Assembly: GCA_965221125.1 (NCBI GenBank)
Contig: CBDCRW010000005.1
Span: forward strand, 32,001 to 96,000
Source: Alphaproteobacteria bacterium
GTDB lineage: Bacteria; Pseudomonadota; Alphaproteobacteria; UBA828
Length of the DNA: 64,000 bases
Reading direction: 5' to 3'
The position numbers and the translations under genes are program-made. The stretch's first letter is position 1, and each line of letters begins with the position of its first letter. Of this stretch, positions 1-64,000 are shown piece after piece. Under the pieces are notes generated by a model that saw nothing but the letters and a program-made list of their open reading frames with translations, made no database searches and had not been told where the DNA came from.

Positions 1-860
1 ATGTTCATGAAGGTGGGCGAGGCGAACTCCGCTGCGACCACGTAGAGCATGCCCGCGAGGCCTGCGATCGCCGCCGAGACGCAGAAGAAGAACACCTTGT
101 AGATGGCGACGTCATAGCCGAGGTAGCGCACGCGCTCCTCGTTGTCGCGGATGGCCTGCAGGATCACGCCCACCTTGGTGTTGACCAGCCAGCGGGAGCC
201 GATCAGCACCAGGCAGGTGATGACCGCGATGAGGTAGTAGGTCTCCACCAGGTAGGGATCGAACTCCAGGCCGCCCACCGTGAACCAGCCGAGATCGGTC
301 AGCCCATTGAAGCCGTTGATGAGCGGCTGCGCGTCGATCACCAGCAGCCGCACCAGCAGGCAGAGTGCCAGCGTGAGGATCGCGACATAGACGCCCGCGA
401 TGCGCGCGCGGAACATCGCGTAGCCCAGCACGAGGGCGATAAGGGTGGGCATGACGAGCCCCATGGCCACGCCGAACCACTGCTCCTTGAAGGGAATCCA
501 CAGGAACGAGCCCTGGTTGATGCAGCAGAGGTCGATGGGCGCGCCGGGCTCCGACGTCCACAGCATGAAGTCGGGAACCGGCTCGTCCGCCGATCCCTGC
601 TGCAGGCTCGTCGGGCTGGCGAGCTTCAGCGACATCGCCAGCATGTAGGCGCCGAAGCCGAAGAAGAGCCCCTGGCCCAGATTGAGGATGCCCGCGTAGC
701 CCCACGACATGCTGATGGCGATGCCGAGCATGCCAAACACCAGGTACTTGGAGATCCGGTTGAGCCAGAAGACGTCCATGAAGAACGGCAGAAGCATCAC
801 GACGACGATGAACAGCCCGTATGCGGCGAGCTGCAGGTTGGTCCGGGTGAGCAGCTGCAT
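1..860 (-). CDS. urtC: Urea/amide ABC transporter permease (UrtC/LivM-like), runs off the left edge
   Basis: Manual translation from ATG 860: MQLLTRTNLQLAAYGLFIVVVMLLPFFMDVFWLNRISKYLVFGMLGIAISMSWGYAGILNLGQGLFFGFGAY; directly follows urtB. Confidence 0.8.
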   Translation of the reverse strand, partial: MQLLTRTNLQLAAYGLFIVVVMLLPFFMDVFWLNRISKYLVFGMLGIAISMSWGYAGILNLGQGLFFGFGAYMLAMSLKLASPTSLQQGSADEPVPDFMLWTSEPGAPIDLCCINQGSFLWIPFKEQWFGVAMGLVMPTLIALVLGYAMFRARIAGVYVAILTLALCLLVRLLVIDAQPLINGFNGLTDLGWFTVGGLEFDPYLVETYYLIAVITCLVLIGSRWLVNTKVGVILQAIRDNEERVRYLGYDVAIYKVFFFCVSAAIAGLAGMLYVVAAEFASPTFMN

Positions 861-862
861 CG

Positions 863-1756
863 TCAGCGGCCCCGGCGGGAGAACAGGCCCTGGGGCCGCA
901 GGATGATGACGACGATGATGACGCCGAACACGATCGCCCGCGCCAGCACGTCATTCAGCAGGCTCGCGACCCAGCCCTGCACCTCGCCCAGGATCACGGC
1001 CGAGCCGAGGGTGCCGAAGAGGCTGCCGACGCCGCCCATGACGACGACCAGGAAGCCGTCGATCACGAACGGGGTCCCCATGGTGGGCGAGACCGTCTTG
1101 AAGCCGGCCAGCATCACGCCGGCGGCGCCGGCCAGCCCGGAGCCGTAGGCGAAGGTCCACGCGTTGATCTTCTTGTCGTCGATGCCGCAGCAGGACGCGA
1201 TGCCGCGATTGCGCGAGACCGCGCGCAGCTGCATGCCGAAGGAGGTATGGAAGATCAGCCACCAGGTCAGGATGAACAGCCCGATGGTGAGCACGATGAT
1301 GAAGGTGCGGTAGGGCTGCACCACGAAGTCGCCGACCAGGAAGGTCTCGCGGAAGAACGAGGGAACCGGGACGTTCTGCAGGCCGGGGCCGAGCCCGTCG
1401 ATGTGGAGCCCAGCGAACGCGGCGCCGAACTCGAGCCGGATGGCCTGCTGGATGATGATCGCGAGACCCCACGTCGCGAGCAGGGTATCCAGCAGGCGGC
1501 CGTACAATCGTCGCACGATGAAGCGCTCGATGGCGTAGCCGAACGCGCCGGTGACGACGAAGGCGACGGGAATGGTGGCGAGAAAATGCAGGCCGAAATG
1601 GGTCTGGCAGAGAACGGTGACATAGGCGCCGATCATGACGAGCTCGCCATGCGCCATGTTTATGACACCCATGGTGCCGTAGGTGATGGCGAGGCCGAGG
1701 GCGACCAGCAGCAGAATGGACGAAAGACTCAGTCCAATGAAAATTACGTCGGCCAT
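863..1756 (-). CDS. urtB: Urea/amide ABC transporter permease (UrtB/LivH-like)
   Basis: LGLAITYGTMGVINMAHGELVMIGAY motif; hydrophobic 297 aa. Confidence 0.85.
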   Translation of the reverse strand: MADVIFIGLSLSSILLLVALGLAITYGTMGVINMAHGELVMIGAYVTVLCQTHFGLHFLATIPVAFVVTGAFGYAIERFIVRRLYGRLLDTLLATWGLAIIIQQAIRLEFGAAFAGLHIDGLGPGLQNVPVPSFFRETFLVGDFVVQPYRTFIIVLTIGLFILTWWLIFHTSFGMQLRAVSRNRGIASCCGIDDKKINAWTFAYGSGLAGAAGVMLAGFKTVSPTMGTPFVIDGFLVVVMGGVGSLFGTLGSAVILGEVQGWVASLLNDVLARAIVFGVIIVVIILRPQGLFSRRGR

Positions 1757-1813
1757 TCCATGTGAGCCGTTGTGAGCCGTTCAGGTTCCGACGATGCGTG
1801 ACTCCAGGCTGAC

Positions 1814-1841
1814 GGGGGCCGGCGCCGAAACGCCGGCTCCC
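1814..1841 (-). terminator. Intercistronic GC hairpin after the substrate-binding gene
   Basis: GGGGGCCGGCG-ccgaaa-CGCCGGCTCCC; no U-tract, so more likely an mRNA-stabilising hairpin. Confidence 0.4.
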
Positions 1842-1854
1842 TAGCCGTCAGCGG

Positions 1855-3129
1855 CTACGTCTTGAGCTTGCTGGAATCCAGGCCCGCCTGCGTGCAGAAC
1901 AGATTGTCGGGCGCTTCGCCGTAGGCCGAGTACGGCAGCGGCATCAGCGGCTCCGCGTACTCGTCGACGATCTCGGCCTGGCCGTCGGAGCCCCACACGC
2001 CGATGCGCGGCGTCAGCCAGCAGTGCAGGTTCTCGGGCTCGATCCGCACGCGCCCTTCCGGCGCATCTACCTCTTGCCCCTTGGAGGCTTCGCGGACCGA
2101 GAGAGGATCGACCTCGCCCGCCGTCTCCACCGACTGCGCCCACAGGAACACCTGGAAGTAGGCGCATTCCATGGCGTGGTAGGTGACGGTATCGCCGCCC
2201 ATCGTGCTCTTCACGTCTTCCACGAACTTCTCGTTCGCCGCGTTGCTCACCGACTGGAAATAGGGGAACGACGTGACGCTGCCGGCGGCGTAATCCGCCC
2301 CCATCGCCTGCACCTCGATCTCCGAGCAGACGGTGGCGAAGATCGGGAACTTGTCGTAGCTCAGCCCCTGGTTGATGAACTCGCGGCGGAAGGCGACGAT
2401 CGAATCGCCCACGACGTTGGAGTAGACGCAGTCGCACTCGCCGTTCTCCCACATGGTCTTCATCTTGTTGACCATGGAGCCCCACTCGGTGTGGCCGAGC
2501 TCGAGGTACTCGTCGGCGACCCAGGAGCCGCCTTCCCTCTCGACCAGGATCTTGCAGACCTTGGCCATCTCGCGCGGGTAGATGTAGTTGGAGCCGACGA
2601 TGAAGAACTTGTTGTAGCCCTGCTTGGTGATCCAGGGCACGAAGTTCTCCTGCTGCTGGTTGGGCACGGCGCCCGTGTAGATCACGTTCTTCGAGCACTC
2701 GAAGCCTTCGTAGAAGGTCGGATACCAGTAGAGATTCTTGCGCTTCTCGAACACCGGCAGCGCTGCCTTGCGGCTCGCGGACGTGTACGAGCCGAAGACC
2801 GACGGCACCCGGTCGCGCACGACGAGCTTGTTGGCCTTCTCGTTGAAGGTGCGCGGATCGGAAGCCGGATCCTCGATGATCGGCACCACCTTCTTGCCGA
2901 GCACGCCACCGTTCGCGTTGATCTGGTCGATGGCCATCTCGGTAACCTTGCTCAACTGCTTCTCGACGATGGCCGTCGTACCCGTCAGCGAATAGAGGAC
3001 GCCGACCTCGATCTCGTCGTCGTCGGCCCAGGCGAACTGGTAGTCCTTGACCCAGACATGCGGGAACGTCGTCAGCCCGGCGGCACCGAGCGCGATACCG
3101 GATTTCTTCAAGAAGTCACGACGTCTCAT
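1855..3129 (-). CDS. urtA: Urea/short-chain amide ABC substrate-binding protein (UrtA/AmiC family), Tat signal
   Basis: MRRRDFLKK twin-Arg; VGVLYSLTGT, YTSASRK, YPTFYEGFECS, GAVPNQQ, GSNYIYPRE motifs. Confidence 0.85.
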   Translation of the reverse strand: MRRRDFLKKSGIALGAAGLTTFPHVWVKDYQFAWADDDEIEVGVLYSLTGTTAIVEKQLSKVTEMAIDQINANGGVLGKKVVPIIEDPASDPRTFNEKANKLVVRDRVPSVFGSYTSASRKAALPVFEKRKNLYWYPTFYEGFECSKNVIYTGAVPNQQQENFVPWITKQGYNKFFIVGSNYIYPREMAKVCKILVEREGGSWVADEYLELGHTEWGSMVNKMKTMWENGECDCVYSNVVGDSIVAFRREFINQGLSYDKFPIFATVCSEIEVQAMGADYAAGSVTSFPYFQSVSNAANEKFVEDVKSTMGGDTVTYHAMECAYFQVFLWAQSVETAGEVDPLSVREASKGQEVDAPEGRVRIEPENLHCWLTPRIGVWGSDGQAEIVDEYAEPLMPLPYSAYGEAPDNLFCTQAGLDSSKLKT

Positions 3130-3463
3130 AGCTCACTCCTCCCTGTTCCTTGTGCAAGCACAAAGGGCGATCTGCGGTTGTCGCTTGTGTGATTTACGGC
3201 TGGCAGTTGGCCGGTATTCGGGCCGGCCGAAAGGGCGGGATGGACAAGCAGACTCGAACGGAAACCGTCCACCTCATTCTCCCTGGCGGTCTGCACCGAC
3301 CTGCCGCTTTCGCCCTCGATCCCGAGCCGGGATACGGGGCGTCTTGTGGCCTGCCGCCTGGACGCGTCGGAAGTATGGTATGGGTGCCCCTACCCACCGT
3401 CAAGGAGCGCAGCCCGGCGCGTAGCGGGCTGTGGCGGCTGGTCCGAACCTTGAGAGTACGGCC

Positions 3464-4411
3464 TTACGCGCGGCCGCGCCGCGCCTCGATCGCGTCCCAG
3501 ACCAGGGCTTCGAGGCAGGTGCCGTCGAGCCGGTCGATCTCCTGGATGCCGGTGGGCGAGGTGACGTTGATCTCGGTGAGATAGCCGCCGATCACGTCGA
3601 TGCCGGTGAAGATCAGGCCGCGTTCTCGGAGCGCGGGCCCGATGGCATCGCAGATCTCGCGGTCGCGCGCGCTCAGCGCCGATTTGTCCGGCCGGGCGCC
3701 CACGTGCATGTTGGCACGCGCCTCGCCGGCGGCCGGCACGCGGTTCACCGCGCCGACCGGCTCGCCCTCCACCAAGATGATGCGCTTGTCACCGGCGCGC
3801 ACCGCCGGCAGATAGGCCTGGGCGATGATCGGCTCGCGCGATGAGGCGGCGAACATCTCCAGCAGCGCGTTGAGGTTCTCGTCTCCGGGCCCGACGTGGA
3901 ACACGCCCGCGCCGCCGTTGCCGAAGAGGGGTTTCAGGATGATGTCGCCGTGCTCTGCGCGGAAGTCGACGATCATGTCGCGCTCGGCGGTGATCAGCGT
4001 CGGCGGCATCAGCTCCGGAAACCGGGTGACGAAGAGTTTTTCTGGCGCGTTGCGCACATGGACGGGGTCGTTGACCACGAGCGTCGCGGGGTGGATGTGC
4101 TCCAGGATGTGGGTGGCCGTGATGTAGGCCATGTCGAAGGGCGGGTCCTGGCGCATCAGGACGACGTCCATGGCGGCGAGGTCGACAGTCTGCGGAGCCC
4201 CGAGGGTGAAGTGATCGCCGGCCTTGCGCCGCACCTCCAGCGGCCGCACGGTGGCCACCGGGCCGGCCGCCGCCAGCGAGAGCCGCTCTGGCAGATAATG
4301 GTGCAGCCGATGGCCCCTGGCCTGCGCCTCCAGCGCGAGCACGAAGGTGCTGTCGGCCTCGATGTCGATGGCGTCGATCGGGTCCATCTGGATAGCCACG
4401 GCGAGGCTCAT
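3464..4411 (-). CDS. gshB: Glutathione synthetase
   Basis: [43 protein letters not shown] motifs. Confidence 0.97.
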
Positions 4412-4437
4412 GTCACGGACCCTTCACGCGCCAGCGC

Positions 4438-5265
4438 TCAATGCAGCTTGGTGGTGAGCGACGCGAGCGCGGCCTCGACCCGCGGGCGCGCGGAGTCGGG
4501 CAGCGGGCAGGCCAGGCTTTTCTCCAGCGCCTCGACCGCGCCCTTGATGGTGCCGAGCCGCGCGCGCACCGCGCCTAGCTCGTGCCAGAGGCCGCCGGCG
4601 TCGGGCGCGATCAGCAGCATGCGCTCCAGGATCGCCGCGGCGCGGGCGCTGTCGCTCGCCTGCAGCGCGCGCGACTTGATGTTGTTCTGGAGCCTGAGGA
4701 GGATCGAGCGGTTGCCGACCGGCGCGTAGTGGCCGGGCTCCAGCTCCGCATCGACGCCCTGGAATTGCTTGAGCAGGCCCCGCAGGTGGCCCGCTTCCAG
4801 CATCTGCCCCCGGTGGAAGGGATCGACGATCACGCGGCGATCGCCTTCCTCCAGGCGCACCAGGAAGTGGCCGGGGAAGGCCAGCCCGTCCACCGCCCAG
4901 CCCTGCGCGCGGGCGGCGTGGATGTAGAGGATGCCGAGGCTGACCGGCAGGCCCGCCCTGCGGTCGATGACCTGCAGCAGGTTCGCGTTCTCGGGTGCGT
5001 CGTAGCTCTCCGCATCGCCGGCATAGCCGTGCGCGTCGAAGAGGACGGCGTTCACGTGACGGCGGCGGCGCTCCAGCGGCTCGCCTGCGCGCGCCAGCGC
5101 CGCCACGTCCTCGCCGAGCCGCTCCACGTGATCGCGGTAGCCTGCGAGGGAAGCGTTCGGCGTGTCGAGCGCGCCGAGCAGCAGCGCCGCATCGGCCAGG
5201 TCGATCTCGTCGTCCGCGAGGCTGCCGACAGCGCGGAGCGCACGCTCGATCGTCTCACTGGGCAT
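4438..5265 (-). CDS. SirB1-family (transglutaminase-like + TPR) protein
   Basis: YDAPENANLLQVIDRRAGLPVSLGILY, FPGHFLVR, IVDPF motifs; C-terminal TPR. Confidence 0.88.
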   Translation of the reverse strand: MPSETIERALRAVGSLADDEIDLADAALLLGALDTPNASLAGYRDHVERLGEDVAALARAGEPLERRRRHVNAVLFDAHGYAGDAESYDAPENANLLQVIDRRAGLPVSLGILYIHAARAQGWAVDGLAFPGHFLVRLEEGDRRVIVDPFHRGQMLEAGHLRGLLKQFQGVDAELEPGHYAPVGNRSILLRLQNNIKSRALQASDSARAAAILERMLLIAPDAGGLWHELGAVRARLGTIKGAVEALEKSLACPLPDSARPRVEAALASLTTKLH

Positions 5266-5956
5266 TGAGGGTGTGCCGGGCGGCGGGGGGCGGCGGCGCC
5301 GGCCGGCGCGGGTCGTCCTTCATCATCACGTGGCTCACGACCTGCTTCACGCCGTCGACGCTGCGGGCGTGCGCCCTCACCTTCTCCAGCTCTTCCTCGT
5401 CCTGCGCGATCCCCAGGATATAGACCGTGCCGTTGACGGTCTCGATGTCGTAGTTGACCGACAGGACATCGAGATCGAAGAGCAGCCTGGCGTCGAGCCT
5501 CAGCGAAATCCACCTGTCCCGCGCGTAGTCGAGAATCCCGCCCTCCGCGGTCACCTGCATCTCGTTGATGACCTCGCGAATGCCGGTGGCTTGGCGCGCG
5601 ATCCAGCTCGCGCGCTCCCGGTCCTCCTGGGTGGGCACGCTGCCCTTGAGCAGGACGCGGCCCTCGACCACGCTTATCGACACGTCGTTGTAAAGGTCGA
5701 CGTCGTCCTGGAAGAAGAGGTGGTTGAGCTCCGCCTGGATCGACAGGTCCTCGAACGCGTCGCCGACCGTGCGCTCCTCGGCTATCGCGAGGCTTGTCGT
5801 GGCGGCGGCGCCGACGACGAACTCCGCACAGCCGGTGAAGGACAGGGGCGCGGCGAGCACCAGGGCGAGGGCGGCCGCCCACGGCGCGCGGCGCCGGAGG
5901 CAGGGGCGGTGTCCGCCCGGTGGGCATATGCGTTCGATCGCCGCAGCCGCGATCAA
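5255..5956 (-). CDS. BON-domain lipoprotein (YraP/DolP-like), copy 1
   Basis: Lipobox FTGC; two BON domains (VVEGRVLLKG, ETVNGTVYILG). Confidence 0.88.
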   Translation of the reverse strand: MIAAAAIERICPPGGHRPCLRRRAPWAAALALVLAAPLSFTGCAEFVVGAAATTSLAIAEERTVGDAFEDLSIQAELNHLFFQDDVDLYNDVSISVVEGRVLLKGSVPTQEDRERASWIARQATGIREVINEMQVTAEGGILDYARDRWISLRLDARLLFDLDVLSVNYDIETVNGTVYILGIAQDEEELEKVRAHARSVDGVKQVVSHVMMKDDPRRPAPPPPAARHTLNAQ

Positions 5957-6552
5957 GGCGTCACCGGGCGGCGCGGGTCGTCCTTCACCACGACGTGGCT
6001 CACGACCTGCTTCACATCCTCGATGCCGCGGGCGTGCTCGATCACCCGCACGAGCTCCGCCTCGTCCTGCGCGATGCCCAGGAGGTAGACCGTGCCGTTG
6101 ACGGTCTCGACGCTGTAGTTGACGGAGAGGACGTCGCCGTCAATGAGGAGCCGGCCCTTGAGCTGCGCCGAGATCCAGCTGTCCCGCGCGTAGTCCAGGA
6201 GTCCGCCCTCGTCGGTCACCTGAAGCTCGTTGATGACCTCGCGCACGCCGGCGGCCTGCCACGCGAGCCTGAGCGCCTCGACGCGGTCTTCGGGCGTGGG
6301 CACGCTTCCCTTGATCAGGACGCGGCCCTCGAACACGCTGAAGGACACGTTCTGGTAGAGGTCTATGTCCTTCTGGAAGAAGAGGTGGTTGAGCTCGGCG
6401 CGAATGGTCAGGTCGTCGACCGCAGCGCCGACGGATCGTTCCTCGGCGATGGCGATGCCGGTCGTCGCGGCAGTGCCGACGATGATCTCGGCGCATCCGG
6501 AGAGCGCGAGAGAGCCGGCCGCCAGGGCCAGGAGCGCAGCAATTGCCCCCAT
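5953..6552 (-). CDS. BON-domain lipoprotein (YraP/DolP-like), copy 2
   Basis: Lipobox LSGC after MGAIAALLALAAGS; two BON domains; start placed at ATG 6552, downstream of yraN. Confidence 0.85.
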   Translation of the reverse strand: MGAIAALLALAAGSLALSGCAEIIVGTAATTGIAIAEERSVGAAVDDLTIRAELNHLFFQKDIDLYQNVSFSVFEGRVLIKGSVPTPEDRVEALRLAWQAAGVREVINELQVTDEGGLLDYARDSWISAQLKGRLLIDGDVLSVNYSVETVNGTVYLLGIAQDEAELVRVIEHARGIEDVKQVVSHVVVKDDPRRPVTP

Positions 6553-6581
6553 CCGCCGGCTCGGGCGCCGAACCGATCGCG

Positions 6582-6974
6582 TCAGATCACGGCCCCGCTT
6601 CGCTCGGGGCGCCACGCATCCGGCAAGTGGCACGGCCATCGCCAGGGGGTCACCACCATCAAATCGAATCGGAACGAAAGCTTGCGCCAATTCGGGTGGC
6701 GCGACAAGAAAACGGTGGCCGCATTCTCGATACGCCGGCGCTGATGGGCGGAAATCGCCTCGAGAACGCCTCGGCGGTCGTTGCGATGCTTCACTTCGAT
6801 GAAGGCGATCAGCCCGCCGCGCTTCGCCACGATGTCGATCTCGCCGGCCGGCGTTGCATAGCGCCGCGCCAGGATGCGCCAGCCGGCGAGCCGGAGCCGC
6901 AGCGTACACAGACGCTCCGCCGCCTTGCCCCGCTCATGGGCGGCACGCCGCGCGGTCAGGGATCGCCCGCGCAT
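6582..6974 (-). CDS. yraN: YraN/UPF0102 family protein
   Basis: GEIDIVA..IAFIEVK..RFD motif; position after rsmI. Confidence 0.9.
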   Translation of the reverse strand: MRGRSLTARRAAHERGKAAERLCTLRLRLAGWRILARRYATPAGEIDIVAKRGGLIAFIEVKHRNDRRGVLEAISAHQRRRIENAATVFLSRHPNWRKLSFRFDLMVVTPWRWPCHLPDAWRPERSGAVI

Positions 6975-7903
6975 CCCTTCCGCGCCCCTGAGCGGGAGAG
7001 AGCGAGCGCGCGGGCATAGAGCTCGCGGCGGGGCCGTCCGGTCTCCGCGCTGAGCGCCGCCGCCGCATCGCGCACGGAGCCAGTCGCGAGCAGGCTGCCG
7101 AGCCGGTCGTCGATCTCCGCGTCGGAGAGCGCGGGCCGCGCCGCGTCCCCCTGGCCCCCCACGACGACGACGACTTCGCCCTTGGGCGGGCCGGCCTCGC
7201 CGTAGTGGGCCGCCAGCCGGTCGAGCGGTCCGCGCCGCATCTCCTCGTGCAGCTTGGTCAGCTCGCGCGCCACCGCAGCCCGGCGCGGGCCCAGCGCTTC
7301 CGCCATGTCCGCCAGCGATGCGGCCAGCCGGCGGGGCGATTCGAAGAAGACCAGCGTGGCATCGAGCGATCTAAGCGCGGTGAGCGCCTCCTGCCGCGCC
7401 TTGGCGCGGGCCGGGAGGAAGCCGCCGAAGTAGAAGCGATCGGTCGGCAGGCCGGAGAGGACGAGAGCCAGCAACAGCGCGCTCGGGCCGGGGCAGCCGC
7501 TCACGTGAACGCCGGCATCGAGCGCGGCACGGACCAGCTTGTAGCCGGGGTCGGAGATCAGCGGCGTGCCCGCGTCGGCGACCAGCGCCACCGCGCCGCC
7601 TTCCGCCAGCATGCGGATCAGCGTCGGGCGGACCCGCGCGGCATTGTGCTCGTGGTAGGAGACGAGGCGGGCCGCGATGCCGTGGCGCGCGAGGAGGCGC
7701 CCAGTGCGGCGGGTATCCTCGCAGGCGATGCGGTCGACCGACGCGAGCACCGAAAGCGCCCGCCGCGAAATGTCCTCCAGGTTGCCGATGGGCGTCGCCA
7801 CCAGCCAGAGGCCCGCTTCGGCGCCCGGCTGCGGTTTACTCGCGGGCGCGTCGTCCCTACTCTGTCCCGCGCCTGCCGGCGTCGCAGGAGCTTCCTCGGG
7901 CAT
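6956..7903 (-). CDS. rsmI: 16S rRNA C1402 2'-O-methyltransferase
   Basis: LVATPIGNLEDIS, ACEDTRRT, DAGTPLISDPG, FESPRR, RELTKLHEE; start uncertain. Confidence 0.95.
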   Translation of the reverse strand: MPEEAPATPAGAGQSRDDAPASKPQPGAEAGLWLVATPIGNLEDISRRALSVLASVDRIACEDTRRTGRLLARHGIAARLVSYHEHNAARVRPTLIRMLAEGGAVALVADAGTPLISDPGYKLVRAALDAGVHVSGCPGPSALLLALVLSGLPTDRFYFGGFLPARAKARQEALTALRSLDATLVFFESPRRLAASLADMAEALGPRRAAVARELTKLHEEMRRGPLDRLAAHYGEAGPPKGEVVVVVGGQGDAARPALSDAEIDDRLGSLLATGSVRDAAAALSAETGRPRRELYARALALSRSGARKGCAGDP

Positions 7904-9320
7904 GGATCGATCTCGCACCCTCTCCGCAGCCGGCCGGTGCCGGCGGATCGGACCGGCAGGCGCCGCCCTGCTGCTGATCCTGCTCGCCGGCGCCTGCGCC
8001 GCGCCGAGCGTAGCGCCGCCGCAGCCAGAGGACCAGCCGCCGCCGCCGCCTGAGACCGAGGCGCCCGAGCCGGAGGCCGAGGACGAGGCGCTCGTCGCCC
8101 CCCCTGCCGACGACGTGGCCGCGCCCGAGCCGGCCGAGGACGAACCGGCCGCTGTGCCCGAGGCGACGCCGGCCGTCGCCAGGGTGGGCCTGCTGCTGCC
8201 GCTGACCGGCCGCTACGCGGCGGAGGGCGAGACCCTGCTACGCGCCGCGCAGCTCGCGCTCTTCGACACCGCCGACGAGCACTTCCTCCTGCTACCGCGC
8301 GATACGGAAGGCACGGCGACGGGCGCGGAAAGAGCCGCGCTCGCGCTGCTGGAAGAGGGCGTCGACCTGATCCTGGGCCCGCTGTTCTCCGAGGGCGTGA
8401 GCGCCGTCGCCGGCCACGCCCGGATGCGGAACGTCACGGTCGTGGCCTTCTCGACCGACCGGGCGGCGGCGAGCGCGGGGGTCTACCTGCTGGGCCACAC
8501 GCCGCGCGCCCAGATCAGGCGGGTCTTCGCCCACGCGGCGGCCAAGGGCCATCGGGAGATCGCTCTTCTCGTGCCGGACACGCGCTACGGCGCGGCGGTT
8601 CTGGTCGAGGCCTGGGCGGCGGCGGAGGCTTCCGGCCTCTCGCCCACGCGGGTCCGCACCTACGCGCCGGACGCGTCCGACGCGGCCGAGGTGGTGCGCG
8701 CGCTCGCCGAGTACGACAGGCGGGCGCAGGCGCTCAAGGACGAGAGAGCCGCGCTCGCGCGCCAGAACGATGCCGCCGCGCGCCAGCGCCTGGGGCGGCT
8801 CGCGACGCTGGACACCCTGGGCGCGCTGCCCTTCGATGCCCTGCTGCTGGCCGACGGCGGCGCCCGGCTGCGGCAGGTCGCGCCGCTGCTGCCCTACTAC
8901 GACATCGACCCCGCGAAGATTCGCCTGCTCGGGACGGGCCTGTGGGAGGACCCGGTCACGCTCGGCGAGCCGGCGCTTGCGGGGGGCTGGTTCGCCGGCC
9001 CCGACCCGGCGGCGCGGCGGCACTTCGAGACCCGCTACCGCAGGCTCTTCGGCGAGGCGCCGGGCGCCATCGCCACGGTCGCCTACGACGCGACCGCGCT
9101 GGCGGCTGCGCTGGCGCGCGCCGGTGCCGCGTTCGAGCCCGAGGCCATCGGCAATCGCGGGGGCTTCCTCGGCGCCGACGGGCTGTTCCGCTTCGACGAG
9201 GAGGGGATCGCGGAACGCGGCCTCGCGATCTTCGAGGTGGCGAGCGGCGGCGGGACCTCCATCGTGAGCCCCGCGCCATCGCGCTTCGACACAGGTGAGC
9301 CTGCCCCGGACGACGGTTAG
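7902..9320 (+). CDS. Penicillin-binding-protein activator (LpoA/LppC-like lipoprotein)
   Basis: Lipobox LAGAC, Pro/Glu linker, VGLLLPLTG and ILGPLFS periplasmic-binding fold; divergent from rsmI; start uncertain. Confidence 0.85.
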   Translation: MDRSRTLSAAGRCRRIGPAGAALLLILLAGACAAPSVAPPQPEDQPPPPPETEAPEPEAEDEALVAPPADDVAAPEPAEDEPAAVPEATPAVARVGLLLPLTGRYAAEGETLLRAAQLALFDTADEHFLLLPRDTEGTATGAERAALALLEEGVDLILGPLFSEGVSAVAGHARMRNVTVVAFSTDRAAASAGVYLLGHTPRAQIRRVFAHAAAKGHREIALLVPDTRYGAAVLVEAWAAAEASGLSPTRVRTYAPDASDAAEVVRALAEYDRRAQALKDERAALARQNDAAARQRLGRLATLDTLGALPFDALLLADGGARLRQVAPLLPYYDIDPAKIRLLGTGLWEDPVTLGEPALAGGWFAGPDPAARRHFETRYRRLFGEAPGAIATVAYDATALAAALARAGAAFEPEAIGNRGGFLGADGLFRFDEEGIAERGLAIFEVASGGGTSIVSPAPSRFDTGEPAPDDG

Positions 9321-9395
9321 AGCACGATCCGGCCGGATAGAATCCGTACCTGGTCGTCACACGTTCGCGTACTCGCTTGCTGGGTGCCCGGAAAA

Positions 9396-9508
9396 CCCCC
9401 TCCTCACCCCGACCCTCTCCTCCCCCGAGGGGAGGAGAGGGAGAAAAGGCCGACGCGGCCAGCGTTCCCCCTCCGCCCATTGGGGGGAGGGGGACAGGGG
9501 GAGGTGGG
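9396..9508. repeat. Paired palindromic intergenic repeat (REP/CIR-like) between convergent genes
   Basis: CCTCACCCCGACCCTCTCC...GGAGAGGG unit plus an inverted partner CCCCTCCGCCC...GGGGAGGGGGACAGGGGGAGG. Confidence 0.6.
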
Positions 9509-9596
9509 AACGTTCGGGCCGTCGTGACCCGCTCAGGTCGAAAATCGCTCTACAGCGTGTCCGCTTTCGGCGGGCGGCGGTCACGCCTCGCCGCTG

Positions 9597-10361
<765 letters not shown>

Positions 10362-10370
10362 GGTGCCTCC

Positions 10371-11483
10371 CTAGCGTTGCTCGGTGTCCAGGCGCTTCTC
10401 GAGATTGAGCGAGTAGCGCGACATGCTGAAGCAGATCACGAAGAAGAACAGCGCCGCCAGCAGGAAGGTCTCGTAGTCGACCTTGCCGAGCCAGTCCGGG
10501 TTGGTCTGCAGCAGGCGCGCCTGGCCGAGGATGTCGAACAGGCCAATGATGATGACCAGCGTGGTGTCCTTGAAGAGGCCGATGAAGGTGTTGACGATGC
10601 CGGGGATCGAGATCTTGAGCGCCTGCGGCAGGATGATGAGCCGCATCGACTGCCAGTAGCCGAGCCCCATGGCCTGGCCGGCCTCGTACTGCCCGTTGGG
10701 GATCGCCTGCAGCCCGCCGCGGATCACCTCGGCCATGTAGGCGGACGCGAACACCGTGATGATGATCATCACCCGGATCAGCTGATCCAGCGTGACCTGG
10801 GGCGGCAGGAAGAGCGGCAGCAGGATGATTGCGACGAAGAGCAGCGTGATCAGCGGCACGCCCCGGATGAACTCGATGAACCCCACCGAGAACCAGCGGA
10901 CGATGGGCATGCGCGAGCGCCGCCCCAGCGCGAGGACGATGCCGATGGGCAGCGAGAGCACGATGCCGACGAGCCCGGCGATGAGGTTGAGCATGAAGCC
11001 GCCGAACTGGTCGGTGCGGACGACGTCGAGGCCGAGGCCGCCGACCAGCAGGAACCCGGCGATCACGGGGTACGCGAGCGAGAACCAGCGCCCGTAGCGG
11101 GCGTAGGGCAGCTTGTCGAACAGCATGTAGGCGAGGGCCGGCACCAGCAGGGCGATGCAGACGTTCACGCGCCAGTAGGCATCGGCCGGGTAGAAGCCGT
11201 AGAAGAACTGGGTGATGCGCTGGTCGAGCCAGGCCCAGCACGCGCCTTCGCTGGGGCAGTCCTTGCCGATCTCCCCGGTGAGCGTGGCGTCGATGAAGGC
11301 CCACTCGATCAGGCCCGGGATGACCAGCGCGAGCACGGCGACCGATGCCACCGTGAGCGCCGCGCTCAGCCAGTTGGAGAAGAGGTTGGCGCGCAGCCAG
11401 CCGATGACGCCCGTGCTGGTGAGCGGCGCGGGCCGCTCCGCCAGCATCTCCGCCCGGCTGCGATGGAAGGCGTGCTTCGTCAT
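10371..11483 (-). CDS. aapM: L-amino-acid ABC permease (AapM/BztC)
   Basis: WLRANLFS, GACW, FIEFIRGVPLI, SAYMAEVIRGGLQAI. Confidence 0.92.
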   Translation of the reverse strand: MTKHAFHRSRAEMLAERPAPLTSTGVIGWLRANLFSNWLSAALTVASVAVLALVIPGLIEWAFIDATLTGEIGKDCPSEGACWAWLDQRITQFFYGFYPADAYWRVNVCIALLVPALAYMLFDKLPYARYGRWFSLAYPVIAGFLLVGGLGLDVVRTDQFGGFMLNLIAGLVGIVLSLPIGIVLALGRRSRMPIVRWFSVGFIEFIRGVPLITLLFVAIILLPLFLPPQVTLDQLIRVMIIITVFASAYMAEVIRGGLQAIPNGQYEAGQAMGLGYWQSMRLIILPQALKISIPGIVNTFIGLFKDTTLVIIIGLFDILGQARLLQTNPDWLGKVDYETFLLAALFFFVICFSMSRYSLNLEKRLDTEQR

Positions 11484-12667
11484 CGTTCAACCAGCGCGAT
11501 GCGCTTGTTGTACCAGTTCATGAACGCGGACGTGAGCAGGCTCAGCACCAGGTAGAACGCCATGTAGAGGGAGATCACCTCGAGCGCCTGGCCGCTCTGG
11601 TTGAGGATGGTGTCGCCGATCGAGACGATGTCCTGGTAGCCGATGGCGACGGCAAGCGAGGAGTTCTTGGTCAGGTTGAGGTACTGGCTGGTCATCGGCG
11701 GAATGATCACGCGCAGCGCCTGCGGCAGGATGATCTTGCGCATGGTCAGCCCGCGCCGCAGCCCGAGCGCGCCGGCCGCCTCGGTCTGCCCCTTGGAGAC
11801 CGAGAGAATGCCGGCGCGCACGATCTCGGAGATGAAGGCGCCGGTGTAGGTGGAGAGCGCGAGCCAGAGCGCCACCAGCTCCGGCGTGATGTTGAAGCCG
11901 CCCTTCAGGTTGAAGCGCTTCTTCTCCGGGATGTCGAAGTCGAGCGGCTGGCCGACGGCGAAATAGACGACCACGGGGATGCCGACGATCAGCCCGAGCC
12001 CGACCCAGCCCACGGGGAAGGTGCGGCCCGTCTCGTCCTGGCGCCTCTTCGCCCAGCGGCGCACCAGGAAGGTCGCGACCGCGCCCACCAGGATCATCGC
12101 CAGCACGATGGCCGAGCCGTCCTCGAAGATGGGCGAGGGCAGGAACACGCCGCGGTTGTTGAGAAACGCCGCATCGCCGAGCGAGATGCTGTCCTTCACC
12201 TTGGGCAGCGCCAGCATGATCAGCCACCAGAAGATGATCTGCAGCAGGACCGGGACGTTGCGGGTGAACTCGACCCAGGTGGCCACGATGCGGCTGATCA
12301 GGTAGTTGTTCGACAGCCTGAGGACGCCCGTGACGAAGCCGATGGCCGTCGCGGCGAAGATGCCCATCACCGCGACGAGGACGGTGTTGAGCGCGCCGAC
12401 GACGAAGGCCTGCCCGTAGGTCGAGGTGGATGCGTAGTCGACGAGGCGCTGGTTGATGTCGAAGTTGGCGGTATCGAAGAGGAAGCCGTAGCCGGACGAG
12501 AGGCCGGCCTCGCGCAGGTTGGTGATCGTGTTGAGGACGACGAAGACGGCGATCCCCGCCAGCCCGACCACGATGAGAATCTGGAAGATGACGCCGCGGG
12601 CGCGCTCGTCGGTCCAGGCGCGGCTTATGTCGAAGCCGCGGCCACCTGGGGGCGCTCTCTTGCTCAC
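11480..12667 (-). CDS. aapQ: L-amino-acid ABC permease (AapQ/BztB)
   Basis: RNVPVLLQI, LNNRGVFLP, YLNLTKNSSLAVAIGY. Confidence 0.92.
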   Translation of the reverse strand: MSKRAPPGGRGFDISRAWTDERARGVIFQILIVVGLAGIAVFVVLNTITNLREAGLSSGYGFLFDTANFDINQRLVDYASTSTYGQAFVVGALNTVLVAVMGIFAATAIGFVTGVLRLSNNYLISRIVATWVEFTRNVPVLLQIIFWWLIMLALPKVKDSISLGDAAFLNNRGVFLPSPIFEDGSAIVLAMILVGAVATFLVRRWAKRRQDETGRTFPVGWVGLGLIVGIPVVVYFAVGQPLDFDIPEKKRFNLKGGFNITPELVALWLALSTYTGAFISEIVRAGILSVSKGQTEAAGALGLRRGLTMRKIILPQALRVIIPPMTSQYLNLTKNSSLAVAIGYQDIVSIGDTILNQSGQALEVISLYMAFYLVLSLLTSAFMNWYNKRIALVER

Positions 12668-12738
12668 GGTGGCGCCGCCCTCCTCAGGTTATCGAGGCAG
12701 TATCTCTCGTCTCAAATAAGCGCTGTCCGGCAATAAAT

Positions 12739-12772
12739 CGCCGTCCCGCCCGGCCGTGCGGGCGGGACGGCG
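12739..12772 (-). terminator. Intercistronic hairpin after aapJ
   Basis: CGCCGTCCCGCCC/GGGCGGGACGGCG, perfect 13-bp stem. Confidence 0.55.
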
Positions 12773-12783
12773 TCGCGTCGAAC

Positions 12784-13815
12784 TTAACGGAACGGAGGCG
12801 AGTAGAGGATGCCGCCGTCGGTGTACAGCGCGTTCAGGCCACGGCCCAGGCCGAGCGGGCTGTCGGGGCCGATATAGCGGTCGAAGATCTCCGCGTAGTT
12901 GCCTTCCGCGGCAATCGCGCGGACCGCCCACTGCGCATCGAGGCCCAGCATCTCACCCAGCGAGCCTTCCGTGCCCAGCATCCGGTTGATCTCCGGATGA
13001 TCGCCTGCGGCAGCGGCCATCTCGTTCACGTTCCCCTGGGTCACGCCGAGCTCCTCGGCCGTGATCAGCGCGTTGAGCGTCCAGCGCGCGATATCCGCCC
13101 ACTGGTCGTCGCCCTGGCGCACCAGCGGCCCGAGCGGCTCCTTCGAGACGATCTCGGGGAACACCATGTGCGCGCTCGGATCCTCGAAGGTGGTCTTCGT
13201 CGCGGCGAGACCGGAGGCGTCCGTGGTGTAGACGTCGCAACGCTCCGCCTCGTAGGCCGCGCGGGCCTCGGCGTTGGTCTCGATCGGCACCGGCTCGTAG
13301 GTGATGCCGTTGACGCGGAAGAAGTCCGCGAGGTTGAGCTCGGTGGTGGTGCCGGTCTGGATGCAGACCGAGGCGCCGTCGAGCTCGGTGGCGCTGCTGA
13401 TGCCCAAGGCCGTGCGTCCGATGAAGCCCTGGCCGTCATAGTAGTTGACGCCGACGAAGGTGAAGCCGAGGTCGACGTCGCGCGAGAAGGTCCACGTGGT
13501 GTTGCGCGAAAGCACGTCGATCTCGCCCGAGGCCAGCGCCGGGAAGCGCGTCTTGCCGGTCAGGTTGACGAAGGAGATCGCGTTGGCATCGCCGAGGACG
13601 GCAGCCGCCAGCGCCCGGCAATAGGCCACGTCGAAGCCGGTCCAGTTGCCCGCGTCGTCAGTGTAGGCGAAGCCCGGCAGGCCGGTGTTGATGCCGCACT
13701 TGAGCGTGCCTGCGGCCTTCACGTCGTCGAGTGTCGCTGCCTGGCCGGGAACCGCGCCCGCCGCCACCAGCGCACCGGCCACCGCAATGGCGCCGGCGAT
13801 TTTCTTGAAGCTCAT
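12784..13815 (-). CDS. aapJ: L-amino-acid ABC substrate-binding protein (AapJ/BztA)
   Basis: MSFKK signal peptide; LSRNTTWT.SRD, YYDGQGF, SKEPLGP, GGILYSPPFR. Confidence 0.93.
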   Translation of the reverse strand: MSFKKIAGAIAVAGALVAAGAVPGQAATLDDVKAAGTLKCGINTGLPGFAYTDDAGNWTGFDVAYCRALAAAVLGDANAISFVNLTGKTRFPALASGEIDVLSRNTTWTFSRDVDLGFTFVGVNYYDGQGFIGRTALGISSATELDGASVCIQTGTTTELNLADFFRVNGITYEPVPIETNAEARAAYEAERCDVYTTDASGLAATKTTFEDPSAHMVFPEIVSKEPLGPLVRQGDDQWADIARWTLNALITAEELGVTQGNVNEMAAAAGDHPEINRMLGTEGSLGEMLGLDAQWAVRAIAAEGNYAEIFDRYIGPDSPLGLGRGLNALYTDGGILYSPPFR

Positions 13816-13967
13816 TCCCGTCCTCCAGTTCCAGTTTCTCCGCACGCCCGCTGCAGATGGCCTGCCGCGACGCGAGGGGGCGGCCATTATAGCCCGCCAC
13901 CTCGGCGCACGTAGTCCGCAGTCTAGGAAACGGGACTAGGACTAAGCAAGCCCCGCATCGTCGGGGC

Positions 13968-16057
13968 CAGGAACATTTTTTAGTCATGGCTGAGAGGGCG
14001 GGATGACCGAGAGCGGGCAGGCTTGGGCCGATGAAGGTCCTGGCCGAGCTTGGCTGGGCGGCTGCATGGGGTCCGCGGGGGCCGGTAGGGCTCGGTTTTC
14101 GGGCTCGCCGGGCAAAGCGATCCCGCCGCGCCGTTCGACGGCGCGTCCCGTCGCGCTCTGCGACGCGGTTACGCCCGCAGGATCATGCAGCGGGCGCGAT
14201 CAGGATCGCGTCGAGAGCCTCCTGGGCGCGGGCGGCATAATGCCGGTTGGCCTCGGGCAGGAAGCGGAAGCGCCCGTCGCAGCGCACGATGGCGATGGCC
14301 GCGTTGGTCAGGCAGGAGAGATTGCGCGGCAGGTGGCGCACGTACGCCCGGCAGCGGTCTTCGTCATAGGTGAAGTCGCGCACGTAGTGCAGCCGGTTCT
14401 CGATGTGCCAGTGATTGCGGACCAGAGCCAGAAGCTCCTCGGGCCCGGCGCGGTCTGCGCCGAGCGAGGTCAGGCTCCAGGTCACCTCGACGCTGCGCTC
14501 GCCGGTCTTGAGGATCTCGCGCTCGCGTTCGATGCGCATCGCCTGGCGGCGTCCGTGAAGGTTGGCGTAGCCGTCCCATTCGGCAGCGGAGAGGTCGACG
14601 ACGGCGCAGCGGCGGCGCTCGATGCGGCCATGGCCCTTGTCGACGGTTTCGTGCCAGGGCGCGTCGGAGAAGTCGATCGCCTTGAGGTCTTCGAGGATGG
14701 TCTCCTGATTGTCCTTCACCGCGGTGACCACGTAGTCGGCGCGACGCCCGAGCAGGCAGCGCGCGGTCTCGTGCTGGGCGTGCATCGCATCGAGGGTGAC
14801 GGTCCGGCCTGCGAGGTCGAGACTGCTGGAGAGTTCGCGCACGGCGGGGATCTCGTTGCTCTTTCTATCGACCTCGACCTGTCCCAGGACCATGCCGGTC
14901 TTGTGCACCAGCGCCGCGACCATCATGCGCCGCCCGTCTTCGGTCTGCTTCGAGGCGCCGCGCAGGTCCTTTCCGTCCATGGCGACCGGGGCGTGCGCGC
15001 CGTCGTGCTGGCCGGTCCACCGGCCGATGGCGTTGTCCAGCGTCTCCGGCGGCAGGGCGGCGAGGATGTTGTGGAAGGTGGTGATCGCGGGCGCGGTGTA
15101 GCGCTTCTTCGAAGGGCTCCAGAACGCGCCGACCGCCTCGAGCTGCTCCTGCGAGAGCAGGGCGGCGAACTGGGCGAAGGCTGTCGAGCCCCGGTAGCCG
15201 GCAAGGCGGGCGGCGACGGCAACCGCCAGCACGGTCTTCAAGGGATAGCGCTTGCCCCGGGCATGGCGGCACTCGGGCACCTCGCCCAGGCACTCGAACA
15301 GGCTGCGCAGCCGGGGCGCCGTCATCGGCTCGCTGTGTTGCTCGGCGTTCCAGTTCGCCGGGATCTCGGCCCGGCTCAGCGCTTCGGCGGCGCCATCGCT
15401 AAGTTCGAACACGAAGACCTCCTTGGGCTGGCCGTGGTGGCGCCAGCGCGGAGCAGCTCCGGGGTCACGGGCAAAGCCGCGCGTCATCCCCAGCGAGCGC
15501 CAGTTCGACGCGCGGTAGCAGGTGCCGGCGAAGCGCGCGGGATCGACGAAGGTCTCGGCCAGGAGCGCCGGGTATCCATGCACCGCCTGGGTGTCCGCAG
15601 ACAGCCGCCGCAGGCTCAGCCCCAGAACCCGCGAGGCCAGGTTGGGAACCCGCTCAGGCGTCAGGATCACGAAGCGCGAGTTGTTCGCGATCAGATGCAG
15701 GCGCCGGAACTGCTGCTCCGCCGACCAGCCGATCCAGCGGTCGCGCGCGGCCAGCTTGAACGCGCCCGGCTGCCAGCCGATCAGGGCGAGCCAGGTCTCG
15801 CCATGCACCGCGACATGGCGCAGCCCCTTGCCGACGACGCCGTGGAATCGCAGGTAGTGGTGCTCCTCCACCAGCCGGTCCCAGCGCCGGTGCTCCCGCG
15901 CGCCCCAGGTCGGGCGCACCGTGACCGCACGCAGATCAATGGACGAATCCAGGCCCGGCAACGTCGCCATGGCCGCTACACTGCCACAGCGAAAACGAAA
16001 TGACCAGCGCCGCGATCACCTCACGCCGCTCGCCGGGCGGACAAAAAACGAGCCCTG
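13968..16057 (-). mobile_element. ISAs1-family insertion sequence
   Basis: 10-bp direct repeat TCGTCGGGGC at 13958-13967 and 16058-16067; imperfect CAGG...TTTTT.GTC terminal inverted repeats. Confidence 0.85.
14183..15970 (-). CDS. ISAs1 transposase with an N-terminal DUF4338-like domain
   Basis: N-term NNSRFVIL..NLASRVL..ETFVD..GTCYRASNW; C-term MDGK, KSNEI, DAMHAQ, VKDNQ, HGRIERR, RNHWHIENRLHYVRD. Confidence 0.9.
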   Translation of the reverse strand: MATLPGLDSSIDLRAVTVRPTWGAREHRRWDRLVEEHHYLRFHGVVGKGLRHVAVHGETWLALIGWQPGAFKLAARDRWIGWSAEQQFRRLHLIANNSRFVILTPERVPNLASRVLGLSLRRLSADTQAVHGYPALLAETFVDPARFAGTCYRASNWRSLGMTRGFARDPGAAPRWRHHGQPKEVFVFELSDGAAEALSRAEIPANWNAEQHSEPMTAPRLRSLFECLGEVPECRHARGKRYPLKTVLAVAVAARLAGYRGSTAFAQFAALLSQEQLEAVGAFWSPSKKRYTAPAITTFHNILAALPPETLDNAIGRWTGQHDGAHAPVAMDGKDLRGASKQTEDGRRMMVAALVHKTGMVLGQVEVDRKSNEIPAVRELSSSLDLAGRTVTLDAMHAQHETARCLLGRRADYVVTAVKDNQETILEDLKAIDFSDAPWHETVDKGHGRIERRRCAVVDLSAAEWDGYANLHGRRQAMRIEREREILKTGERSVEVTWSLTSLGADRAGPEELLALVRNHWHIENRLHYVRDFTYDEDRCRAYVRHLPRNLSCLTNAAIAIVRCDGRFRFLPEANRHYAARAQEALDAILIAPAA

Positions 16058-16283
16058 TCGTCGGGGCGCCATGCAGACGAAAACTTTGGATATGCCGAAA
16101 CGGCACGACTGGGAACGAATTTCGGCGTGGGTCTGCGACGCACGATTGCCGCCCCCGGCATGCCGCCCTTGAGGCCGGGCGGGCGGGACGGGATGATGTC
16201 GGCGCCGGGATGCCGGGCACCTCCCTGGCCCCTCGGGGCCGGGGGACGAGGGCGGGGGCAATCGTGACCGATGCAGCGCAATC

Positions 16284-17252
16284 ATGGGCGAGCCCGTCAG
16301 CCGCGGCCTGGCGGCGACACGGGCGGCGCAGGTGACGCGCGCGGCCTCTTCGCCCGGCGAGTCCCTGCCGCGCCGGGGCTTCGTCCTGCTGGCGGCGCTG
16401 ACGCTGCTCTGGGGCGTCAACTGGCCGATGCTCAAGCTCGCCCTCTCCGAGCTTCCCGTGCTGACCTTCCGCGGGCTCTGCCTCTTCTGCGCTGGCCTCA
16501 TCATCATCGCGTTGCACCGGGCGCTCGGCCGCTCGCTCCGCGTGCCGCGCCACCAGTGGTGGCCGCTGCTGGTCTCGGGCTTCTTCAACATCACGGTCTG
16601 GCATCTCGCGACCGGCTTCGGGCTGCTCTACACGACCTCGGGCCGGGGCGCGATCATCGCCTACACGATGCCGATCTGGACCGTGCCGGTGGGCTACGCG
16701 GTGCTCGGCGAGCGCCCCGGCTGGCGCCGCCTCAGCGCGCTGGCGCTGGGCTCGGCCGGCCTCGGCGTGCTGATCGCGAGCGACGCCCATGCCCTCGGCG
16801 CCGCACCGCTCGGGCCGCTGCTGGTGCTCACGGGCGCCGTCGGCTGGGCCTGCGGCACGGTCGCGCTCAAGCGCGTCGACTGGCAGGTCTCCATGTGGGT
16901 GCTGGTCGGCTGGCAGTGCCTGATCTGCGGCGTGCCGATCTTCGTGGCAGCCGCCGTGGTGGACGCGGACGCGCTGGCGTTCCCGTCGCTCTGGCCGCTG
17001 GTCTCGGTGATCTACAACATCCTCGCGCCGTTCGTGATCTGCTACTACCTCTACTATGAGATCGTGCGGCTGTTCCCGACCGGCGTCGCCACGGTCGGCA
17101 CCCTCGGCATCCCGATGATCGGGCTGTTCAGCGGCGCGCTGATCCTGAACGAGCCGCTCGGCTGGACCGAGTTCACGGCCCTGGGCCTCGTCATCGCGGC
17201 GCTCGCGGTGCCGGTGGTGACCCGGCCGGAGAGTTTTCGGCGCGGCGGATGA
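16284..17252 (+). CDS. DMT/EamA family transporter
   Basis: LLWGVNWPM..., about 10 TM segments; start may be a few codons later. Confidence 0.9.
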   Translation: MGEPVSRGLAATRAAQVTRAASSPGESLPRRGFVLLAALTLLWGVNWPMLKLALSELPVLTFRGLCLFCAGLIIIALHRALGRSLRVPRHQWWPLLVSGFFNITVWHLATGFGLLYTTSGRGAIIAYTMPIWTVPVGYAVLGERPGWRRLSALALGSAGLGVLIASDAHALGAAPLGPLLVLTGAVGWACGTVALKRVDWQVSMWVLVGWQCLICGVPIFVAAAVVDADALAFPSLWPLVSVIYNILAPFVICYYLYYEIVRLFPTGVATVGTLGIPMIGLFSGALILNEPLGWTEFTALGLVIAALAVPVVTRPESFRRGG

Positions 17253-18232
17253 ACGACAGGGCCTCAAGCTGCTGGGTGCTCACCGAAGGCATCGCCGGCA
17301 CCGAGAACCAGTGCCTCGGGCTCGCCGAGGCGATGGGCGAGACGCCAGAGATCAAGCGCGCCGCCCCCGCCGCGCCGTGGCGGCACCTGCCGCCGGCGTG
17401 GCTGGCGCCGCCGCTCCACGCATTGCGCGCCGGCAGCGATGCGCTGCAACCGCCCTGGCCGTCGCTCCTGATCGCCAGCGGGCGCAAGGCGGTGGGCCTC
17501 GCGCTCCGGCTGCGGCGCGTGGCCGGCTGCTTCACCGTCTGCGTCCAGAATCCGCGCGCAGCGCCCGAGCGCTTCGACCTGGTGGTGGCCCCGCGCCACG
17601 ACGGGCTGAGCGGCGCCAACGTGGTCGAGACCCGGACCGCCCTGCACCGCGTCACGCCCGCCCGCCTCGCCGCCGCAGGAAAACAGTTCGCACCGGACCT
17701 GGAGAGCCTGCCCCGGCCGCTGGTGGCGGTGCTGGTGGGCGGCGCGAGCCGGCGGCACCGCTTCGCGCCGTCGGACGGCGCGGCGCTCGGCCGGGCGCTG
17801 GCGGCGATGGCGGCGGATGCCGGCGCGGGGCTCGCCGTCACGGCATCGCGGCGAACGGCGGCGGCGAGCATGGCGGCGCTCACCGACGCGCTCGGCGAGA
17901 CGCCCGCGCGCATCTGGCGCGGCGACGGCGAGAACCCCTATTTCGGCTATCTGGCGCTGGCCGATGCGATCGTCGTCACCGGCGATTCCGTCAGCATGAC
18001 CTCGGAGGCCTGCGCCACCGGCAAGCCCGTCCATGTCGCGCCCATGCGGGGGCGCTCGTCGAAGCGGATCGACCGCTTCTTCCACGGGCTTGCGGAGGAC
18101 GGGCTGGTCACGCCGTTCACGGGCCGGATCGAGGACTGGGCGCCGCGCCCGCCGCTCGACGAGACCGCGCGGGCGGCGGCGATCGTGCGCGAGCGGTACG
18201 AGGAATGGGTAGCCTCTCGTCCCGCCCCTTGA
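17249..18232 (+). CDS. ELM1/DUF1022-like putative glycosyltransferase
   Basis: GTENQCLGLAEA, FDLVVAPRHD, GENPYFGYLA.AD.IVVTGDSVSM.SEA. Confidence 0.88.
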   Translation: MNDRASSCWVLTEGIAGTENQCLGLAEAMGETPEIKRAAPAAPWRHLPPAWLAPPLHALRAGSDALQPPWPSLLIASGRKAVGLALRLRRVAGCFTVCVQNPRAAPERFDLVVAPRHDGLSGANVVETRTALHRVTPARLAAAGKQFAPDLESLPRPLVAVLVGGASRRHRFAPSDGAALGRALAAMAADAGAGLAVTASRRTAAASMAALTDALGETPARIWRGDGENPYFGYLALADAIVVTGDSVSMTSEACATGKPVHVAPMRGRSSKRIDRFFHGLAEDGLVTPFTGRIEDWAPRPPLDETARAAAIVRERYEEWVASRPAP

Positions 18233-18564
18233 ACCGGCGACGCGCCCGCCCCTAACCCGCACCATGGTGCTTTGTCAGAAGGTTATTCAATACACCAGAT
18301 TGGGCCGAGAATGTGTGCCAATTAGGTGCGGTATATCAGCGTATTAGGGAATATCGACGAATGCTCTGTCGCGTTGGCCCAAGATTCCAGGCACCACATA
18401 GGCGCAACCAGATTTCGCATTCCTGCGTACACGATTCGCCTATTCAATAGGACTTTTGCCACCGACTTTCCGAATATCGAAATTACAGCCGGCGCCAACT
18501 TCGCTCTCGTCATCAGCATTGAGGGATGTAAGCAACGCGAGCGGGGCCGCATCACACGCCCGCG

Positions 18565-19305
18565 TCAACCGTTTCTTGCCTCCCGATGCCGGTGAGCCCT
18601 GGGATCGAAGTTGTAGGCGTGCGACCACATGCCACGCTTAGCTTCACGCGCCTCTCGCTCGACGAGTCTGTAGCGGTCATCATAGGCAGCGATCGCATGT
18701 CCTTCCCGCACCAGCCATTCACCTATGTCCATGCCTTTGTAGGTTACGGCGCCGAGCAGGCGGCCGAACTTGTCCGTACCCTCGACGGAGACGCGGACGT
18801 GTCTGCCACCGATTTCCCGAATGAGCGCGCTCTTCACGCGCTTCCCGTGGTTGAACCAGTAGCCGTCCCGATGCTTGGCCATCTGATCCCATTCGGGCGC
18901 GTCCAGCCCGGCGAGGCGCACTTCCTGCCTCGCCACCCGTATTCCGTCGCCGTCGGTCACATAAGCCTTGCCTGTGATCGTATGGGGGGGGCTCTCGACC
19001 CGGTGAGCCGGGTGGAGCTGTGTGACGGATGACTTACGGGAGGCCGCGCGCCCTCGTCCGGTTCTTGTCGAATAACCCTTGTCCCGAAGCCGGCGAGGAC
19101 GCTTTCTGAAGGCGACTTCGCGCAAGATGACGATGGTGACGACGAGCGCAATCAACCACCACCAACTCGCGACCAATCTGAAGACCGGTTCCAACAGTGC
19201 ATCCGCCAAGCCAATCCTGTCCAACTGGGTTTCCTCCGATCTTGGTGTGCCCGCCTGCGGAGTGGCCAATGTATCCATTCGCATCGCGGTCCGCCACGGC
19301 AGCAT
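18565..19305 (-). CDS. Membrane-anchored thermonuclease (SNase family)
   Basis: DGDGI..VRLAGLDAPE..DKFGRLLG..LVREGHA; N-terminal TM segment; start uncertain. Confidence 0.85.
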   Translation of the reverse strand: MLPWRTAMRMDTLATPQAGTPRSEETQLDRIGLADALLEPVFRLVASWWWLIALVVTIVILREVAFRKRPRRLRDKGYSTRTGRGRAASRKSSVTQLHPAHRVESPPHTITGKAYVTDGDGIRVARQEVRLAGLDAPEWDQMAKHRDGYWFNHGKRVKSALIREIGGRHVRVSVEGTDKFGRLLGAVTYKGMDIGEWLVREGHAIAAYDDRYRLVEREAREAKRGMWSHAYNFDPRAHRHREARNG

Positions 19306-19744
19306 CAGTCGAAAGCGTTCTATCGGGCACCGCCTGCATCGTGTGGATGTCTGACCTTGGATCTCATCGCCTTAGGGATTTTTCACGGCGCCTTGTTGCG
19401 GCGGCCCGCAAGGCGTCGTCGTCGAGGCGGGCACAAATTGTGGTCGTGGTGAGCCGCTCTTGGTCCTAGCGATCTTCAAACGGTGGCGAGGCCAAGTCGT
19501 TCGTGGTTCCTTGCGGGCTTGCGCTCGCTGCGCCATCGCCTCGTCGATGACTCCCCGGGCGGATGTCCTTGCCATCTTGCCCGCTTCCGGCAGTTCCCCA
19601 TCCCGGCGGCCCTCCCTAACCCACTTCGCCCCGGTGCCCACACATCCAGTAGAGGGCGAGGCCGGCCGTGACGGGCGGCGGGGCGGGCGGCCTGGCGCGA
19701 GGATGCGCCTGCCGCTCGCGACCGCGAACCGGGGAGAGCAGACG

Positions 19745-20065
19745 ATGAGCACGGCGAGAACCATCCAACGCGCAGCCAGCACCTACCTGGTGCACTTCTT
19801 CGGCGGCGGCCTCCAGGAGCAGGGCCGCTACGTGGTCGAGAGATACGAGACGGCGGCCTCGGGCGAGATCCGCCCGGTCGCTGCCGACAAGCAGAGCGCG
19901 GGGCGGCGAAGGCGGCGCACGACCCTGTCGTGCCGCGCCGTCCGTCGGCTTCGACCGGTCCCCAACGAGATCATAGTCGCCACCAATGTCAGCCGCGACG
20001 CGGGCATGCAGCTGTTCGGGTACACCGCCGCCGGCATCGCGCTGCGCGGCAAGTGGCGCTGCTGA
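19745..20065 (+). CDS. Hypothetical protein
   Basis: GGAGAG RBS then ATG, 106 aa; no family recognised. Confidence 0.4.
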   Translation: MSTARTIQRAASTYLVHFFGGGLQEQGRYVVERYETAASGEIRPVAADKQSAGRRRRRTTLSCRAVRRLRPVPNEIIVATNVSRDAGMQLFGYTAAGIALRGKWRC

Positions 20066-20137
20066 CGGGCGGCCTGGCCGGGGGCGTCGCCGGCCGCCCT
20101 CCCGGCCTTCGTCTACACCCACGTCTTCGAGGTTGCC

Positions 20138-20935
20138 ATGCTCGACAGCGACGAGAGCCCGCAGGAGCGCCAGCGTCGGCGCCATGCCGAACGACTCGCC
20201 CGTGGCATCTGCACCAGGTGCGGAGCGTTCCCGCCCGAGCCTGGCCTCAAGCTGTGCCGGCGCTGTGGAGAGAAGCGGCGGGCTTCCGAGAAGGTCCGCC
20301 GCGCCAGGGCCCGGGCGAAAGGCATGATCTACGCCGGCCGCGATCCGGAGACGACGCGCCGCGCCGCCCGCGCCGCGGACAAGCGGCGGCGGAAGGAATG
20401 GAGGGACGCAGGCCTTTGCACGGCCTGCGGGCGCTGCCGGCCCGCCGATGGCCGTTTCATCTGCGAGCCGTGCCGCGAGGAGCAGCGCGCGATCGAGCGC
20501 GAGCGATACGCTGCTCGCCGTTCTGCCGGGCGATGCGTGCGCTGCGGGAAACCCGCGTTCAACGGCTCGTCCCGCTGCGGCCGGTGCACCGTGCTCGAGG
20601 CGGGGCGCACGTCGCCCGAACGCAGGAAGGCAGCCAGCAGGAAGCGCTACGCCAGACGCAAGGTGCAGGGGATCTGTGTGGATTGCTCGATCCCCGTTTC
20701 CGGCACCGCGCGTTGCCCGGACTGCGCCCGGCGATCCAACTCACGCGCCCCTGAGCCTTACCGCCTGCCCGTGCCGTTCCCCGAGTACACCGTGGTCAGG
20801 CTCGACACCGGCGACGTCATCGAGAGCGTCGAGACCGAAGCCGAGGTCGCCGCCTGCCTCGTCTTCGCCAAGCTCCGCCCCGACCAGGTGGAGATACGCG
20901 CCAATGTCCCGCTGATGGCGATCGGCGCGGAGTGA
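20138..20935 (+). CDS. Cys/Arg-rich protein with four tandem CxxC...CxxC units
   Basis: GICTRCG/LCRRC, GLCTACG/ICEPC, GRCVRCG/RCGRC, GICVDCS/RCPDC; GAGG RBS. Confidence 0.7.
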   Translation: MLDSDESPQERQRRRHAERLARGICTRCGAFPPEPGLKLCRRCGEKRRASEKVRRARARAKGMIYAGRDPETTRRAARAADKRRRKEWRDAGLCTACGRCRPADGRFICEPCREEQRAIERERYAARRSAGRCVRCGKPAFNGSSRCGRCTVLEAGRTSPERRKAASRKRYARRKVQGICVDCSIPVSGTARCPDCARRSNSRAPEPYRLPVPFPEYTVVRLDTGDVIESVETEAEVAACLVFAKLRPDQVEIRANVPLMAIGAE

Positions 20936-21122
20936 CCCGCAGCTCCCCGCGAGGAATTGCGGGTGGGCGCGCCGGATCGGGGCAGCTTGAACCGCCCTTT
21001 TTCGCACCGAAGGTGCCGAGGGCATCCCGACCGAGGAAGAATTCATGCCGGCCAGCGGCCTTGACGCCGGGCCGGACAATTCGGCGATATACTTGCAGCA
21101 TGCGATCCTGAGGGTCAGACCC

Positions 21123-21368
21123 ATGCGCACCGTCTCCCTGATGGCCGCCAACGCGGACTTCTCGAAGCTCGTCCGCGAGGTCGAGCGCGGCCAGGGCTTC
21201 CTGATCACCCGCCACGGCCGGCCCGTGGCCAGGCTCGTTCCCCACGGCGCCGACAAAGCCGACGACCCCAGGTGGGAGGCGGCCCACCGGCGCATGATGG
21301 CGCGGCTTAAGCAGGGAGCGTCCCTGGGCGGTCTCGGGGTCGAGCGCGTCGCGCTCCATGATCGATAG
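21123..21368 (+). CDS. Phd/YefM-family antitoxin
   Basis: MRTVSLMAANADFSKLVREVERG..FLITRHGRPVARLVP. Confidence 0.85.
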   Translation: MRTVSLMAANADFSKLVREVERGQGFLITRHGRPVARLVPHGADKADDPRWEAAHRRMMARLKQGASLGGLGVERVALHDR

Positions 21369-21440
21369 ATCGGCTTCTCCCTCGACACCGACATTCCGGT
21401 CCGTGCGGCCGATCGGGATGGCGGCGAAGCGAAGCCAACG
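21358..21440 (+). pseudogene. Frameshifted, truncated PIN/VapC toxin remnant
   Basis: ATG overlaps the antitoxin end; an out-of-frame FSLDTDIPVRAADRDGG resembles the VapC N-terminus (xxLDTNILVYA.D). Confidence 0.5.
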
Positions 21441-21455
21441 ACACGGGAGGACAGG

Positions 21456-21680
21456 ATGACCGACAAGCTGATCGACCGGAACCCCGATATCCTCGGCGGG
21501 ACACCCGTGTTCGCGGGCACCAGGGTTCCCGTACGCATCCTGATGGAACACCTCGAAGCCGGCGACCGGCTGGATGATTTCCTGGCGGACTACCCGACGG
21601 TGTCGCGGCGCCAGGCGGTCGCGCTGCTCGATCGCGCGACGACGATGCTGGTGACGGGCGGCGATGAAGCTGCTGCTTGA
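21456..21680 (+). CDS. DUF433 antitoxin
   Basis: PDILGGTPVFAGTRVPV..LDDFLADYPTVS. Confidence 0.92.
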   Translation: MTDKLIDRNPDILGGTPVFAGTRVPVRILMEHLEAGDRLDDFLADYPTVSRRQAVALLDRATTMLVTGGDEAAA

Positions 21681-21990
21681 CGAATCGGTGCCGAAGCGGC
21701 TCGCCGCGTCCTTCCCCGCATCATTCACGCTGCGCACGGTCCAGGAGATGGGCTGGTCCGGCACCGGAAACGGCGTGTTGCTGTCACTGGCCGCGCGCGA
21801 GCGCTTCGATGCGATGATCACCGTCGATCGCGGCATCGAGCATCAGCAGAACCTCGAAGCGCTCCCGATCCCCGTCGTCATCGTGCTGGCCGCGCGAAAT
21901 CGTCTTGCGGAATTGCAGCCCCTGGTTCCGGCAGTGGTGGATGTGCTCTCGGGACGTCTGCAAAGACGCATCTATCGCGTTCTTGGGTGA
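21664..21990 (+). CDS. DUF5615 PIN-like toxin (VapC45-like)
   Basis: MKLLLDESVP..GWSG..NG.LL..ITVDRGIEHQQNL; overlaps DUF433. Confidence 0.88.
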   Translation: MKLLLDESVPKRLAASFPASFTLRTVQEMGWSGTGNGVLLSLAARERFDAMITVDRGIEHQQNLEALPIPVVIVLAARNRLAELQPLVPAVVDVLSGRLQRRIYRVLG

Positions 21991-22009
21991 GATCGCATCA
22001 CTTTCGATT

Positions 22010-22407
22010 ATCGCCACATCCTGCCGGCCTTCGGCGCGTTGCCGCTTTCTGCGGTGACGCGCGAGCAGGTCGCGGCATTGCACTACGAGCCTCGCGACAG
22101 GCCGGTGCTGGCGAACCATGTTGTCGAGGTCCTGTCGCGCCTGTTCGCCATGGCCGAGTACTGGGGCCTTGCGCCCGAGGGCGGCAACCCGTGCCGGTTC
22201 GTGAAGCCTCACCGGGTGCACCGGCGGGAGCGCTTCCTGACGGAGGATGAGTTCACCCGCCTTGGCCGAGTTCTCGCCGAGGCGGAGACGGACGGCCCGA
22301 CGATGCCGAGCACGGTGGCAGCGATCAGGCTATTGATGCTGACCGGGTGCCGGCGCAACGAGATCCTGGAGCTTCAATGGGACGGCGCCCGGCCTTCGCG
22401 CCGCTGA
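22010..22407 (+). pseudogene. Tyrosine integrase fragment
   Basis: GGNPCRFVK..RERFLT.DE..IRLLMLTGCRRNEILEL; lacks the N-terminus and the HxxR/Y part. Confidence 0.8.
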
Positions 22408-22471
22408 GCGGCGGTACTGGCGCTGCCGGGGCGGCAGCAGCAGGGGCAAGAGGGGAGGCCTGTCCGCCCCG

Positions 22472-23143
22472 TCAGTTCGACCCGCAGCAGCGCTCGTAGG
22501 TCCGCCCCGAGCCGCAGTGACAGGGCGCGCCGCCAACCGCCTCGAAGGCGCCGCGCGCGGCGGCCATCCCCAGTTCGCCCCCGAATCCTTTGGATAGCGC
22601 CCACGCAGCGAGCGCCCGAACGCAGTCCGGGATCAGATCGGACGCGGACCGGCGGATCTCTTCGACCGCGTCCTCCGCCAGGTCCGAGACACCCTCGTCG
22701 ATGTCGTTCATCGTCTCGATCATGGCGAGCGAAACCATGGCCTCCTCGTCGCCGCTCGCCCCGATCTGCAGCCATGCCTCGGGCCGCAGGCCCTTCGCCT
22801 GCCGGAAGCCCCAGACCCAGGGCTCCCAGAGCAGCGCGCCCGTACCCGGATCGAAGCCAAGGACCACCCGGTATCCCTGCGGATCGATGGCGAGGTCCTC
22901 GGCCACCCGCCGGTAGTGGTCCGTGACCGCAAGCGTTGCGTCCACCGACTCTTCGACATCCTCCGACGCCCTGTCGCCGCCCCATACCAGCGGCAGCCAC
23001 TCCGTCGGCCCGACCCACTCGGGACAAAGCACGAGCCCGGCGACGAAGCCGTCCAGCTCGACCACCGTCATCGCCTCCCGCTCTTCCCCCAGCCGGTCCA
23101 GCAGGTCGGTCAGGAATGCGATCTCTTCTCCCGTGTGTCTCAT
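22472..23143 (-). CDS. UPF0149/YecA family protein with SEC-C motif
   Basis: ELDGFVAGLVLCPE..EWLPLVWG; C-terminal PCHCGSGRTYERCC. Confidence 0.85.
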   Translation of the reverse strand: MRHTGEEIAFLTDLLDRLGEEREAMTVVELDGFVAGLVLCPEWVGPTEWLPLVWGGDRASEDVEESVDATLAVTDHYRRVAEDLAIDPQGYRVVLGFDPGTGALLWEPWVWGFRQAKGLRPEAWLQIGASGDEEAMVSLAMIETMNDIDEGVSDLAEDAVEEIRRSASDLIPDCVRALAAWALSKGFGGELGMAAARGAFEAVGGAPCHCGSGRTYERCCGSN

Positions 23144-23316
23144 GGCGCGGGGATATGACGCCCGCCGCGCGGCGAGGTCAACGGCGGAGGGCGAGCCGGC
23201 GCCGCCCTGCCGGCCGGAGCGGCGTGTTCCGGGATTCGGGCGTGCCGAAGGCTGCCACGATCCCGTGCGGCCTTGGCTCTGCCGCCCGGCGGCGTAGTAT
23301 CCGCCCACCCTGCCAC

Positions 23317-23460
23317 AGCATTGGAGTATCGAGACATGGCGGCACGCTCTATCCGCAAGCCAGCCGCGCTCAAGGAAGCGATGACCAAGCATTGGAGTAT
23401 CGAGACATGGCGGCACGCTCTATCCGCAAGCCAGCCGCGCTCAAGGAAGCGATGACCAAG
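23317..23460 (+). repeat. Perfect 71-bp tandem duplication
   Basis: AGCATTGGAGTATCGAGACATGG...GCGATGACCA at 23317-23387 and 23388-23458. Confidence 0.95.
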
Positions 23461-23609
23461 ATGCCGTAATGGGGCTCGGCGCCAATCGGCACCATCGGAG
23501 CCTGTCCCGATGACGACGAATCGGGTGTCGTTGCCCTTGCACGCTCAGCGTGCTCACGGGGTCTTGCCGGAAGGCGCGCCCCAATCCTTCGAGAGGAAAG
23601 GGCAACGAC

Positions 23610-24653
23610 ATGGCTGTCTATATCGGGCTGGATGTATCGCTGGCAAGCACGACAATCTGCGTGATCGGCGACAAGGGCAAGATCGTGACCGAGGCTCAGG
23701 TCGCCAGCACGCCTGACGCGTTGGTTGCGTTCATGGGCAAGCTGGAGCACGAGATCGCCGTGATCGGTCTTGAGGCCGGTCCCCTGTCCCACTGGTTGCA
23801 CAAGGGGCTGACCGACGCCGGCTTCGAGGCCGTCCTTATGGAGACCCGGCGGGTGAAGGCGGCGCTGAAGGCGATGCCGATCAAGACGGATCGCCGGGAT
23901 GCCGAGGGCATCGCACGGCTCTTGCAGATGGGCTGGTTCAGGCCGGTGCACTGCAAGTCGGTATCGTCGCAGGAGATGCGCGCACTGCTGACCTCGCGCA
24001 GGTCCGTGAAGGGCGCGCTCACCGATATGGAACTCTCGCTGCGCGGCGTGTTGCGCAACTTTTGCCTGAAGCTGGGCCAGGTCTCGAAGGGCCGCTGGGA
24101 GGCCCGCGTCCGGGAGTTGATCGCAGGCAACGCGATGCTGGAGGCCGCCGCCGAACCGATCCTGCGCGCGCGGGTGGCTCTGCGCCGCGAGCTGGCCGGC
24201 CTGGAGAAGCTGGTCCGCGATCTGGCCAGGGAGGATCCGGTATGCCGGCTGCTGATGACCATGCCCGGCGTAGGCGCGGTCGTGGCCCTGACCTTCAAAT
24301 CGGCGATTGACGATCCCGGGCGGTTCCGGAGATCGAAGGATGTCGGCCCCTGGGTGGGACTGACGCCGGGCCGGGACCAATCCGGCGAGCGAGATATTGT
24401 CGGCGGCATCACGAAGTGCGGCGACGCAGGTCTGCGTACCGCGCTCTATCAGGCCGCCACGGTGATGCTGAACGGCACCGCCGGGCCGAACTGGCTGAAG
24501 GCCTGGGCGCTTCGTCTGGCGAAGCTCCGTGGCAAGAAGCGTGCGACCGTCGCCCTGGCCCGGCGCATCGGCGTGGTACTTCACCGGATGTGGCGGGACG
24601 GCACCGAGTTCCGCTTCACGCGCGAGGAGGCGATGGCGCTCCAGACGGCATAG
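23610..24653 (+). CDS. IS110-family DEDD transposase/recombinase
   Basis: YIGLDVS, GLEAG, KTDRRDA, PGVG, GLTP..DQSGE, VALARR. Confidence 0.95.
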   Translation: MAVYIGLDVSLASTTICVIGDKGKIVTEAQVASTPDALVAFMGKLEHEIAVIGLEAGPLSHWLHKGLTDAGFEAVLMETRRVKAALKAMPIKTDRRDAEGIARLLQMGWFRPVHCKSVSSQEMRALLTSRRSVKGALTDMELSLRGVLRNFCLKLGQVSKGRWEARVRELIAGNAMLEAAAEPILRARVALRRELAGLEKLVRDLAREDPVCRLLMTMPGVGAVVALTFKSAIDDPGRFRRSKDVGPWVGLTPGRDQSGERDIVGGITKCGDAGLRTALYQAATVMLNGTAGPNWLKAWALRLAKLRGKKRATVALARRIGVVLHRMWRDGTEFRFTREEAMALQTA

Positions 24654-24719
24654 GCGCGGCTGCATCCCACCGGCAATCGGAAGCGAGAGGAGGAAAGAGC
24701 CGCGCCTGAAGGTGGCGAT

Positions 24720-25060
24720 CCACCGGTGTCCCCTCGCCGGGACGCGGTTCCCGTTGATGCACGCGCTGCGTCTTGTCGGCCGAACCGTTTCATCGCGTTC
24801 GAGCACGCGACCAAGATCGGCACTCGGGAATCGTTTGGACCAGGCATGACGTTGGCAGCCGCTGCGCTGACCACGGACGGAAGCGAGAGCCTGGCGACGG
24901 ACACATCCGGGAATCCCGCTTCCTTCTTTGCCGCGCAGACGAGTCAGTTAGCCGCTCCCGCCATGGCAATCCGCTATGTTGACCGCGCCTGTGATTCGAT
25001 TTGCAACAGGCTACGGTGCTTCATGTGCGAGCCACCGTGCCAGGCCGGAAGATCGTGAAG
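24720..25060 (+). ncRNA. Predicted bridge/seek RNA of IS110 copy 1 (boundaries approximate)
   Basis: Target-matching segments at 24766-24775 and 24809-24816 lie inside a stem-bounded internal loop in the right non-coding end. Confidence 0.7.
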
Positions 25061-25068
25061 ATCGGTGT

Positions 25069-25097
25069 TTGACATCAACCGCCCCATTACGGAAGAC
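25069..25097 (+). promoter_or_regulatory. Outward -35 (TTGACA) at the IS right end; forms a junction promoter on circularisation
   Basis: TTGACA 25069-25074, 17-bp spacer, GAAGAC (becomes GAAGAT in the circle). Confidence 0.55.
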
Positions 25098-25257
25098 GCA
25101 GTTGGTGGCTTCCCTTTCTAAGGGGAAGTTAGGTAGAAATGTAAAGCTCGCAGGGGTAACACCTTGCGGGCTTTCATTTTTTGTTGAATTTCATGATTGA
25201 CACGTTTGGAGTCGCAATTCTAGGTAAGCCGGAACAAGGCAAGAGCGTAAACTTTCG

Positions 25258-26502
25258 ATGCCCGAGAGCGTCCGCAGAATCAGACTTCCCGGCGGCGAGA
25301 CGCTCCCCGCCCTGGTCGAGCCCGGCTCGGCCCCCGCGCCCGAGCCGATACGGTATGCGGTCTCCATTCTCAGAAACGCCGGCCGCGCCGAGAACACGAT
25401 CGAGGCGCACATGCGCGCGATCGCGGCGGCCCGGGTGTGGGCGCACTCGAACGGGCTCTCCCTCGAAGCACGCATGGCCACGGGCGCCGGTCTGGAGCTG
25501 CGGGAGGTCGAGAGTCTTTCCCATGCGCTGAAGACCGCCCGGGTTCCGGATCGGACCGAGCGTCCCCACCAAGCCAATGTCCTGCCGCTTTCCAGATCGG
25601 GCAAGGAGCTTCATCGGCACCTTCCCCACGACTGCGATGAGATGCTGGACCCCCAGACCGGAGCCAACCGTGTGCGGTCCGTCGCTGCCTATCTCGACTG
25701 GCTTGCAAGCCACAGCCGTGCCGCCGGATCGCAGCAGCTCCTTCGCGACACCGTCAAGGCTCTGACCGCCCGGGCGAAGGTGGGCGCGCGTCAACCGTCC
25801 GAGCCCAGGAAGGGCCTGTCGCCGGAACAGCGCGACCGGCTGTTCGCCGTCATCGATCCGTCCTCGCCGGAAAACCCGTTCCGGAGCGAGGCGGTTCGCT
25901 ATCGCAACCTTGCCGTTGTTGCCTGCCTTGACGAGACCGGCATGCGCAGGGGCGAGCTTTGCGGCCTGAAGATCCCGGACATCGACTTCAGGAAACTGAC
26001 GATCTCGATCCATCGGCGCCCTCCGGACCCCCGGGACCCTCGTCGGCAGAAGCCGAAGACCAAGTCCGGCGCACGGCCCGTGCCGATCAGGCCGGAGCTG
26101 GCGGACATCCTCTTCGCCTACCTGTCGGATTGGCGCCGGACCGAACCCGGCGCCCGGATGCACGCCTATGTCTTCGTGTCCCATGCAGGAATCAGGCCGG
26201 GAGCGCCGTTGACCCCGAGAAGCGTGGGCAACGTCTTCGCTGCGCTCGAAAGCGTTCTCGGCTTCCGTCTCCATCCTCACCTGTTGCGCCACACCTGGAA
26301 CGACAGGTTCTCGGCCGCGATCGACGGCAGGGCGGAGCGTGGCGATCGCACCCCCGAGGCGAGCGAGGAGCGCATCCGCAACTTCCTGATGGGATGGAGT
26401 CCGGATTCGAAGATGGCGGCGGTCTACACGCACCGTCACGTCGAACGGGCGGCCGAGGCCGCCCTGAGAGGCATGCACCAGGGATTGTTCGAGGGTGAGT
26501 AG
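25258..26502 (+). CDS. Tyrosine recombinase 1
   Basis: ETGMRRGEL, HPHLLRHTW, LMGWS..SKMAAVY. Confidence 0.9.
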   Translation: MPESVRRIRLPGGETLPALVEPGSAPAPEPIRYAVSILRNAGRAENTIEAHMRAIAAARVWAHSNGLSLEARMATGAGLELREVESLSHALKTARVPDRTERPHQANVLPLSRSGKELHRHLPHDCDEMLDPQTGANRVRSVAAYLDWLASHSRAAGSQQLLRDTVKALTARAKVGARQPSEPRKGLSPEQRDRLFAVIDPSSPENPFRSEAVRYRNLAVVACLDETGMRRGELCGLKIPDIDFRKLTISIHRRPPDPRDPRRQKPKTKSGARPVPIRPELADILFAYLSDWRRTEPGARMHAYVFVSHAGIRPGAPLTPRSVGNVFAALESVLGFRLHPHLLRHTWNDRFSAAIDGRAERGDRTPEASEERIRNFLMGWSPDSKMAAVYTHRHVERAAEAALRGMHQGLFEGE

Positions 26503-27982
26503 TCCGGGCGGATTGCAGCCTGCCGGCGCTCCGCGAGAGCGCGGCATCCATGCGGGATTCGATTCCGGCGGCGACGTCTGGAAGATCGTGCTGGAGAAGG
26601 GCGTGACCCGCATCTCCTTCAAGCCGATACGAGATCATTGGGGCGCCGGGCACGCCGACAACGTCAAGCAGGCTGCCCTTGCCTACATGGAAGATCGCTC
26701 CCCCGACACCGTGTTGGGGGGCGTCCAGGCCCTCGCAAGAATGGCGCGGGATGTCCCGGTCGGCGCCACCATCTCTGCGGCGGCTCTCATGGACTACCGG
26801 TCGCTGCTCGCTCGCGAGCAACTGCACTATCTGGGCCACGTCGCGGCGTTCCTGAAGTTCTGGGTCGCACGCGGCTACGCCGGGGTCGACCGCGACGTGC
26901 TGCAGTTCTTCAGCAGCATCAAGATACCCGGGAACGTCAAGGGCGCCGCCGTCCGCACGCACCACCCCACGAAGGGTCCCTTCACCGATGTGGAGTTGCA
27001 GAGCATCACCCTTGCGGCACGCGAGGCGTATGGCGAGGGCCGCGTGAGCAGGCAGGACTTCGGCATTCTTCTCACGCTGACCGCAACGGGGGCCCGGCCC
27101 GGCCAGCTGTCGATGCTGACTTGTGGCGATCTGGTTCCGCCTGCACCGGGATCGGCCGCATCTCGCCTCCTGGTGCCGTCTCTCAAGAAGAGGACGCCGA
27201 AGCGCCTCACGCGCGAGCGGGTCATCCCTGGCGAGCTTGCCGTTCTGCTTAGGGAACTCGTCGAGGAGCGATCCCGCGACGAGCGCTTCCGGGGCATTCC
27301 GGTCGACCGGCGTCCGATCTTTGCCGTCGAGGCGACCGCCTTCGCATCGCTCGCGGAGGCACACATCGGCAGGGGCGGTGCCGGCCGCGCTCTGAGGCGC
27401 ATCCAGAGCGCGCTCGGCCTTCGGTCGGCGCGCACTGCCGCTCCGATCAACCTGGCGCCCCGGCGGTTCCGGAGCACTCTCGGGACGCGTGCTGCCGATG
27501 TGGGTCACCCTCCTGTTCTGATCGCTCACCTTCTCGATCACACCGACCTCCAGCACGTCGGCGTGTATGTGGAGTCGCGCGGCTCGATCCAGGACCGCAT
27601 GGACGCCGCCCTTCATGGCCGGGCGGAGCCGCTGGCCGGGCTGTTCAGGGGCACGATCGTTGCGGGCGAGGTCGAATCCGGCGCCGGGGAAGCGCCGTCG
27701 CGTCGCGTTGCGTCCGCCGCCGGCGGAGGCGTGGGAACCTGCGCGGGCCCGCGCAGCTGTGTCCGTCTGGCGCCGCTTGCATGCTACACCTGCGCCGCGT
27801 TCCGTCCCTGGCGTGACGCGCCTCACGAGGATCTGCTGCAGTCCCTGGTCGAGGAGCGCAGGACGCTTCTCGCGGACGGGATCTCCCCGCAGGTGGCCGC
27901 CGCCAACGACGCAACCATCATGGCCGTCGCGGAGGTCGCCGATCGTTGCCGCGCGATGCGGACGGGGGTGGCTCATGGCTGA
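26495..27982 (+). CDS. Tyrosine recombinase 2 (C-terminal Cys cluster)
   Basis: TGARPGQL, PRRFRSTLGT, LLDHTDLQHVGVY; GTC..SC..LACYTC. Confidence 0.85.
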   Translation: MSSPGGLQPAGAPRERGIHAGFDSGGDVWKIVLEKGVTRISFKPIRDHWGAGHADNVKQAALAYMEDRSPDTVLGGVQALARMARDVPVGATISAAALMDYRSLLAREQLHYLGHVAAFLKFWVARGYAGVDRDVLQFFSSIKIPGNVKGAAVRTHHPTKGPFTDVELQSITLAAREAYGEGRVSRQDFGILLTLTATGARPGQLSMLTCGDLVPPAPGSAASRLLVPSLKKRTPKRLTRERVIPGELAVLLRELVEERSRDERFRGIPVDRRPIFAVEATAFASLAEAHIGRGGAGRALRRIQSALGLRSARTAAPINLAPRRFRSTLGTRAADVGHPPVLIAHLLDHTDLQHVGVYVESRGSIQDRMDAALHGRAEPLAGLFRGTIVAGEVESGAGEAPSRRVASAAGGGVGTCAGPRSCVRLAPLACYTCAAFRPWRDAPHEDLLQSLVEERRTLLADGISPQVAAANDATIMAVAEVADRCRAMRTGVAHG

Positions 27983-30029
27983 GCTCGCGCTCTTCCGGCC
28001 GGCGGAGGCGCTCGATGCCGAAGCGAGGCTCGCCGAGTTCATCCGTCATGCGCGCGACGACCTCACGGTGTTCGGCGCCGAGCTCGACTGGGACGCGCCG
28101 AGATGGGAGCTGCGCGGAGTTGCCACTGTGTCGGGCCGCAGCAAGAGCGTGCTTCGCCTCAACTGGGGTCATCCCCTGAAGAAAGCGCCAAGGTCGATCG
28201 AGCACTACGCGCCGTTCGGCGCCCGCAACGCCGACTTCTTCAAGGCGTACCTGCGCTACAGGTATGGTCTTGCCCCACAGATGGCCCCTCAGCTGATGCT
28301 CTCGGCGATGCGGCATCTCGACAAGACTCTCGCCGAAGCTGGCAAATCGATTGCCGACGCGCGGCCCGACGACTTCAACGCCGCCGCCGCGGCCTCTCGC
28401 TCTGCTTACAGCCGCCACACTGCGTATCGCGTCGGCCTGCAGCTTCAAGCGATCGCCGGCTTTCTCGACCATCACGGCCTCGTCGCGCGGCCTCTCGTCT
28501 GGACCTGCCCCATCAGGCGGCCGACGAGCTTCGATCGCATCGGCGTCGAACGCGAGCGGGCTCGGGCCCGGAAACTTCCCTCGGAACGCGCGCTTGCCGC
28601 GCTCGGAGAGGCATACCGCCGCGCCGAGCATCCAATGGACGTGATTGCCGCTTCCGCATACGCCCTTCTCCTGGTGACGCACAGCCGCATCTCCGAGCTG
28701 CACCGGCTCGACGCCTACGATTGCGAAGTGGAGGCCGTCGAGAGCGGCAAGGACCGCTACGGCCTGCGCTGGTATCCGTCGAAGGGCGGCGAGCCCGAGA
28801 CGCGCTGGATCCCGAGCGCGTTCGTGCCGCTGGCGAGGGACGCGCTGAAGCGCATTCGAGACGTCACCGAGCCCGCCCGCGCGCTTGCGCGCAGGTACAT
28901 GGCCGGCGAGGACATCCTCCCGGGCGACGCCCCGGACGATCCTCTCGCCCGCGAGGGCTACATCAGCATGAGGAGTCTCGGAACGGCCGCCGATCCGAGG
29001 ACCGTGCTTGTCGCGCTGCGCAGAAACGGATTCGATGTTCGCGCGGACCACGCAACACAGCTGGGCGTCAAGCTCGCAATGAACGCCAAGCTTTATCTCC
29101 GCGCGCCGATCGAAGAAGGCTTTCGGGCGGAGCTCCCGCAAGGCTTCCCGCTGGCCGATCCCAGATCCGGCCTCGGATACGACCGCGCGCTGCTCGTACG
29201 CACCGCTGACATGGCCCGGCAATCGTGCACTCTCTTCTGGCGCCTTTCCTGCGTCTCGACCAGCGAGATCAAGAACACCATGAACGGGAGAGACTGCACG
29301 AGCGATCAAAAGGCTGGATTGTTCGGCCGTCTCGGGCTGGTGGACGACGATGGCGAGACCGTCCGCATCACGCCTCACCAGCTGCGCCACTACATGACCA
29401 CGCTGGCGAACGAGGGGAACCTGTCGCAGCTCGACATCGCGAGATGGGCGGGCCGCAAGGACATCCGGCACAACGCGTACTACGACCACGAAACCGCCGA
29501 TTCCCTCGTCTCCAAGGCGCGCTCTCTCGGCGGGGACATCTTCGGCAGCCCGATGACGGCAACCCCTCAGCGGCCGGTGACCCCGCGGCAGCTGATCGAG
29601 GGCAGTCTCGCCGGGGTGCATCTGACGCGTTACGGCGCCTGCCTGCACGACTTTGCGGCGTCGCCCTGCCCGATGTACCGGGACTGCCTGAACTGCGTCG
29701 AGCACGCCTGCGTCAAGGGAGACGAGCGCGCCGAGCGCGCCCTGCGCGACCGCCTAGCCGTCATCCAGAAAGCTGTCGCGTCCGCGGAAGAGGCCGCAGC
29801 TATCGGCGAAGGCAACTCGGAGATCTGGCTCTCCCGCAAGAGGACCGAGCTTGCGCGCCTGCGCGAGCTCGTCGCCCTGATCGACGACGCGGCGATCGCG
29901 CCGGGCGCCGTCCTGAGGCTCGACGGCGCGGCACGCTATGCGATCGGCGGCGACGGGGCCGGTTCGGCGAAAGCCCTGCCCGGCCCCGGCCCGGCTCCCG
30001 ATTCCTTACCCCGGCTACGGAAACCGTGA
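27975..30029 (+). CDS. Tyrosine recombinase 3 (large, C-terminal Cys/His cluster)
   Basis: HSRISEL, TPHQLRHY, WAGRKDIRHNAYYDH; GACLHDFAASPCP..DCLNC.EHAC. Confidence 0.87.
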   Translation: MAELALFRPAEALDAEARLAEFIRHARDDLTVFGAELDWDAPRWELRGVATVSGRSKSVLRLNWGHPLKKAPRSIEHYAPFGARNADFFKAYLRYRYGLAPQMAPQLMLSAMRHLDKTLAEAGKSIADARPDDFNAAAAASRSAYSRHTAYRVGLQLQAIAGFLDHHGLVARPLVWTCPIRRPTSFDRIGVERERARARKLPSERALAALGEAYRRAEHPMDVIAASAYALLLVTHSRISELHRLDAYDCEVEAVESGKDRYGLRWYPSKGGEPETRWIPSAFVPLARDALKRIRDVTEPARALARRYMAGEDILPGDAPDDPLAREGYISMRSLGTAADPRTVLVALRRNGFDVRADHATQLGVKLAMNAKLYLRAPIEEGFRAELPQGFPLADPRSGLGYDRALLVRTADMARQSCTLFWRLSCVSTSEIKNTMNGRDCTSDQKAGLFGRLGLVDDDGETVRITPHQLRHYMTTLANEGNLSQLDIARWAGRKDIRHNAYYDHETADSLVSKARSLGGDIFGSPMTATPQRPVTPRQLIEGSLAGVHLTRYGACLHDFAASPCPMYRDCLNCVEHACVKGDERAERALRDRLAVIQKAVASAEEAAAIGEGNSEIWLSRKRTELARLRELVALIDDAAIAPGAVLRLDGAARYAIGGDGAGSAKALPGPGPAPDSLPRLRKP

Positions 30030-30030
30030 C

Positions 30031-30450
30031 ATGGCCCGGCACCTCACCGAGACCAACGTCGAAACGCTCGCCAGGACCATCGGCACGCTCGAGGTGGCCA
30101 CGTGGGGCGCGGTCGTGAGGCTGGCGCGGCGACGGCTCGGCCACGCCTACTCGCGCCAGGCGCTGTCCAGGCATGAACGGATAAGGACGGCGCTCGCGGC
30201 CCGCAGGGAGCAACTCAGGGGCAGCGGGGCGGGGCGGCGGCCGAGACCGAAGACCGACACCGAAGCGGCCCTCCTCGAGCGCATCGATTCCCTGGAAGCG
30301 GACCTCTGCCGGCTTCGCGCCGAGAACGAGGCGATGATGACCCGGTTCGCCGTCTGGGCCTACAACACGCACGTTCTCGGCATTCCCGACCATCGGCTGG
30401 ACGCTCCGCTTCAGCCGGTCGATCGAGAATATAGCGAGCATGACGCATGA
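30031..30450 (+). CDS. Small helical/coiled-coil accessory protein of the recombinase cassette
   Basis: MARHLT..TW..YSRQALSRHERI plus coiled coil; starts 1 bp after the stop of recombinase 3. Confidence 0.75.
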   Translation: MARHLTETNVETLARTIGTLEVATWGAVVRLARRRLGHAYSRQALSRHERIRTALAARREQLRGSGAGRRPRPKTDTEAALLERIDSLEADLCRLRAENEAMMTRFAVWAYNTHVLGIPDHRLDAPLQPVDREYSEHDA

Positions 30451-30986
30451 GCAGGGGCAGCGGCGCGGAACGCGGCCGGCAGGCGGTGCTGCGCCTGCGC
30501 GAAGAGATCGACGCGCGCGAGGCGGCCGGCGAGACCTTGCCCATGAACGGCCGGGCTCTCCATCTGGCGAAGATCTGCCAGCTGGTCGGGGTTGGCCGGT
30601 CGACGGTGACGCAGAACCCGTCCTTCCGCGCCATGCTCAAGGACTACGCCGGCCGGAAGGGCGTGGCCTTCTCCGCCAGAGGATCGCCGCCCTCCGTGCA
30701 CGACCGCCAGACCACGGGAGCTGTCGAGGCGCCGGGCGACGCCGGCGGGGAGGCCATGGTGCCGGCCTCCCGCCTGCGCGAGGAACAGCGGCGCAGCGCG
30801 GCCGCCGAGCGCCGCGTCAGCGAGCTGGTCGCCAGGAACGCGGCGCTCATCGCCCGCCTGAGGCGCTATGAGGCTACCGATCAAGCGCTGATCGCCGCCG
30901 GTCGCCGCTACAGGCCCAGGCCGCCGGAGAAAGAGAACTCCGGCCCCGGACAGAGCCGCCTTCAGCTCGACGAGACGTCCGAATGA
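30447..30986 (+). CDS. HTH + coiled-coil accessory protein (TnpC-like)
   Basis: LAKICQLVGVGRSTVTQNP HTH; ATGA overlaps on both sides. Confidence 0.7.
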   Translation: MSRGSGAERGRQAVLRLREEIDAREAAGETLPMNGRALHLAKICQLVGVGRSTVTQNPSFRAMLKDYAGRKGVAFSARGSPPSVHDRQTTGAVEAPGDAGGEAMVPASRLREEQRRSAAAERRVSELVARNAALIARLRRYEATDQALIAAGRRYRPRPPEKENSGPGQSRLQLDETSE

Positions 30987-32962
30987 GCCGGCCGGGCGCA
31001 GCCGCCCGTGCCGCCGTCGAGGCCCCGATGCCGCGAAGGCCCGGCGCGCTCGCGGCGTACCTTGCCGAGGACCGGGACTTCCGCGGCATCGGCCCCGCGA
31101 AGGCCGCTGCCCTGGCAGCCGCATTCGGCGACGGCCTGCGTAACGCGCTCGACCGGAAACATCCCGAGGTCACCGCCATCCTCGGCGAGGAAACCGCCAC
31201 CAACGCGTTCGCGGCCTACGAGTTGAAGAGCCCCGAGATCGAGCTTCTCGACTGGCTGGAAAGCCGGGGGGTCGCCCCCGCTGTCGGGACGCGTACCGCG
31301 ATCAGGATCGCCCGCTGCTGGGGCCATGACGGCATCGACGCCCTGAAGGACAATCCCTACCTCCTCGCGAGCTTCCTGCCCTGGCCTGCAACCGACAGGG
31401 TCTGCCGCGCTCTCGGCGTCGCGCCCGACGATCCCCGCCGCGCCGTCGCCGCCGTCGAGGCCACCCTCTACCGCCGCCTCGACCGGAACCATACATGGAC
31501 GTCCCGCGCCTCGGCAGAGGCCGGGGCCGCGAAGCTGCTCACCGGCGTAGCGGCTCCGGACGGCAGCCCTGCCGGACCCTGGGCGGTCGAGAGCGCCGTC
31601 GAAGCCGGCGGCGCCGAGCCCTTCGAGGACGGCGTTCAGCCCATGGGCGCGGCCGCCATGGAGGCCTTCCTTGCCGAAGAGCTCGCACGCTTCGCCGCCG
31701 AAGTTCCGGCGTCCGACCTGGCCTTGCCAGCTGTTGCCGGCGAGGAGATCGGGCACGCCGTTGACGAGTATGAACGCCGCCGGCCGCACCGCCTCACGGG
31801 CCCGCAGAAAGCCGCCATCGCGGGCGCCTTCCGGCACCGGCTGTCGGTGCTGGGCGGCTATGCCGGCTCCGGCAAGACCACGTCCCTGCGCGGCATCTGC
31901 GAGCTGGCGGAACGCTTCGGCCGCGACACCGTGCTCATCGCGCTCTCGGGCCGCGCGGCGCAGCGCATGGCCCAATCGGCGGGGCGCCCCGCGATGACGA
32001 TCGCCCGCTTCCTCAAGGAGACCTCCGGCGGCGCGGGTGCGCGCTTGCATGCAGGCAACATCGTCATCGTCGACGAGGCGTCCATGGTCGACCTTCCCCT
32101 GCTCTGGCAGGTGGTGAGACGCATCGGGGACGCCTCCCTCGTTCTCGTCGGCGATCCCGCGCAGCTTCCGCCCATCGGCTTCGGCCTGACCTTCCACGTG
32201 CTCATCGAACATCCCGCCATCCCGAAGACCGTCCTCGACCGCGTGATGCGTCAATCGGCCGAGACCGGGATACCGGTCGTGGCCGAGGCCATTCGCAACG
32301 GCCGCCGCCCGGAGCTCGGCCCCTTCCGCGGCCTGGCGCCGGGGGTGACGTTCATCGACGCCGCCCCGGAGGAGGCGTTCGACGTCATCTTCGATGCCGG
32401 CGCGCGGCTCGCCAAGAACGGATTGCGCCGGGGCGACGCTCAGATCGTCGCGCCGGTCAACGCAGGACCGGCGGGCATCCTCGCCATCAACCGCCGGTTC
32501 CACGAACTGCGGATGCAGGGCAGCGCCCATACCCCCCGTCTCGTTCCCGGCCGTGCCGACATCGCCGAAGGCGATCCCGTCATCTGGACCCGCAACGACT
32601 ACGAGCGCGACCTCATGAACGGCTCCACCGGCCGTATCGTCGAAGCGCACCGGGACCATGCGACGGCGGTCATCGACAGCCAGGAGCACCGGCTGGGCGC
32701 CGCCGACGCCACCAACATCGAGCTCGCCTACGCGATCTCCGTGCACAAGGCGCAGGGCTCGCAGTGGCCCCTGGTGATCGTGCCCGTCTACCGGTCCAGG
32801 ATCCTCGACAGAACGCTGATCTACACCGCGGCCACGCGGGCCTCGGAGCAGGTCGTCTTCGTCGGAGACCGAAACGTCTTCGACGCTGCCGTCGCAACGG
32901 CGCCAAGGAATCTGAAGCGCGACATCACCCTGGCGTCGCGCTTGAGATCGATCGGGCAATGA
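30983..32962 (+). CDS. RecD2-like SF1B DNA helicase
   Basis: FRGIGPAKA, DNPYLL, GYAGSGKTT, VDEASMVD, VGDPAQLPPIG, AYAISVHKAQGSQW, LIYTAATRA. Confidence 0.93.
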   Translation: MSRPGAAARAAVEAPMPRRPGALAAYLAEDRDFRGIGPAKAAALAAAFGDGLRNALDRKHPEVTAILGEETATNAFAAYELKSPEIELLDWLESRGVAPAVGTRTAIRIARCWGHDGIDALKDNPYLLASFLPWPATDRVCRALGVAPDDPRRAVAAVEATLYRRLDRNHTWTSRASAEAGAAKLLTGVAAPDGSPAGPWAVESAVEAGGAEPFEDGVQPMGAAAMEAFLAEELARFAAEVPASDLALPAVAGEEIGHAVDEYERRRPHRLTGPQKAAIAGAFRHRLSVLGGYAGSGKTTSLRGICELAERFGRDTVLIALSGRAAQRMAQSAGRPAMTIARFLKETSGGAGARLHAGNIVIVDEASMVDLPLLWQVVRRIGDASLVLVGDPAQLPPIGFGLTFHVLIEHPAIPKTVLDRVMRQSAETGIPVVAEAIRNGRRPELGPFRGLAPGVTFIDAAPEEAFDVIFDAGARLAKNGLRRGDAQIVAPVNAGPAGILAINRRFHELRMQGSAHTPRLVPGRADIAEGDPVIWTRNDYERDLMNGSTGRIVEAHRDHATAVIDSQEHRLGAADATNIELAYAISVHKAQGSQWPLVIVPVYRSRILDRTLIYTAATRASEQVVFVGDRNVFDAAVATAPRNLKRDITLASRLRSIGQ

Positions 32963-33266
32963 CCTCGTTCAGCGACACCCGCCTGCCGGCTGGCCCCATC
33001 GCGCCCTGATCGCCCCCATCCCGCGCCCCCCTGATCAAAACTGCGCCCTGGCGGCTTCCAATGCCGGCGCACGCCCGGCCGCAGCCGGCCTCTCGTCGCG
33101 TGCGATCCGTGAAGCCGTCGGCTACCTGTCGGCCACCGGGGCGCCGGGCCTGGCAGAGGTGGAGAGTGGCTGGAGGAGGATGAACGGAGAAGGGCGGGGA
33201 GAGAGATCCCCCGGCCCGCTTCGTTCCGCAACCATCGTCAGAAACTCGGATGAACAGGAGACGATC

Positions 33267-33686
33267 ATGAGCTTCGGGATGAACAGGGCTGAGCTCATCG
33301 GACGCTTGGGCGCCGATGCGACCATCACCAATCTCACGTCCGGCGGGCGCGTCGCCAATATGAGCGTGGCGACCGACGAGGGGTACATCGACAAGACCGG
33401 CGAGCGCGTCGATCGCGTGGAATGGCACAAGGCGGTGACCTTCCAGGACGGGCTCATCGGCATGCTCGAAAAGCACGCGAAGAAGGGTCGCCTGGTCTAC
33501 GTCAGCGGCAAGCTCCAGACGCGCAGGTGGCGGAAGGAGGGCGAGGACAGCGACCGCTTCTCCACCGAGATCCTGCTGGTGCCCGGTTCGCGGATCCAGT
33601 TCCTCGAGCGCACCAACGGCACCGCCGCCACCCAGGACGACCGCCGGCCGGCAGAAGCCGGCCATGCCTCCGATTCGCCGTTCTAG
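33267..33686 (+). CDS. ssb: Single-stranded DNA-binding protein
   Basis: MNRAELIGRLGAD, VEWHKAV, KGRLVYVSGKLQTRRW, C-terminal DSPF. Confidence 0.93.
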   Translation: MSFGMNRAELIGRLGADATITNLTSGGRVANMSVATDEGYIDKTGERVDRVEWHKAVTFQDGLIGMLEKHAKKGRLVYVSGKLQTRRWRKEGEDSDRFSTEILLVPGSRIQFLERTNGTAATQDDRRPAEAGHASDSPF

Positions 33687-33969
33687 GAGCATGATCGCCG
33701 TCTACTCCCGATCGGGCCGGCGCTTCGCGCGTCGGCCCGTCCTTCCTGGCCTCGCATCGGGTGCCGACGACAAAAGTGTAAACAATGTCGCCCATATCGG
33801 GCCAATCTCGGCGGCATTGTTTACAAGAGATCCGCACGGAAGGGCACCGGAACACCAAAAGATCGTTGTGAATCAAACCACTCACTCAAACGTTACACGG
33901 TCCAACTTCCCATAACCGTTCTAGTTGCCTGTCCCCGCAGCGGGCCTTCCCCGCCCGCTCGCTCCAGAG

Positions 33970-34008
33970 CCCGCCCCGCGTTCCTCCCGCGCGGGGCGGG
34001 TTTTTTCA
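33970..34008 (+). terminator. Rho-independent terminator
   Basis: CCCGCCCCGCG-loop-CGCGGGGCGGG followed by a T7 run. Confidence 0.75.
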
Positions 34009-34211
34009 TGCAGCCTGATCCGAGTCCCTCACGGGCGGGACGGCGCGCCGTGCGCTTCGCGCGGCGCCTGCCGTTCCGGCGCCGGCGAGAGGCCGGTCGA
34101 GGCCGGGACCGGGGCGCGTCCCACGCAGCGTCCGGAGAGGTCTCTCATGCGCCCCATCCCCGCTCACACGTCCGGCTCCCCCGGTTCTCCCAGACGCCCG
34201 AGGTGTGCATC

Positions 34212-35204
34212 GTGAGCGCCGCCGCTCGCGTCGCGGCCGCCCTCGGCGCACGCGCCGAGGAGGTGTGCCGCCGCTACCTCCCCCAAGGCCGCAAGCAGGG
34301 TCGATACTGGACCGCCGGCGACGTCTACGGCGCGCGGGGGCGGTCGCTCTTCGTCCGCCTGGCGCCCCCCGGCGTCCCGGGGAAGTGGACCGACGCGAGC
34401 AGCGGTCAGCACGGCGACCTGCTCGACCTCATTCGCATCTCTTCGGGCGCGGGCTCGCTCCGCGCAGCCCTCGCCGAGGCGCACGCGTTCCTCGCGTCGC
34501 CGCCCGTGCCGTCCTCCGCCATTTCCGAAGACTACGACCGCACCGAGGCGGCCCGCCGCCTCTGGCGCCGTTGCCGCGCCATCGACGGCACCCATGCCGA
34601 GGCCTACCTCGAGGCCCGCGGCATTGAGCGCTACCGCTTCGCGGCCCTGCGCTTCCATCCCGGCCTTTTCTACCGCGACGACGGCGGCGTGCGCCGCCTG
34701 CCGGCCCTGGTCGCGGCCGTCACCAGCTCCGACGAAGCCGTCTGCGGCGTGCTGCGAACGTGGTTGCACCCGACCAGGCCCGCCAAGGCGAATGTGAGTC
34801 GCCCGCGCAAGGCGCTCGGGCGCGTGCACGGCCATGCCGTCCGCTTCGGTGCTCCCGGCGCCGGCACGCTGCTGGTCGGCGAGGGGATCGAGACCGTGCT
34901 GTCCATCGTCACGGCCATCCCCGATACCGTCGCCGCCGCAGCGCTGTCCGCCGGCAGCCTCGGCGCATTCGCGCCGCCTGCCGGCGTCACGCGGCTGGTG
35001 ATCGCGCGCGACAACGACCCCGAGGGAGAGCGTGCCGCCGAGCGCCTCGCCCGGCGCTGCGCACGCGCGAGGGTCGCCGCACTGGTCGTCGCGCCCGAGC
35101 GCGATGACTTCAACAGCGATCTCGTCGCCCTCGGCGCGCCGGCGCTTCGCGCCAGACTCGCGCCGATCTTCCACCGCCGGGTCTGCGCCGGGGACCGGTG
35201 GTGA
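34212..35204 (+). CDS. Toprim-domain primase-like protein of conjugative elements
   Basis: GRYWTAGDV.G..GRSLFVRL, GKWTD..HGDLLDLI, VGEGIETVLS, IARDND, DDFN. Confidence 0.85.
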   Translation: MSAAARVAAALGARAEEVCRRYLPQGRKQGRYWTAGDVYGARGRSLFVRLAPPGVPGKWTDASSGQHGDLLDLIRISSGAGSLRAALAEAHAFLASPPVPSSAISEDYDRTEAARRLWRRCRAIDGTHAEAYLEARGIERYRFAALRFHPGLFYRDDGGVRRLPALVAAVTSSDEAVCGVLRTWLHPTRPAKANVSRPRKALGRVHGHAVRFGAPGAGTLLVGEGIETVLSIVTAIPDTVAAAALSAGSLGAFAPPAGVTRLVIARDNDPEGERAAERLARRCARARVAALVVAPERDDFNSDLVALGAPALRARLAPIFHRRVCAGDRW

Positions 35205-35302
35205 CGATCGCCCGGCCAGAGACGGAGAAGAGCAAGCGCCGGGCGAGCGGCGCAGAGAGGGAGAGAGGCTTCTCCCCGCCGCCATCACGCCAGGAGCGCA
35301 GC

Positions 35303-35536
35303 ATGAGCAGCACCATCACCTTCACGCGCGTCGCCGACGACGAGGCTCGCATCCTCGACGCCGACGGCGGCCATGTCGGCGATCTCTTCCGTCATCCCGA
35401 CATCCTTCATCCGGGTTCGTCCTACTTCGTGATCCATCTCGATGAAGATCCCCGCGGCCCGGTGCGTGTGCACGACCGCTCGCGCATTCGCGAGGTGGCC
35501 GAGCAGCGTATCCGCTCACACCCACTCTGGTCGTGA
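35303..35536 (+). CDS. Hypothetical protein
   Basis: AGGAG RBS, ATG, 77 aa with coding-like codon use. Confidence 0.55.
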   Translation: MSSTITFTRVADDEARILDADGGHVGDLFRHPDILHPGSSYFVIHLDEDPRGPVRVHDRSRIREVAEQRIRSHPLWS

Positions 35537-35667
35537 TGCCGGCAGGCACAACAGAAACGGGGACCGTGCGTGGGGAGAGAATAGCCACCCCGTCGTGATG
35601 TCCGAGGATGTCACGCGTGCTCATTCCAGCAACCCTGCGGGTCCTTCGGTCGCTCCGCTCCCTGCGG

Positions 35668-35940
35668 CCTGACCCAAGATGGTCTAAGGCGGGCCGTGAA
35701 CGTCGCCGACCGTGAAGTTGGCTTGCCAGAACTCTCCAACGCCGAGTGTGTGGCGCACCGGCCCCTCGCGCGGGGCCGGCGCGTCGGCCTGATGCTAGCA
35801 GTTCTTGAGAAGGCCTACTCGAAACGCGGCTACCCACCACGGCTGCGCATCAGGCCTCCCAGGCACAGAGAACGCCAACTTCCGCACCAACATCGGCGAC
35901 GTTCCGCACCGACTCCCGCCTAAGACCATCTAGGGCCAGG
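35668..35940. other. 273-bp non-coding element with nested inverted repeats
   Basis: Nested stems of 26, 12, 9 and 10 bp plus an internal hairpin (see findings). Confidence 0.75.
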
Positions 35941-36020
35941 TGCTTCCACTGCGCGCGCGTGAAGAAAAAGGACATCACGAAGGGGCACTGGGCCCCGGAG
36001 GATGAACAAGGGAGGTCGAC

Positions 36021-36947
36021 ATGATCGACACCACAAGCGCTACCCCGACCGCTTCAGCAACCGCTGCAGTCTGCGACAGCATGGCCCTCTACGGCGCAAG
36101 CCCCGAGCGCGGCGAGCTCGACAGCAGGGTCGTCTGGGACGAGGACGACGCCATGGATGCACTGGGCGAAGCCATCCGCGTCATCGTCGACGGCATCACC
36201 GTCGACGGCACACAGATGGCCGACGAGCGCGAGGCCCTGATGTGGGGCTTCACCAACATGCTGCACTCGCAGGTCACCCGCCTCGACCGCGCCGTCGACC
36301 GCATCGCGCCCGAGATGAAGGACCTCGAGAAGGCGCAGGATGGTTCCGAGGTGAAGGCGTGGGAGCTGCAGACCCTCACGGACCGCGCCCAGAGCCTCGG
36401 CGACCGGCGCGACGCCTTCGAGAAGATGCGCGACCTCGCCGCCGACGCCTACCGCGTCGAGACCGGCGACGTCTGGCGCCCAAGGCACGGATCGCATGCG
36501 AGCCAGACCGGCACGCTGACCTCCGCCGCCATCGACGCCCGCGACTTCCGCCGTGCCCGCAAGGACCGCGAGACGAGGGCGCACCTGCCCGAGGGCACCC
36601 TGGTCGCGATCACCGGCGGCAAGACCGTCAGCGATGCCGACGCCGTCTGGAGCACGCTCGACATGGCGCGCGCGAAGTACGGCGACATGGTCCTGCTGCA
36701 CGGTGGCGGTCCCGGCGTCGAGAAGATCGCGGCAAGCTGGGCAGAAGCCAGAGGCGTCAACCAGGTCATCTGCCGCCCCGACTGGACCGCGCACGGCAAG
36801 GCCGCGCCCTTCCGTCGCAACGACGACCTGCTCAACCTGCTGCCCAAGGGCGTCATCGCGTTCCCCGGCTCCGGCATCACCGGCAACCTCGTCGACAAAG
36901 CCCGGCAGCTGGGGATACCGGTCATGAAGGTTCAGCTCGCCGCATGA
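36021..36947 (+). CDS. DUF2493 (SLOG/YspA-like) domain protein
   Basis: GGAGG RBS; VAITGG, VLLHGG, PDW..HGKAAPFRRND, AFPGSGITGNL. Confidence 0.85.
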   Translation: MIDTTSATPTASATAAVCDSMALYGASPERGELDSRVVWDEDDAMDALGEAIRVIVDGITVDGTQMADEREALMWGFTNMLHSQVTRLDRAVDRIAPEMKDLEKAQDGSEVKAWELQTLTDRAQSLGDRRDAFEKMRDLAADAYRVETGDVWRPRHGSHASQTGTLTSAAIDARDFRRARKDRETRAHLPEGTLVAITGGKTVSDADAVWSTLDMARAKYGDMVLLHGGGPGVEKIAASWAEARGVNQVICRPDWTAHGKAAPFRRNDDLLNLLPKGVIAFPGSGITGNLVDKARQLGIPVMKVQLAA

Positions 36948-37463
36948 CGGCGACGCTTGCCTGTCCTGTCGGAGGCGGTTCTCGCTTCGGCGAGGATCGC
37001 CTCCACTTTTTTCGCCGTGCCCCCCTCGCGCATCGCGGCTCGGCGCATCCGCGCCTGCGCCGCTCGCGCTCGGACGGCCAACCCTCCCGGACGCGGCCTC
37101 AGCATCGCCGCCGTCACGGTGCTGCGCACCGTCGACGGACGCTCGCCTCGCAGAAGAGATGGACCGAGGTTCTGTCCGCGATGGCCTGCCCGCGGTCGAT
37201 CGGCGCACTGCCGTCGTTGTTGGCGACGAGCATCGCGATGTCCTGCCCGACGGCGATGCAGCCGTCACTGCATGACCCGGCGTCACCACGCCCGGCACCG
37301 TCGACGACAGGCGTGACGAGCTCGCTGCGCCGACAGCGATCGCAAGCGTCTTCACCTCGTCCCGCTTGCCGTTCCACCGACCGTTTCCTCATCGGGAGTG
37401 CTTCCTATGCTTGCAACTCGAAGCCGCGCAACGACCTGCAACACCGCTCCGCCGGATGCGTCG

Positions 37464-38916
37464 GATCGTGTCCCGAGGAGTGGTGTAAGAGCGTCGCGCT
37501 TTACGCGGCATCCGGCGGGTAGGGCCGGGTTATTCAGGCTGCCACAGCGGACAGCTTGATCGTGGGATTGTCGCTCAGGGGAGCGATCGATTCCAGCGTC
37601 ATGTACCTCCTTCCGACGGTCCATTCGTCGTTCTGCTCGAGCAGCACGGCGCCGACGAGGCGGGTGATGGCGTCCTCGTTGGGGAAGATGCCGACGACGT
37701 TGGTGCGTCGCTTGATCTCGCCGTTGACGCGTTCGAGCGGGTTGGTCGAGTGAAGCTTGACCCGGTGCTCCTTGGGGAAGCTCATGTAGGCGAGGACGTC
37801 GTGCTGGGCCTCGTCCATGAGGGCCGCCAGCTTGGAGGCCTTGGGCCTGAGCTGGTCGGCGATCAGGCGCCACTGGGCGGCAGCGGCCTCGGCATCGTCC
37901 TGGGCGAAGGCGGTGGCGACGAAGGCGGAGACGACGCGCCGGCCCTGCTTGCCGGCATGGGCCAGCAGGTTGCGCATGAAGTGGACGCGGCATCTCTGCC
38001 AGGTGGCGCCGAGGATCCGGGTGGTGGCGGCCTTCAGGCCCTTGTGGTCGTCGGAGATCACCAGCTGCACGCCGCGCAGGCCGCGCCTGGTCAGCGAGCG
38101 CAGGAACTCGGTCCAGAAGGTCTCGGCCTCGGAGGCGCCGATCGCCATGCCGAGGATCTCGCGCCGGCCCTGGTCGTTGACCGCGACGGCCACGGTGACC
38201 GCGACCGGGACGATGCGCCCGGCCTCGCGCACCTTCACGTAAGTCGCATCCAGCCAGAGATAGGGCCAGTCGCCTTCGAGCGGGCGGTCGAGGAAGCTGC
38301 GGATCTTGTCGTCTATCTCCCCGCAAAGGCGCGAGACCTGGCTCTTCGATATCCCGCTCATGCCCATGGCCTGAACCAGTTCGTCGACCGAGCGGGTCGA
38401 TACCCCCTGGATGTAGGCCTCCTGGATCACCGCCGTGAGCGCCTTCTCCGCCGTCCGTCGGGGCTCCAGGAAGCCGGGGAAGTAGCTCCCCTTCCTGAGC
38501 TTCGGAATCTTCAGGTCGACCGTGCCGGCCCGGGTCTCCCAAGGCCGATCGCGGTAGCCGTTGCGCTGGTTGATCCGCTCCGGCGTCCGCGCGCCATGCT
38601 CGGCGCCGGTCAGGCCCTCGACTTCCAGCTCCATAAGGCGCTGCGCAGAGAAGGCGATCATCTCACGCAGCAGATCGGCGTCAGAGCTCTTCTCCAACAG
38701 CGTCCGCAGGGTAAGCTTGTCATCGGTCATCGTGGTTCTCCTTAGGCTCGGGTCGATTCGGATTCACCCAAACCCTAAACCGGAACCGCGATGGCCACCC
38801 CGCTGTGGATAACCGGCTTGGCGCCACCAGACTCGAGGGCGGTCGCGGCGCCAAGCCGGTTACCCACAGCTACCGGGGGTAGCGGGAGCTCCTACACCAC
38901 GTCTGGGGACACAACC
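37464..38916 (-). mobile_element. IS256-family insertion sequence
   Basis: About 29-bp imperfect terminal IRs (GTGTCCC..GTGGTGTA.GAGC); 8-bp duplication ATGCGTCG at 37456-37463 and 38917-38924. Confidence 0.95.
37534..38730 (-). CDS. IS256 transposase
   Basis: [49 protein letters not shown]. Confidence 0.97.
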
Positions 38917-39537
38917 ATGCGTCGCGAGCGCTGACGCGAAGGCATCGATCGACCCGATCGTTTGTCCTGCAACGAGTTGGGGCCCTGACCGTTTCTATAT
39001 CGAACTTGTGTCCCCCCTCGACGCTTGCGCGCTTCTGTTCTCACACCTGACGCAGCTCGCTGCCAGCCTATGACATCACTACGCTCAGGCACGTGGAGGA
39101 TACGGTCTGCTACGATACTTCGTAGAAGAGCGTAGCTCAGAGGAGCCGGAATAACTGCGTCGCGTTTTGCGTCGCTCCGAGCTACATAAGAATTGTTCCC
39201 AATGACGTAATGGCTTACGCGTCACGTTCGATAGAGCTTCGGGAATGGCGCTTCGATAGACATGGCCCTGTTCCCATACCCGCATCCCGTTCTGCACCCG
39301 CATTCGGGGCAGGGCCAACTTCTGCACATTGCGTTGGGGAGCGCGTAATCGAGTCAAAATCGACGACAATGTTTCCGTCAGAGACCCTCCAATCGTCCAA
39401 CAAACAACCCCGTTTCAGCTTCAAGCTTCCGCCAAACTCCGGTCCCGGCGTCGCGCTCAGCACGATTCGCCGTCGCGAATGCGCGCCGCTTCACGGAAAA
39501 TGGTGTGCGCGTCGGGTCTACAGAGGGGACCGGAACC

Positions 39538-39888
39538 ATGTCCGGGACGATCAGCAAGCATATCCGCATCGACGAAGAGCTCTGGAAGCGCCTCGAAACG
39601 ACCGCCGGAGAAGAGGGCATGACCGCCAACCGCCTTCTCGCCGAGCTCGCGGAGCGGTGGCTGGAGACCAGGGAGTGGCCGCAATCCGAGGTACAGGTCC
39701 GCGTCGCGCGCGCTTCGCTGTTCGCCGCACAGGCCATTGCGCTCGACATGATCGCCGCAGGCCGCAAGACCGAGGTCGACCAAATCCTCGAGCACGTGGC
39801 CACCATCGTTCCCGGCGTGGCTCCCGAACCGTCGGCAGAGGGAGAGGCGGTCTCGCAGACGCATGATCCAAGCCGGCAAGACTCGTGA
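39538..39888 (+). CDS. Ribbon-helix-helix-like DNA-binding protein
   Basis: SKHIRIDEELWKRLE..A..EGMTANRLL pattern. Confidence 0.55.
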   Translation: MSGTISKHIRIDEELWKRLETTAGEEGMTANRLLAELAERWLETREWPQSEVQVRVARASLFAAQAIALDMIAAGRKTEVDQILEHVATIVPGVAPEPSAEGEAVSQTHDPSRQDS

Positions 39889-40165
39889 ACCTCGCGCGCC
39901 GTCAGCCGTCGATGGCGTGCGCGGTGCTGCCTGGGCTGGCCTGCGGAGTCATGAATTCCGTCGTCGACCCACTCGACCTGCCTCAAGGTCAGCGCAGATT
40001 GTAACTCTGCTTTCCACTCCGGTGCGCCGCCTTTCCGCTGCGACTGGAGCGATCCTGGTCCCAAGATCTTCGCCGCCGGAAGCGCTGACCGGTTTCAAGA
40101 CCGCACCATCACTCTCCTCGTGAGCGGTGAGCGGCAGGCTTTGGCAGGGTTATGCTGCGGCCTAT

Positions 40166-40344
40166 CTATCGGCCGAGCAGTCGATCCCGGGCAGCTCTGA
40201 TGTCTTCAAGGACTGGGCCGAGATTGTCGTGGCAGCGCCAAGCCGAAACGCGGAGAACTTCCCAGCCGCGCTGCCGGAGAATGTGATCGCGTCTGATGTC
40301 CTGGCGTCGGAGCTTACCTCGAACGTCGATGTGGTGATCGCCGT
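40166..40344 (-). pseudogene. Detached 3' end (DUF559/Vsr-like nuclease) of the SF1 helicase gene
   Basis: Continues ..VEIDG| in frame as DHHIDVRGKLRRQDIRRDHILRQRGWEVLRVSAW..*. Confidence 0.85.
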
Positions 40345-40713
40345 TGTTGTTTTCCGGTCTAGCCGGATAGAAGCACGGGTTTTTTTCTCACTTTGATTGG
40401 TTGGTGGATTTCCCGGGATGGTGGCCGAGTGCGGGAAGGACGCTGCCTGCGGCATTTTTTTGATCCTCAGCAGAATCCTCATTGCTGTTGAAGCTGTGGA
40501 GCGGTGGGCGCGAGATCGGCGAGTGTGGTCAGGCGGTGGGCAAGCGCCAGCTTGTCCACGGGCTGTCCACACGGTCCGCAGGACGCCGATCGGTCCGCAG
40601 GACGCGTCCACGGCTCCACAGCTTGGCGGCGGCGGGGAGCGTCCGTAATCTTGGCCTCTCACTGAACGACAAAGAGAGGCCCGGGGGACGGAACTCCCGC
40701 CGGGCCAGGGCCG

Positions 40714-41349
40714 GTGCAGCTTCGCTACGAAACGGGGCTCACCAGCGAGGAATACGTTAAGACCGAGGCGTGGCGCGACGCAAGGCTTGAGCGCTGCCCG
40801 AATCACCCGCACGGCGGATGTTCTGTGGCAAGCCACGGCACCTACGAGCGGAAGACCCCGCCCGGCGCAAGGGTTCCTCGCTGGTATTGCCGTGAGAGCC
40901 ATACGACCATCGGCCTGCTGGCCGACTGTCTGGCGGCGCGGCTGCCGGGCACGCTCGATGCGCTGGAAGCGGTTGTTGTCGTGGCGGAGGAGGCCGGCAG
41001 CCTGGAGGAGGCAGCGGACGAGGTGCGCTGCCCCGAGGACGAGGACGCCATCGAGCTTCCCGGCGCCGTGCGTTGGATCCGCCGCAGGCTGAAGCTTGTG
41101 CACGACGCGCTTGTGCGCGTCATCGGCCTGATCCCCGACCTGCTCGCGGGCTGCGCGCCCACCATGAGCGCGGTGCGCGAGCGTCTGAAGAGCGACAGCG
41201 CGTTGATGGAACTGCGCGGCCTGGTCGCCGGGCAGCTCCGGACGCTACCCGCGCCTCTGGGCTTCCAACCCCACGGCATCGACGTGGGGAATCGCAAACC
41301 GCAGTTCCAACAACGGGCGGGGCCGGACCCGCCGCCGGAGAGTTCGTAG
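40714..41349 (+). CDS. Zn-ribbon/HTH transposon accessory protein (DUF6431-like)
   Basis: CPNH..C..HGTYERK..VPRWYC..HTT; first gene inside the transposon. Confidence 0.65.
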   Translation: MQLRYETGLTSEEYVKTEAWRDARLERCPNHPHGGCSVASHGTYERKTPPGARVPRWYCRESHTTIGLLADCLAARLPGTLDALEAVVVVAEEAGSLEEAADEVRCPEDEDAIELPGAVRWIRRRLKLVHDALVRVIGLIPDLLAGCAPTMSAVRERLKSDSALMELRGLVAGQLRTLPAPLGFQPHGIDVGNRKPQFQQRAGPDPPPESS

Positions 41350-41394
41350 CGTGACGATCCCGGGGCCAGGGAGTCCCTGAACGAGGATCGCACC

Positions 41395-42723
41395 ATGAAC
41401 AGCTCAGACGACGACCTTCGCCAACAGATCGCGCTCTTCCGATACGACGTCATCGCCGATCTGGTGCATCTGCCCGTGGGTGCACCGGGTGCCGGCGCGA
41501 TGATGCGCGCCAAAGCCGAGAAGACCTACACGATCCCCGGAACCACCAGGACCCGGGTCGCCGCCGAGACCATGCGGCGCTGGATCAAGGACTACCGCTA
41601 CGGCGGCTTCGACGCGCTCTACCCCAAGCCCCGCACCGACCGGGGGAAGCCCCGGCGGCTGCCGCCCGAGGTCGCCGAGCGCCTCATCGCGCTGAAGACC
41701 GAGAACGACGCATTGTCGGTTCGCGCCATCATCCAGAAGGTCAAGGAGGAGGGTATCGACCACCCGCTCGCCTCGTCCACCGTGCACCGCCTCTTCAGCC
41801 GCGAGGGCCTGTTCGACAAGAAGCCGCCCGACGGGGCGGATCGCCGCCGCTTCGCCTTCCGGCATGCCGGCGAGATGTGGATGAGCGACGTCATGCACGG
41901 ACCCAAGGTCCGGCACGGCCGAACCCGGCGCAAGACCTACCTGATCGCCTTCATCGACGACGCCACCCGCGTCATCCCGTTCGCCGCCTTCGCCATGGCG
42001 GAGAACACTGCGGCGTTCCTGCCGGTGTTCAAGGACGCGCTGATCCGGCGCGGCCTCCCGGCCCGCTTGTACGTCGACAACGGAAGCGCCTACCGCTCCC
42101 GTCATCTCTCCCTGGTCTGCGCCAGGCTCGGCGTTGCGTTGATTCACGCAAGGGCGTTCCAGCCAGCGGGAAAGGGTAAGATCGAGCGCTTCTTCCGCAC
42201 CCTCCGGGCCGGCTGGCTCCGCCACCTCGGCGATGACGTCGACAGCCTGGAGGCGCTCAACCGCAGCCTCTGGGCCTGGATCGAGGGGGAGTATCACAAC
42301 AGCCCGCATCGTGGCCTCGACGAGGGGCGCACCCCGCTTGAGCAGTGGGCGCTGGCCTCGGCCGGCGTGCGCTATCCCGACGCCACCATGGACCTCGACG
42401 ATCTGTTCCTCTTCGAGGCCAGGCGCCGTGTCTACAAGGACCGCACCGTTAGTCTGAACGGCCGCGTCTACGAGGTCGACGCCCTCCTGGTGGGTCAGAA
42501 CGTCATCCTGCGCTACGACCCGGCCGCGCCGCCCTCGCGCCCTCTCGACGTGGTCCATGACGGCAAGCCGGCCGGCAAGGCCAGCCCTCTCGACGCCTAC
42601 GCCAATACCGCCGTCAGGCGCACCTACCCGGCCAGGGAGATCGAGGCCGAAGATCCGGCGCCCGAGCCTCCGCCCTCGCCGCTGGCCATGCGCAACCTCA
42701 AGGACAAGAAGGAGGACGAGTGA
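41395..42723 (+). CDS. DDE transposase (rve + Mu C-terminal domain)
   Basis: WMSDVMHG, FIDDATR, LYVDNGSAY, GKGKIERFFRT. Confidence 0.92.
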   Translation: MNSSDDDLRQQIALFRYDVIADLVHLPVGAPGAGAMMRAKAEKTYTIPGTTRTRVAAETMRRWIKDYRYGGFDALYPKPRTDRGKPRRLPPEVAERLIALKTENDALSVRAIIQKVKEEGIDHPLASSTVHRLFSREGLFDKKPPDGADRRRFAFRHAGEMWMSDVMHGPKVRHGRTRRKTYLIAFIDDATRVIPFAAFAMAENTAAFLPVFKDALIRRGLPARLYVDNGSAYRSRHLSLVCARLGVALIHARAFQPAGKGKIERFFRTLRAGWLRHLGDDVDSLEALNRSLWAWIEGEYHNSPHRGLDEGRTPLEQWALASAGVRYPDATMDLDDLFLFEARRRVYKDRTVSLNGRVYEVDALLVGQNVILRYDPAAPPSRPLDVVHDGKPAGKASPLDAYANTAVRRTYPAREIEAEDPAPEPPPSPLAMRNLKDKKEDE

Positions 42724-43523
42724 TGTACCTGCGCCACTTCGCCTTCACCCGCCTGCCCTTCGAGACCCCGGCAGAGACCGACGAGCTGTTCGAGTCCAAC
42801 GCGCGCCGCGAGGCCGAGGCCAGGCTCGGCCACCTCATCGACCTGCGCGGCATCGGCCTGCTCACCGGCGAGGTGGGCTCCGGCAAGACCACCGTGTGCC
42901 GGCATCTGACCGCGCAGCTTCATCCAGGCCTCTACCGGGTCCACTACGTCTCGCTGACCACGGGCAACGTGCTCGACATGTACAAGGCGATCGCGTGGGA
43001 GATCGGCCTGCCCATCGAGCGCTCCCGCGCCTCGGCCTATCAGGCCATCCGAAACGAGATCTCCCGCCTCGTCACCGAGGCCAAGCAGCTGCCGGTCCTC
43101 GTCATCGACGAGGCCCATCATCTGCGCAACGACGTCCTTGAGGACCTGCGCCTGCTCACCAACTTCGCCATGGATGCAGAGCAGCGCCTGTGCCTCGTCC
43201 TCGTCGGTCTGACCGAGCTCAGGCGCCGCCTGGCCATGGCCATGCACGAATCCCTCAGCCAGCGCCTCGTCGTCCGCCACCACCTGAGCGGTCTCGACCG
43301 CGACGAGGTCGACGCTTACATCAAGCACCGCCTCAGGCTCGCGGGATGCGAACTGCCGCTGTTCGAAGAGCCCGCCGTCGAGGCCCTGTTCCAGGGCGCG
43401 CGCGGCCTGCCGCGCCAGATCAACCGCATCGCCCACTACGCGCTCTCCGCCGCCGCTCTCGACGAGGCGAGGACCGTCAGTGCCGACCACCTGCAGCACG
43501 CGCTCGAGGAACTGCGGCCATGA
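42720..43523 (+). CDS. ExeA/TniB-like AAA+ ATPase
   Basis: GEVGSGKTT, VIDEAHHL, GLPRQIN. Confidence 0.9.
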   Translation: MMYLRHFAFTRLPFETPAETDELFESNARREAEARLGHLIDLRGIGLLTGEVGSGKTTVCRHLTAQLHPGLYRVHYVSLTTGNVLDMYKAIAWEIGLPIERSRASAYQAIRNEISRLVTEAKQLPVLVIDEAHHLRNDVLEDLRLLTNFAMDAEQRLCLVLVGLTELRRRLAMAMHESLSQRLVVRHHLSGLDRDEVDAYIKHRLRLAGCELPLFEEPAVEALFQGARGLPRQINRIAHYALSAAALDEARTVSADHLQHALEELRP

Positions 43524-44560
43524 CCGGCTTCCCGACCCGCGCCCCGATCGAGCTGGAGGAGCGGCCGCGCGAGCAGCAATGGCTGGTGGACACGCTATGG
43601 GGCGAGCAGGCCGTCGGCATCGTCGGCGGCGAGCCGAAGTGCGGCAAGTCCATCCTGGCGCTGGACCTCGCGGTCGCAGTCGCCGCCGGCGTCCCATGCC
43701 TGCGGCACTTCGCCCCGGCCCGGCCTGGCCCGGTCCTGCTGTTCGCCGCAGAAGACGCCGGCCACCTCGTGCGCAAGCGCCTGCAGGGGATCGCCCGCGC
43801 CGCAGGCGCCCGCTTCGAGACCCTCGACATCGCCGTCATCGACGTGCCCACACTGCGCCTCGACCATCTCGACGACCGCCGCCGCCTGCAGCAGACCGTG
43901 GAGCGCATCGCACCGCGCCTCGTGGTCCTCGACCCCCTGGTCCGCCTGCACGGCGTGGACGAGAACACGGTTGCGGACGTCGCCCCGATCCTCGGCTTCC
44001 TGCGCGACCTGCAACGCCGCTTCGAGACCGCCGTCCTCCTCGTCCACCACGCCCGCAAGAGCGGGGCCACGAGGCCGGGGCAGGCCCTGCGGGGCAGCAG
44101 TGAGCTGCACGCCTGGGGGGACTCGAACCTCTACCTGCGCCGCCGGGACCGGCAGACCCTCATGACCGTCGAGCATCGCGCCGCACGCGGTCTCGACGAC
44201 ATCGAGATCGAGCTCAAGGAAGACGGAGAGGAGCCCTCCTTCCGGCTGCGCCAGCCGCCCACGGCCGGCGGCGGGGCGCCTCAGCCCGAAACACCCGAAT
44301 GCCGCGTTCTCAAGGCGCTCGCCGACGCCGGGGCGCCGCTCTCGCAACGCCAGATCCGGGAACGCGCCGCGACCCGGCACAAGACCGTCGGCGTAATCTT
44401 GCAAAAGCTCGTCCAGGAGGGTCGCGTCGCGCGCAACGCCGAGGGCGGCTACAGCGTCGTCGCAGGCGCAGCGGACAAGCGGGCGGCGGCCGCCGCCGCC
44501 AACGGCAGCAGTCGGCCGCAGGCCCCGCGGTTCCCGGAGCCCGGTTCCGCCAACGCCTAG
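43520..44560 (+). CDS. AAA_25/RepA-like helicase ATPase with a C-terminal winged helix
   Basis: WLVDTLW, GGEPKCGKS, AAED, VVLDPLVRLH, LVHHARK, LRGSSELHAWGD; ATGA overlap with the ATPase. Confidence 0.85.
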   Translation: MTGFPTRAPIELEERPREQQWLVDTLWGEQAVGIVGGEPKCGKSILALDLAVAVAAGVPCLRHFAPARPGPVLLFAAEDAGHLVRKRLQGIARAAGARFETLDIAVIDVPTLRLDHLDDRRRLQQTVERIAPRLVVLDPLVRLHGVDENTVADVAPILGFLRDLQRRFETAVLLVHHARKSGATRPGQALRGSSELHAWGDSNLYLRRRDRQTLMTVEHRAARGLDDIEIELKEDGEEPSFRLRQPPTAGGGAPQPETPECRVLKALADAGAPLSQRQIRERAATRHKTVGVILQKLVQEGRVARNAEGGYSVVAGAADKRAAAAAANGSSRPQAPRFPEPGSANA

Positions 44561-44965
44561 GGGTTCGAGCCGGAACCGCCGTCGGGAACCACCCTTCCCC
44601 AACGGTCCGGAAGGCGCTGCGCCTCCACCGGGATACTACGTCAGGTGAGCGGCCAGTCCGTGGCCGGAAGCTTGCTTCAGGCCATGGCAGCACTTCGTCG
44701 TGTGGACGGTGGCGAGTCACCCGAAGGGCCGAAGCGAAGCGCAGGAGCGGCGCAGCCGCTTGACGCGCCGACGGCCGCGCGACACCTCGTCAGCTCTCCT
44801 CAAGCACCAGTCCAAACCTCAATCAGACAGCGACCCCGGACCGCCCGCAGAGACCATGAGCTCCTACGCTTCGATCCGGAAAAGACCGAGCAATCTGGGA
44901 AATCAGGGCAGCGATCACGTCAAATAATCTGGGAGATTCGGCGTCAAATAACGTGCGAAACAACA

Positions 44966-47900
44966 GCCGTCGATCTCGACGTTGAGCTTGATCCCTTCGT
45001 CGAGCAGCGCGAAGTCCAGTTCATAGCCGGCGACATTGAGTTTGGCGTAGGGCTTGAGGCCGGAGTCCCTCATGCCCTCGAAAACAAGTTTCTCTGCCCG
45101 ACTGTCCACCCGGAAGTTAGAGATGGCGGAAGGCGTTTGCTGCTTCGCCGCTACTTCGTTGCGCAGATAGGCTCGGAGCGAACCCAGCGTGGGTATGCCG
45201 AGCTGATCGATTTCCGGGTGTCCAATTACGATGAGGGATCGCCGGGCGCGGCTGACGGCTACATTGATTAGATTCTTCGTGTCCTCGATCCAGAGGCGGT
45301 TGCGATGGCTCATATCGGGGGAAACCACGCAGGATATGACGATGGCGTCCCGCTCGTTGCCTTGATAGCTGTGCGCGGTCGCGGAGAGGAAGCCAGCTTC
45401 GCACAAGGCGTCGCGTGAAATCCTTGCACGCGCCAAGCGCTTGATGCGGTCTGCTTGTCCGCGGAACGGAGTGACAACGCCAACGGTGAGATCGGATCGG
45501 ACGAGATGGGTGAGATGGCGGACGACTTCTTCCGCCTCAGCCGGGTTGCACCAGCTCTCGCCGTTGTCGCCTCGCTCGCACTCACCGGCTACGTCTTTCC
45601 AGAGAATTGAGTGATCCGCGTCTTCGACATCGGTCAGGACGGTCAATTCGTCGTTGTAGAAGGTGCGATTGAACCATCGGGCGATCTGCGGATGGCAGCG
45701 GTAATGCTCGTCCAGGAGAACTGGGGGATTGGAATCGCCGACGCAGTAAGCGAAGGCGAGATAGGCCGACCCATCCTTGTGGTGCAGGTTTCGGTCGCGC
45801 AAGCCGTCATTGTCGAATCCTGTCTCCTCAGCAATTTTCTTGAGCACGTTGTCCCCAACTCGCACGATCGGCTGCAGTTGAGAGGGGTCCCCGATCACCG
45901 CCAAGCGTTTGGCACGGTACGCCAGGGGAAGTACCGCGGCGAGCGTGCATTGACTCGCTTCGTCGAGGATCACGAGGTCGAAGAGGCCGCTTTCCCTCGG
46001 GAAATTCGACCCCGTGGAAAGCGCGGTACAGGCCCAGCCCTGTATGGTGCCGAGTGTGGAGGCGATCATCCCTCGCAGCGCTTTAGCGCTTGCCGCTGTG
46101 CGCGAAAAGCGCGCGAGCTCACTGGATTGGGAATCAAACTTCATTGCGACGTGCTGGCGAACGGCGTTGTAGCTGATCTCAGCCCACTTTTGGTTGAGCG
46201 CAGGCACCGCCGTTGTCACGTCACCAACGGAGTTCTCGATTCGAGCGCACGTCTGCTTGAGCTCTTCGATTTCCCGGGTGAGTGACGACCGCTCCTGTTC
46301 GAGCCGGGCCCAGGTATGGATAGCGCTGATGGGTGCTGAATGAAGGCAGCGGATATTCTTGCGAAGCCGGCGACTGCGGAACCGCCCTAGGAATCGTGCA
46401 TTAAGCAATCGATCGGCCCGATCCTCGATGCGTAGAGGATCGCGTCGCGCGACGGGAGGCGCCTCGAGGTGCCAGACTCGCCGTGCCACGTTGTTCAACT
46501 GGTCTTGGACGGTTTCGAGCTTGTGCGCGAGCGCCAAGAGCTCCCCTTCAGCGGCGTTCAGTCGCTCGAGGTCTGCAAACAACCCGGCCCGTTGGCCCGC
46601 GATTTTGCTCAAGGCGTCGGAGGAGCTGGGGGGCCTGGCCACGATGGGGGTTGCTGCGCAACGCGCGTCGCTGATGCGGCCAAGCACATCCTCCCGAGCT
46701 TTGCGATTTCCGGTTCGGATAAGGAGCCCGCTGAAAACGCGCTCGACCGCGCGGTCCACCGCGACATCGACGGCAGCGTTGTTGGTGGACGTGACGAGAA
46801 CCTTCTCCCCGTCGAGCCAAGCATTGCACACGGCGTTTACGACGAGCTCGGTCTTTCCCGTCCCAGGCGGCCCGGTAATGATCGTCAGAGGATGCGCGCG
46901 AATACGCTGGAGCGCATGTTCCTGGGATTGATTGCACAGAAGTGGGGCCGCGAGGGGTGTTGATGGCGAGGCAGCGCCGACAACCGCTTTCGGTGCGGCG
47001 CGGATCAGGTGAGCAGCCGCGCTCGACATCCAGTCATCGCAGTTTTTAATCTTTTCCAGCTCCTTGATGAGGCTGGTGTAGTAACTGGTCGCCGAAGCGT
47101 AAGCCGATATTGCCGCGTTATAGACGCCTTCATGGCTTTGGATGTGATCGCTGAGAGCCGCCGGCTCGAGCGGAGCGTGTATGGCGAGGCCGATCAGTTC
47201 CGCTACCTTGGTCGCGCAGTTCGCACAAGCGTCCTGGTCTCCGAAAGGCCAACCGGTGCCAAGAAGATCGCCGACCTGCTGAGTAATGGAGTCTTCGAAT
47301 GCGCCGCTCCCGACGATGGCCTGGTTGAATTCGGGCTCGGTGGCAGCTTGGAGCCGCCATTCTCCGTCGGCGTTCCGATCGGCTTCAATCTGTACATAGA
47401 AGAGTGGAGCCACGCGTAGACGCCTGTCGTCTTTGAATACCAGCGTGGGCCATCCGTACAGCAGCGACGCTTTCTGGGGCGATTCGGACGATGAGGCCAG
47501 ACTGGTGGCGAGCTGTGCGGGGGCGCGGACGGTATTGGTATGTCCGACTATCAGTTGTTCGGAACCGGTATGGCAGAACCAGGAGCGAGCCTTGGCTTCG
47601 AAGGTTACGAGCGACTGGGCGGCTTCCGCCTGTACGCATCTTCGAGCGTAGCTGCAGAGTCGGCGCCAATCGTCTTGCGGCGACTGGTCGACTCCGGTGG
47701 GCTCTGCAGAACTGTCATCTGTCTCAGTCGATTCCGGTTGGGCTAAACAGGGTCGGCGGGTTGAGTGGTCGACCGGGCTTTCCCGAGGGCGCGATTGGAC
47801 GGGTCCAGGGACGGACTCAGAAATTGATCGCCGTCGAGTCACCAATTTTCTTGTCAAGTGTATGACGATGGCAATGACCACAACAAAAATCAGGAATGGC

Positions 47901-48019
47901 AGGGGGTCGGCGAGCACGGCCAACGAGGCTCCCTGATCGAAGTCTGGCACGAGAGGGTCTCGCAATTCGGGAACGACGGGCTTCGGTTTTGGAAGCGGCA
48001 CTGTCGTGTCATCTGCCAT
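44966..48019 (-). pseudogene. SF1 (DNA2/UPF1-like) helicase with N-terminal TM and C-terminal nuclease, split by the transposon
   Basis: GPPGTGKT, ILDEASQC, IGDPSQLQP, LDEHYRCHPQI, AHSYQGNERD, NVAVSRAR. Confidence 0.88.
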
Positions 48020-48795
48020 GCGAATCTTCTGTATATGGTGCTGATCCAGCTTCGCGATCTTGAACGGTGCAGGACCAAGTGAGCGGGGGCAAGACCTACC
48101 CAGCATCGCACCGAAGGGGGTGAGCCAAGACCGTGACGCAGCGGCGCGCGCCTGAGAGCGGCAGGGGAGAGAGGCATGACATCGACGCCGCGTGGGTCGA
48201 GATCAAGTCGGTCTCGGGCGCCTTGGAGCCGAGGAGTTCATCGCGTCGGGTCGCATAGCGATGGATTCCGTCGTCGCCGTCACCGGCAAGACGGAAGGCA
48301 ACGGCGGGACCATCACTTCACCCGGATCCTGTCGCACAGCGCCTTCCGCGCCGCCCTCTTCGAGCACAGAACGCGCAGCAAAGCCGACGTCGCCTGGATC
48401 CTCATGGTCTGGACCGGGCGGCTGCGACGGCGTGCTCACTTCGCACGCAACCGTCTTCGCCAGCAACAACAGAGACCGGGCCGGCGGACGCAGTGCGTCT
48501 CGCCAAGGGACCGCGATGAGTTCACCCATCCTGCCCGAGACATCGGTCGGCCCGCGATGGTGGAGAACATCGCGGACGGCATCCGCGCGGCGATGGCCGA
48601 CGCGGGGACCGGCGATCCGGCGGACGTCCACTACGTCCAGACCAAGATGCCGTAATGGGGCTCGGCGCCAATCGGCACCATCGGAGCCTGTCCCGATGAC
48701 GACGAATCGGGTGTCGTTGCCCTTGCACGCTCAGCGTGCTCACGGGGTCTTGCCGGAAGGCGCGCCCCAATCCTTCGAGAGGAAAGGGCAACGAC

Positions 48796-49839
48796 ATGGC
48801 TGTCTATATCGGGCTGGATGTATCGCTGGCAAGCACGACAATCTGCGTGATCGGCGACAAGGGCAAGATCGTGACCGAGGCTCAGGTCGCCAGCACGCCT
48901 GACGCGTTGGTTGCGTTCATGGGCAAGCTGGAGCACGAGATCGCCGTGATCGGTCTTGAGGCCGGTCCCCTGTCCCACTGGTTGCACAAGGGGCTGACCG
49001 ACGCCGGCTTCGAGGCCGTCCTTATGGAGACCCGGCGGGTGAAGGCGGCGCTGAAGGCGATGCCGATCAAGACGGATCGCCGGGATGCCGAGGGCATCGC
49101 ACGGCTCTTGCAGATGGGCTGGTTCAGGCCGGTGCACTGCAAGTCGGTATCGTCGCAGGAGATGCGCGCACTGCTGACCTCGCGCAGGTCCGTGAAGGGC
49201 GCGCTCACCGATATGGAACTCTCGCTGCGCGGCGTGTTGCGCAACTTTGGCCTGAAGCTGGGCCAGGTCTCGAAGGGCCGCTGGGAGGCCCGCGTCCGGG
49301 AGTTGATCGCAGGCAACGCGATGCTGGAGGCCGCCGCCGAACCGATCCTGCGCGCGCGGGTGGCTCTGCGCCGCGAGCTGGCCGGCCTGGAGAAGCTGGT
49401 CCGCGATCTGGCCAGGGAGGATCCGGTATGCCGGCTGCTGATGACCATGCCCGGCGTAGGCGCGGTCGTGGCCCTGACCTTCAAATCGGCGATTGACGAT
49501 CCCGGGCGGTTCCGGAGATCGAAGGATGTCGGCCCCTGGGTGGGACTGACGCCGGGCCGGGACCAATCCGGCGAGCGAGATATTGTCGGCGGCATCACGA
49601 AGTGCGGCGACGCAGGTCTGCGTACCGCGCTCTATCAGGCCGCCACGGTGATGCTGAACGGCACCGCCGGGCCGAACTGGCTGAAGGCCTGGGCGCTTCG
49701 TCTGGCGAAGCTCCGTGGCAAGAAGCGTGCGACCGTCGCCCTGGCCCGGCGCATCGGCGTGGTACTTCACCGGATGTGGCGGGACGGCACCGAGTTCCGC
49801 TTCACGCGCGAGGAGGCGATGGCGCTCCAGACGGCATAG
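48796..49839 (+). CDS. IS110-family transposase/recombinase
   Basis: Same as copy 1 except NFCLK to NFGLK. Confidence 0.95.
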   Translation: MAVYIGLDVSLASTTICVIGDKGKIVTEAQVASTPDALVAFMGKLEHEIAVIGLEAGPLSHWLHKGLTDAGFEAVLMETRRVKAALKAMPIKTDRRDAEGIARLLQMGWFRPVHCKSVSSQEMRALLTSRRSVKGALTDMELSLRGVLRNFGLKLGQVSKGRWEARVRELIAGNAMLEAAAEPILRARVALRRELAGLEKLVRDLAREDPVCRLLMTMPGVGAVVALTFKSAIDDPGRFRRSKDVGPWVGLTPGRDQSGERDIVGGITKCGDAGLRTALYQAATVMLNGTAGPNWLKAWALRLAKLRGKKRATVALARRIGVVLHRMWRDGTEFRFTREEAMALQTA

Positions 49840-49905
49840 GCGCGGCTGCATCCCACCGGCAATCGGAAGCGAGAGGAGGAAAGAGCCGCGCCTGAAGGTG
49901 GCGAT

Positions 49906-50246
49906 CCACCGGTGTCCCCTCGCCGGGACGCGGTTCCCGTTGATGCACGCGCTGCGTCTTGTCGGCCGAACCGTTTCATCGCGTTCGAGCACGCGACCAA
50001 GATCGGCACTCGGGAATCGTTTGGACCAGGCATGACGTTGGCAGCCGCTGCGCTGACCACGGACGGAAGCGAGAGCCTGGCGACGGACACATCCGGGAAT
50101 CCCGCTTCCTTCTTTGCCGCGCAGACGAGTCAGTTAGCCGCTCCCGCCATGGCAATCCGCTATGTTGACCGCGCCTGTGATTCGATTTGCAACAGGCTAC
50201 GGTGCTTCATGTGCGAGCCACCGTGCCAGGCCGGAAGATCGTGAAG
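49906..50246 (+). ncRNA. Predicted bridge/seek RNA of IS110 copy 2 (boundaries approximate)
   Basis: Guide-like segments at 49952-49961 and 49995-50002. Confidence 0.7.
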
Positions 50247-50568
50247 ATCGGTGTTTGACATCAACCGCCCCATTACGGAAGACGCCGCTGCTCACCATCG
50301 ACATGGTGCGGGACGCGCACGCGCGCTGAGACCTTGGCCGAGGTGGTCCGTGAATTGATGGGGGTTGGCGCACCAATGGCACCATCGGGCTCGGCATCGC
50401 GGTCGTGCTTGGCGAAGTCGCCATGCCCTGGGCCGACGAAATCTGCCACAGCGTCGACCTCTGCTCATCGATCGCCTCGTGCTCGTCGGGCGTGGAACTC
50501 GACCGCGGGAAGATCGCCCTCTTCGGCAATGCGCCGGGGGTCGGCGGGCGCTTCCGCATCGTCCCAGA

Positions 50569-51210
50569 TCAAGGGCGGACGCAACATCCATCCAGTATGA
50601 CTCGGGTCATCGTCTCGGCTGCGGTGTCGAAGTCATTTCTCGTGAGCCGTCGCTGCCCGAGCACGTCGGCGGCCAACATCCCGAAGTCCGCATAGAACTG
50701 GGTCGCCGACCACAGCATGATGAAGAAGTGGCGCGGGTCCACCTTTGCCATCTGCCTGCGGCGGATCCACTCCTCCACAACGTGGGCGCGCTGGTCTGTG
50801 ACCTCGCGAATGTGCTGGCGCTGGCGCCGCTCCAGGAACTGTGCACCGCGCAGGATCTCGTTGGCGAAGAAGCGGGATTCCGTAGCATGGCGGCGGGAAT
50901 ACTCGAGCTTCGCGCGAATGTAGGCAGCGATGGCCTCGCGCGGTTCGCGCTCGGACACAATGTGCTCGAAGGCTCGGTCCCATTCCTCGATCAGGCGCTC
51001 GATAACCGCCGCGTAGATGCTCTCCTTGGTCGGAAAGTAGTAGTAGACGTTGGTCTTCGGCAGGCCGCTGACCCGGGCGATCTCCTTCATGTGCGTGCCG
51101 TGAAAGCTCTTGTCGGCAAAGAGGCCGACGGCGGCGCGCAGGATCCTTTCCTCGTTCCGGGCCCGGATACGCGGCGTCCCCCCCGCATCTGCTCGCTTCG
51201 TTTTCGTCAT
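50569..51210 (-). CDS. TetR-family regulator, RutR-like
   Basis: [28 protein letters not shown]; [18 protein letters not shown]; [11 protein letters not shown]. Confidence 0.88.
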
Positions 51211-51300
51211 GCCTGTGCCCCACCTCACACTGCAATTTGCCGCGCCGTCGCTGTCGGCCTCAGTCTAACCCCGCTCGGCTGTTGCCGGGCCAGAAATTAC

Positions 51301-51350
51301 TTGACGTGCGTGTCATGTTGCCAGATCGTGAAACATGACATTGGTGTCAG
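51301..51350. promoter_or_regulatory. Two TGAC-N6-GTCA operators (RutR-box-like); the first overlaps a TTGACG -35
   Basis: TTGACGTGCGTGTCAT (51301-51316) and ATGACATTGGTGTCAG (51335-51350). Confidence 0.6.
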
Positions 51351-51379
51351 GTCCTGACGCATTGGAGCGGTCGGACGCC

Positions 51380-52231
51380 ATGGCGATGCAACTCAGAGCG
51401 GCGCTCCGGGGGTCGCTCGACGGCTGGCAGGAAGACATCGCCTTTCTCTGGCGTGACGTCGTCGGCGATGCCGCGCTGGGTTTCGACGATATGGACCCCG
51501 CGCTCGAACTCGAACCCTGGGAGCCGATCTTTCCCGCCCGGCGGGGCCGGACCTTTCCCGGCGCGCCGGCGGACGCGCACATGCTCCGCGCCTTCGACGG
51601 CATTGCGCCCGAGGATGTGCGCTGCGTGATCCTGGGCCAGGACCCCTATCCCTGCCCCGCCTTCTCGACCGGGCGGGCCTTCGAGGCCGGCAACGTTGCC
51701 CATTGGCGGGAGCTCGACAAGATGTTCTCCCCAAGCGTGCGTGCGGTCGTCCAACTCATCGTCGCTGCGCGCACCGGCGACGCGCACTACGTCGGAAGCT
51801 TCGCGCAGTGGCCGGCGACGCTGGCTGCCATCGAAGCCGGTACGGTCGAGCTGGAAACGCCCTCTGCCCTCGCCGATCGCTGGGTGAAGTCCGGTGTATT
51901 GCTCCTCAACACCTCGCTCACGCTGACGCGCTTCCGGCGGGAGGGCGATCCCCACCAGGTGCGCGGGCACCTGCCGCTCTGGCGGCCGTTCATGGTGCGG
52001 GTGCTCGATCATCTCGCGCGGAGAAGTACGCCGGTCGTTTTCCTGGGCTTCGGCGACGCGGCGGCGGAGACGCTCAGCGCGGCGGGGCTCAACGGGTCCG
52101 ACGCAGGCGACGAGCGCCTCATCCTCCGCCCGCATCCGGCGGCAGCCGACGAGGTCCTCGGGCAAGAGAATCCGTTCACGCTCTGCAACCGGCGCCTCCA
52201 GGCGATAGGCGCAGACCCGGTGGACTGGTAG
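51380..52231 (+). CDS. Uracil-DNA glycosylase (family-1 fold), divergent
   Basis: VILGQDPYP, GRAF, GVLLLNTSLT, RPHPAAAD; alternative start at 51335. Confidence 0.82.
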   Translation: MAMQLRAALRGSLDGWQEDIAFLWRDVVGDAALGFDDMDPALELEPWEPIFPARRGRTFPGAPADAHMLRAFDGIAPEDVRCVILGQDPYPCPAFSTGRAFEAGNVAHWRELDKMFSPSVRAVVQLIVAARTGDAHYVGSFAQWPATLAAIEAGTVELETPSALADRWVKSGVLLLNTSLTLTRFRREGDPHQVRGHLPLWRPFMVRVLDHLARRSTPVVFLGFGDAAAETLSAAGLNGSDAGDERLILRPHPAAADEVLGQENPFTLCNRRLQAIGADPVDW

Positions 52232-52234
52232 GCG

Positions 52235-53893
52235 ATGCCATACGCGCCCTCCTTCGACTACATCGTCGTTGGCGCAGGCTCGGCGGGATGCGTGCTCGCC
52301 AACAGGCTGTCCGCCGATCCCGACCGTTCGGTCCTGCTGATCGAGGCCGGCGGCAGGGACCGCAATCCCCTGTTTCGACTGCCCATGCTGATGGGCAGGC
52401 TGTTCCATTCCGGCATATACAACTGGCGCTATCACACCGAGCCGGTGCCGAGCCTGGACGGCCGCTCGCTTTACTGGCCGCGCGGCAAGGTGCTCGGCGG
52501 CTCGTCCACCATCAACGGTATGATTTATGTGCGCGGCAACCGCCACGACTACGACCGCTGGGCCCAGATGGGCCTCGCCGGCTGGTCCTACGACGAAGTG
52601 CTCCCGGCCTTCCGCCGCTCCGAAGGGCACGCGGAGCGGGACGGGACCTATCACGGGACTAAGGGTGAGCTGACCGTCTGCCGCGCGCGTGGCGCCAATT
52701 CGCTCTTCGACGTGTTCGTCGAGGCGGGTCGCCAGGCCGGACATCCCGTCAACGACGACTTCAACGGGGCCGAGCAACTGGGGTTCGGCCGGTACGACTT
52801 CACCATCAGGCGGGGCAAACGCTGCTCCACATCGGCTGCCTTCCTCAACCCGATTCGAAATCGGCGCAACCTGACGACCACCACCGGAAACCTCGTGCGA
52901 CGCGTGGTCGTGGAGGCAGGACGCGCGACCGGGGTCGAGGTCGCTGACGGCGCCGACGTCCGCACCATCCGCGCGGCGAGCGAGGTCATCCTCTGCGCCG
53001 GCACGGTCAACTCGCCCCAGCTCCTCATGCTCTCGGGCATCGGGCCCGGCAACGATCTGAAGCGGCACGGCATCGACGTGATCCACGACCTGCCGGGCGT
53101 CGGCCGCAACCTGCAGGATCACGTCGATTGCGTCCTCGCCTATGCCTGCACCAAGTCCATCACCCTCTACCACGAGTTGCGGGCCGATCGGATGATCCGG
53201 TCGGTCGCCGCCGGCATGCTGCTCGGCCGCGGCATCGCTACCACCTTCCCTTACGAGGCGGGCGCCTTCCTCAAGAGCCGGGCGGAGAAGGTGGCGCCGG
53301 ACATCCAGGTGCACTTCATGCCGGCGCTGGAGAACGCGGCGAACCTGCACTTTCCGGTGCCCTTCAGGAAGCCACCGCTTGAGGAGACCCACGGCTTTTC
53401 CATGCGCGTGGGCCCGGTCAATCCCGAAAGTCGGGGGTGGATCGGTCTGCGCTCCGCGGATCCCGCCGATACGCCGCTGATCCAGCCCAACTATCTGCAG
53501 GACGAAGCCGACCGCGTGACGACGATCGCGGGCATCCGCTTGGTCCGCGACGTGGTGGCGCAGCCTGCCTTTGACACCTATCGCGGCGTCGAGCTTGCTC
53601 CTGGCGCGGCTGCGCAGAGCGACGAGGAGCTGACCCGCTGGCTCCGCGCAAACGCCATGACCACGTTCCACCCCGTCGGCACCTGCCGCATGGGCACCGA
53701 CCCGATGGCGGTGGTGGACGCCCGGCTCGCCGTCCGCGGCATCGCCGGGCTCAGGGTCGCCGACGCCTCGGTCATGCCCGTCATCACGAGCGGCAACACC
53801 AACGCGCCCGCCATCATGATCGGCGAGAAGGCGGCGGAGTTCATTCTCGGCGTGGGCGAAGCCCATGCGTCGCTTGAAAGGACCCAGGAATGA
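52235..53893 (+). CDS. GMC oxidoreductase (choline dehydrogenase-like)
   Basis: DYIVVGAGSAG, RGKVLGGSSTINGM, GRNLQDH, HPVGTCRMG, GNTNAP. Confidence 0.95.
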   Translation: MPYAPSFDYIVVGAGSAGCVLANRLSADPDRSVLLIEAGGRDRNPLFRLPMLMGRLFHSGIYNWRYHTEPVPSLDGRSLYWPRGKVLGGSSTINGMIYVRGNRHDYDRWAQMGLAGWSYDEVLPAFRRSEGHAERDGTYHGTKGELTVCRARGANSLFDVFVEAGRQAGHPVNDDFNGAEQLGFGRYDFTIRRGKRCSTSAAFLNPIRNRRNLTTTTGNLVRRVVVEAGRATGVEVADGADVRTIRAASEVILCAGTVNSPQLLMLSGIGPGNDLKRHGIDVIHDLPGVGRNLQDHVDCVLAYACTKSITLYHELRADRMIRSVAAGMLLGRGIATTFPYEAGAFLKSRAEKVAPDIQVHFMPALENAANLHFPVPFRKPPLEETHGFSMRVGPVNPESRGWIGLRSADPADTPLIQPNYLQDEADRVTTIAGIRLVRDVVAQPAFDTYRGVELAPGAAAQSDEELTRWLRANAMTTFHPVGTCRMGTDPMAVVDARLAVRGIAGLRVADASVMPVITSGNTNAPAIMIGEKAAEFILGVGEAHASLERTQE

Positions 53894-54216
53894 TCGTCGA
53901 GCACCGCACCTACACGTTTCGCCCTGGCACGGTGGATGGCTGGCTCAAGAAGTACGAGGCGGAAGGCCTGCCGATCCAGAGGCGCCATCTCGGCCGCTTC
54001 GTCGGCCTCTACGTCTCGGAGATCGGGCGGTTGCACCGGATTGTCCTGATCTGGGCCTATGAAAGCTTGGCCGACCGCGAGCAGCGTCGCGCGGCGATGA
54101 CGGCGGATCCGGCTTGGCAGGCCTTCATCCAGTCGATCTGGGCGCTGGACGCGATCCAGGAGCAGGACGTGATGGTGATGAACCCCGCGCCATGCTCGCC
54201 GCCCATCGGCGATTGA
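53890..54216 (+). CDS. NIPSNAP family protein
   Basis: MIVEHRTYT..IWAYESLADREQRRAAM..DPAW. Confidence 0.9.
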   Translation: MIVEHRTYTFRPGTVDGWLKKYEAEGLPIQRRHLGRFVGLYVSEIGRLHRIVLIWAYESLADREQRRAAMTADPAWQAFIQSIWALDAIQEQDVMVMNPAPCSPPIGD

Positions 54217-54293
54217 AAGGCCTTCTGGTTAGGGCCTGACAGCGAATTCCAGCCGGGCGCAACGGGCGCCCGCGGGAGAGAAGGAGAAACGCC

Positions 54294-55367
54294 ATGTCGA
54301 ACAAGCCGAACGCGAATGGTCTCGGCGCGCCGCTCGCGCGCCTCAGCCGCCGCCGGTTCCTGGCGGCTACCGCCGGAGTCTCGGCGGTCGTTGGGGCGGG
54401 TACCACGTTTCCGCTCGCCGCGCGTGCGGACGCCGGCCTGGTCGCCCTGGTTCATACCCAGGCGGCCGGGGACAGCGGCCCCATCGATTCCATGATGGGC
54501 CGGCTCAACCAGCTCTCTGAGGCGCAAGGCTTCGAGACCCGCGCCATCTACGCGCAGGACCCGGCGACCTACGAGACCGTGCTGAGGACCCTCGGCGATG
54601 CGGGTGCATCCATCGTGCTCGGGACCTTCCCGGTCATCTCCGAGGCCTTCAAGGCGGTGGCCCCGATCTACCCCGACACCAGGTGGATCCAGCTCTTCGG
54701 TGACGCCGTCGACCCGCCGATCGGAAACCTGGTGACGGTCTCCTACGACTACTATCTCGGCTGCTATCTGTCGGGAATCTTCGCCGCGCACGTCTCGCAA
54801 TCGAAGCAGATCGGCTTCATCGGCGGCATCAGCATTCCGCCGATCAACGCCGACTTCAACGCGCTTCAGGCCGGCGTGCACGCGGTCGATCCCGAGGCCA
54901 GCGTTACCGCCGCCTTCGCGGGCTCCTTCCAGGACCCGGCCAAGGGCTACGAGATCGCGAGCCAGATGTTCCTGGACGGGATCGACTACATCCAGACCGA
55001 TTCTGCCGCGACCGACGGCGGCATTATCCAGGCGGCCAACGAGCGCGAGGGCGCCATGGTCAGCGCGCTCGATCCGGCCCAGTACCCGCTCGGGCCCGCC
55101 TCCGTGATCGGGGTGGTCAGCCTCGACTTCGGCCAGTCGCTCCATAACGAGACCAGCTTGGCGCTGGCCGCCGACTGGCAGGGCGGGCGGCATGTGCCGA
55201 CCGGCCTTGGCAGCGGCGTCATCGACTTCCTCCGGTCTCCGCTCTACCAGGAGCAGGGGCCCGCGGCTATCGTCGCCCGGTCCGACAAGGCGTGGCCTGC
55301 GGTCGAAGCGGCACGGGCGGGCATCCTCGACGGATCGGTTTCGGTGCCGTTCAACACGGAGCTCTGA
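54294..55367 (+). CDS. BMP-family (nucleoside) ABC substrate-binding protein, Tat signal
   Basis: SRRRFL; GDSGPIDS, IGFIGG, GSFQDPAKG. Confidence 0.85.
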   Translation: MSNKPNANGLGAPLARLSRRRFLAATAGVSAVVGAGTTFPLAARADAGLVALVHTQAAGDSGPIDSMMGRLNQLSEAQGFETRAIYAQDPATYETVLRTLGDAGASIVLGTFPVISEAFKAVAPIYPDTRWIQLFGDAVDPPIGNLVTVSYDYYLGCYLSGIFAAHVSQSKQIGFIGGISIPPINADFNALQAGVHAVDPEASVTAAFAGSFQDPAKGYEIASQMFLDGIDYIQTDSAATDGGIIQAANEREGAMVSALDPAQYPLGPASVIGVVSLDFGQSLHNETSLALAADWQGGRHVPTGLGSGVIDFLRSPLYQEQGPAAIVARSDKAWPAVEAARAGILDGSVSVPFNTEL

Positions 55368-55402
55368 TCGCACGACCTCATGAGGAGGCCCCTTCGGGAG
55401 AC

Positions 55403-56983
55403 ATGATCGCCGCGAACCCGCCTGCCCTCAGTTGCCGCGGGATTCGCGTTACATACGGCCAGGTCACGGCGCTCGCCGATCTGGAAATCGCCTTCGCGCG
55501 CGGCGCCATCCACGCCGTGGTCGGCCAGAACGGCGCCGGCAAGACGACCTTCGCCCGCGTCGCGGCGGGTCTTGTCCGGCCCGACGCGGGTTCGCTTGCT
55601 ATTGACGGCAGCCCCTTGCGGCTCGGTCGGGTGGCGGGGGCGCGTGCGGCAGGGGTCGAACTCGTTCACCAGAGCTTCGCGCTGCCGCCCTCGTTTACCG
55701 TGGCAGAGGCGCTGGAATTCGGTGCCGGCGGCGGCATCGGCCTCTACAGCCGTCGGCGGCTCCTGCAGCGATGCCGCGAGCGGCTCGCAGCCCTCGATCT
55801 GGAAGTCGATCCCCGCCGGCGCATCCGAGACCTGCCGGTGGAAGCGCAGCAGGGCGTTGAGATCGCCCGCGCGCTGGTGACCGACGCGCGTGTGCTCATC
55901 CTGGACGAGCCGACCGCGGTGCTGCCTCCAGCCGGCATCGAGGCGCTGTTTGAGCGTATCCGCGGCCTCAAGCGGCAGGGAGTCACGATCATCCTGATCC
56001 TGCACAAGATCCGCGAGGTGATGGCGGTTGCGGACACGATCTCCGTCCTTCGCGGCGGTCGGCTGGTCGCAGGGCCCATTCCCCGAGAGCGAGCGGAGGA
56101 AAGGCGCATCGCCGAGATGATCGTCGGCCAAGGCGAGGCCGAGGCCGTCGGTGCGGACGATGCCCGGGCGCTTGTCGGAGCGGCGCCGGTTCGGCGCACG
56201 GCCTCTTGGGATGCAGGGGCCGCCGCGGCGTCCGCCTCCGGCGAGACAGTGCTTGATCTCGCGGGCGTGAGCACGGCGGAGGACCTGGAGGAGCCACCGC
56301 TGGATGGGGTTTCGCTCACGGTCAGGCCGGGAGAGATCGTCGGCGTCGCCGGCGTCCAGGGCAACGGCCAGCGGACGCTGGTGCAAGCGATCGCCGGACT
56401 CGCCGATGTCACGGGCGGCGATGTCCACCTGAACGGCAGCCGCGCAAACCGGACCAGCGCCGCAAACCGACGGGCATTGGGCCTTCGGGTTATCCCGTTC
56501 GAGCGCAACATCGAAGGCCTCAGCCTCACCAGCGCGCTGTGGGAGAACTGGTCCGTCCGCGAGCTTCTGCAACGACCGTTGTTCAGCCTGGTCGATCCGG
56601 CCGCGCTGCGCCGGCGCTGCGACGAGGCGCTCCAGGCCTGGGGCGTGCGCTATGCGTCCGCGACCCAAAACGCCGGCGCCCTTTCCGGCGGCAACGCGCA
56701 GAAGGTCATCCTCGCGCGCGAGATCGATGAAGACGCGCGCCTTATCATCGCCGCCCAGCCGGCGCGCGGGCTCGACATCGGCGCCACTGCCTTCGTCTGG
56801 TCGGCGCTGCGCGAGGCGGCCGGGAGGGGCTGCGGCGTGCTGCTGATCTCGTCCGACCTGGACGAGCTCTTCGACATCAGCCACCGCTTGGTGGTGATGC
56901 TCTCGGGCCGCATCGTCGCAGAGTTCGTCCCGCCCTACGACATTGCGGCCGTGGGCCGCGCCATGACCGGGGCGTCCGCATGA
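55403..56983 (+). CDS. Nucleoside/sugar ABC ATPase (two domains)
   Basis: GQNGAGKTT, ILDEPTAVL, GVQGNGQ, LSGGNAQK, RGLDIGA. Confidence 0.92.
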   Translation: MIAANPPALSCRGIRVTYGQVTALADLEIAFARGAIHAVVGQNGAGKTTFARVAAGLVRPDAGSLAIDGSPLRLGRVAGARAAGVELVHQSFALPPSFTVAEALEFGAGGGIGLYSRRRLLQRCRERLAALDLEVDPRRRIRDLPVEAQQGVEIARALVTDARVLILDEPTAVLPPAGIEALFERIRGLKRQGVTIILILHKIREVMAVADTISVLRGGRLVAGPIPRERAEERRIAEMIVGQGEAEAVGADDARALVGAAPVRRTASWDAGAAAASASGETVLDLAGVSTAEDLEEPPLDGVSLTVRPGEIVGVAGVQGNGQRTLVQAIAGLADVTGGDVHLNGSRANRTSAANRRALGLRVIPFERNIEGLSLTSALWENWSVRELLQRPLFSLVDPAALRRRCDEALQAWGVRYASATQNAGALSGGNAQKVILAREIDEDARLIIAAQPARGLDIGATAFVWSALREAAGRGCGVLLISSDLDELFDISHRLVVMLSGRIVAEFVPPYDIAAVGRAMTGASA

Positions 56984-58026
56984 GCGGCATCAGCATCCGC
57001 GCGGGCGCGGTGATCCGCACGCTCGCCTTCATCGTGGTGGCGCTCGCGCTCTGCGGCGTCGTCTTCGAGCTCGCCGGCTACTCCGCCCTCCTGATGTTCG
57101 AAAGCGTCGTCGAGGGCGCCTTCCTGCGCGCGGGCGGCTGGGCGCAGAGCCTGCGTTGGGCGCTCCCGCTCTTCATCACGGCGACCGGCGTCGCTATCTC
57201 ATTCCGCTGCGGCTTCTTCAACATCGGTGCACAGGGCCAATTCTACGTGGGCGCCATCTGCGCCGCCTTCGTCGCCGATGTTCTCGGCGGCGCACCGGCC
57301 GCCCTCGTGCTGCCGGCGACCTTCCTCGCCGGCATGGCGGGCGGTGCGCTCTGGGCGCTCTGGCCGGGCTATCTCAGGCTCCGCTCCGGGACCGACGAGG
57401 TCATTACCACCTTGATGGGCAACTTCATCGCAGCGCTCGCGCTGGTCTGGGTCACCTCCGGCCCGCTCAAGGACCCCTCCGGCACCGGTCAGCAGGCGGC
57501 GAGCCCGCTGCTGCCGGCGGCCTATCGCATCAGCGATTCCCAGGGCATCTCGCCCGCCATCATCGGCATCGCCGCCGCCGTCGCGCTCGCGATGTGGGTC
57601 CTGGTCAACCGCACGCCCTTCGGCATGCTGGCGAGCCTGGCCGGGCGGAACCCGACCATGGTGCGCTTTCAGGGTGCGCGCCTCTGGACCCTGGGACTTT
57701 CGAGCTTCCTCATCAGCGGCGGGCTGGCCGGGCTCGCAGGTACCATCGAGCTTCTCGGCCCGACCGGGCGCATCGCGAGCGGCTTTCTGCCCGGCCACGG
57801 CTTCACCGCAGTGCTGATCGCGCTGGTCGCGAACCTCTCGGTGCTCGCGACTGCGGTCGTCAGCATGTTCTTCGGCGGCCTTGCATCGGCTGCGCTCTAC
57901 CTGCCGATCCTCGCCGGCCTGCCGGCCGCCGCCATCGACGTCTTCAACGCCTCCGTCGCGCTCTTCATCACCGCGAAGTCGGGATTGCTGGACCGCCTGC
58001 TGCGGGCAGCGAGGCTCCCGACATGA
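56980..58026 (+). CDS. Nucleoside ABC permease 1
   Basis: FNIGAQGQF, EVITTLMGNF. Confidence 0.9.
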   Translation: MSGISIRAGAVIRTLAFIVVALALCGVVFELAGYSALLMFESVVEGAFLRAGGWAQSLRWALPLFITATGVAISFRCGFFNIGAQGQFYVGAICAAFVADVLGGAPAALVLPATFLAGMAGGALWALWPGYLRLRSGTDEVITTLMGNFIAALALVWVTSGPLKDPSGTGQQAASPLLPAAYRISDSQGISPAIIGIAAAVALAMWVLVNRTPFGMLASLAGRNPTMVRFQGARLWTLGLSSFLISGGLAGLAGTIELLGPTGRIASGFLPGHGFTAVLIALVANLSVLATAVVSMFFGGLASAALYLPILAGLPAAAIDVFNASVALFITAKSGLLDRLLRAARLPT

Positions 58027-58925
58027 CCGAGTTCCACGAGTTCATGGTGGCGATCCTGCGCTCCGGCACGCCGCTGGTCTACGTCACCATGGCGGGCGTC
58101 ATCGCCCAGCGCGCCGGCGTCTGGCACCTCGGCCTCGAAGGCGTGATGATCGTCGGCGCCTGCGCGACGATCCTCGGCATCGTGCTCACCGGCTCGTTTG
58201 CGGCCGCCATCGTCATCGCCTGCGTGCTCTGTGTCGCCGCCTCGGTCCTGCTCTGGTTCGTGATCGAGAAGCTGGGCGCCAACCCCATCATTGCGGGACT
58301 CGGCCTCACGGGACTCGGAATCGGCGGGACAGCGCTCGCCGTCCAGGCGCTCTTCGGCAGCCTCGCTGCCGTGACCGCACCCTTCGGCGTGCCCAGGCTG
58401 GGCGCCGCCTTCGGCCCCTACGGCGTGCTCTCGATCTTTGTGCTGATGATGCCCTTCGTCGTCTGGAGCATGTGGGTGCTGCTCTGCCGCACGCGCTTCG
58501 GCCTGCGGCTGGCCGCTGCCGGAGAGCACCCGCTGGCGGCACGCAGCGTCGGCACCGATCCGGCCCGTGTCAGGCTCATCGCGCTCGCGGCGGGCGGGGT
58601 TCTCTGCGCCATCGGCGGCGCTGAGCTCGCGGCCGGCGGTCTCACCATCTTCGCTCAGAGCATGACCGCTGGGCGCGGCTTCATGAGCTTCGCCGCCGTC
58701 ATCTTCGGCGCGGGCCACCCCATCGCAGCCACCTTCGCCGCGATGTTCTTCAGCCTGGTGGGTGTTGCGGGCATCAGGCTACAGCTTCTCTTCGGCGCGA
58801 GCATCCCGCACGACGTGCTGCTCTCGCTGCCCTATCTGGCGACGATCCTCGGCGTCTGGATCAGCGGCCGTATGCGCGGCGGCGCCAAGGCCGCCACCGA
58901 GGCCTCGGAGTTGCGCGACTATTAG
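58023..58925 (+). CDS. Nucleoside ABC permease 2
   Basis: GLEGVM, RTRFGLRL.A.GEHP.AA.SVG, TAGRGFM, LPYL.T. Confidence 0.9.
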   Translation: MTEFHEFMVAILRSGTPLVYVTMAGVIAQRAGVWHLGLEGVMIVGACATILGIVLTGSFAAAIVIACVLCVAASVLLWFVIEKLGANPIIAGLGLTGLGIGGTALAVQALFGSLAAVTAPFGVPRLGAAFGPYGVLSIFVLMMPFVVWSMWVLLCRTRFGLRLAAAGEHPLAARSVGTDPARVRLIALAAGGVLCAIGGAELAAGGLTIFAQSMTAGRGFMSFAAVIFGAGHPIAATFAAMFFSLVGVAGIRLQLLFGASIPHDVLLSLPYLATILGVWISGRMRGGAKAATEASELRDY

Positions 58926-58938
58926 CGAGTGGGATCAT

Positions 58939-59290
58939 TTAGACGAGGGGCGTGCGCACTGCACGACAGAGCGGCAAGTGATGCGAAAGCGGGCGGCTGA
59001 GGATCGACGGCGCAGGGAACACGTGGGCGCTCTCCGAGCGTGGCTGCCTCCCAAGAATGGCGCGTGCTGGCGCATTGAGAATGACCCGCCTCGGTCCGGA
59101 CTTGGCGTCGACGAGACTGAGCGTGTCGCTGCCCACATCCTGCCAGCACAGGGCTACGGATTCGGTCTTCCGGTAGCCGGTCAGCAACAGAAGGAGGATG
59201 AAATCTGCCTGCCGCGCGCGACGGTCGCGCGTCATCGTGGTGATCCAGCATCCCATGGAGTCGACACACCTCCTCGCGCGAAAGTAAGCG
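58939..59290 (-). pseudogene. Degenerate tyrosine integrase fragment
   Basis: LLLLTGYRKTE..L.W.DV..L.L.DAKSGPRRV.LNAPA..VFP. Confidence 0.7.
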
Positions 59291-59540
59291 GGTGAGCGTG
59301 GCACCGGGTGGACGTGGGGACCTGACCGCGCTGCCGCCCGCCTGCCGTGCCTCCGCCCCGCGACCGGCGATAGCCGGCGCCGGCCGACCCTGTCGATCCT
59401 CCCGCAGCCCGCGGGTCGGGAAGGTTCACCAACACCCGCTCGGCCTTCACGACGACGATTCGGGCGAGGATGATCCGAGGCGGCAGCGAAAGAAGCAGGG
59501 CACCTGGTGCTGCGGAAGCACGAGCGCGGCCAGGCTTCCT

Positions 59541-62500
59541 CTACAGTTCCAGCTCGAACTCGTACTCGTAGGTCTTCTCGCGCTTCGGCCGCGCAGGCGG
59601 AGCAGGCCGTCGATCGGCCGGGGCGAGGTCGCCGTCCCTGGCACGCTCCTTCGGCTCCGGTGCGCGCGAGCTTCGCTCTCGCTGTCGCAAGGGCTCTGCG
59701 TCCAGTTCCTGCGGCTCGCGCGCCGCTTCGTCCCTGGCCTTGCCGTCCCTCGCCGGGCCGTCCGGCGGCGACGGCGCGATGGCTTCGAGCGCGGCGATGC
59801 GCTCTCCCGTCGCCGCCTCCAGGCGCTCGCGCAGCGCGCGGCGGTCGTCGGTCACGAGCTCGGCATGAAGGCGCGCGCGGCTGATCTCCACGTAGAAAGT
59901 CTTCTGGGTGGTCAGGTGGGCGTGGTCCGCTTCCATCGCCGCGATCACCCGGTCCACGGTGCGGCCCTGGAAAGCATGCACGGTCGCCGCCCAGGCCCGG
60001 TCGACATGGCGCAGCTGGGGATCGCTTTTGGGCAGCGTCAGCGCCCGGCCGTCCTCCAGTCGGAGCTCAACAGCGGCGTCGCCGACCGCCGTCACCTCCG
60101 CCGTGCCGCTGTTCACCAGCCCGTGCCTCCTGTCGTTGCGGGTCCAGCATACGCGGTCGCCCCCGCGAAGCTCCATGGCGTCCACGGCGTAGACCTCCAC
60201 CCCGCCGCGTCGTGCCGCCAGCCTCGCGGGTTCCCAGGCGACGGCCGTGCCGTGCCTGCCCTGGAGCGTCACCACACCCGCCGCCCGGTCGACACCGGCG
60301 ACGCAGAGCTCGTCGCCCTTGTCGACCCCGAGACGCTTGTAGGGGCGGTGGAAGGCCACGACGTCACCGGGGACGTAGTTGGCAGCGAGCGCCTTCTCCG
60401 CATTGGTATAGCCGCGCGAGACCAGCTTCTCGCCGTCCATCGCAGGCCCGTCGACGATGCCGTCGCGGATCAGGCGCTCGCGGACGATGGCATTGATCTT
60501 CTCCCTCAGCGCATGGCTGGGGGCCATCAGCCCCGTGGCCTCCCGCTCTTCTGCCGAGAGCGCAAGCCAGCGCGCGGCCGCAGCCCCCGCGAGATTGTCC
60601 GCCTTCACCTCCGCGACGTTATCGCCGAGCTTTTGGAAGGCCCGGTGGATGTCGCCTGCGAGGCTGGCCTCGACGGCCTCTTTCAGCGCCAGCTCACGCT
60701 GGCGAACGATCTCGTCCATCGTCGCGCACGTCATGCCGGCGGCCTGCAGCTGCGCGAAGGGCTTGCCGGCATCGACGGCATCGAGCTGCTTCTCGTCGCC
60801 CACCAGCACCACGCGGGGAATGCGGAGCGTGTCGGCGATCCTGAGCAGGTCGCGCGCCTGCGCGGTGGAGGCGAGGGAGCCCTCGTCCACCACCAGCACG
60901 GTCTTGCGGAACCGTGCCCTCATGGCCCGCTCGCCCTTGCGGGAGAGCCGGCCTTCCGCGACGCCCGCGTTGCGGGCGAGGAAGCCCTGCAGGGTCTCGC
61001 TCGCAATGCCGGCCTCGGCATCCAGGGTGCGCGCGGCAGAGGCCGACGGCGCCAGGCCCCTGACCTCGAAGCCGCGCTTCTCCAGCAATGCGCGCGCCCG
61101 GTTCAGCATTGTGGTCTTGCCGGTTCCCGCATAGCCCTGCACGCCCACGACGCGATCCTTGTCGGACAGGATCAGCTTCACGGCCTGCTTCTGCCCGGCC
61201 GTGAGAGGGCCGTTGCGGAGCGCCTTGTCGACGGCGCGCCCGCGCATGGGAGCAGCACCCCGACCCTGTCCGCGTTCCATGAGGGCAATGGTCTCGCGCT
61301 CGTCGGCGACGGTCCTGTCGGTGGTGAGCGAATCCCCCGGCACGGGGTAGTCCGCAGCCAGCAGGGTGCCGGCCTTCTGGAGCCGCGTGACGGCGGCCTC
61401 CGCCTCGCCGATGCTCACCTTGCCGGGATTCCAGGCGAGGGTCGAGGTGAGGAGATCGGTTCGCGAGAATACCGCCCCTCTCTCGGAGAGGTGCGCCACG
61501 GCCCAGGCGGCCGCCCGGTCCACTTCCGCCGTCGTACCAGGCTCCGCCTCCCGGTGCTGGCCTGCACGGGCGAGGGGTCGGTCTCCACAGGCCGCCTGCC
61601 GGTGCCGGGCCTCGTCGACGAACTCGCGAGCATCGAAGCCCAGTTCCGAGGCCTGTCTCTGCCAGCTCTCGCGCAGGGCGACCCTGTCCACCTCGCGCTT
61701 GTGGGCGCGGGTCATCAGCGCCGCGCGCGCCGCCAGATGGGGATTGCTTCCGGGATCGCCCTGGCCGCGCGCGTCCATCGCCGCCTCGATCTCGGCACGC
61801 CTGGTGGAGAAGGCCTCGACGATGGACCGCGATACGGGGGAACGCCCCGGTACAGGGGAACGCCCTGGTGCAGGGGAACGCCCTGGTGCACCCGCAATCT
61901 CGAACCGCCCGTCCGCGTGGGTCTTCTCGATGCCGTAGCCGAGCTCCTCCAGGCCTCTCGCCAGCTCGGCGCGGTAGAGCGCACCGATCAGCATCTTGGA
62001 CGCATAGAGCTTCTCGTTGGCCATGGTGCGCCACTTGGCGGAGCGGGGCGTTCCCCCGGACCGGGGTGTTCCCCCGTCCTGGCCCTGCACCATGTTCGCA
62101 ATCACCGCATGCGTGTGGAGCTGTGGATCGAGATTGCGCGAGACTTCGTGGCGGAAGGTGGCGATCACCGCCTTCTGGTCGCCGGTGCGCACCATGCGGC
62201 CGCTGTCTGCATCCATCGTCCTGGTCTCGACCGCGTTCTTCTCGATCCAGGCGAGGGTCTTGCGGACAGCGGCGTCGTGGGCGGCGACGATGCGCTCGTC
62301 GCCGCCGATCAGGGCCGCGATGGACACGGACTTGGGCGCGGAGAAGGTGACGTCACGGCCGGGGCGGTGGTCGATCGTGCCGTCCCCCAGCCTGCGGCCG
62401 AGCCGGCGGCCGGAGCCGTCGGGGACTTCGCCCGCGAGGATGTCGCTGAAGACGTCCGGATCGACCGACCCGGAGAGCCCCAGAGCGTCCGCGCCCCTGC

Positions 62501-62615
62501 CCGCCCAGGCGCTGGCCTCCCTGTGCGCCGGATCTTCCTTCGCGTAGTAGCCATCTCTCTCATAGTAAGAGACGCCCTGGGCGGGCGAGGCGATGGCGCC
62601 GATCGAGGCGACCAT
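59541..62615 (-). CDS. MOBF relaxase-helicase (TrwC/TraI-like)
   Basis: SYYERDGYY, DVTFSAPKSVS, HEVSRNLDPQLHTHAVIAN, FSTRRAEI, GYAGTGKTT, VDEGS. Confidence 0.95.
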   Translation of the reverse strand: MVASIGAIASPAQGVSYYERDGYYAKEDPAHREASAWAGRGADALGLSGSVDPDVFSDILAGEVPDGSGRRLGRRLGDGTIDHRPGRDVTFSAPKSVSIAALIGGDERIVAAHDAAVRKTLAWIEKNAVETRTMDADSGRMVRTGDQKAVIATFRHEVSRNLDPQLHTHAVIANMVQGQDGGTPRSGGTPRSAKWRTMANEKLYASKMLIGALYRAELARGLEELGYGIEKTHADGRFEIAGAPGRSPAPGRSPVPGRSPVSRSIVEAFSTRRAEIEAAMDARGQGDPGSNPHLAARAALMTRAHKREVDRVALRESWQRQASELGFDAREFVDEARHRQAACGDRPLARAGQHREAEPGTTAEVDRAAAWAVAHLSERGAVFSRTDLLTSTLAWNPGKVSIGEAEAAVTRLQKAGTLLAADYPVPGDSLTTDRTVADERETIALMERGQGRGAAPMRGRAVDKALRNGPLTAGQKQAVKLILSDKDRVVGVQGYAGTGKTTMLNRARALLEKRGFEVRGLAPSASAARTLDAEAGIASETLQGFLARNAGVAEGRLSRKGERAMRARFRKTVLVVDEGSLASTAQARDLLRIADTLRIPRVVLVGDEKQLDAVDAGKPFAQLQAAGMTCATMDEIVRQRELALKEAVEASLAGDIHRAFQKLGDNVAEVKADNLAGAAAARWLALSAEEREATGLMAPSHALREKINAIVRERLIRDGIVDGPAMDGEKLVSRGYTNAEKALAANYVPGDVVAFHRPYKRLGVDKGDELCVAGVDRAAGVVTLQGRHGTAVAWEPARLAARRGGVEVYAVDAMELRGGDRVCWTRNDRRHGLVNSGTAEVTAVGDAAVELRLEDGRALTLPKSDPQLRHVDRAWAATVHAFQGRTVDRVIAAMEADHAHLTTQKTFYVEISRARLHAELVTDDRRALRERLEAATGERIAALEAIAPSPPDGPARDGKARDEAAREPQELDAEPLRQRERSSRAPEPKERARDGDLAPADRRPAPPARPKREKTYEYEFELEL
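61836..61889 (+). repeat. 3 x 18-bp in-frame tandem repeat in the relaxase
   Basis: RGGGGAACGCCCYGGTRC x3, encoding APGRSP APGRSP VPGRSP. Confidence 0.9.
62040..62075 (-). repeat. 2 x 18-bp in-frame tandem repeat in the relaxase
   Basis: GGGGGAACRCCCCGSTCC x2 on the minus strand, encoding GGTPRS GGTPRS. Confidence 0.9.
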
Positions 62616-62616
62616 T

Positions 62617-64000
62617 TCAGAATTTGACCCAGGGCGGCAGCGTCTTCTTCTCTTCCGCCGGCGTGCCGGTCGCCGCCTTCTCCGTGCCTTCGCCTGACGA
62701 GGACGCGGCTCGATTGCCGTCAGGGTCGGCAGCGGCCGACCCCTGGGGCAGCCGCTCCTGTCCGTTCCGCGCATCGTCGCCGTCAGGCCGGGATTTTCCG
62801 ACCTGCGCTTCCTCTGCCGTTTCCGGCGCACCGGCTTCGCCGGGTGCCCCATCGCCGGCCAGGTGCGTCAGTCGCGCCGGCGGTTCGCCGGCAAAGCCCG
62901 GATCGTGGCTGTCGTCCGGCCTCGGCACGAAGCGCACCGCGACGATGTCCCGCTTGCGGTACTTCAGCCTGATCCTGGTCACCGGCAATTCGCCGGGGAA
63001 CTTCAGAAAGCCGGACAGGTTCTCAAGACGCGACACTTCGGAGGGCAGCACCAACGCACGCTCTTCGCGCCTCGTGCTCAGCGTCACGCCGCCGTGCGCG
63101 GTCTCGTAGCTCACGCCCTCGGAGAGAGTCTCGACCTCCACCTTGCCCAAGCTCTCCGCCGACCACTCGGACGTGTCCTTGTCGGGCGACGCCAACACGA
63201 CCCGGGTGCCGCACAGCCCCGAGATCGTCTGCGCAAGGTCGCGCCCGTAGAGGTCGCGCAGAGCGGAGAACACCTGCACGCCGAGCACGAAGCAGCCCCC
63301 GTACTGTCGGCTCTCCGCAAGGCCGGACCCGAGGCTCGGGAGCTGGTGCAACGTCGGCAGCTCGTCCAGGATCACCCAGATGCGGCGTGAATCGGAGCGC
63401 GACAGCGAGAGCAGCGAGTTGACCGCGATCTCCAGCCAGGTGGAGATCAGCCCCCGCAGACTCGCGTGCTGGTCGCCCCGCGACGTGAGAAACAGGCAGC
63501 CGCCACTTCCCTCGTGCTCGATCCACTTCCTGATGGAGAAGGGGTCGCCCTCGTCGGGCAGCACCTCCATGGCGCCGATGTTGGCGGTGAGCATGGCGCG
63601 AACCGAGAGCGCCGTCTTCGGGTTGGCGAGATCGACGATGGACTGGGTCACGGTGCCCTCCATGGCCTCCGCGAGTTCGCTCAGATCGGTCTTGAGCAGA
63701 CGGTCCACCAGCACCCGGTTGCGTGTCTCTCCCCGTTGCCAGAGCACGGCCGCGCCATGAGAGAAGAGCTGGCGTGCGGCAGTGATCCAGAAGGGATCGG
63801 CGGCGTCCTTCTGGCGGGGGATCAGCGCCGCCGCCATCGTGTCGAAGTCCAGCGCGGTGCGGGCCTCGAGGAAGGGCGACCAGCGCGGCGCGCGGTCGTC
63901 GAGGGGATTGAGCAGGACGTCCCGGCGCTTGTCGAAGAAGGTTTCGGTATAGCTCCCCATCTTGTCGTAGATGACGCAATGCTCGCCCCGGCTGCGGATT
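62617..64000 (-). CDS. Type IV coupling protein (TraD/TrwB-like), 5' end beyond the window
   Basis: VIYDKMGSY, LNPLDDR..WSPF, DPFW..AAR, WVILDELPTL, SRQYGGCFVLGVQ. Confidence 0.92.
   Translation of the reverse strand, partial: IRSRGEHCVIYDKMGSYTETFFDKRRDVLLNPLDDRAPRWSPFLEARTALDFDTMAAALIPRQKDAADPFWITAARQLFSHGAAVLWQRGETRNRVLVDRLLKTDLSELAEAMEGTVTQSIVDLANPKTALSVRAMLTANIGAMEVLPDEGDPFSIRKWIEHEGSGGCLFLTSRGDQHASLRGLISTWLEIAVNSLLSLSRSDSRRIWVILDELPTLHQLPSLGSGLAESRQYGGCFVLGVQVFSALRDLYGRDLAQTISGLCGTRVVLASPDKDTSEWSAESLGKVEVETLSEGVSYETAHGGVTLSTRREERALVLPSEVSRLENLSGFLKFPGELPVTRIRLKYRKRDIVAVRFVPRPDDSHDPGFAGEPPARLTHLAGDGAPGEAGAPETAEEAQVGKSRPDGDDARNGQERLPQGSAAADPDGNRAASSSGEGTEKAATGTPAEEKKTLPPWVKF

Follow-up and report, generated by a model that had tools for sequence, protein, structure and literature searches.

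The window, a 64,000-nucleotide stretch of alphaproteobacterial DNA, contains two copies of a 1635-bp insertion sequence, in which a transposase/recombinase gene is preceded by 149 nt (23461-23609) and followed by about 442 nt (24654-25095) of non-coding DNA (Table 1, positions of copy 1). The genome as a whole holds six full copies and one 256-bp left-end fragment. Five of the copies are 99.8-100% identical and one is 98.4% identical; those in the window are distinguished solely by the base at 24063 (T in copy 1, G at the equivalent base of copy 2), and the non-coding end has the same letters in all six. An earlier note on this DNA, which had missed the four further copies, described the element as recently active, a description that these identities make plausible. 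The element boundary is ambiguous over a shared AG/AAG, and copy 1 could equally be written as 23459-25093, since the core AG is common to the element and its flank.

The encoded protein carries the two domains by which the IS110 family is recognised, a DEDD/RuvC-like N-terminal domain (PF01548, E = 1.9e-16, residues 5-151) and a C-terminal Transposase_20 domain (PF02371, E = 6.9e-22, residues 212-287), both identified with Pfam. It also scores 249.1 bits against the NCBIfam model NF033542, 'IS110 family RNA-guided transposase', for which the cut-off is 140. Subterminal inverted repeats of ~7-17 bp are typical of IS1111 elements according to Durrant et al. (2024, PMC11208160), and Siddiquee et al. 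(2024, PMC11187229) further describe a long stretch of non-coding DNA after the gene and, for the transposase, a length of 330-350 aa and the motif GL-P----S(T)G. The inverted repeats, the length of the 3' non-coding region and the size and motif of the transposase observed here all agree with these descriptions. On its domains and features, the element is assigned as an IS1111-type insertion sequence of the IS110 family. Among the protein matches the sole named relative is IS4321/IS5075, with 26.6% identity over 82% of the protein.

Table 1. Features of the element, its guide RNA region and its surroundings (positions in the window)
Feature	Position	Strand	Remarks
IS copy 1	23461..25095	+	1635 bp, written ATGCCG...CGGAAG
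IS copy 2	48647..50281	+	one base apart from copy 1
Transposase/recombinase gene, copy 1	23610..24653	+	347 aa; DEDD_Tnp_IS110 and Transposase_20; motif GLTPGRDQSG
Transposase gene, copy 2	48796..49839	+	offset 25186 from copy 1
Left subterminal inverted repeat	23464..23475	+	CCGTAATGGGGC; 12 bp, 3 nt inside left end
Right subterminal inverted repeat	25081..25092	+	GCCCCATTACGG; 12 bp, 3 nt inside right end
Target left half, copy 1	23454..23460	+	GACCA and core AG
Target right half, copy 1	25096..25102	+	ACGCAG(T)
Target sequence of the element			GACCAAGACGCAG
Tandem duplication of left flank	23317..23460	+	71 bp, exact; ends at last base before copy 1
Target-binding RNA module	24737..24838	+	102 nt
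Target-module helices	24737-41/24834-38, 24745-53/24825-33, 24756-60/24820-23	+	comparative
Target-module inner hairpin	24779-85/24797-24804	+	comparative
Target loop 5' arm	24764..24775	+	CGCTGCGT-CT-TG; antisense to right flank r7-r1, core and 2 nt of left flank
Target loop 3' arm	24809..24817	+	GACCA-AG-AT; sense of left flank and core
Target loop 5' arm, copy 2	49950..49961	+	read in sequence
Target loop 3' arm, copy 2	49995..50003	+	read in sequence
Donor-binding module	24840..24894	+	conserved region, comparative
Donor-module helices	24851-59/24866-74, 24840-44/24890-94	+	hairpin (first) well supported; outer helix (second) weaker
Donor loop 5' arm	24843..24847	+	GGCAT, reverse complement of left end ATGCC
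Donor loop 3' arm	24877..24883	+	ACGGAAG, last 7 nt of right end
TTGACA, putative -35	25069..25074	+	CTTGAC at least 90% conserved in 44 relatives
RNA-library contig cover	X1 24704-24969; X2 24714-24882; X4 24731-24864		

When the element is excised in silico, copy 1 restores gatGACCAAG^ACGCAGtt and copy 2 restores cagACCAAG^ACGCCGct (the caret marks the insertion point), so the statement of the earlier note that removal of both copies leaves a shared site is borne out by the flanks of each. The same site, (G/T)ACCA-AG^RYGC, is common to all six genomic copies, whose rebuilt targets read GACCAAG^ACGCAG (twice), GACCAAG^ACGCCG, GACCAAG^ACGCGC, TACCAAG^ATGCGG and GACCAAG^GCGCAG; insertions into unrelated sequences, the finding that by the earlier note would have told against it, were looked for among the genomic copies, and all six lay at this one site. 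Exact GACCAAGACGC sites occur eight times in the genome, and four of them are occupied.

This target is repeated in two pieces within the right non-coding end, as CTGCGTCTTG (24766-24775, antisense) and GACCAAGA (24809-24816, sense), which occupy opposite strands of one internal loop. The loop is enclosed by a 9-bp helix with one G:U pair, CGGTTCCCG (24745-24753) with CGGGAATCG (24825-24833), and by an inner hairpin in which CGAAC (24781-85) pairs with GTTCG (24797-24801). Both half-matches and both helices had been described in the earlier note and are present as described, but that description omitted a 4-bp helix (24756-60/24820-23) that closes the loop more tightly, and the programmable parts of the guide segments need to be redrawn. 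These parts are 24765-24771 in the 5' arm, followed by the core complement CT at 24772-73, and GACCA (24809-13) in the 3' arm, followed by the core AG and by AT. In relatives the AGA that follows the 3' guide is invariant and the T is at least 90% conserved; the AT (24816-17) repeats the two bases with which the left end of the element begins. Against each of the six sites the 5' arm forms 8-11 Watson-Crick and 0-2 G:U pairs of 12, the 3' arm forms 7-9 Watson-Crick pairs of 11, and all the right-flank departures among the sites are G:U-compatible with the proposed guide. The element therefore possesses the target loop that characterises a seekRNA or bridge RNA.

Covariation across relatives is the deciding test and provides far stronger evidence than shuffles of this element alone. 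From 80 loci of relatives, 66 entered the first analysis together with the window, with L031-L044 joining later ones; 44 of these 67 loci had recognisable ends, the other 23 being dropped at a contig end or for want of an inverted repeat with AGAT/AAG, and 41 of the 44 had at least 10 nt on both sides. The resulting set comprised 31 guide classes from relatives with transposases 69-95% identical. The 5' arm agreed with its own right flank over a longest match of 5.40 on average, compared with 3.31 +/- 0.16 after permutation; for the 3' arm and the left flank of the same element, excluding the core, the figures were 3.94 and 2.82 +/- 0.14. For neither arm did any of 20,000 permutations reach the observed value. 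In these first-pass flanks, matches of at least 7 nt occurred in 13 of 40 own guide-flank pairs and in 2 of 1528 other pairs. At the Kordiimonas copies L027-L030 and at L009, L018, L045 and L051, partial repeats hid the true right flank, the letters after the first right end being internal sequence of the element; once these flanks were corrected, with six loci used for the left flank only as their final right flank lay outside the fetched DNA, the 5' arm mean rose to 5.78 versus 3.31, again with none of 20,000 permutations reaching the observed value. Nevertheless, 18 of 53 own right flanks, including three of the six sites of this genome, share fewer than 5 contiguous nt with the guide. With the register fixed, the 3' arm and the left flank of the same element show identities of 0.95 (-1), 0.80 (-2), 0.66 (-3), 0.68 (-4) and 0.78 (-5), and at -6 the value is 0.24, at the background of 0.26; for the 5' arm r1-r7 exceed background and r8 does not. 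Judged from these profiles, the predicted programmable sequence comprises the AG core, ~7 nt of the flank to its right and, to its left, exactly 5 nt. The covariation of guides with targets across homologues that the earlier note had proposed as a check is accordingly strongly positive for both arms, and its identification of an RNA-guided IS110/IS1111 recombinase is upheld by the domains, the inverted repeats, the non-coding end and the order of the matches; its term 'reprogrammable' is supported by natural variation, in the form of 31 guide classes on one conserved scaffold.

Comparison of 34 distinct homologous RNA regions supports the helices. Paired cells amount to 96.3%, compared with at most 39.1% once the partners are shifted against each other, both bases have changed in twelve pairs (one pair of the donor hairpin changes from A-U to G-C in 13 sequences), and none of 500 shuffles reaches any of five structure measures. 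The helices are rich in G:U, with one pair being G:U in 33 of the 34 sequences, as fits a + strand RNA. The comparative structure, which scores -37.0 kcal/mol, is not obtained by free-energy folding: the minimum free energy of the 166-nt RNA region (-65.6 kcal/mol, z = +0.26) is no better than that of shuffles, and the whole non-coding end (z = -0.24) is no more stable than its shuffles. The case for the structure rests on the comparative evidence. Rfam 15, which may hold no bridge RNA model, gave no match at gathering score in the window and none at E up to 1 within 23400-25150.

Beyond the target module lies a second conserved region, also missed in the earlier account, whose two arms repeat sequence from the ends of the element itself. 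Where the left end reads ATACC (10 of 10 loci, from three elements) the donor 5' arm reads G(G)TAT, and in ATGCC or ATGCT loci the matching arm position is C in 33 of 34, the exception being a U:G wobble. Among eight elements with variant right ends, the 3' arm carries the matching change in five, a wobble-compatible base in two and a mismatch in one, and the changes that follow the right end fall at three different positions. This second loop is thus complementary to the joined ends and covaries with their variants in both arms, such that the RNA can be read as a two-loop bridge/seekRNA.

It could instead be proposed that the first loop alone guides, as a 'short seekRNA', with the protein reading the ends via the subterminal inverted repeats; the second hairpin region would then be an element for processing, stability or termination, and its likeness to the ends incidental or exerted at the DNA level. 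An 82-nt short seekRNA alone moved ISEc11, at 42%, in the experiments of Siddiquee et al. (PMC11187229), whose account calls the binding of the ends unknown, and the donor loop has its own weaknesses, since the 5' arm covaries at one position only, leaving the core unpaired, and the middle pair of the weak outer helix is unpaired in 18 of 34 sequences. Against this stand the response of the 3' arm to right-end changes, that of the 5' arm to the change from ATGCC to ATACC, and the donor and target loops reported in IS1111 elements by Durrant et al. (PMC11208160). On balance we consider a role for the first loop alone improbable, although, given that a short target-loop-only RNA was sufficient in ISEc11, the second loop may be dispensable.

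We have considerable confidence, then, that this is an IS1111-type element encoding a two-loop bridge/seekRNA 3' of its DEDD recombinase gene (~24737-24894, + strand). Direct support comes from the anatomy, the one target of all six copies, conserved helices that show compensatory changes, and two loops that covary with flanks and ends. In the proposed mechanism, the 5' arm (24765-24773) would pair with the top strand of the right flank and the AG core and the 3' arm (24809-24815) with the bottom strand of the left flank and the core, the two together specifying ~14 bp, GACCA-AG-ACGCAG(T). The second loop would bind the element itself, GGCAT (24843-47) pairing with the left end ATGCC and ACGGAAG (24877-83) with the bottom strand of the right end, so that this one RNA would also bind the excised circle at its joined ends. 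Strand exchange by the recombinase at the AG core would follow, leading to insertion in one orientation with no target duplication. By analogy with characterised relatives, we infer that the element produces this RNA, that the recombinase binds it and that movement requires it, and likewise the chemistry, the circle and a junction promoter.

Sequence-flank covariation alone does not name the acting molecule, and the matches might act as DNA, the copy of the target in the non-coding end being a captured site, a decoy or a protein-binding site. Such a role is very unlikely, as the half-matches lie on opposite strands with a hairpin between them, inside helices with compensatory changes; many G:U pairs are kept, whose counterparts on the opposite strand would be A-C mismatches; the departures at real sites are of the G:U type; and RNA co-purification and reprogramming are known in family relatives, as described by Siddiquee et al. 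(PMC11187229). Least credible of all is that the likeness of loop and target arose by chance, the shared site reflecting protein-DNA recognition: when matches to the 22-nt rebuilt site were counted in mononucleotide shuffles of the 441-nt non-coding end of this element alone, single matches were not rare (sense, at least 8 nt, 146/2000; antisense, at least 10 nt, 14/2000), but both occurred together in 1/2000, and the guide-flank permutations across the 31 classes refute chance as far as computation goes.

RNA-library contigs from three studies span the RNA region with no differing letters; these records are assembled contigs whose strand and ends are not readable and which could be of DNA origin. 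Parts of the element without contig cover in some runs carry no meaning, and an X2 contig that skips 24653-24713 is a single low-depth record. A scan of 23400-25200 found no sigma-70-like promoter in the integrated element. The conserved TTGACA near the right end lies 17 nt from GAAG, which in a circle would be joined to the left end to give GAAGAT as a candidate -10, fitting 3 of 6 positions only; from the conservation of TTGACA, a promoter may be formed at the circle junction.

Partial repeats joined at AG were also observed. Immediately left of copy 1, the flank is duplicated exactly in tandem; each 71-bp unit starts with AG, and an AG stands at the joint by the insertion point. Among 58 loci of relatives there are 18 in which the right end (...GGAAG) runs on into a stretch from the interior of the same element, and at all 16 distinct junctions this stretch begins just behind an internal AG (AG frequency 0.056). 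These tandem partial copies consist of the element's own 3' part, with one boundary a true end and the other unrecognisable. Half-match recombination (Xie et al., bioRxiv 10.64898/2026.08.31.748434) and tandem expansion of non-coding repeats (Hu et al., bioRxiv 10.64898/2026.08.14.744561) have been described at IS110 loci. In common with the repeats described in those accounts, the present ones are tandem partial copies with one true end; in contrast to them, they belong to elements of IS1111 type, and the side without a match comes after an AG in every case (16/16), a detail that those accounts may not record. We would give even chances to the reading that in nature the recombinase of this IS1111 clade also joins an RNA-matched half-site plus a bare AG core to any other AG. 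Copy 1 possibly also carries such an AG-joined tandem partial repeat.

The mechanism itself has been in print since 2024 (Siddiquee et al. 2024; Durrant et al. 2024), and the element is a clear new example of it. The IS1111-family seekRNA elements described by Siddiquee et al. (2024, PMC11187229) are ISEc11, ISPa11, ISKpn4 and ISPst6, with short seekRNAs of 70-100 nt and long ones of 145-170 nt, which the module sizes found here, 102 and 158 nt, fit. As in that account, the present element combines subterminal inverted repeats and a long 3' non-coding region with a DEDD transposase in the 330-350 aa range that contains GL-P----S/TG; it carries two short target matches on opposite strands, overlapping where the element inserts, the one to the top strand placed 5' of the one to the bottom strand; and natural retargeting among relatives has taken place on a conserved scaffold. 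It differs in belonging to another clade, the one named relative among the protein matches being IS4321, in having its own target, GACCA-AG-ACGCAG, inside ordinary genes and known here from sequence alone, and, as far as the text of that report extends, in the assignment of a second loop to the ends by covariation. The bridge RNA recombinases IS621 and ISCro4 (Durrant et al. 2024, PMC11208160; Hiraizumi et al. 2024, PMC11208158) likewise employ one RNA with target and donor internal loops, each reading both strands around a 2-nt core, and the AT of the target loop matches the donor as do the 'handshake guides' of IS621. The C-terminal domain is homologous to those of both solved recombinases (IS621, E = 3.5e-13; ISCro4, E = 6.2e-13), whereas the N-terminal domain is barely alignable (phmmer). 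Unlike in these systems, the RNA lies in the right end rather than the left, the order of the arms is reversed and the inverted repeats are long; on the gene strand the core reads AG, in contrast to CT in IS621. The clade, or donor matches in long seekRNAs, may already be contained in Supplementary Table 5 of Durrant et al. or in the supplementary figures of Siddiquee et al.

Since the mechanism is established, the value lies in this example and the accompanying data set. The natural guide is legible throughout, with a target of 5 + 2 + ~7 bp, a donor loop, a scaffold and six insertion sites, and the ~31 retargeted guide variants on one scaffold map the programmable, G:U-tolerant and fixed (AGAT) positions. 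The case shows that genome sequence by itself suffices to annotate elements of this kind and to predict where they insert. The AG-joined partial repeats offer a natural lead on off-target or half-site recombination: if the reading given above is true, they would be traces left in genomes by half-match recombination of IS1111-group elements, and the minimal unmatched partner would be the core dinucleotide alone, which would bear on the off-targets of engineered bridge recombinases.

The window holds two copies of the element (sequence read over 22800-25200 and 48400-50500), which differ at a single base (24063, T/G) and share the start ATGCCGTAATGGGG and the end CCCCATTACGGAAG. The transposase gene is flanked by 149 nt of non-coding DNA upstream and 442 nt downstream. 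Its translation contains GLTPGRDQSG, scores 249 bits against the NCBIfam model 'IS110 family RNA-guided transposase' (cut-off 140) and, through its C-terminal half, matches the solved recombinases IS621 (E 3.5e-13) and ISCro4 (E 6.2e-13). Subterminal repeats, a downstream non-coding region, a protein of 330-350 aa and the motif GL-P----S/TG are among the marks of the IS1111 type described by Siddiquee et al. (PMC11187229) and Durrant et al. (PMC11208160) and, to judge from its sequence, the element has every IS1111 feature that was tested.

Across the seven contigs (4.58 Mb) of the window's genome, six full copies are present, together with one 256-bp left-end fragment. Five full copies are 99.8-100% identical and the sixth 98.4%, whilst all six have the same downstream non-coding sequence. 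The divergent copy 3 is scrambled, and 21 bases longer, over the part equivalent to window 23729-23766, and its transposase gene contains one in-frame TGA; this copy is probably inactive, its RNA region nonetheless being intact. The 12-nt 5' arm of the first internal loop of the RNA, the target loop, forms 8-11 Watson-Crick and 0-2 G:U pairs with each of the six rebuilt sites. Two of these sites deviate from ACGC in their first four right-flank bases (ATGC and GCGC), both changes being G:U-compatible. Exact GACCAAGACGC sites number eight in the genome, four occupied and four empty. For this one element alone, one shuffled non-coding end out of 2000 contained both guide matches.

Features of the element, its copies and its RNA (window positions unless a contig of the window's genome, G000, is named; a slash separates left and right flank in rebuilt targets)
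Feature	Position	Detail
Copy 1, rebuilt target	23461-25095	gatGACCAAG/ACGCAGtt
Copy 2, rebuilt target	48647-50281	cagACCAAG/ACGCCGct
Copy 3, rebuilt target	G000:C5:718286-719941	gatGACCAAG/ACGCAGct
Copy 4, rebuilt target		gagACCAAG/ACGCGCta
Copy 5, rebuilt target		gtgTACCAAG/ATGCGGcg
Copy 6, rebuilt target		aggACCAAG/GCGCAGcc
Left 12-bp inverted repeat	3 nt inside end	CCGTAATGGGGC
Right 12-bp inverted repeat	3 nt inside end	GCCCCATTACGG
Transposase open frame	23610-24653	347 aa; DEDD_Tnp_IS110 and Transposase_20 domains
Outer helix	24737-41 / 24834-38	
Stem of the earlier note	24745-53 / 24825-33	
Loop-closing helix	24756-60 / 24820-23	
Target loop, 5' arm	24764-24775	
Inner hairpin	24779-85 / 24797-24804	includes CGAAC/GTTCG; 3 compensatory pairs
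Outer helix of second module	24840-44 / 24890-94	weak: 85.7% paired, middle pair unpaired in 18/34
Donor loop, 5' strand	24843-47	GGCAT, reverse complement of left end ATGCC
Second hairpin	24851-59 / 24866-74	one pair A-U in 20 sequences, G-C in 13
Donor loop, 3' strand	24877-83	ACGGAAG, last 7 nt of right end

Copies 1 and 3 disrupt similar gene starts (...KEAMTK/TQLVAS...; window 23337-23460 with 25096 onward, and G000:C5:719942-720226, locus L081 to the right of copy 3). What follows copy 3 encodes a protein of the Bac_DNA_binding (HU/IHF) type (PF00216, E 3.3e-12). The reading frame to the right of copy 1 departs from it within a short distance and is followed by a terminator-like hairpin (25143-25174); site 1 accordingly looks like a truncated duplicate of the start of this gene. 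Further IS110-family genes of the genome (G000:C3:392157-393134, C4:166507-167484, C2:60018-60803 and C7:303676-303921) comprise two copies of a different element (315 bits), a partial relative some 5 kb away from copy 4, and a short fragment.

Scanning one genome per species confirmed 479 relatives; the best 80 (proteins 69-95% identical) were kept, and 66 of them entered the first analysis together with the window (67 loci). Ends could be placed in 44 of the 67 by the inverted repeat, by AG before AT(G/A)C on the left and by (G/A)AAG on the right. At every one of these loci AG closes the left flank and AAG the element, and the shared core is therefore AG. Alignment of the 44 downstream regions is good between about 24725 and 24905 but poor outside these limits; the 34 distinct sequences of this stretch were given a consensus fold, to which one helix was added by hand, and were scored pair by pair. 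Standard pairs fill 96.3% of 1178 cells, compared with 20-39% once the 3' partners are shifted by 1-3 columns, and both sides have changed at 12 of the 35 pairs; none of 500 shuffles attains the observed value on any of five structure measures. Many pairs alternate between G-C and G:U, in keeping with an RNA read off the + strand. Free-energy folding of the window sequence alone misses the comparative fold (minimum -65.6 versus -37.0 kcal/mol, z = +0.26), a mismatch to be expected from the partial complementarity of the two loop arms; the predicted fold stands on comparison, not on thermodynamics. The earlier note had proposed an RNA guide from the sequence alone: every string and coordinate that it gave is correct on reading the window, and both its stem and its CGAAC/GTTCG hairpin recur in the consensus fold of the 34 homologous sequences.

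[quoted passage not shown] Their agreement with the flanks was scored in 41 elements whose flanks extend 10 nt or more on either side; these represent 31 distinct guide classes and 40 distinct element-site pairs. Two scores were used: the longest exact match of the 5' strand to the reverse complement of the adjoining 10 nt of right flank, and the longest match of the 3' strand to the left flank, the shared AG being left out. The 5' arm matches its own site over at least 6 nt in 19/40 pairs and over at least 7 nt in 13/40, compared with 17/1528 and 2/1528 for other sites; for the 3' arm, matches of at least 5 nt number 16/40 and 80/1528, respectively. When the assignment of guide classes to sites was permuted 20,000 times, the observed mean was never reached for either arm (5' arm, 5.40 versus 3.31 +/- 0.16, maximum 4.04; 3' arm, 3.94 versus 2.82 +/- 0.14, maximum 3.53). 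In fixed register, identity of the 3' arm to its own left flank is 0.95, 0.80, 0.66, 0.68 and 0.78 at positions -1 to -5 from the core and falls to background at -6 (0.24 versus 0.26), and pairing of the 5' arm exceeds background at right-flank positions 1-7, not at 8. The element therefore reads 5 + 2 + about 7 bp. The target-loop 3' arm always runs on into AG-AT (AGA invariant, T at least 90% conserved in the alignment of 34), and all left ends at the 44 loci with placed ends begin with AT. This AT resembles the 'handshake guides' of IS621, described as pairing with the other DNA after strand exchange (PMC11208158), and may act as a handshake-like guide.

At 18 of 58 loci (the 44 with placed ends and 14 further copies from one Kordiimonas genome), the element's own internal sequence resumes after a right end ...GGAAG and runs to a second and sometimes a third right end (numbered loci L009, L018, L027-L035, L039, L040, L042-L045 and L051). 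The sequence after the first right end was rejected there as the true flank. Flanks taken after the last right end fit the guides: GGAGCATT (L018), CGGGCGAC (L045), TCGGCCAT (L051) and GCATCCT-like (Kordiimonas copies). Once these flanks and the five other copies of the window's genome are included (distinct flanks: 53 right, 58 left), the 5' arm value is 5.78 versus 3.31 +/- 0.16, again reached in none of 20,000 permutations; even in this enlarged set, guide and own right flank have fewer than five contiguous nucleotides in common in 18/53. One Kordiimonas copy (L029) also has an insertion of about 326 bp (length 1950 versus 1624 in sister copies).

The internal restarts fall at 16 distinct positions in five elements, and AG precedes all 16 (AG dinucleotide frequency in the Kordiimonas element, 0.056). 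In the window, the left flank of copy 1 is an exact 71-bp tandem duplication (23317-23460; 2.0 copies, 100% match) that directly abuts the element; AG opens each unit, and the joint reads GACCA-AG-CATTGG. Restarts and duplication show the pattern expected if one RNA-matched half-site plus core recombined with a bare AG elsewhere, and the duplication may be the footprint of the left half-site recombining with an upstream AG. Replication slippage or an assembly error is a possible alternative origin for the window's duplication. At IS110 loci, tandemly repeated non-coding units and boundaries of a one-sided ('half-match') kind have been described in two 2026 preprints (bioRxiv 10.64898/2026.08.31.748434; 10.64898/2026.08.14.744561).

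A second internal loop, the donor loop, was absent from the earlier account. At 10/10 loci (3 elements) with the left end ATACC, the donor arm has G(G)TAT; with ATGCC or ATGCT, the covarying position is C at 33/34 loci, the exception being a U:G wobble. For the right end ...ACAGAAG, two elements carry ACAGAAG in the donor arm and two others keep G, a G:T wobble; ...ACGAAAG, ...ATGGAAG and ...ACCGAAG have a matching arm in one element each, and one element ending in ...ATGGAAG retains C, a mismatch. The donor 5' arm lacks pairing to the core. This agreement with altered ends indicates that the RNA carries both a target loop and a donor loop, as does the IS621 bridge RNA. The top-strand match lies 5' of the bottom-strand match, the arm order described for IS1111 seekRNAs, and the modules measure 102 nt (24737-24838) and 158 nt (24737-24894), sizes that agree with the seekRNAs reported by Siddiquee et al., which are either short (70-100 nt) or long (145-170 nt).

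The element was also found in public metatranscriptome libraries. Contigs of four runs from three studies were compared with 23431-25130; zero-difference contigs, which give neither strand nor ends and may include DNA carry-over, cover 24704-24969, 24714-24882 and 24731-24864 (runs X1, X2 and X4, respectively). Two X1 contigs with different left flanks begin to agree with the window at 23453 or 23454, and therefore represent other insertion sites sharing (T)GACCAAG. One X2 contig (depth 4.5) joins 24652 to 24714, omitting 61 nt (24653-24713) between stop codon and RNA region that are flanked by a 4-nt repeat; it is probably a variant copy in another strain. A sigma-70-like promoter was sought inside the integrated element and none was found. 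A perfect TTGACA lies at 25069-74, 17 nt before the terminal GAAG, and CTTGAC is at least 90% conserved in the 44 downstream regions. Circle-junction promoters have been described for this family, and joining of the ends would put GAAGAT after TTGACA, which may form a promoter with a weak -10.

Close relatives (84-93% protein identity; among L004, L018, L019, L011 and L022) occur on megabase chromosomes that bear the labels Binatia and Thermodesulfobacteriota; further ones come from short contigs in Chloroflexota and Gemmatimonadetes bins (100% identity over residues 86-347), and many from Alphaproteobacteria. This spread suggests recent cross-phylum transfer, although the short contigs could be binning errors. 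Plasmid-borne relatives (67-75% identity) are annotated merely as 'IS110 family transposase', and IS4321/IS5075, the one named member among the relatives seen, is only 26.6% identical to the element's protein; the element may already be catalogued.

The choice of targets by an RNA guide was reported for IS1111 and IS110 elements in 2024 (Siddiquee et al. PMC11187229; Durrant et al. PMC11208160): the former showed co-purification, necessity and reprogramming of the RNA for four IS1111 members, and the latter predicted that 93% of IS1111 elements have a bridge RNA in the right end. The earlier note's interpretation is supported by the site shared among six copies, the conserved fold and the guide-flank covariation across homologues that it had named as a check, and is extended by the donor loop; its proposed target, GACCA-AG-ACGCAG(T), is what the element reads according to the fixed-register profiles of both arms. 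The element is ordinary in kind, its type of mechanism being already known, and it provides an unusually clean, fully readable example.

Follow-up and report, generated by a model that had tools for sequence, protein, structure and literature searches.

Between positions 25119 and 33915 of the window (the whole stretch of 64,000 nucleotides that was analysed), three tyrosine recombinase genes are followed by two genes for small proteins, a RecD2-type helicase gene and an ssb gene. The original prediction, made from the sequence alone, regarded this unit as a candidate new mobile element, which raises three questions: whether the unit moves, whether it represents a new class, and what a helicase gene might be doing behind a recombinase operon.

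Extent, Copies and Activity of the Element

The predicted ends turned out to be exact to the base. The 8,797-bp unit (25119-33915) is bounded by imperfect 12-bp inverted repeats, TAAGGGGAAGTT at the left end (25119..25130, + strand) and AACTTCCCATAA at the right end (33904..33915, - strand, placed from the junctions and the comparison of the copies), which match at 10 of 12 positions, and it recurs at four places: the genome contains four complete copies with 0 differences, a fifth one interrupted by an IS and a sixth one truncated where its contig ends. A short-read contig of 8,802 bp, obtained independently, covers exactly 25116-33917 and stops at the element ends. No circle junction was found in the assembled contigs of the sample, in which rare forms are dropped.

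These copies might in principle derive from segmental duplication, gene conversion or assembly error, with an element that is itself immobile now; two of them (C7a and C7b) lie indeed within a large inverted duplication of contig C7, their mirror coordinates summing to 46428, and copy C4b, truncated by the contig end, has the same left flank. Such an origin is nevertheless extremely unlikely for the whole set, since both flanks differ among the C2, C4a, window and C7 copies and the breaks fall at the same two bases, the attL and attR spacers of these copies are unlike, and paralogous empty sites are present. The short-read contigs of the same sample also end at the element ends, with a word depth of 51-102 versus 15-32 in the flank contigs, a measure that, by the tool's own warning, is no copy number. 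Moreover, the alignment of the C2 and window copies revealed 223 mismatches, all of them outside the element, in flanks that are only ~80% alike; hence, the two copies are separate insertions. At least four independent ssb paralogues of this genome have acquired the element, with no base change among the insertions, and its multiplication here is recent. It is likely, taking identity and mode of insertion together, that it is an active integrative element of the GInt type (ginABCD/Tn6571-like), inserted site-specifically at ssb ends.

Target Site and Termini

All copies lie on ssb genes of the plasmid/ICE type, at their last codons (..PF-stop). In the window, the attL overlap (spacer) CCTTTC (25113..25118) corresponds to the final Pro and Phe codons of the target ssb, and attR (33916..33924) consists of the overlap CCGTTC and of TAG, the displaced original stop. 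The left junctions of the six copies all read ..CCNTTC followed by TAAGGGG, so that the stop at attL is always TAA; the one after attR varies by copy (TAG, TGA or TAA). The flanking repeat is the 6-bp CCNTTC or, including the stop, an imperfect 9-nt CCNTTCTRR, and three ssb paralogues carrying CCNTTC and a stop represent empty attB sites. Insertion into plasmid/ICE-type ssb genes is site-specific, the last two sense codons being the target and the crossover lying within the 6-bp overlap. Of 22 other loci, 13 likewise have an ..IPF-stop tail immediately 5' of rec1.

The SSB protein remains unchanged because the element supplies its own TAA stop, i.e., the first three bases of the left inverted repeat, and a terminator hairpin. 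The latter, resembling an intrinsic terminator (25143..25174, + strand, 13 pairs and a T tract), lies just inside the left end and is kept in the related loci L007, L008 and L010; the host's own ssb terminator is located beyond attR, at 33979-34000. Both ends are AT-rich, with a GC content of 0.44 in the segment 5' of rec1 (25119-25257) and of 0.49 in the final 150 bp, versus 0.68 for the window. The right terminal segment contains a conserved hairpin (33777..33825), whose 11-bp arms, TGTAAACAATG and CATTGTTTACA, are identical between the window and L007 even though the adjoining sequence differs.

The ssb gene targeted by the C2 copy is flanked by a SNF2/methylase-type helicase gene and by Toprim, YspA and TrwC relaxase genes; those downstream of it recur beside the other ssb paralogues. 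Since the targets adjoin a TrwC relaxase gene, the element would hitch-hike on conjugative DNA.

The Recombinase Operon

The seven genes of the element all lie on the + strand, and the compact arrangement proposed for the first six was borne out: rec1/rec2 and rec2/rec3 overlap by 8 nt each, a 1-nt gap separates rec3 from p139, and the p139/p179 and p179/RecD2 junctions are ATGA overlaps. The gene in the GinA position, rec1 (25258..26502, 414 aa), encodes a tyrosine recombinase of the ordinary type (PF00589, 1.9e-14). In the GinB position, rec2 (26495..27982, 495 aa) matches the NCBIfam model NF041502 with 355 bits, above the cut-off of 350, and bears a C-terminal Cys cluster; the large recombinase encoded by rec3 (27975..30029, 684 aa), in the GinC position, has a four-Cys cluster. 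PF00589 matches rec2 at 2.4e-4 and rec3 at 1.2e-3, both under the gathering score, and the rec3 match is weak and C-terminal.

The catalytic Arg and Tyr that had been recognized in all three proteins are conserved throughout the homologue alignments. Those of rec1 retain R230, K269, R344 and Y390 in 19/19 sequences (H341 in 18/19), those of rec2 R201, K231, R326 and Y358 in 18/18, and those of rec3 R238, K270, H468, R471 and Y503 in 15/15. With Arg, Lys, Arg and Tyr all in place, the three recombinases look catalytically complete, judging from their sequences. The two predicted Cys clusters are conserved as well (rec2: C430 and C433 in 18/18, C422 in 16/18; rec3: C556, C565 and C574 in 15/15, C571 in 14/15). 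The fourth gene, p139 (30031..30450, 139 aa, GinD position), encodes a small helical/coiled-coil protein, whose family, detected with profile A1, lies 3' of rec3 in 21 of 24 loci, the window counted; coiled coils were its only matches in a PDB sequence search, and no NCBIfam model matched it.

Affiliation of the Element

The original prediction had argued for novelty by comparison with RIT, Tn554 and SE/GMT elements, overlooking the GInts (PMC5385486). These elements have a 5' operon of three tyrosine-recombinase-like genes and a gene for a ~140-aa protein, within a ~5.2 kb core (PMC5385486; PMC10121019); the published ginABCD of the Tn6571 type spans 5,318 bases (Bardaji 2017, PMC5385486) and the equivalent region here 5,193 bases. 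Further shared traits are the cargo 3' of the small gene, AT-rich ends (a short one at the 3' side), short imperfect direct repeats at the borders, fitting a 6-7-nt staggered cut, the entry of many GInts into the 3' end of ssb with the protein left intact, and the possible presence of several elements in one genome (Bardaji 2017, PMC5385486). In addition, homologous trios followed by the small gene (428/520/689/149 aa and 406/504/665/145 aa) lie behind plasmid ssb genes in the P. aeruginosa plasmids pTROUS1, which is conjugative, and pPAD8.

The element differs from the described GInts in four respects: the conserved p179 and RecD2 genes and then ssb behind the core, the five to six identical copies in one genome, a host that is probably an alphaproteobacterium, and a rec3 with a complete catalytic set, Arg-I included, GinC being said to miss the first Arg (Bardaji 2017, PMC5385486) or the RHRY motif (Idola 2023, PMC10214605). 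A class distinct from GInt, SE, GMT, Tn554 and RIT elements could be argued from these intact residues, unlike published GinC and Tfp, from the two conserved extra genes, and from the fact that Idola 2023 (PMC10214605) did not find a ginC-ginD block in Alphaproteobacteria. This is, however, very unlikely: every structural feature used for calling a GInt was found here, published GInt calls rest on structure even without BLASTP similarity, trios homologous to this one follow Pseudomonas plasmid ssb genes, and gin operons have been reported from Alphaproteobacteria (Bardaji 2017, PMC5385486). The element is thus not a new class, being of the GInt type on structure, with the prototype GinABCD compared by description only. 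Of the original claim, mobility stands; novelty at the class level fails on the very point that had been set against it, a match to a described family in gene order, size, ends and ssb target.

SEs (strand-biased circularizing integrative elements, intA-tfp-intB-srap) share the succession of an ordinary, a middle and a large recombinase-fold gene and a small one, imperfect terminal inverted repeats (13-19 bp), a 6-bp spacer at each end and the absence of an empty donor site, and the spacers observed in this genome would fit the SE rule whereby the donor's attL spacer becomes the attR spacer (PMC10214605). They differ in their Tfp, which is devoid of RHRY (R, K, R and Y are all present in rec2), and in being known from Gammaproteobacteria only (PMC10214605); in a tblastn search of plasmids with rec2, Vibrio was not among the ten genera listed, beyond which there were seven further ones. 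GMT islands (GmtY-GmtZ-GmtX) possess two recombinases versus three, a GmtZ bearing PF13009 (Integrase_2), absent from the present element, a GmtX that is another small protein than p139 and, in the accessible part of their description (10.1101/2023.03.28.534373), inverted-repeat sites as targets rather than ssb ends. Tn554 (tnpA, tnpB, tnpC) shares site-specific insertion with a 6-bp footprint, but it has just two recombinases and no helicase and occurs in Firmicutes. RIT elements (recombinase-in-trio) likewise have three tyrosine recombinases side by side, which are smaller and are not known to be accompanied by a small accessory gene, a helicase or an ssb target.

The p179-RecD2 Cassette and the Element-Borne ssb

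The p179 gene (30447..30986, 179 aa) encodes a VPA1267-family protein (NF040697, 1.1e-7) with an N-terminal HTH-like segment and a leucine-zipper-like C-terminus, distantly related to the GinD-like p139 family (hhalign 79.5%, E 1.5e-5). The following gene (30983..32962, 659 aa) encodes a RecD2-type SF1B helicase with AAA_30, UvrD_C_2, HHH_RecD2 and SH3_13 domains, whose closest solved structure is that of D. radiodurans RecD2 (3e1s, 1.2e-47); none of 10 homologues deviates at Walker A (G292..K298-T300), at D364-E365 or in motifs III, V and VI.

The proposed coupling of the helicase to the operon was corroborated, RecD2 lying 3' of the recombinases in 5/5 close loci and in 6/16 distant ones, the latter sampled without regard to its presence. 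The search for recurrence of the gene order retrieved the cassette (p179 family and RecD2) in 11 of 23 related loci, 12 being devoid of it. The p179 profile (A2) matches 12/12 RecD2-bearing loci and 0/11 others; the occurrence of p179 and RecD2 is strictly joint, as a cassette of two genes placed always directly 3' of the small GinD-like gene and often with a stop/start overlap. The same cassette is found behind unrelated recombinase cores: in GMT islands it is placed after gmtX, as in pEC732_IMP14, where gmtY, an integrase gene, gmtX and a VPA1267-family gene precede that of a 721-aa ATPase, and one GMT plasmid element has it with 94-95% identity to that of a trio element. This strict pairing, its sharing with GMT islands and a fully catalytic recombinase trio go beyond the GInt, SE and GMT accounts consulted; the main text of Bardaji 2017 (PMC5385486) contains 0 occurrences of "helicase" and "RecD".

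The last gene, ssbE (33267..33686, 139 aa, PF00436 2.3e-21), ends in ..DSPF-stop and its product shares 67-76% identity with the target SSB paralogues. It lies within a 735-bp insert (32963 to about 33697) missing from L007 in the alignment with that relative and, outside the window and its copies, it was found only in L008.

Possible Role of the Cassette

By analogy with GInt, SE and GMT experiments, the three recombinases and the GinD-like p139 would together recombine attL with attR to form a circular copy and insert it at another ssb end, probably by a replicative process that leaves the donor copies in place. It may tentatively be proposed that the portable cassette aids this replicative (copy-out) step: p179 would recruit the 5'-3' helicase to nicked or strand-exchanged ends, RecD2 would unwind the element strand and, in this lineage, the freed strand would be coated by the element's own SSB. 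The strict co-occurrence of the two genes, the invariant helicase motifs, the remote relationship of p179 with the GinD-like family and the sharing of the cassette with GMT elements, whose transfer is replicative, via a circle and plasmid-mediated, with plasmid carriage common (Mahata et al., 10.1101/2023.03.28.534373, accessible part), are consistent with this role, as is the retention of the cassette in L007, which is otherwise free of cargo. The cassette would be helpful rather than essential; it is absent from half of the related loci, and ginABCD alone suffices for a synthetic GInt to integrate and excise (Bardaji 2017, PMC5385486). A helicase is not required for the chemistry, because SEs are replicative and yet the SE main text nowhere mentions one (Idola 2023, PMC10214605); nor does the cassette alone yield many copies, because the genomes of the four relatives searched carry a single copy each.

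It is rather unlikely, although only slightly less probable than the role just outlined, that p179 and RecD2 (and ssb) are the cargo of a GInt, i.e., a phage-defence, counter-defence or other system benefiting host or element. Defence cargo is abundant in GInts and GMT islands and begins right behind the core; unrelated recombinase cores have exchanged the cassette, as would be expected of cargo, and RecD2 is scattered over the rec3 tree (5 changes, with 110/500 shuffles doing as well). RecD2 also matches helicase models of PADLOC candidate systems (typeIV_RecD 6e-51, PDC-S68, RecD_like), but in the generic helicase core only, and no PADLOC model matched p179; the constant junction with the end of the recombinase operon, the kinship of p179 with a recombination accessory family and the otherwise cargo-free L007 speak against mere cargo. 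A clearly less probable reading assigns the cassette and ssb to hitch-hiking, either in handling ssDNA on conjugative entry or in circle replication/mobilisation, like plasmid leading-region genes. The TrwC relaxase gene beside the target ssb genes, the plasmid ssb targets in pTROUS1 and pPAD8, the plasmid-mediated GMT transfer, and the likeness of RecD2 to the helicase part of TraA/TraI relaxases (TIGR02768 1e-33; PF22232) would fit it; family scans, however, detected no relaxase domain, oriT or replication initiator in the element, and the cassette also occurs behind ssb genes with the usual ..DDDIPF tail (L011, L037, L039 and L042) and where no ..PF-stop tail lies upstream of rec1 (L044, L045 and L048).

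Surroundings of the Window Copy

No ssb gene is left upstream of the element within the window: the target ssb has been replaced by an IS110-family insertion sequence (23454..25099, with PF01548 and PF02371 in a 367-aa ORF) that abuts the element, and only ~17 nt of its 3' end persist (25102-25118). This insertion sequence has five more matching places in the genome.

Copies of the Element and Recent Activity

The comparison of the copies harbored by the window's own genome (G000) delimits a unit running from TAAGGGGAAGTT (25119) to AACTTCCCATAA (33915), and these boundaries coincide exactly with the ends proposed in the original prediction. A search of this genome located rec2, one of the recombinase genes of the element, at six places with 100% identity. 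BLAST and motif anchoring disclosed four complete 8,797-bp copies with zero differences, i.e., the window copy and those at C2:28362-37158, C4:651333-642537 and C7:813-9609 (C2, C4 and C7 being contigs of the same genome); a fifth copy (C7:48430-36819) is identical save for a 2,810-bp IS with a 5-bp duplication, and the sixth is cut off where contig C4 ends. The 2,810-bp IS of this C7 arm is also located at C3:6369-9178. From position 1 to about 48900 of C7, the two copies, together with their flanks, mirror each other, with coordinates summing to 46428, which represents either a large inverted duplication or an assembly fold-back.

Since the two C7 copies lie in one inverted duplication, and the copy C4b shares their flank, at least four independent insertions can be counted (window, C2, C4a and the C7 type). 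The flanks differ between insertions: in the 10.1-kb alignment with C2, all the mismatches (223/223) fall within the 1.26 kb lying outside the element. In addition, an 8,802-bp contig from public sequencing runs, which probably correspond to the source sample, extends precisely from 25116 to 33917, with a word depth of 51-102 vs 15-32 for the flank contigs, bearing in mind that depth does not equal copy number. No circle joint was found in the public-run contigs, which drop rare forms and whose listed joints have sides of only 20-33 nt, and no plasmid matched the element in a megablast search. On the whole, this is a real mobile element that has been recently active.

Insertion at the 3′ End of ssb Genes

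In every copy, the left flank ends with the codons for (I/F)-P-F, followed by the TAA of the element, and beyond every right end there is CC(G/A)TTC with a variable stop codon (TAG, TGA or TAA). Hence, the insertion occurs in a 6-bp overlap, CCNTTC, corresponding to the final Pro-Phe codons of ssb; it swaps the stop codon of the target gene and leaves the protein unchanged, the ..IPF or ..FPF tail being kept. A 9-nt border repeat (CCNTTCTRR) is present at both borders of five copies. A strong terminator-like hairpin (25143-25174) comes with the element, and the terminator of the host ssb is now located beyond the right junction (attR), at 33979-34000. The same product-preserving insertion at ssb ends was found in 13 of 22 other loci.

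The tblastn census of G000 yielded 16 ssb-like matches, namely the five copies of the element's own ssb (ssbE), eight plasmid-type paralogues sharing 67-76% identity with ssbE, and three distant sequences. Of the eight plasmid-type paralogues, five carry an insertion, whereas the other three are empty and have ends reading ATCCCGTTCTAG, ATACCGTTCTGA and ATTCCCTTCTGA. The same genome thus holds several identical copies along with occupied and empty paralogous targets, and represents a clean natural experiment. The C2 target ssb is flanked by a large SNF2/methylase-type helicase gene on one side and by Toprim (DUF7146), YspA and TrwC-relaxase genes on the other, and the other ssb copies of G000 are accompanied by paralogues of these downstream genes. 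This neighborhood places the targets on conjugative plasmid or ICE DNA, and such a location suggests a travel route for elements regarded as "non-mobilizable".

Some further repeats surround the window copy. Its target ssb has been replaced by an IS110-family IS (23454-25099), encoding a 367-aa DEDD transposase (PF01548, PF02371) and matching five further places of G000; the IS is located about 17 nt from the left end of the element, these 17 nt being what is left of the gene. Immediately to its left, a 77-bp unit occurs twice, side by side, in the region 23313-23460. A 1,453-bp repeat (37464-38916), with a 331-aa ORF without any Pfam match, is present at 13 further places on contigs C4-C7 with 99.7-100% identity and is presumably another IS.

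The gene ssbE is carried by an insert of 735 bp that separates RecD2 from the conserved terminal segment; by comparison with the related locus L007, the insert ends about 10 bp past the ssb stop codon. Among the related loci, an element-borne ssb was found outside the window only in L008. The tail of ssbE reads ..DSPF (TCG CCG TTC TAG) and not IPF. In every used or empty target (attB) of G000 and in 13 ssb tails elsewhere, the CCN codon is preceded by A/T-T-N, giving IPF or FPF, and occupied ends are 0/5 for ssbE vs 5/8 for the target-type genes. Judging from these sequences, the SPF tail could confer self-immunity against the insertion of the element into its own gene.

The spacers at attL/attR are CCT/CCG (window), CCC/CCG (C2), CCG/CCA (C4a) and CCA/CCA (C7). 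In SEs (intA-tfp-intB-srap elements), integration follows a 6-bp, strand-biased rule, according to which the attB spacer stays at attL and that of the donor's attL is passed on to attR (Idola 2023, PMC10214605). The spacers are compatible with this rule and with a chain leading from C7 to C4a and from C4a to C2 and the window, although these are four sites only and the repair of a mismatched overlap (heteroduplex) fits equally.

Structure of the Genes and Proteins

The layout originally predicted (three recombinases, two small proteins, RecD2 and ssb) was confirmed by ORF listing, translation and family scans. The seven genes share the same orientation: rec1 (25258-26502, 414 aa), rec2 (26495-27982, 495 aa), rec3 (27975-30029, 684 aa), p139 (30031-30450, 139 aa), p179 (30447-30986, VPA1267 family), RecD2 (30983-32962, 659 aa) and ssbE (33267-33686, 139 aa). 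The first six had been described as overlapping or abutting, and indeed the five junctions from rec1 to RecD2 measure 8 nt, 8 nt, a 1-nt gap, ATGA and ATGA; a gap of 304 bp separates RecD2 from ssbE. The sigma-70 promoter scan retrieved no site, and the Rfam scan of 23000-36000 no family.

A phage-integrase domain was recognized by Pfam in rec1, rec2 and rec3, with a strong match for rec1 only, and rec2 scores above the cut-off of NCBIfam NF041502 (355 bits vs 350). The alignments with homologues from related loci agree with the catalytic regions foreseen in all three recombinases and with the Cys clusters foreseen in two of them (three Cys in rec2, four in rec3): the catalytic Arg, Lys, (His/Arg-x-x-)Arg and Tyr are retained in each protein. 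More specifically, R201, K231, R326 and Y358 of rec2 are conserved in 18/18 sequences and H349 in 16/18 (the rec2 of locus L010 was left out because of an internal stop), and R238, K270, H468, R471 and Y503 of rec3 in 15/15 homologues.

The p179 protein weakly matches NF040697, "VPA1267 family" (1.1e-7), and is remotely related to the family of p139, which is GinD-like (hhalign 79.5%, E 1.5e-5, 99 columns). PDB sequence searches with the profiles of p139 and p179 retrieved only leucine-zipper/coiled-coil chains, at E 0.003 or worse. The helicase has the HHH, 1A/2A helicase core and SH3 set of domains (PF14490, PF13604, PF18335, PF13538), its closest solved structure is RecD2 of D. radiodurans (3e1s, 1.2e-47), and its helicase motifs are invariant among homologues. 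Since it reaches 338 bits with TIGR01448, below the equivalog cut-off of 500, it is a RecD2-like paralogue and not the housekeeping RecD2. PADLOC reported generic helicase matches only for RecD2, and none for rec1-3, p139, p179 and ssbE.

Comparison with Known Classes of Elements

The element had been presented as a candidate new mobile element; however, a direct counterpart overlooked in that proposal exists in the literature, i.e., the GInts (ginABCD; Bardaji 2017, PMC5385486), also referred to as Tn6571-family transposons and placed in the Tn554 family. According to the same paper, GInts consist of a gin operon, cargo starting from the end of ginD, a short AT-rich and poorly conserved 3′ end, and imperfect direct repeats of 10-17 nt; in a subset targeting ssb, attL overlaps the end of this gene without altering its product. 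The window element likewise has a 5′ operon of 414-, 495- and 684-aa recombinases and a 139-aa helical protein, and its rec1-p139 core spans 5,193 bp, whereas 5,318 bases are published for the ginABCD genes of the GInt encoding phaseolotoxin. Different relatives have different genes behind p139; the ends are AT-rich, with a GC content of 0.44 and 0.49 (the latter over the last 150 bp) vs 0.68 for the window; the border repeats are short and imperfect, at 9 nt; and the insertion is site-specific for the 3′ end of ssb, with its product unaltered. Homologous trios of the same size are located directly behind ssb, and followed by other cargo, in the P. aeruginosa plasmids pTROUS1 and pPAD8 (E 6e-44 and 3e-54 with the window rec2), and the homology extends to the p139 family.

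On the basis of build, sizes, AT-rich ends, ssb target and plasmid trios, the element is filed as GInt-type, with the reservations that the comparison with the prototype GinA-D (P. stutzeri DSM 4166; P. syringae pv. phaseolicola 1448A, PSPPH_4294-4297) is by description only and that rec3 keeps the full catalytic set. GinC is described as devoid of the first Arg (PMC5385486) or of RHRY (PMC10214605); rec3 does not share this loss, which is a descriptive trait of the prototypes and no stated criterion. Gin operons are reported in Alphaproteobacteria by Bardaji 2017 (PMC5385486), whereas the survey of Idola 2023 found no ginC-ginD block there (PMC10214605); the present element extends the ssb-targeting GInts to probable Alphaproteobacteria.

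SEs, which form nicked double-stranded circles (PMC10214605), possess a Tfp without RHRY, unlike the window rec2 with its R201, K231, R326 and Y358. GMT elements (GmtY-GmtZ-GmtX) have two recombinases, with Integrase_2 (PF13009) in GmtZ, and GmtX, in contrast to the three recombinases found here; neither PF13009 nor the gmt NCBIfam models matched any window protein, and PF13009 recognizes GmtZ of plasmid pEC732_IMP14 at 6.5e-119. The sole part in common with GMT is the cassette formed by the VPA1267-family protein and RecD2. This is a known kind of mobile element, which differs in a helicase cassette that is widely shared and has gone unremarked, in a trio with all its catalytic residues, and in its own ssb.

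Distribution and Portability of the Helicase Cassette

The rec2 scan of species-representative genomes gave five loci out of 139 pattern matches, belonging to two Alphaproteobacteria MAGs, Silicimonas, a Rhodospirillales MAG and Rhodoferax; the closest relatives of the element are in alphaproteobacterial MAGs. The order rec1, rec2, rec3, p139, p179, RecD2 is repeated in 5/5 of them (L009 being a short contig that begins inside rec2), and an ssb or a ..IPF-stop tail is present upstream wherever the contig extends. Among 401 sampled Pseudomonadota genomes, NF041502 was detected in 16, one of them being G000. Of the remaining 15 genomes, all but G131 supplied loci (16 loci from 14 genomes); together with the five loci and two Pseudomonas plasmids, these make 23 loci besides the window.

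A profile search found the p139 family in 20 of these 23 loci, RecD2 (>300 bits) in 11, and the p179 family (E <=1e-30) in the identical 11; counting the window, p179 accompanies RecD2 in 12/12 loci vs 0/11 of those without it. L033 has a different, weaker helicase match and no p179. The cassette always lies behind the small GinD-like gene, and in L007, the element stops about 205 bp past RecD2 with no other cargo. In L007, an insert of about 2.7 kb (L007 15359-18112) interrupts RecD2; in L010, rec2 has a TAA stop codon, and rec1 matches as two overlapping pieces.

RecD2 might have been the marker of a single clade of elements, but on the rec3 tree (19 rows, quick method), its presence requires five changes, a value equaled by 110 of 500 label shuffles. 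A tie to ssb targeting was discarded too, because the cassette-free L034, L035, L036, L049 and L050 also target ssb, and no ..PF-stop tail precedes rec1 in the cassette-bearing L044, L045 and L048. Lastly, a tie to high copy number is at odds with the single copies in the genomes of the relatives.

In the RecD2 tree, an alpha-type clade mirrors the rec3 tree, but the RecD2 and p179 genes of L037 are sisters of those of L045, although the recombinases of these two loci are far apart. NF040697 was found in eight of the same 401 genomes, G000 included; the eight places outside G000 comprise six trio-plus-RecD2 loci, one in G107, and a weak one with nothing related nearby. The G107 locus (L064, G107:C10 4920-12336) is a third type of operon, in which different recombinases precede the same terminal cassette: a 607-aa protein without Pfam match, a 650-aa integrase, a 360-aa HTH protein, the VPA1267-family protein and a 712-aa RecD2. 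It adjoins a yfbR-like gene, as pEC732_IMP14 does. The VPA1267 family was also found in 46 plasmid records, where PGAP names its neighbors gmtX and "AAA family ATPase" or "RecD-like helicase"; in pEC732_IMP14, gmtY, an integrase (Integrase_2), gmtX, the VPA1267-family gene and a 721-aa ATPase all abut. The cassettes of L045 and pEC732_IMP14 share 95% and 94% identity, and the recombinases and GinD-like protein of L045 have no match in that plasmid, which indicates that the cassette moves between GInt-like and GMT cores. In plasmid pCFR-e790 (L070), a GMT element is broken by IS66 and IS26, and macrolide-resistance genes adjoin an unannotated region behind the VPA1267-family gene.

The cassette thus recurs behind the recombinase core of two classes of elements without being mentioned in the main texts of the papers defining them: "helicase" and "RecD" have no occurrence in those of the GInt (PMC5385486) and SE host-range (PMC10214605) papers, nor in those of the Tox-island and GMT preprints (10.1101/2023.03.28.534373; in the latter, "ATPase" and "AAA" are also absent), although the supplementary cargo tables of these works may list such genes. 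"VPA1267" occurred in none of the papers searched, and nothing relevant on a mobile element with tyrosine recombinase, RecD2 and ssb was found among the matches listed.

Possible Role of the Cassette

The insertion at ssb ends is precise, repeated and recent, with reading frames preserved and helicase motifs conserved. It is reported by Bardaji 2017 (PMC5385486) that circle formation and integration both require the complete set of four gin genes, that ginABCD alone works in Pseudomonas, and that some GInts leave no empty site; the GMT preprint (10.1101/2023.03.28.534373) describes copy-and-paste movement of the island VPaI-6. In the window element, the gin core (rec1-p139) would carry out the recombination chemistry. 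Against an essential cassette stand the roughly half of the relatives that do without it, the activity of ginABCD alone, and the single, partly decayed copies in the four relatives' genomes searched. Our tentative reading is that p179-RecD2 may be an optional helper of a replicative step and the element's SSB a lineage-specific addition. The cassette might instead be cargo, as its place behind the GinD-like gene would allow, a reading only slightly less likely than that of a helper; were it so, it would be a widespread two-gene system. That it serves conjugation or establishment, a notion suited to the conjugative surroundings of the targets, appears improbable.

A broader form of the helper reading, which we consider somewhat unlikely, is that the VPA1267-family protein and RecD2 constitute a portable "copy-out booster" serving GInt and GMT elements, i.e., tyrosine-recombinase transposons within the Tn554 superfamily; in the present lineage, an SSB with an altered tail would be an addition to it. 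The small protein (p179 in the window) would be a diverged GinD-type end-binding factor that loads the 5′-3′ helicase where strands have been exchanged at the ends; one element strand would then be peeled off and replicated. If true, this would explain the absence of empty donor sites for such elements, the five to six identical copies found here, and the SPF instead of IPF tail, which would keep ssbE from being its own target. Genes for resistance, virulence and defence are found on GInt, SE and GMT elements, and the cassette is a concrete candidate for the missing DNA-unwinding step in the replicative, donor-preserving transfer achieved by tyrosine recombinases.

As for the ends, the terminal repeats differ among the window, L007, L010 and L008, and a conserved hairpin is located near the right end, at 33777-33825. 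A TGTAAA or CTGT(A) motif is located about 19-27 nt inside the crossover at most left ends (window, L007, L008, L010, L034-L037, L049 and L050), in relatives with recombinases sharing no more than about 25-35% identity with those of the window, and TGTAAC/T occupies the mirrored position at the right end in the window and L007; as a sequence pattern, this motif may be a candidate recombinase-binding site. The sponge-metagenome runs X5-X20 contain 0.32-0.41 of the sampled words of the element, and run X5 has contigs 90-99% alike, distributed from rec1 to ssb, so that relatives of the element are present in sponge microbiomes.
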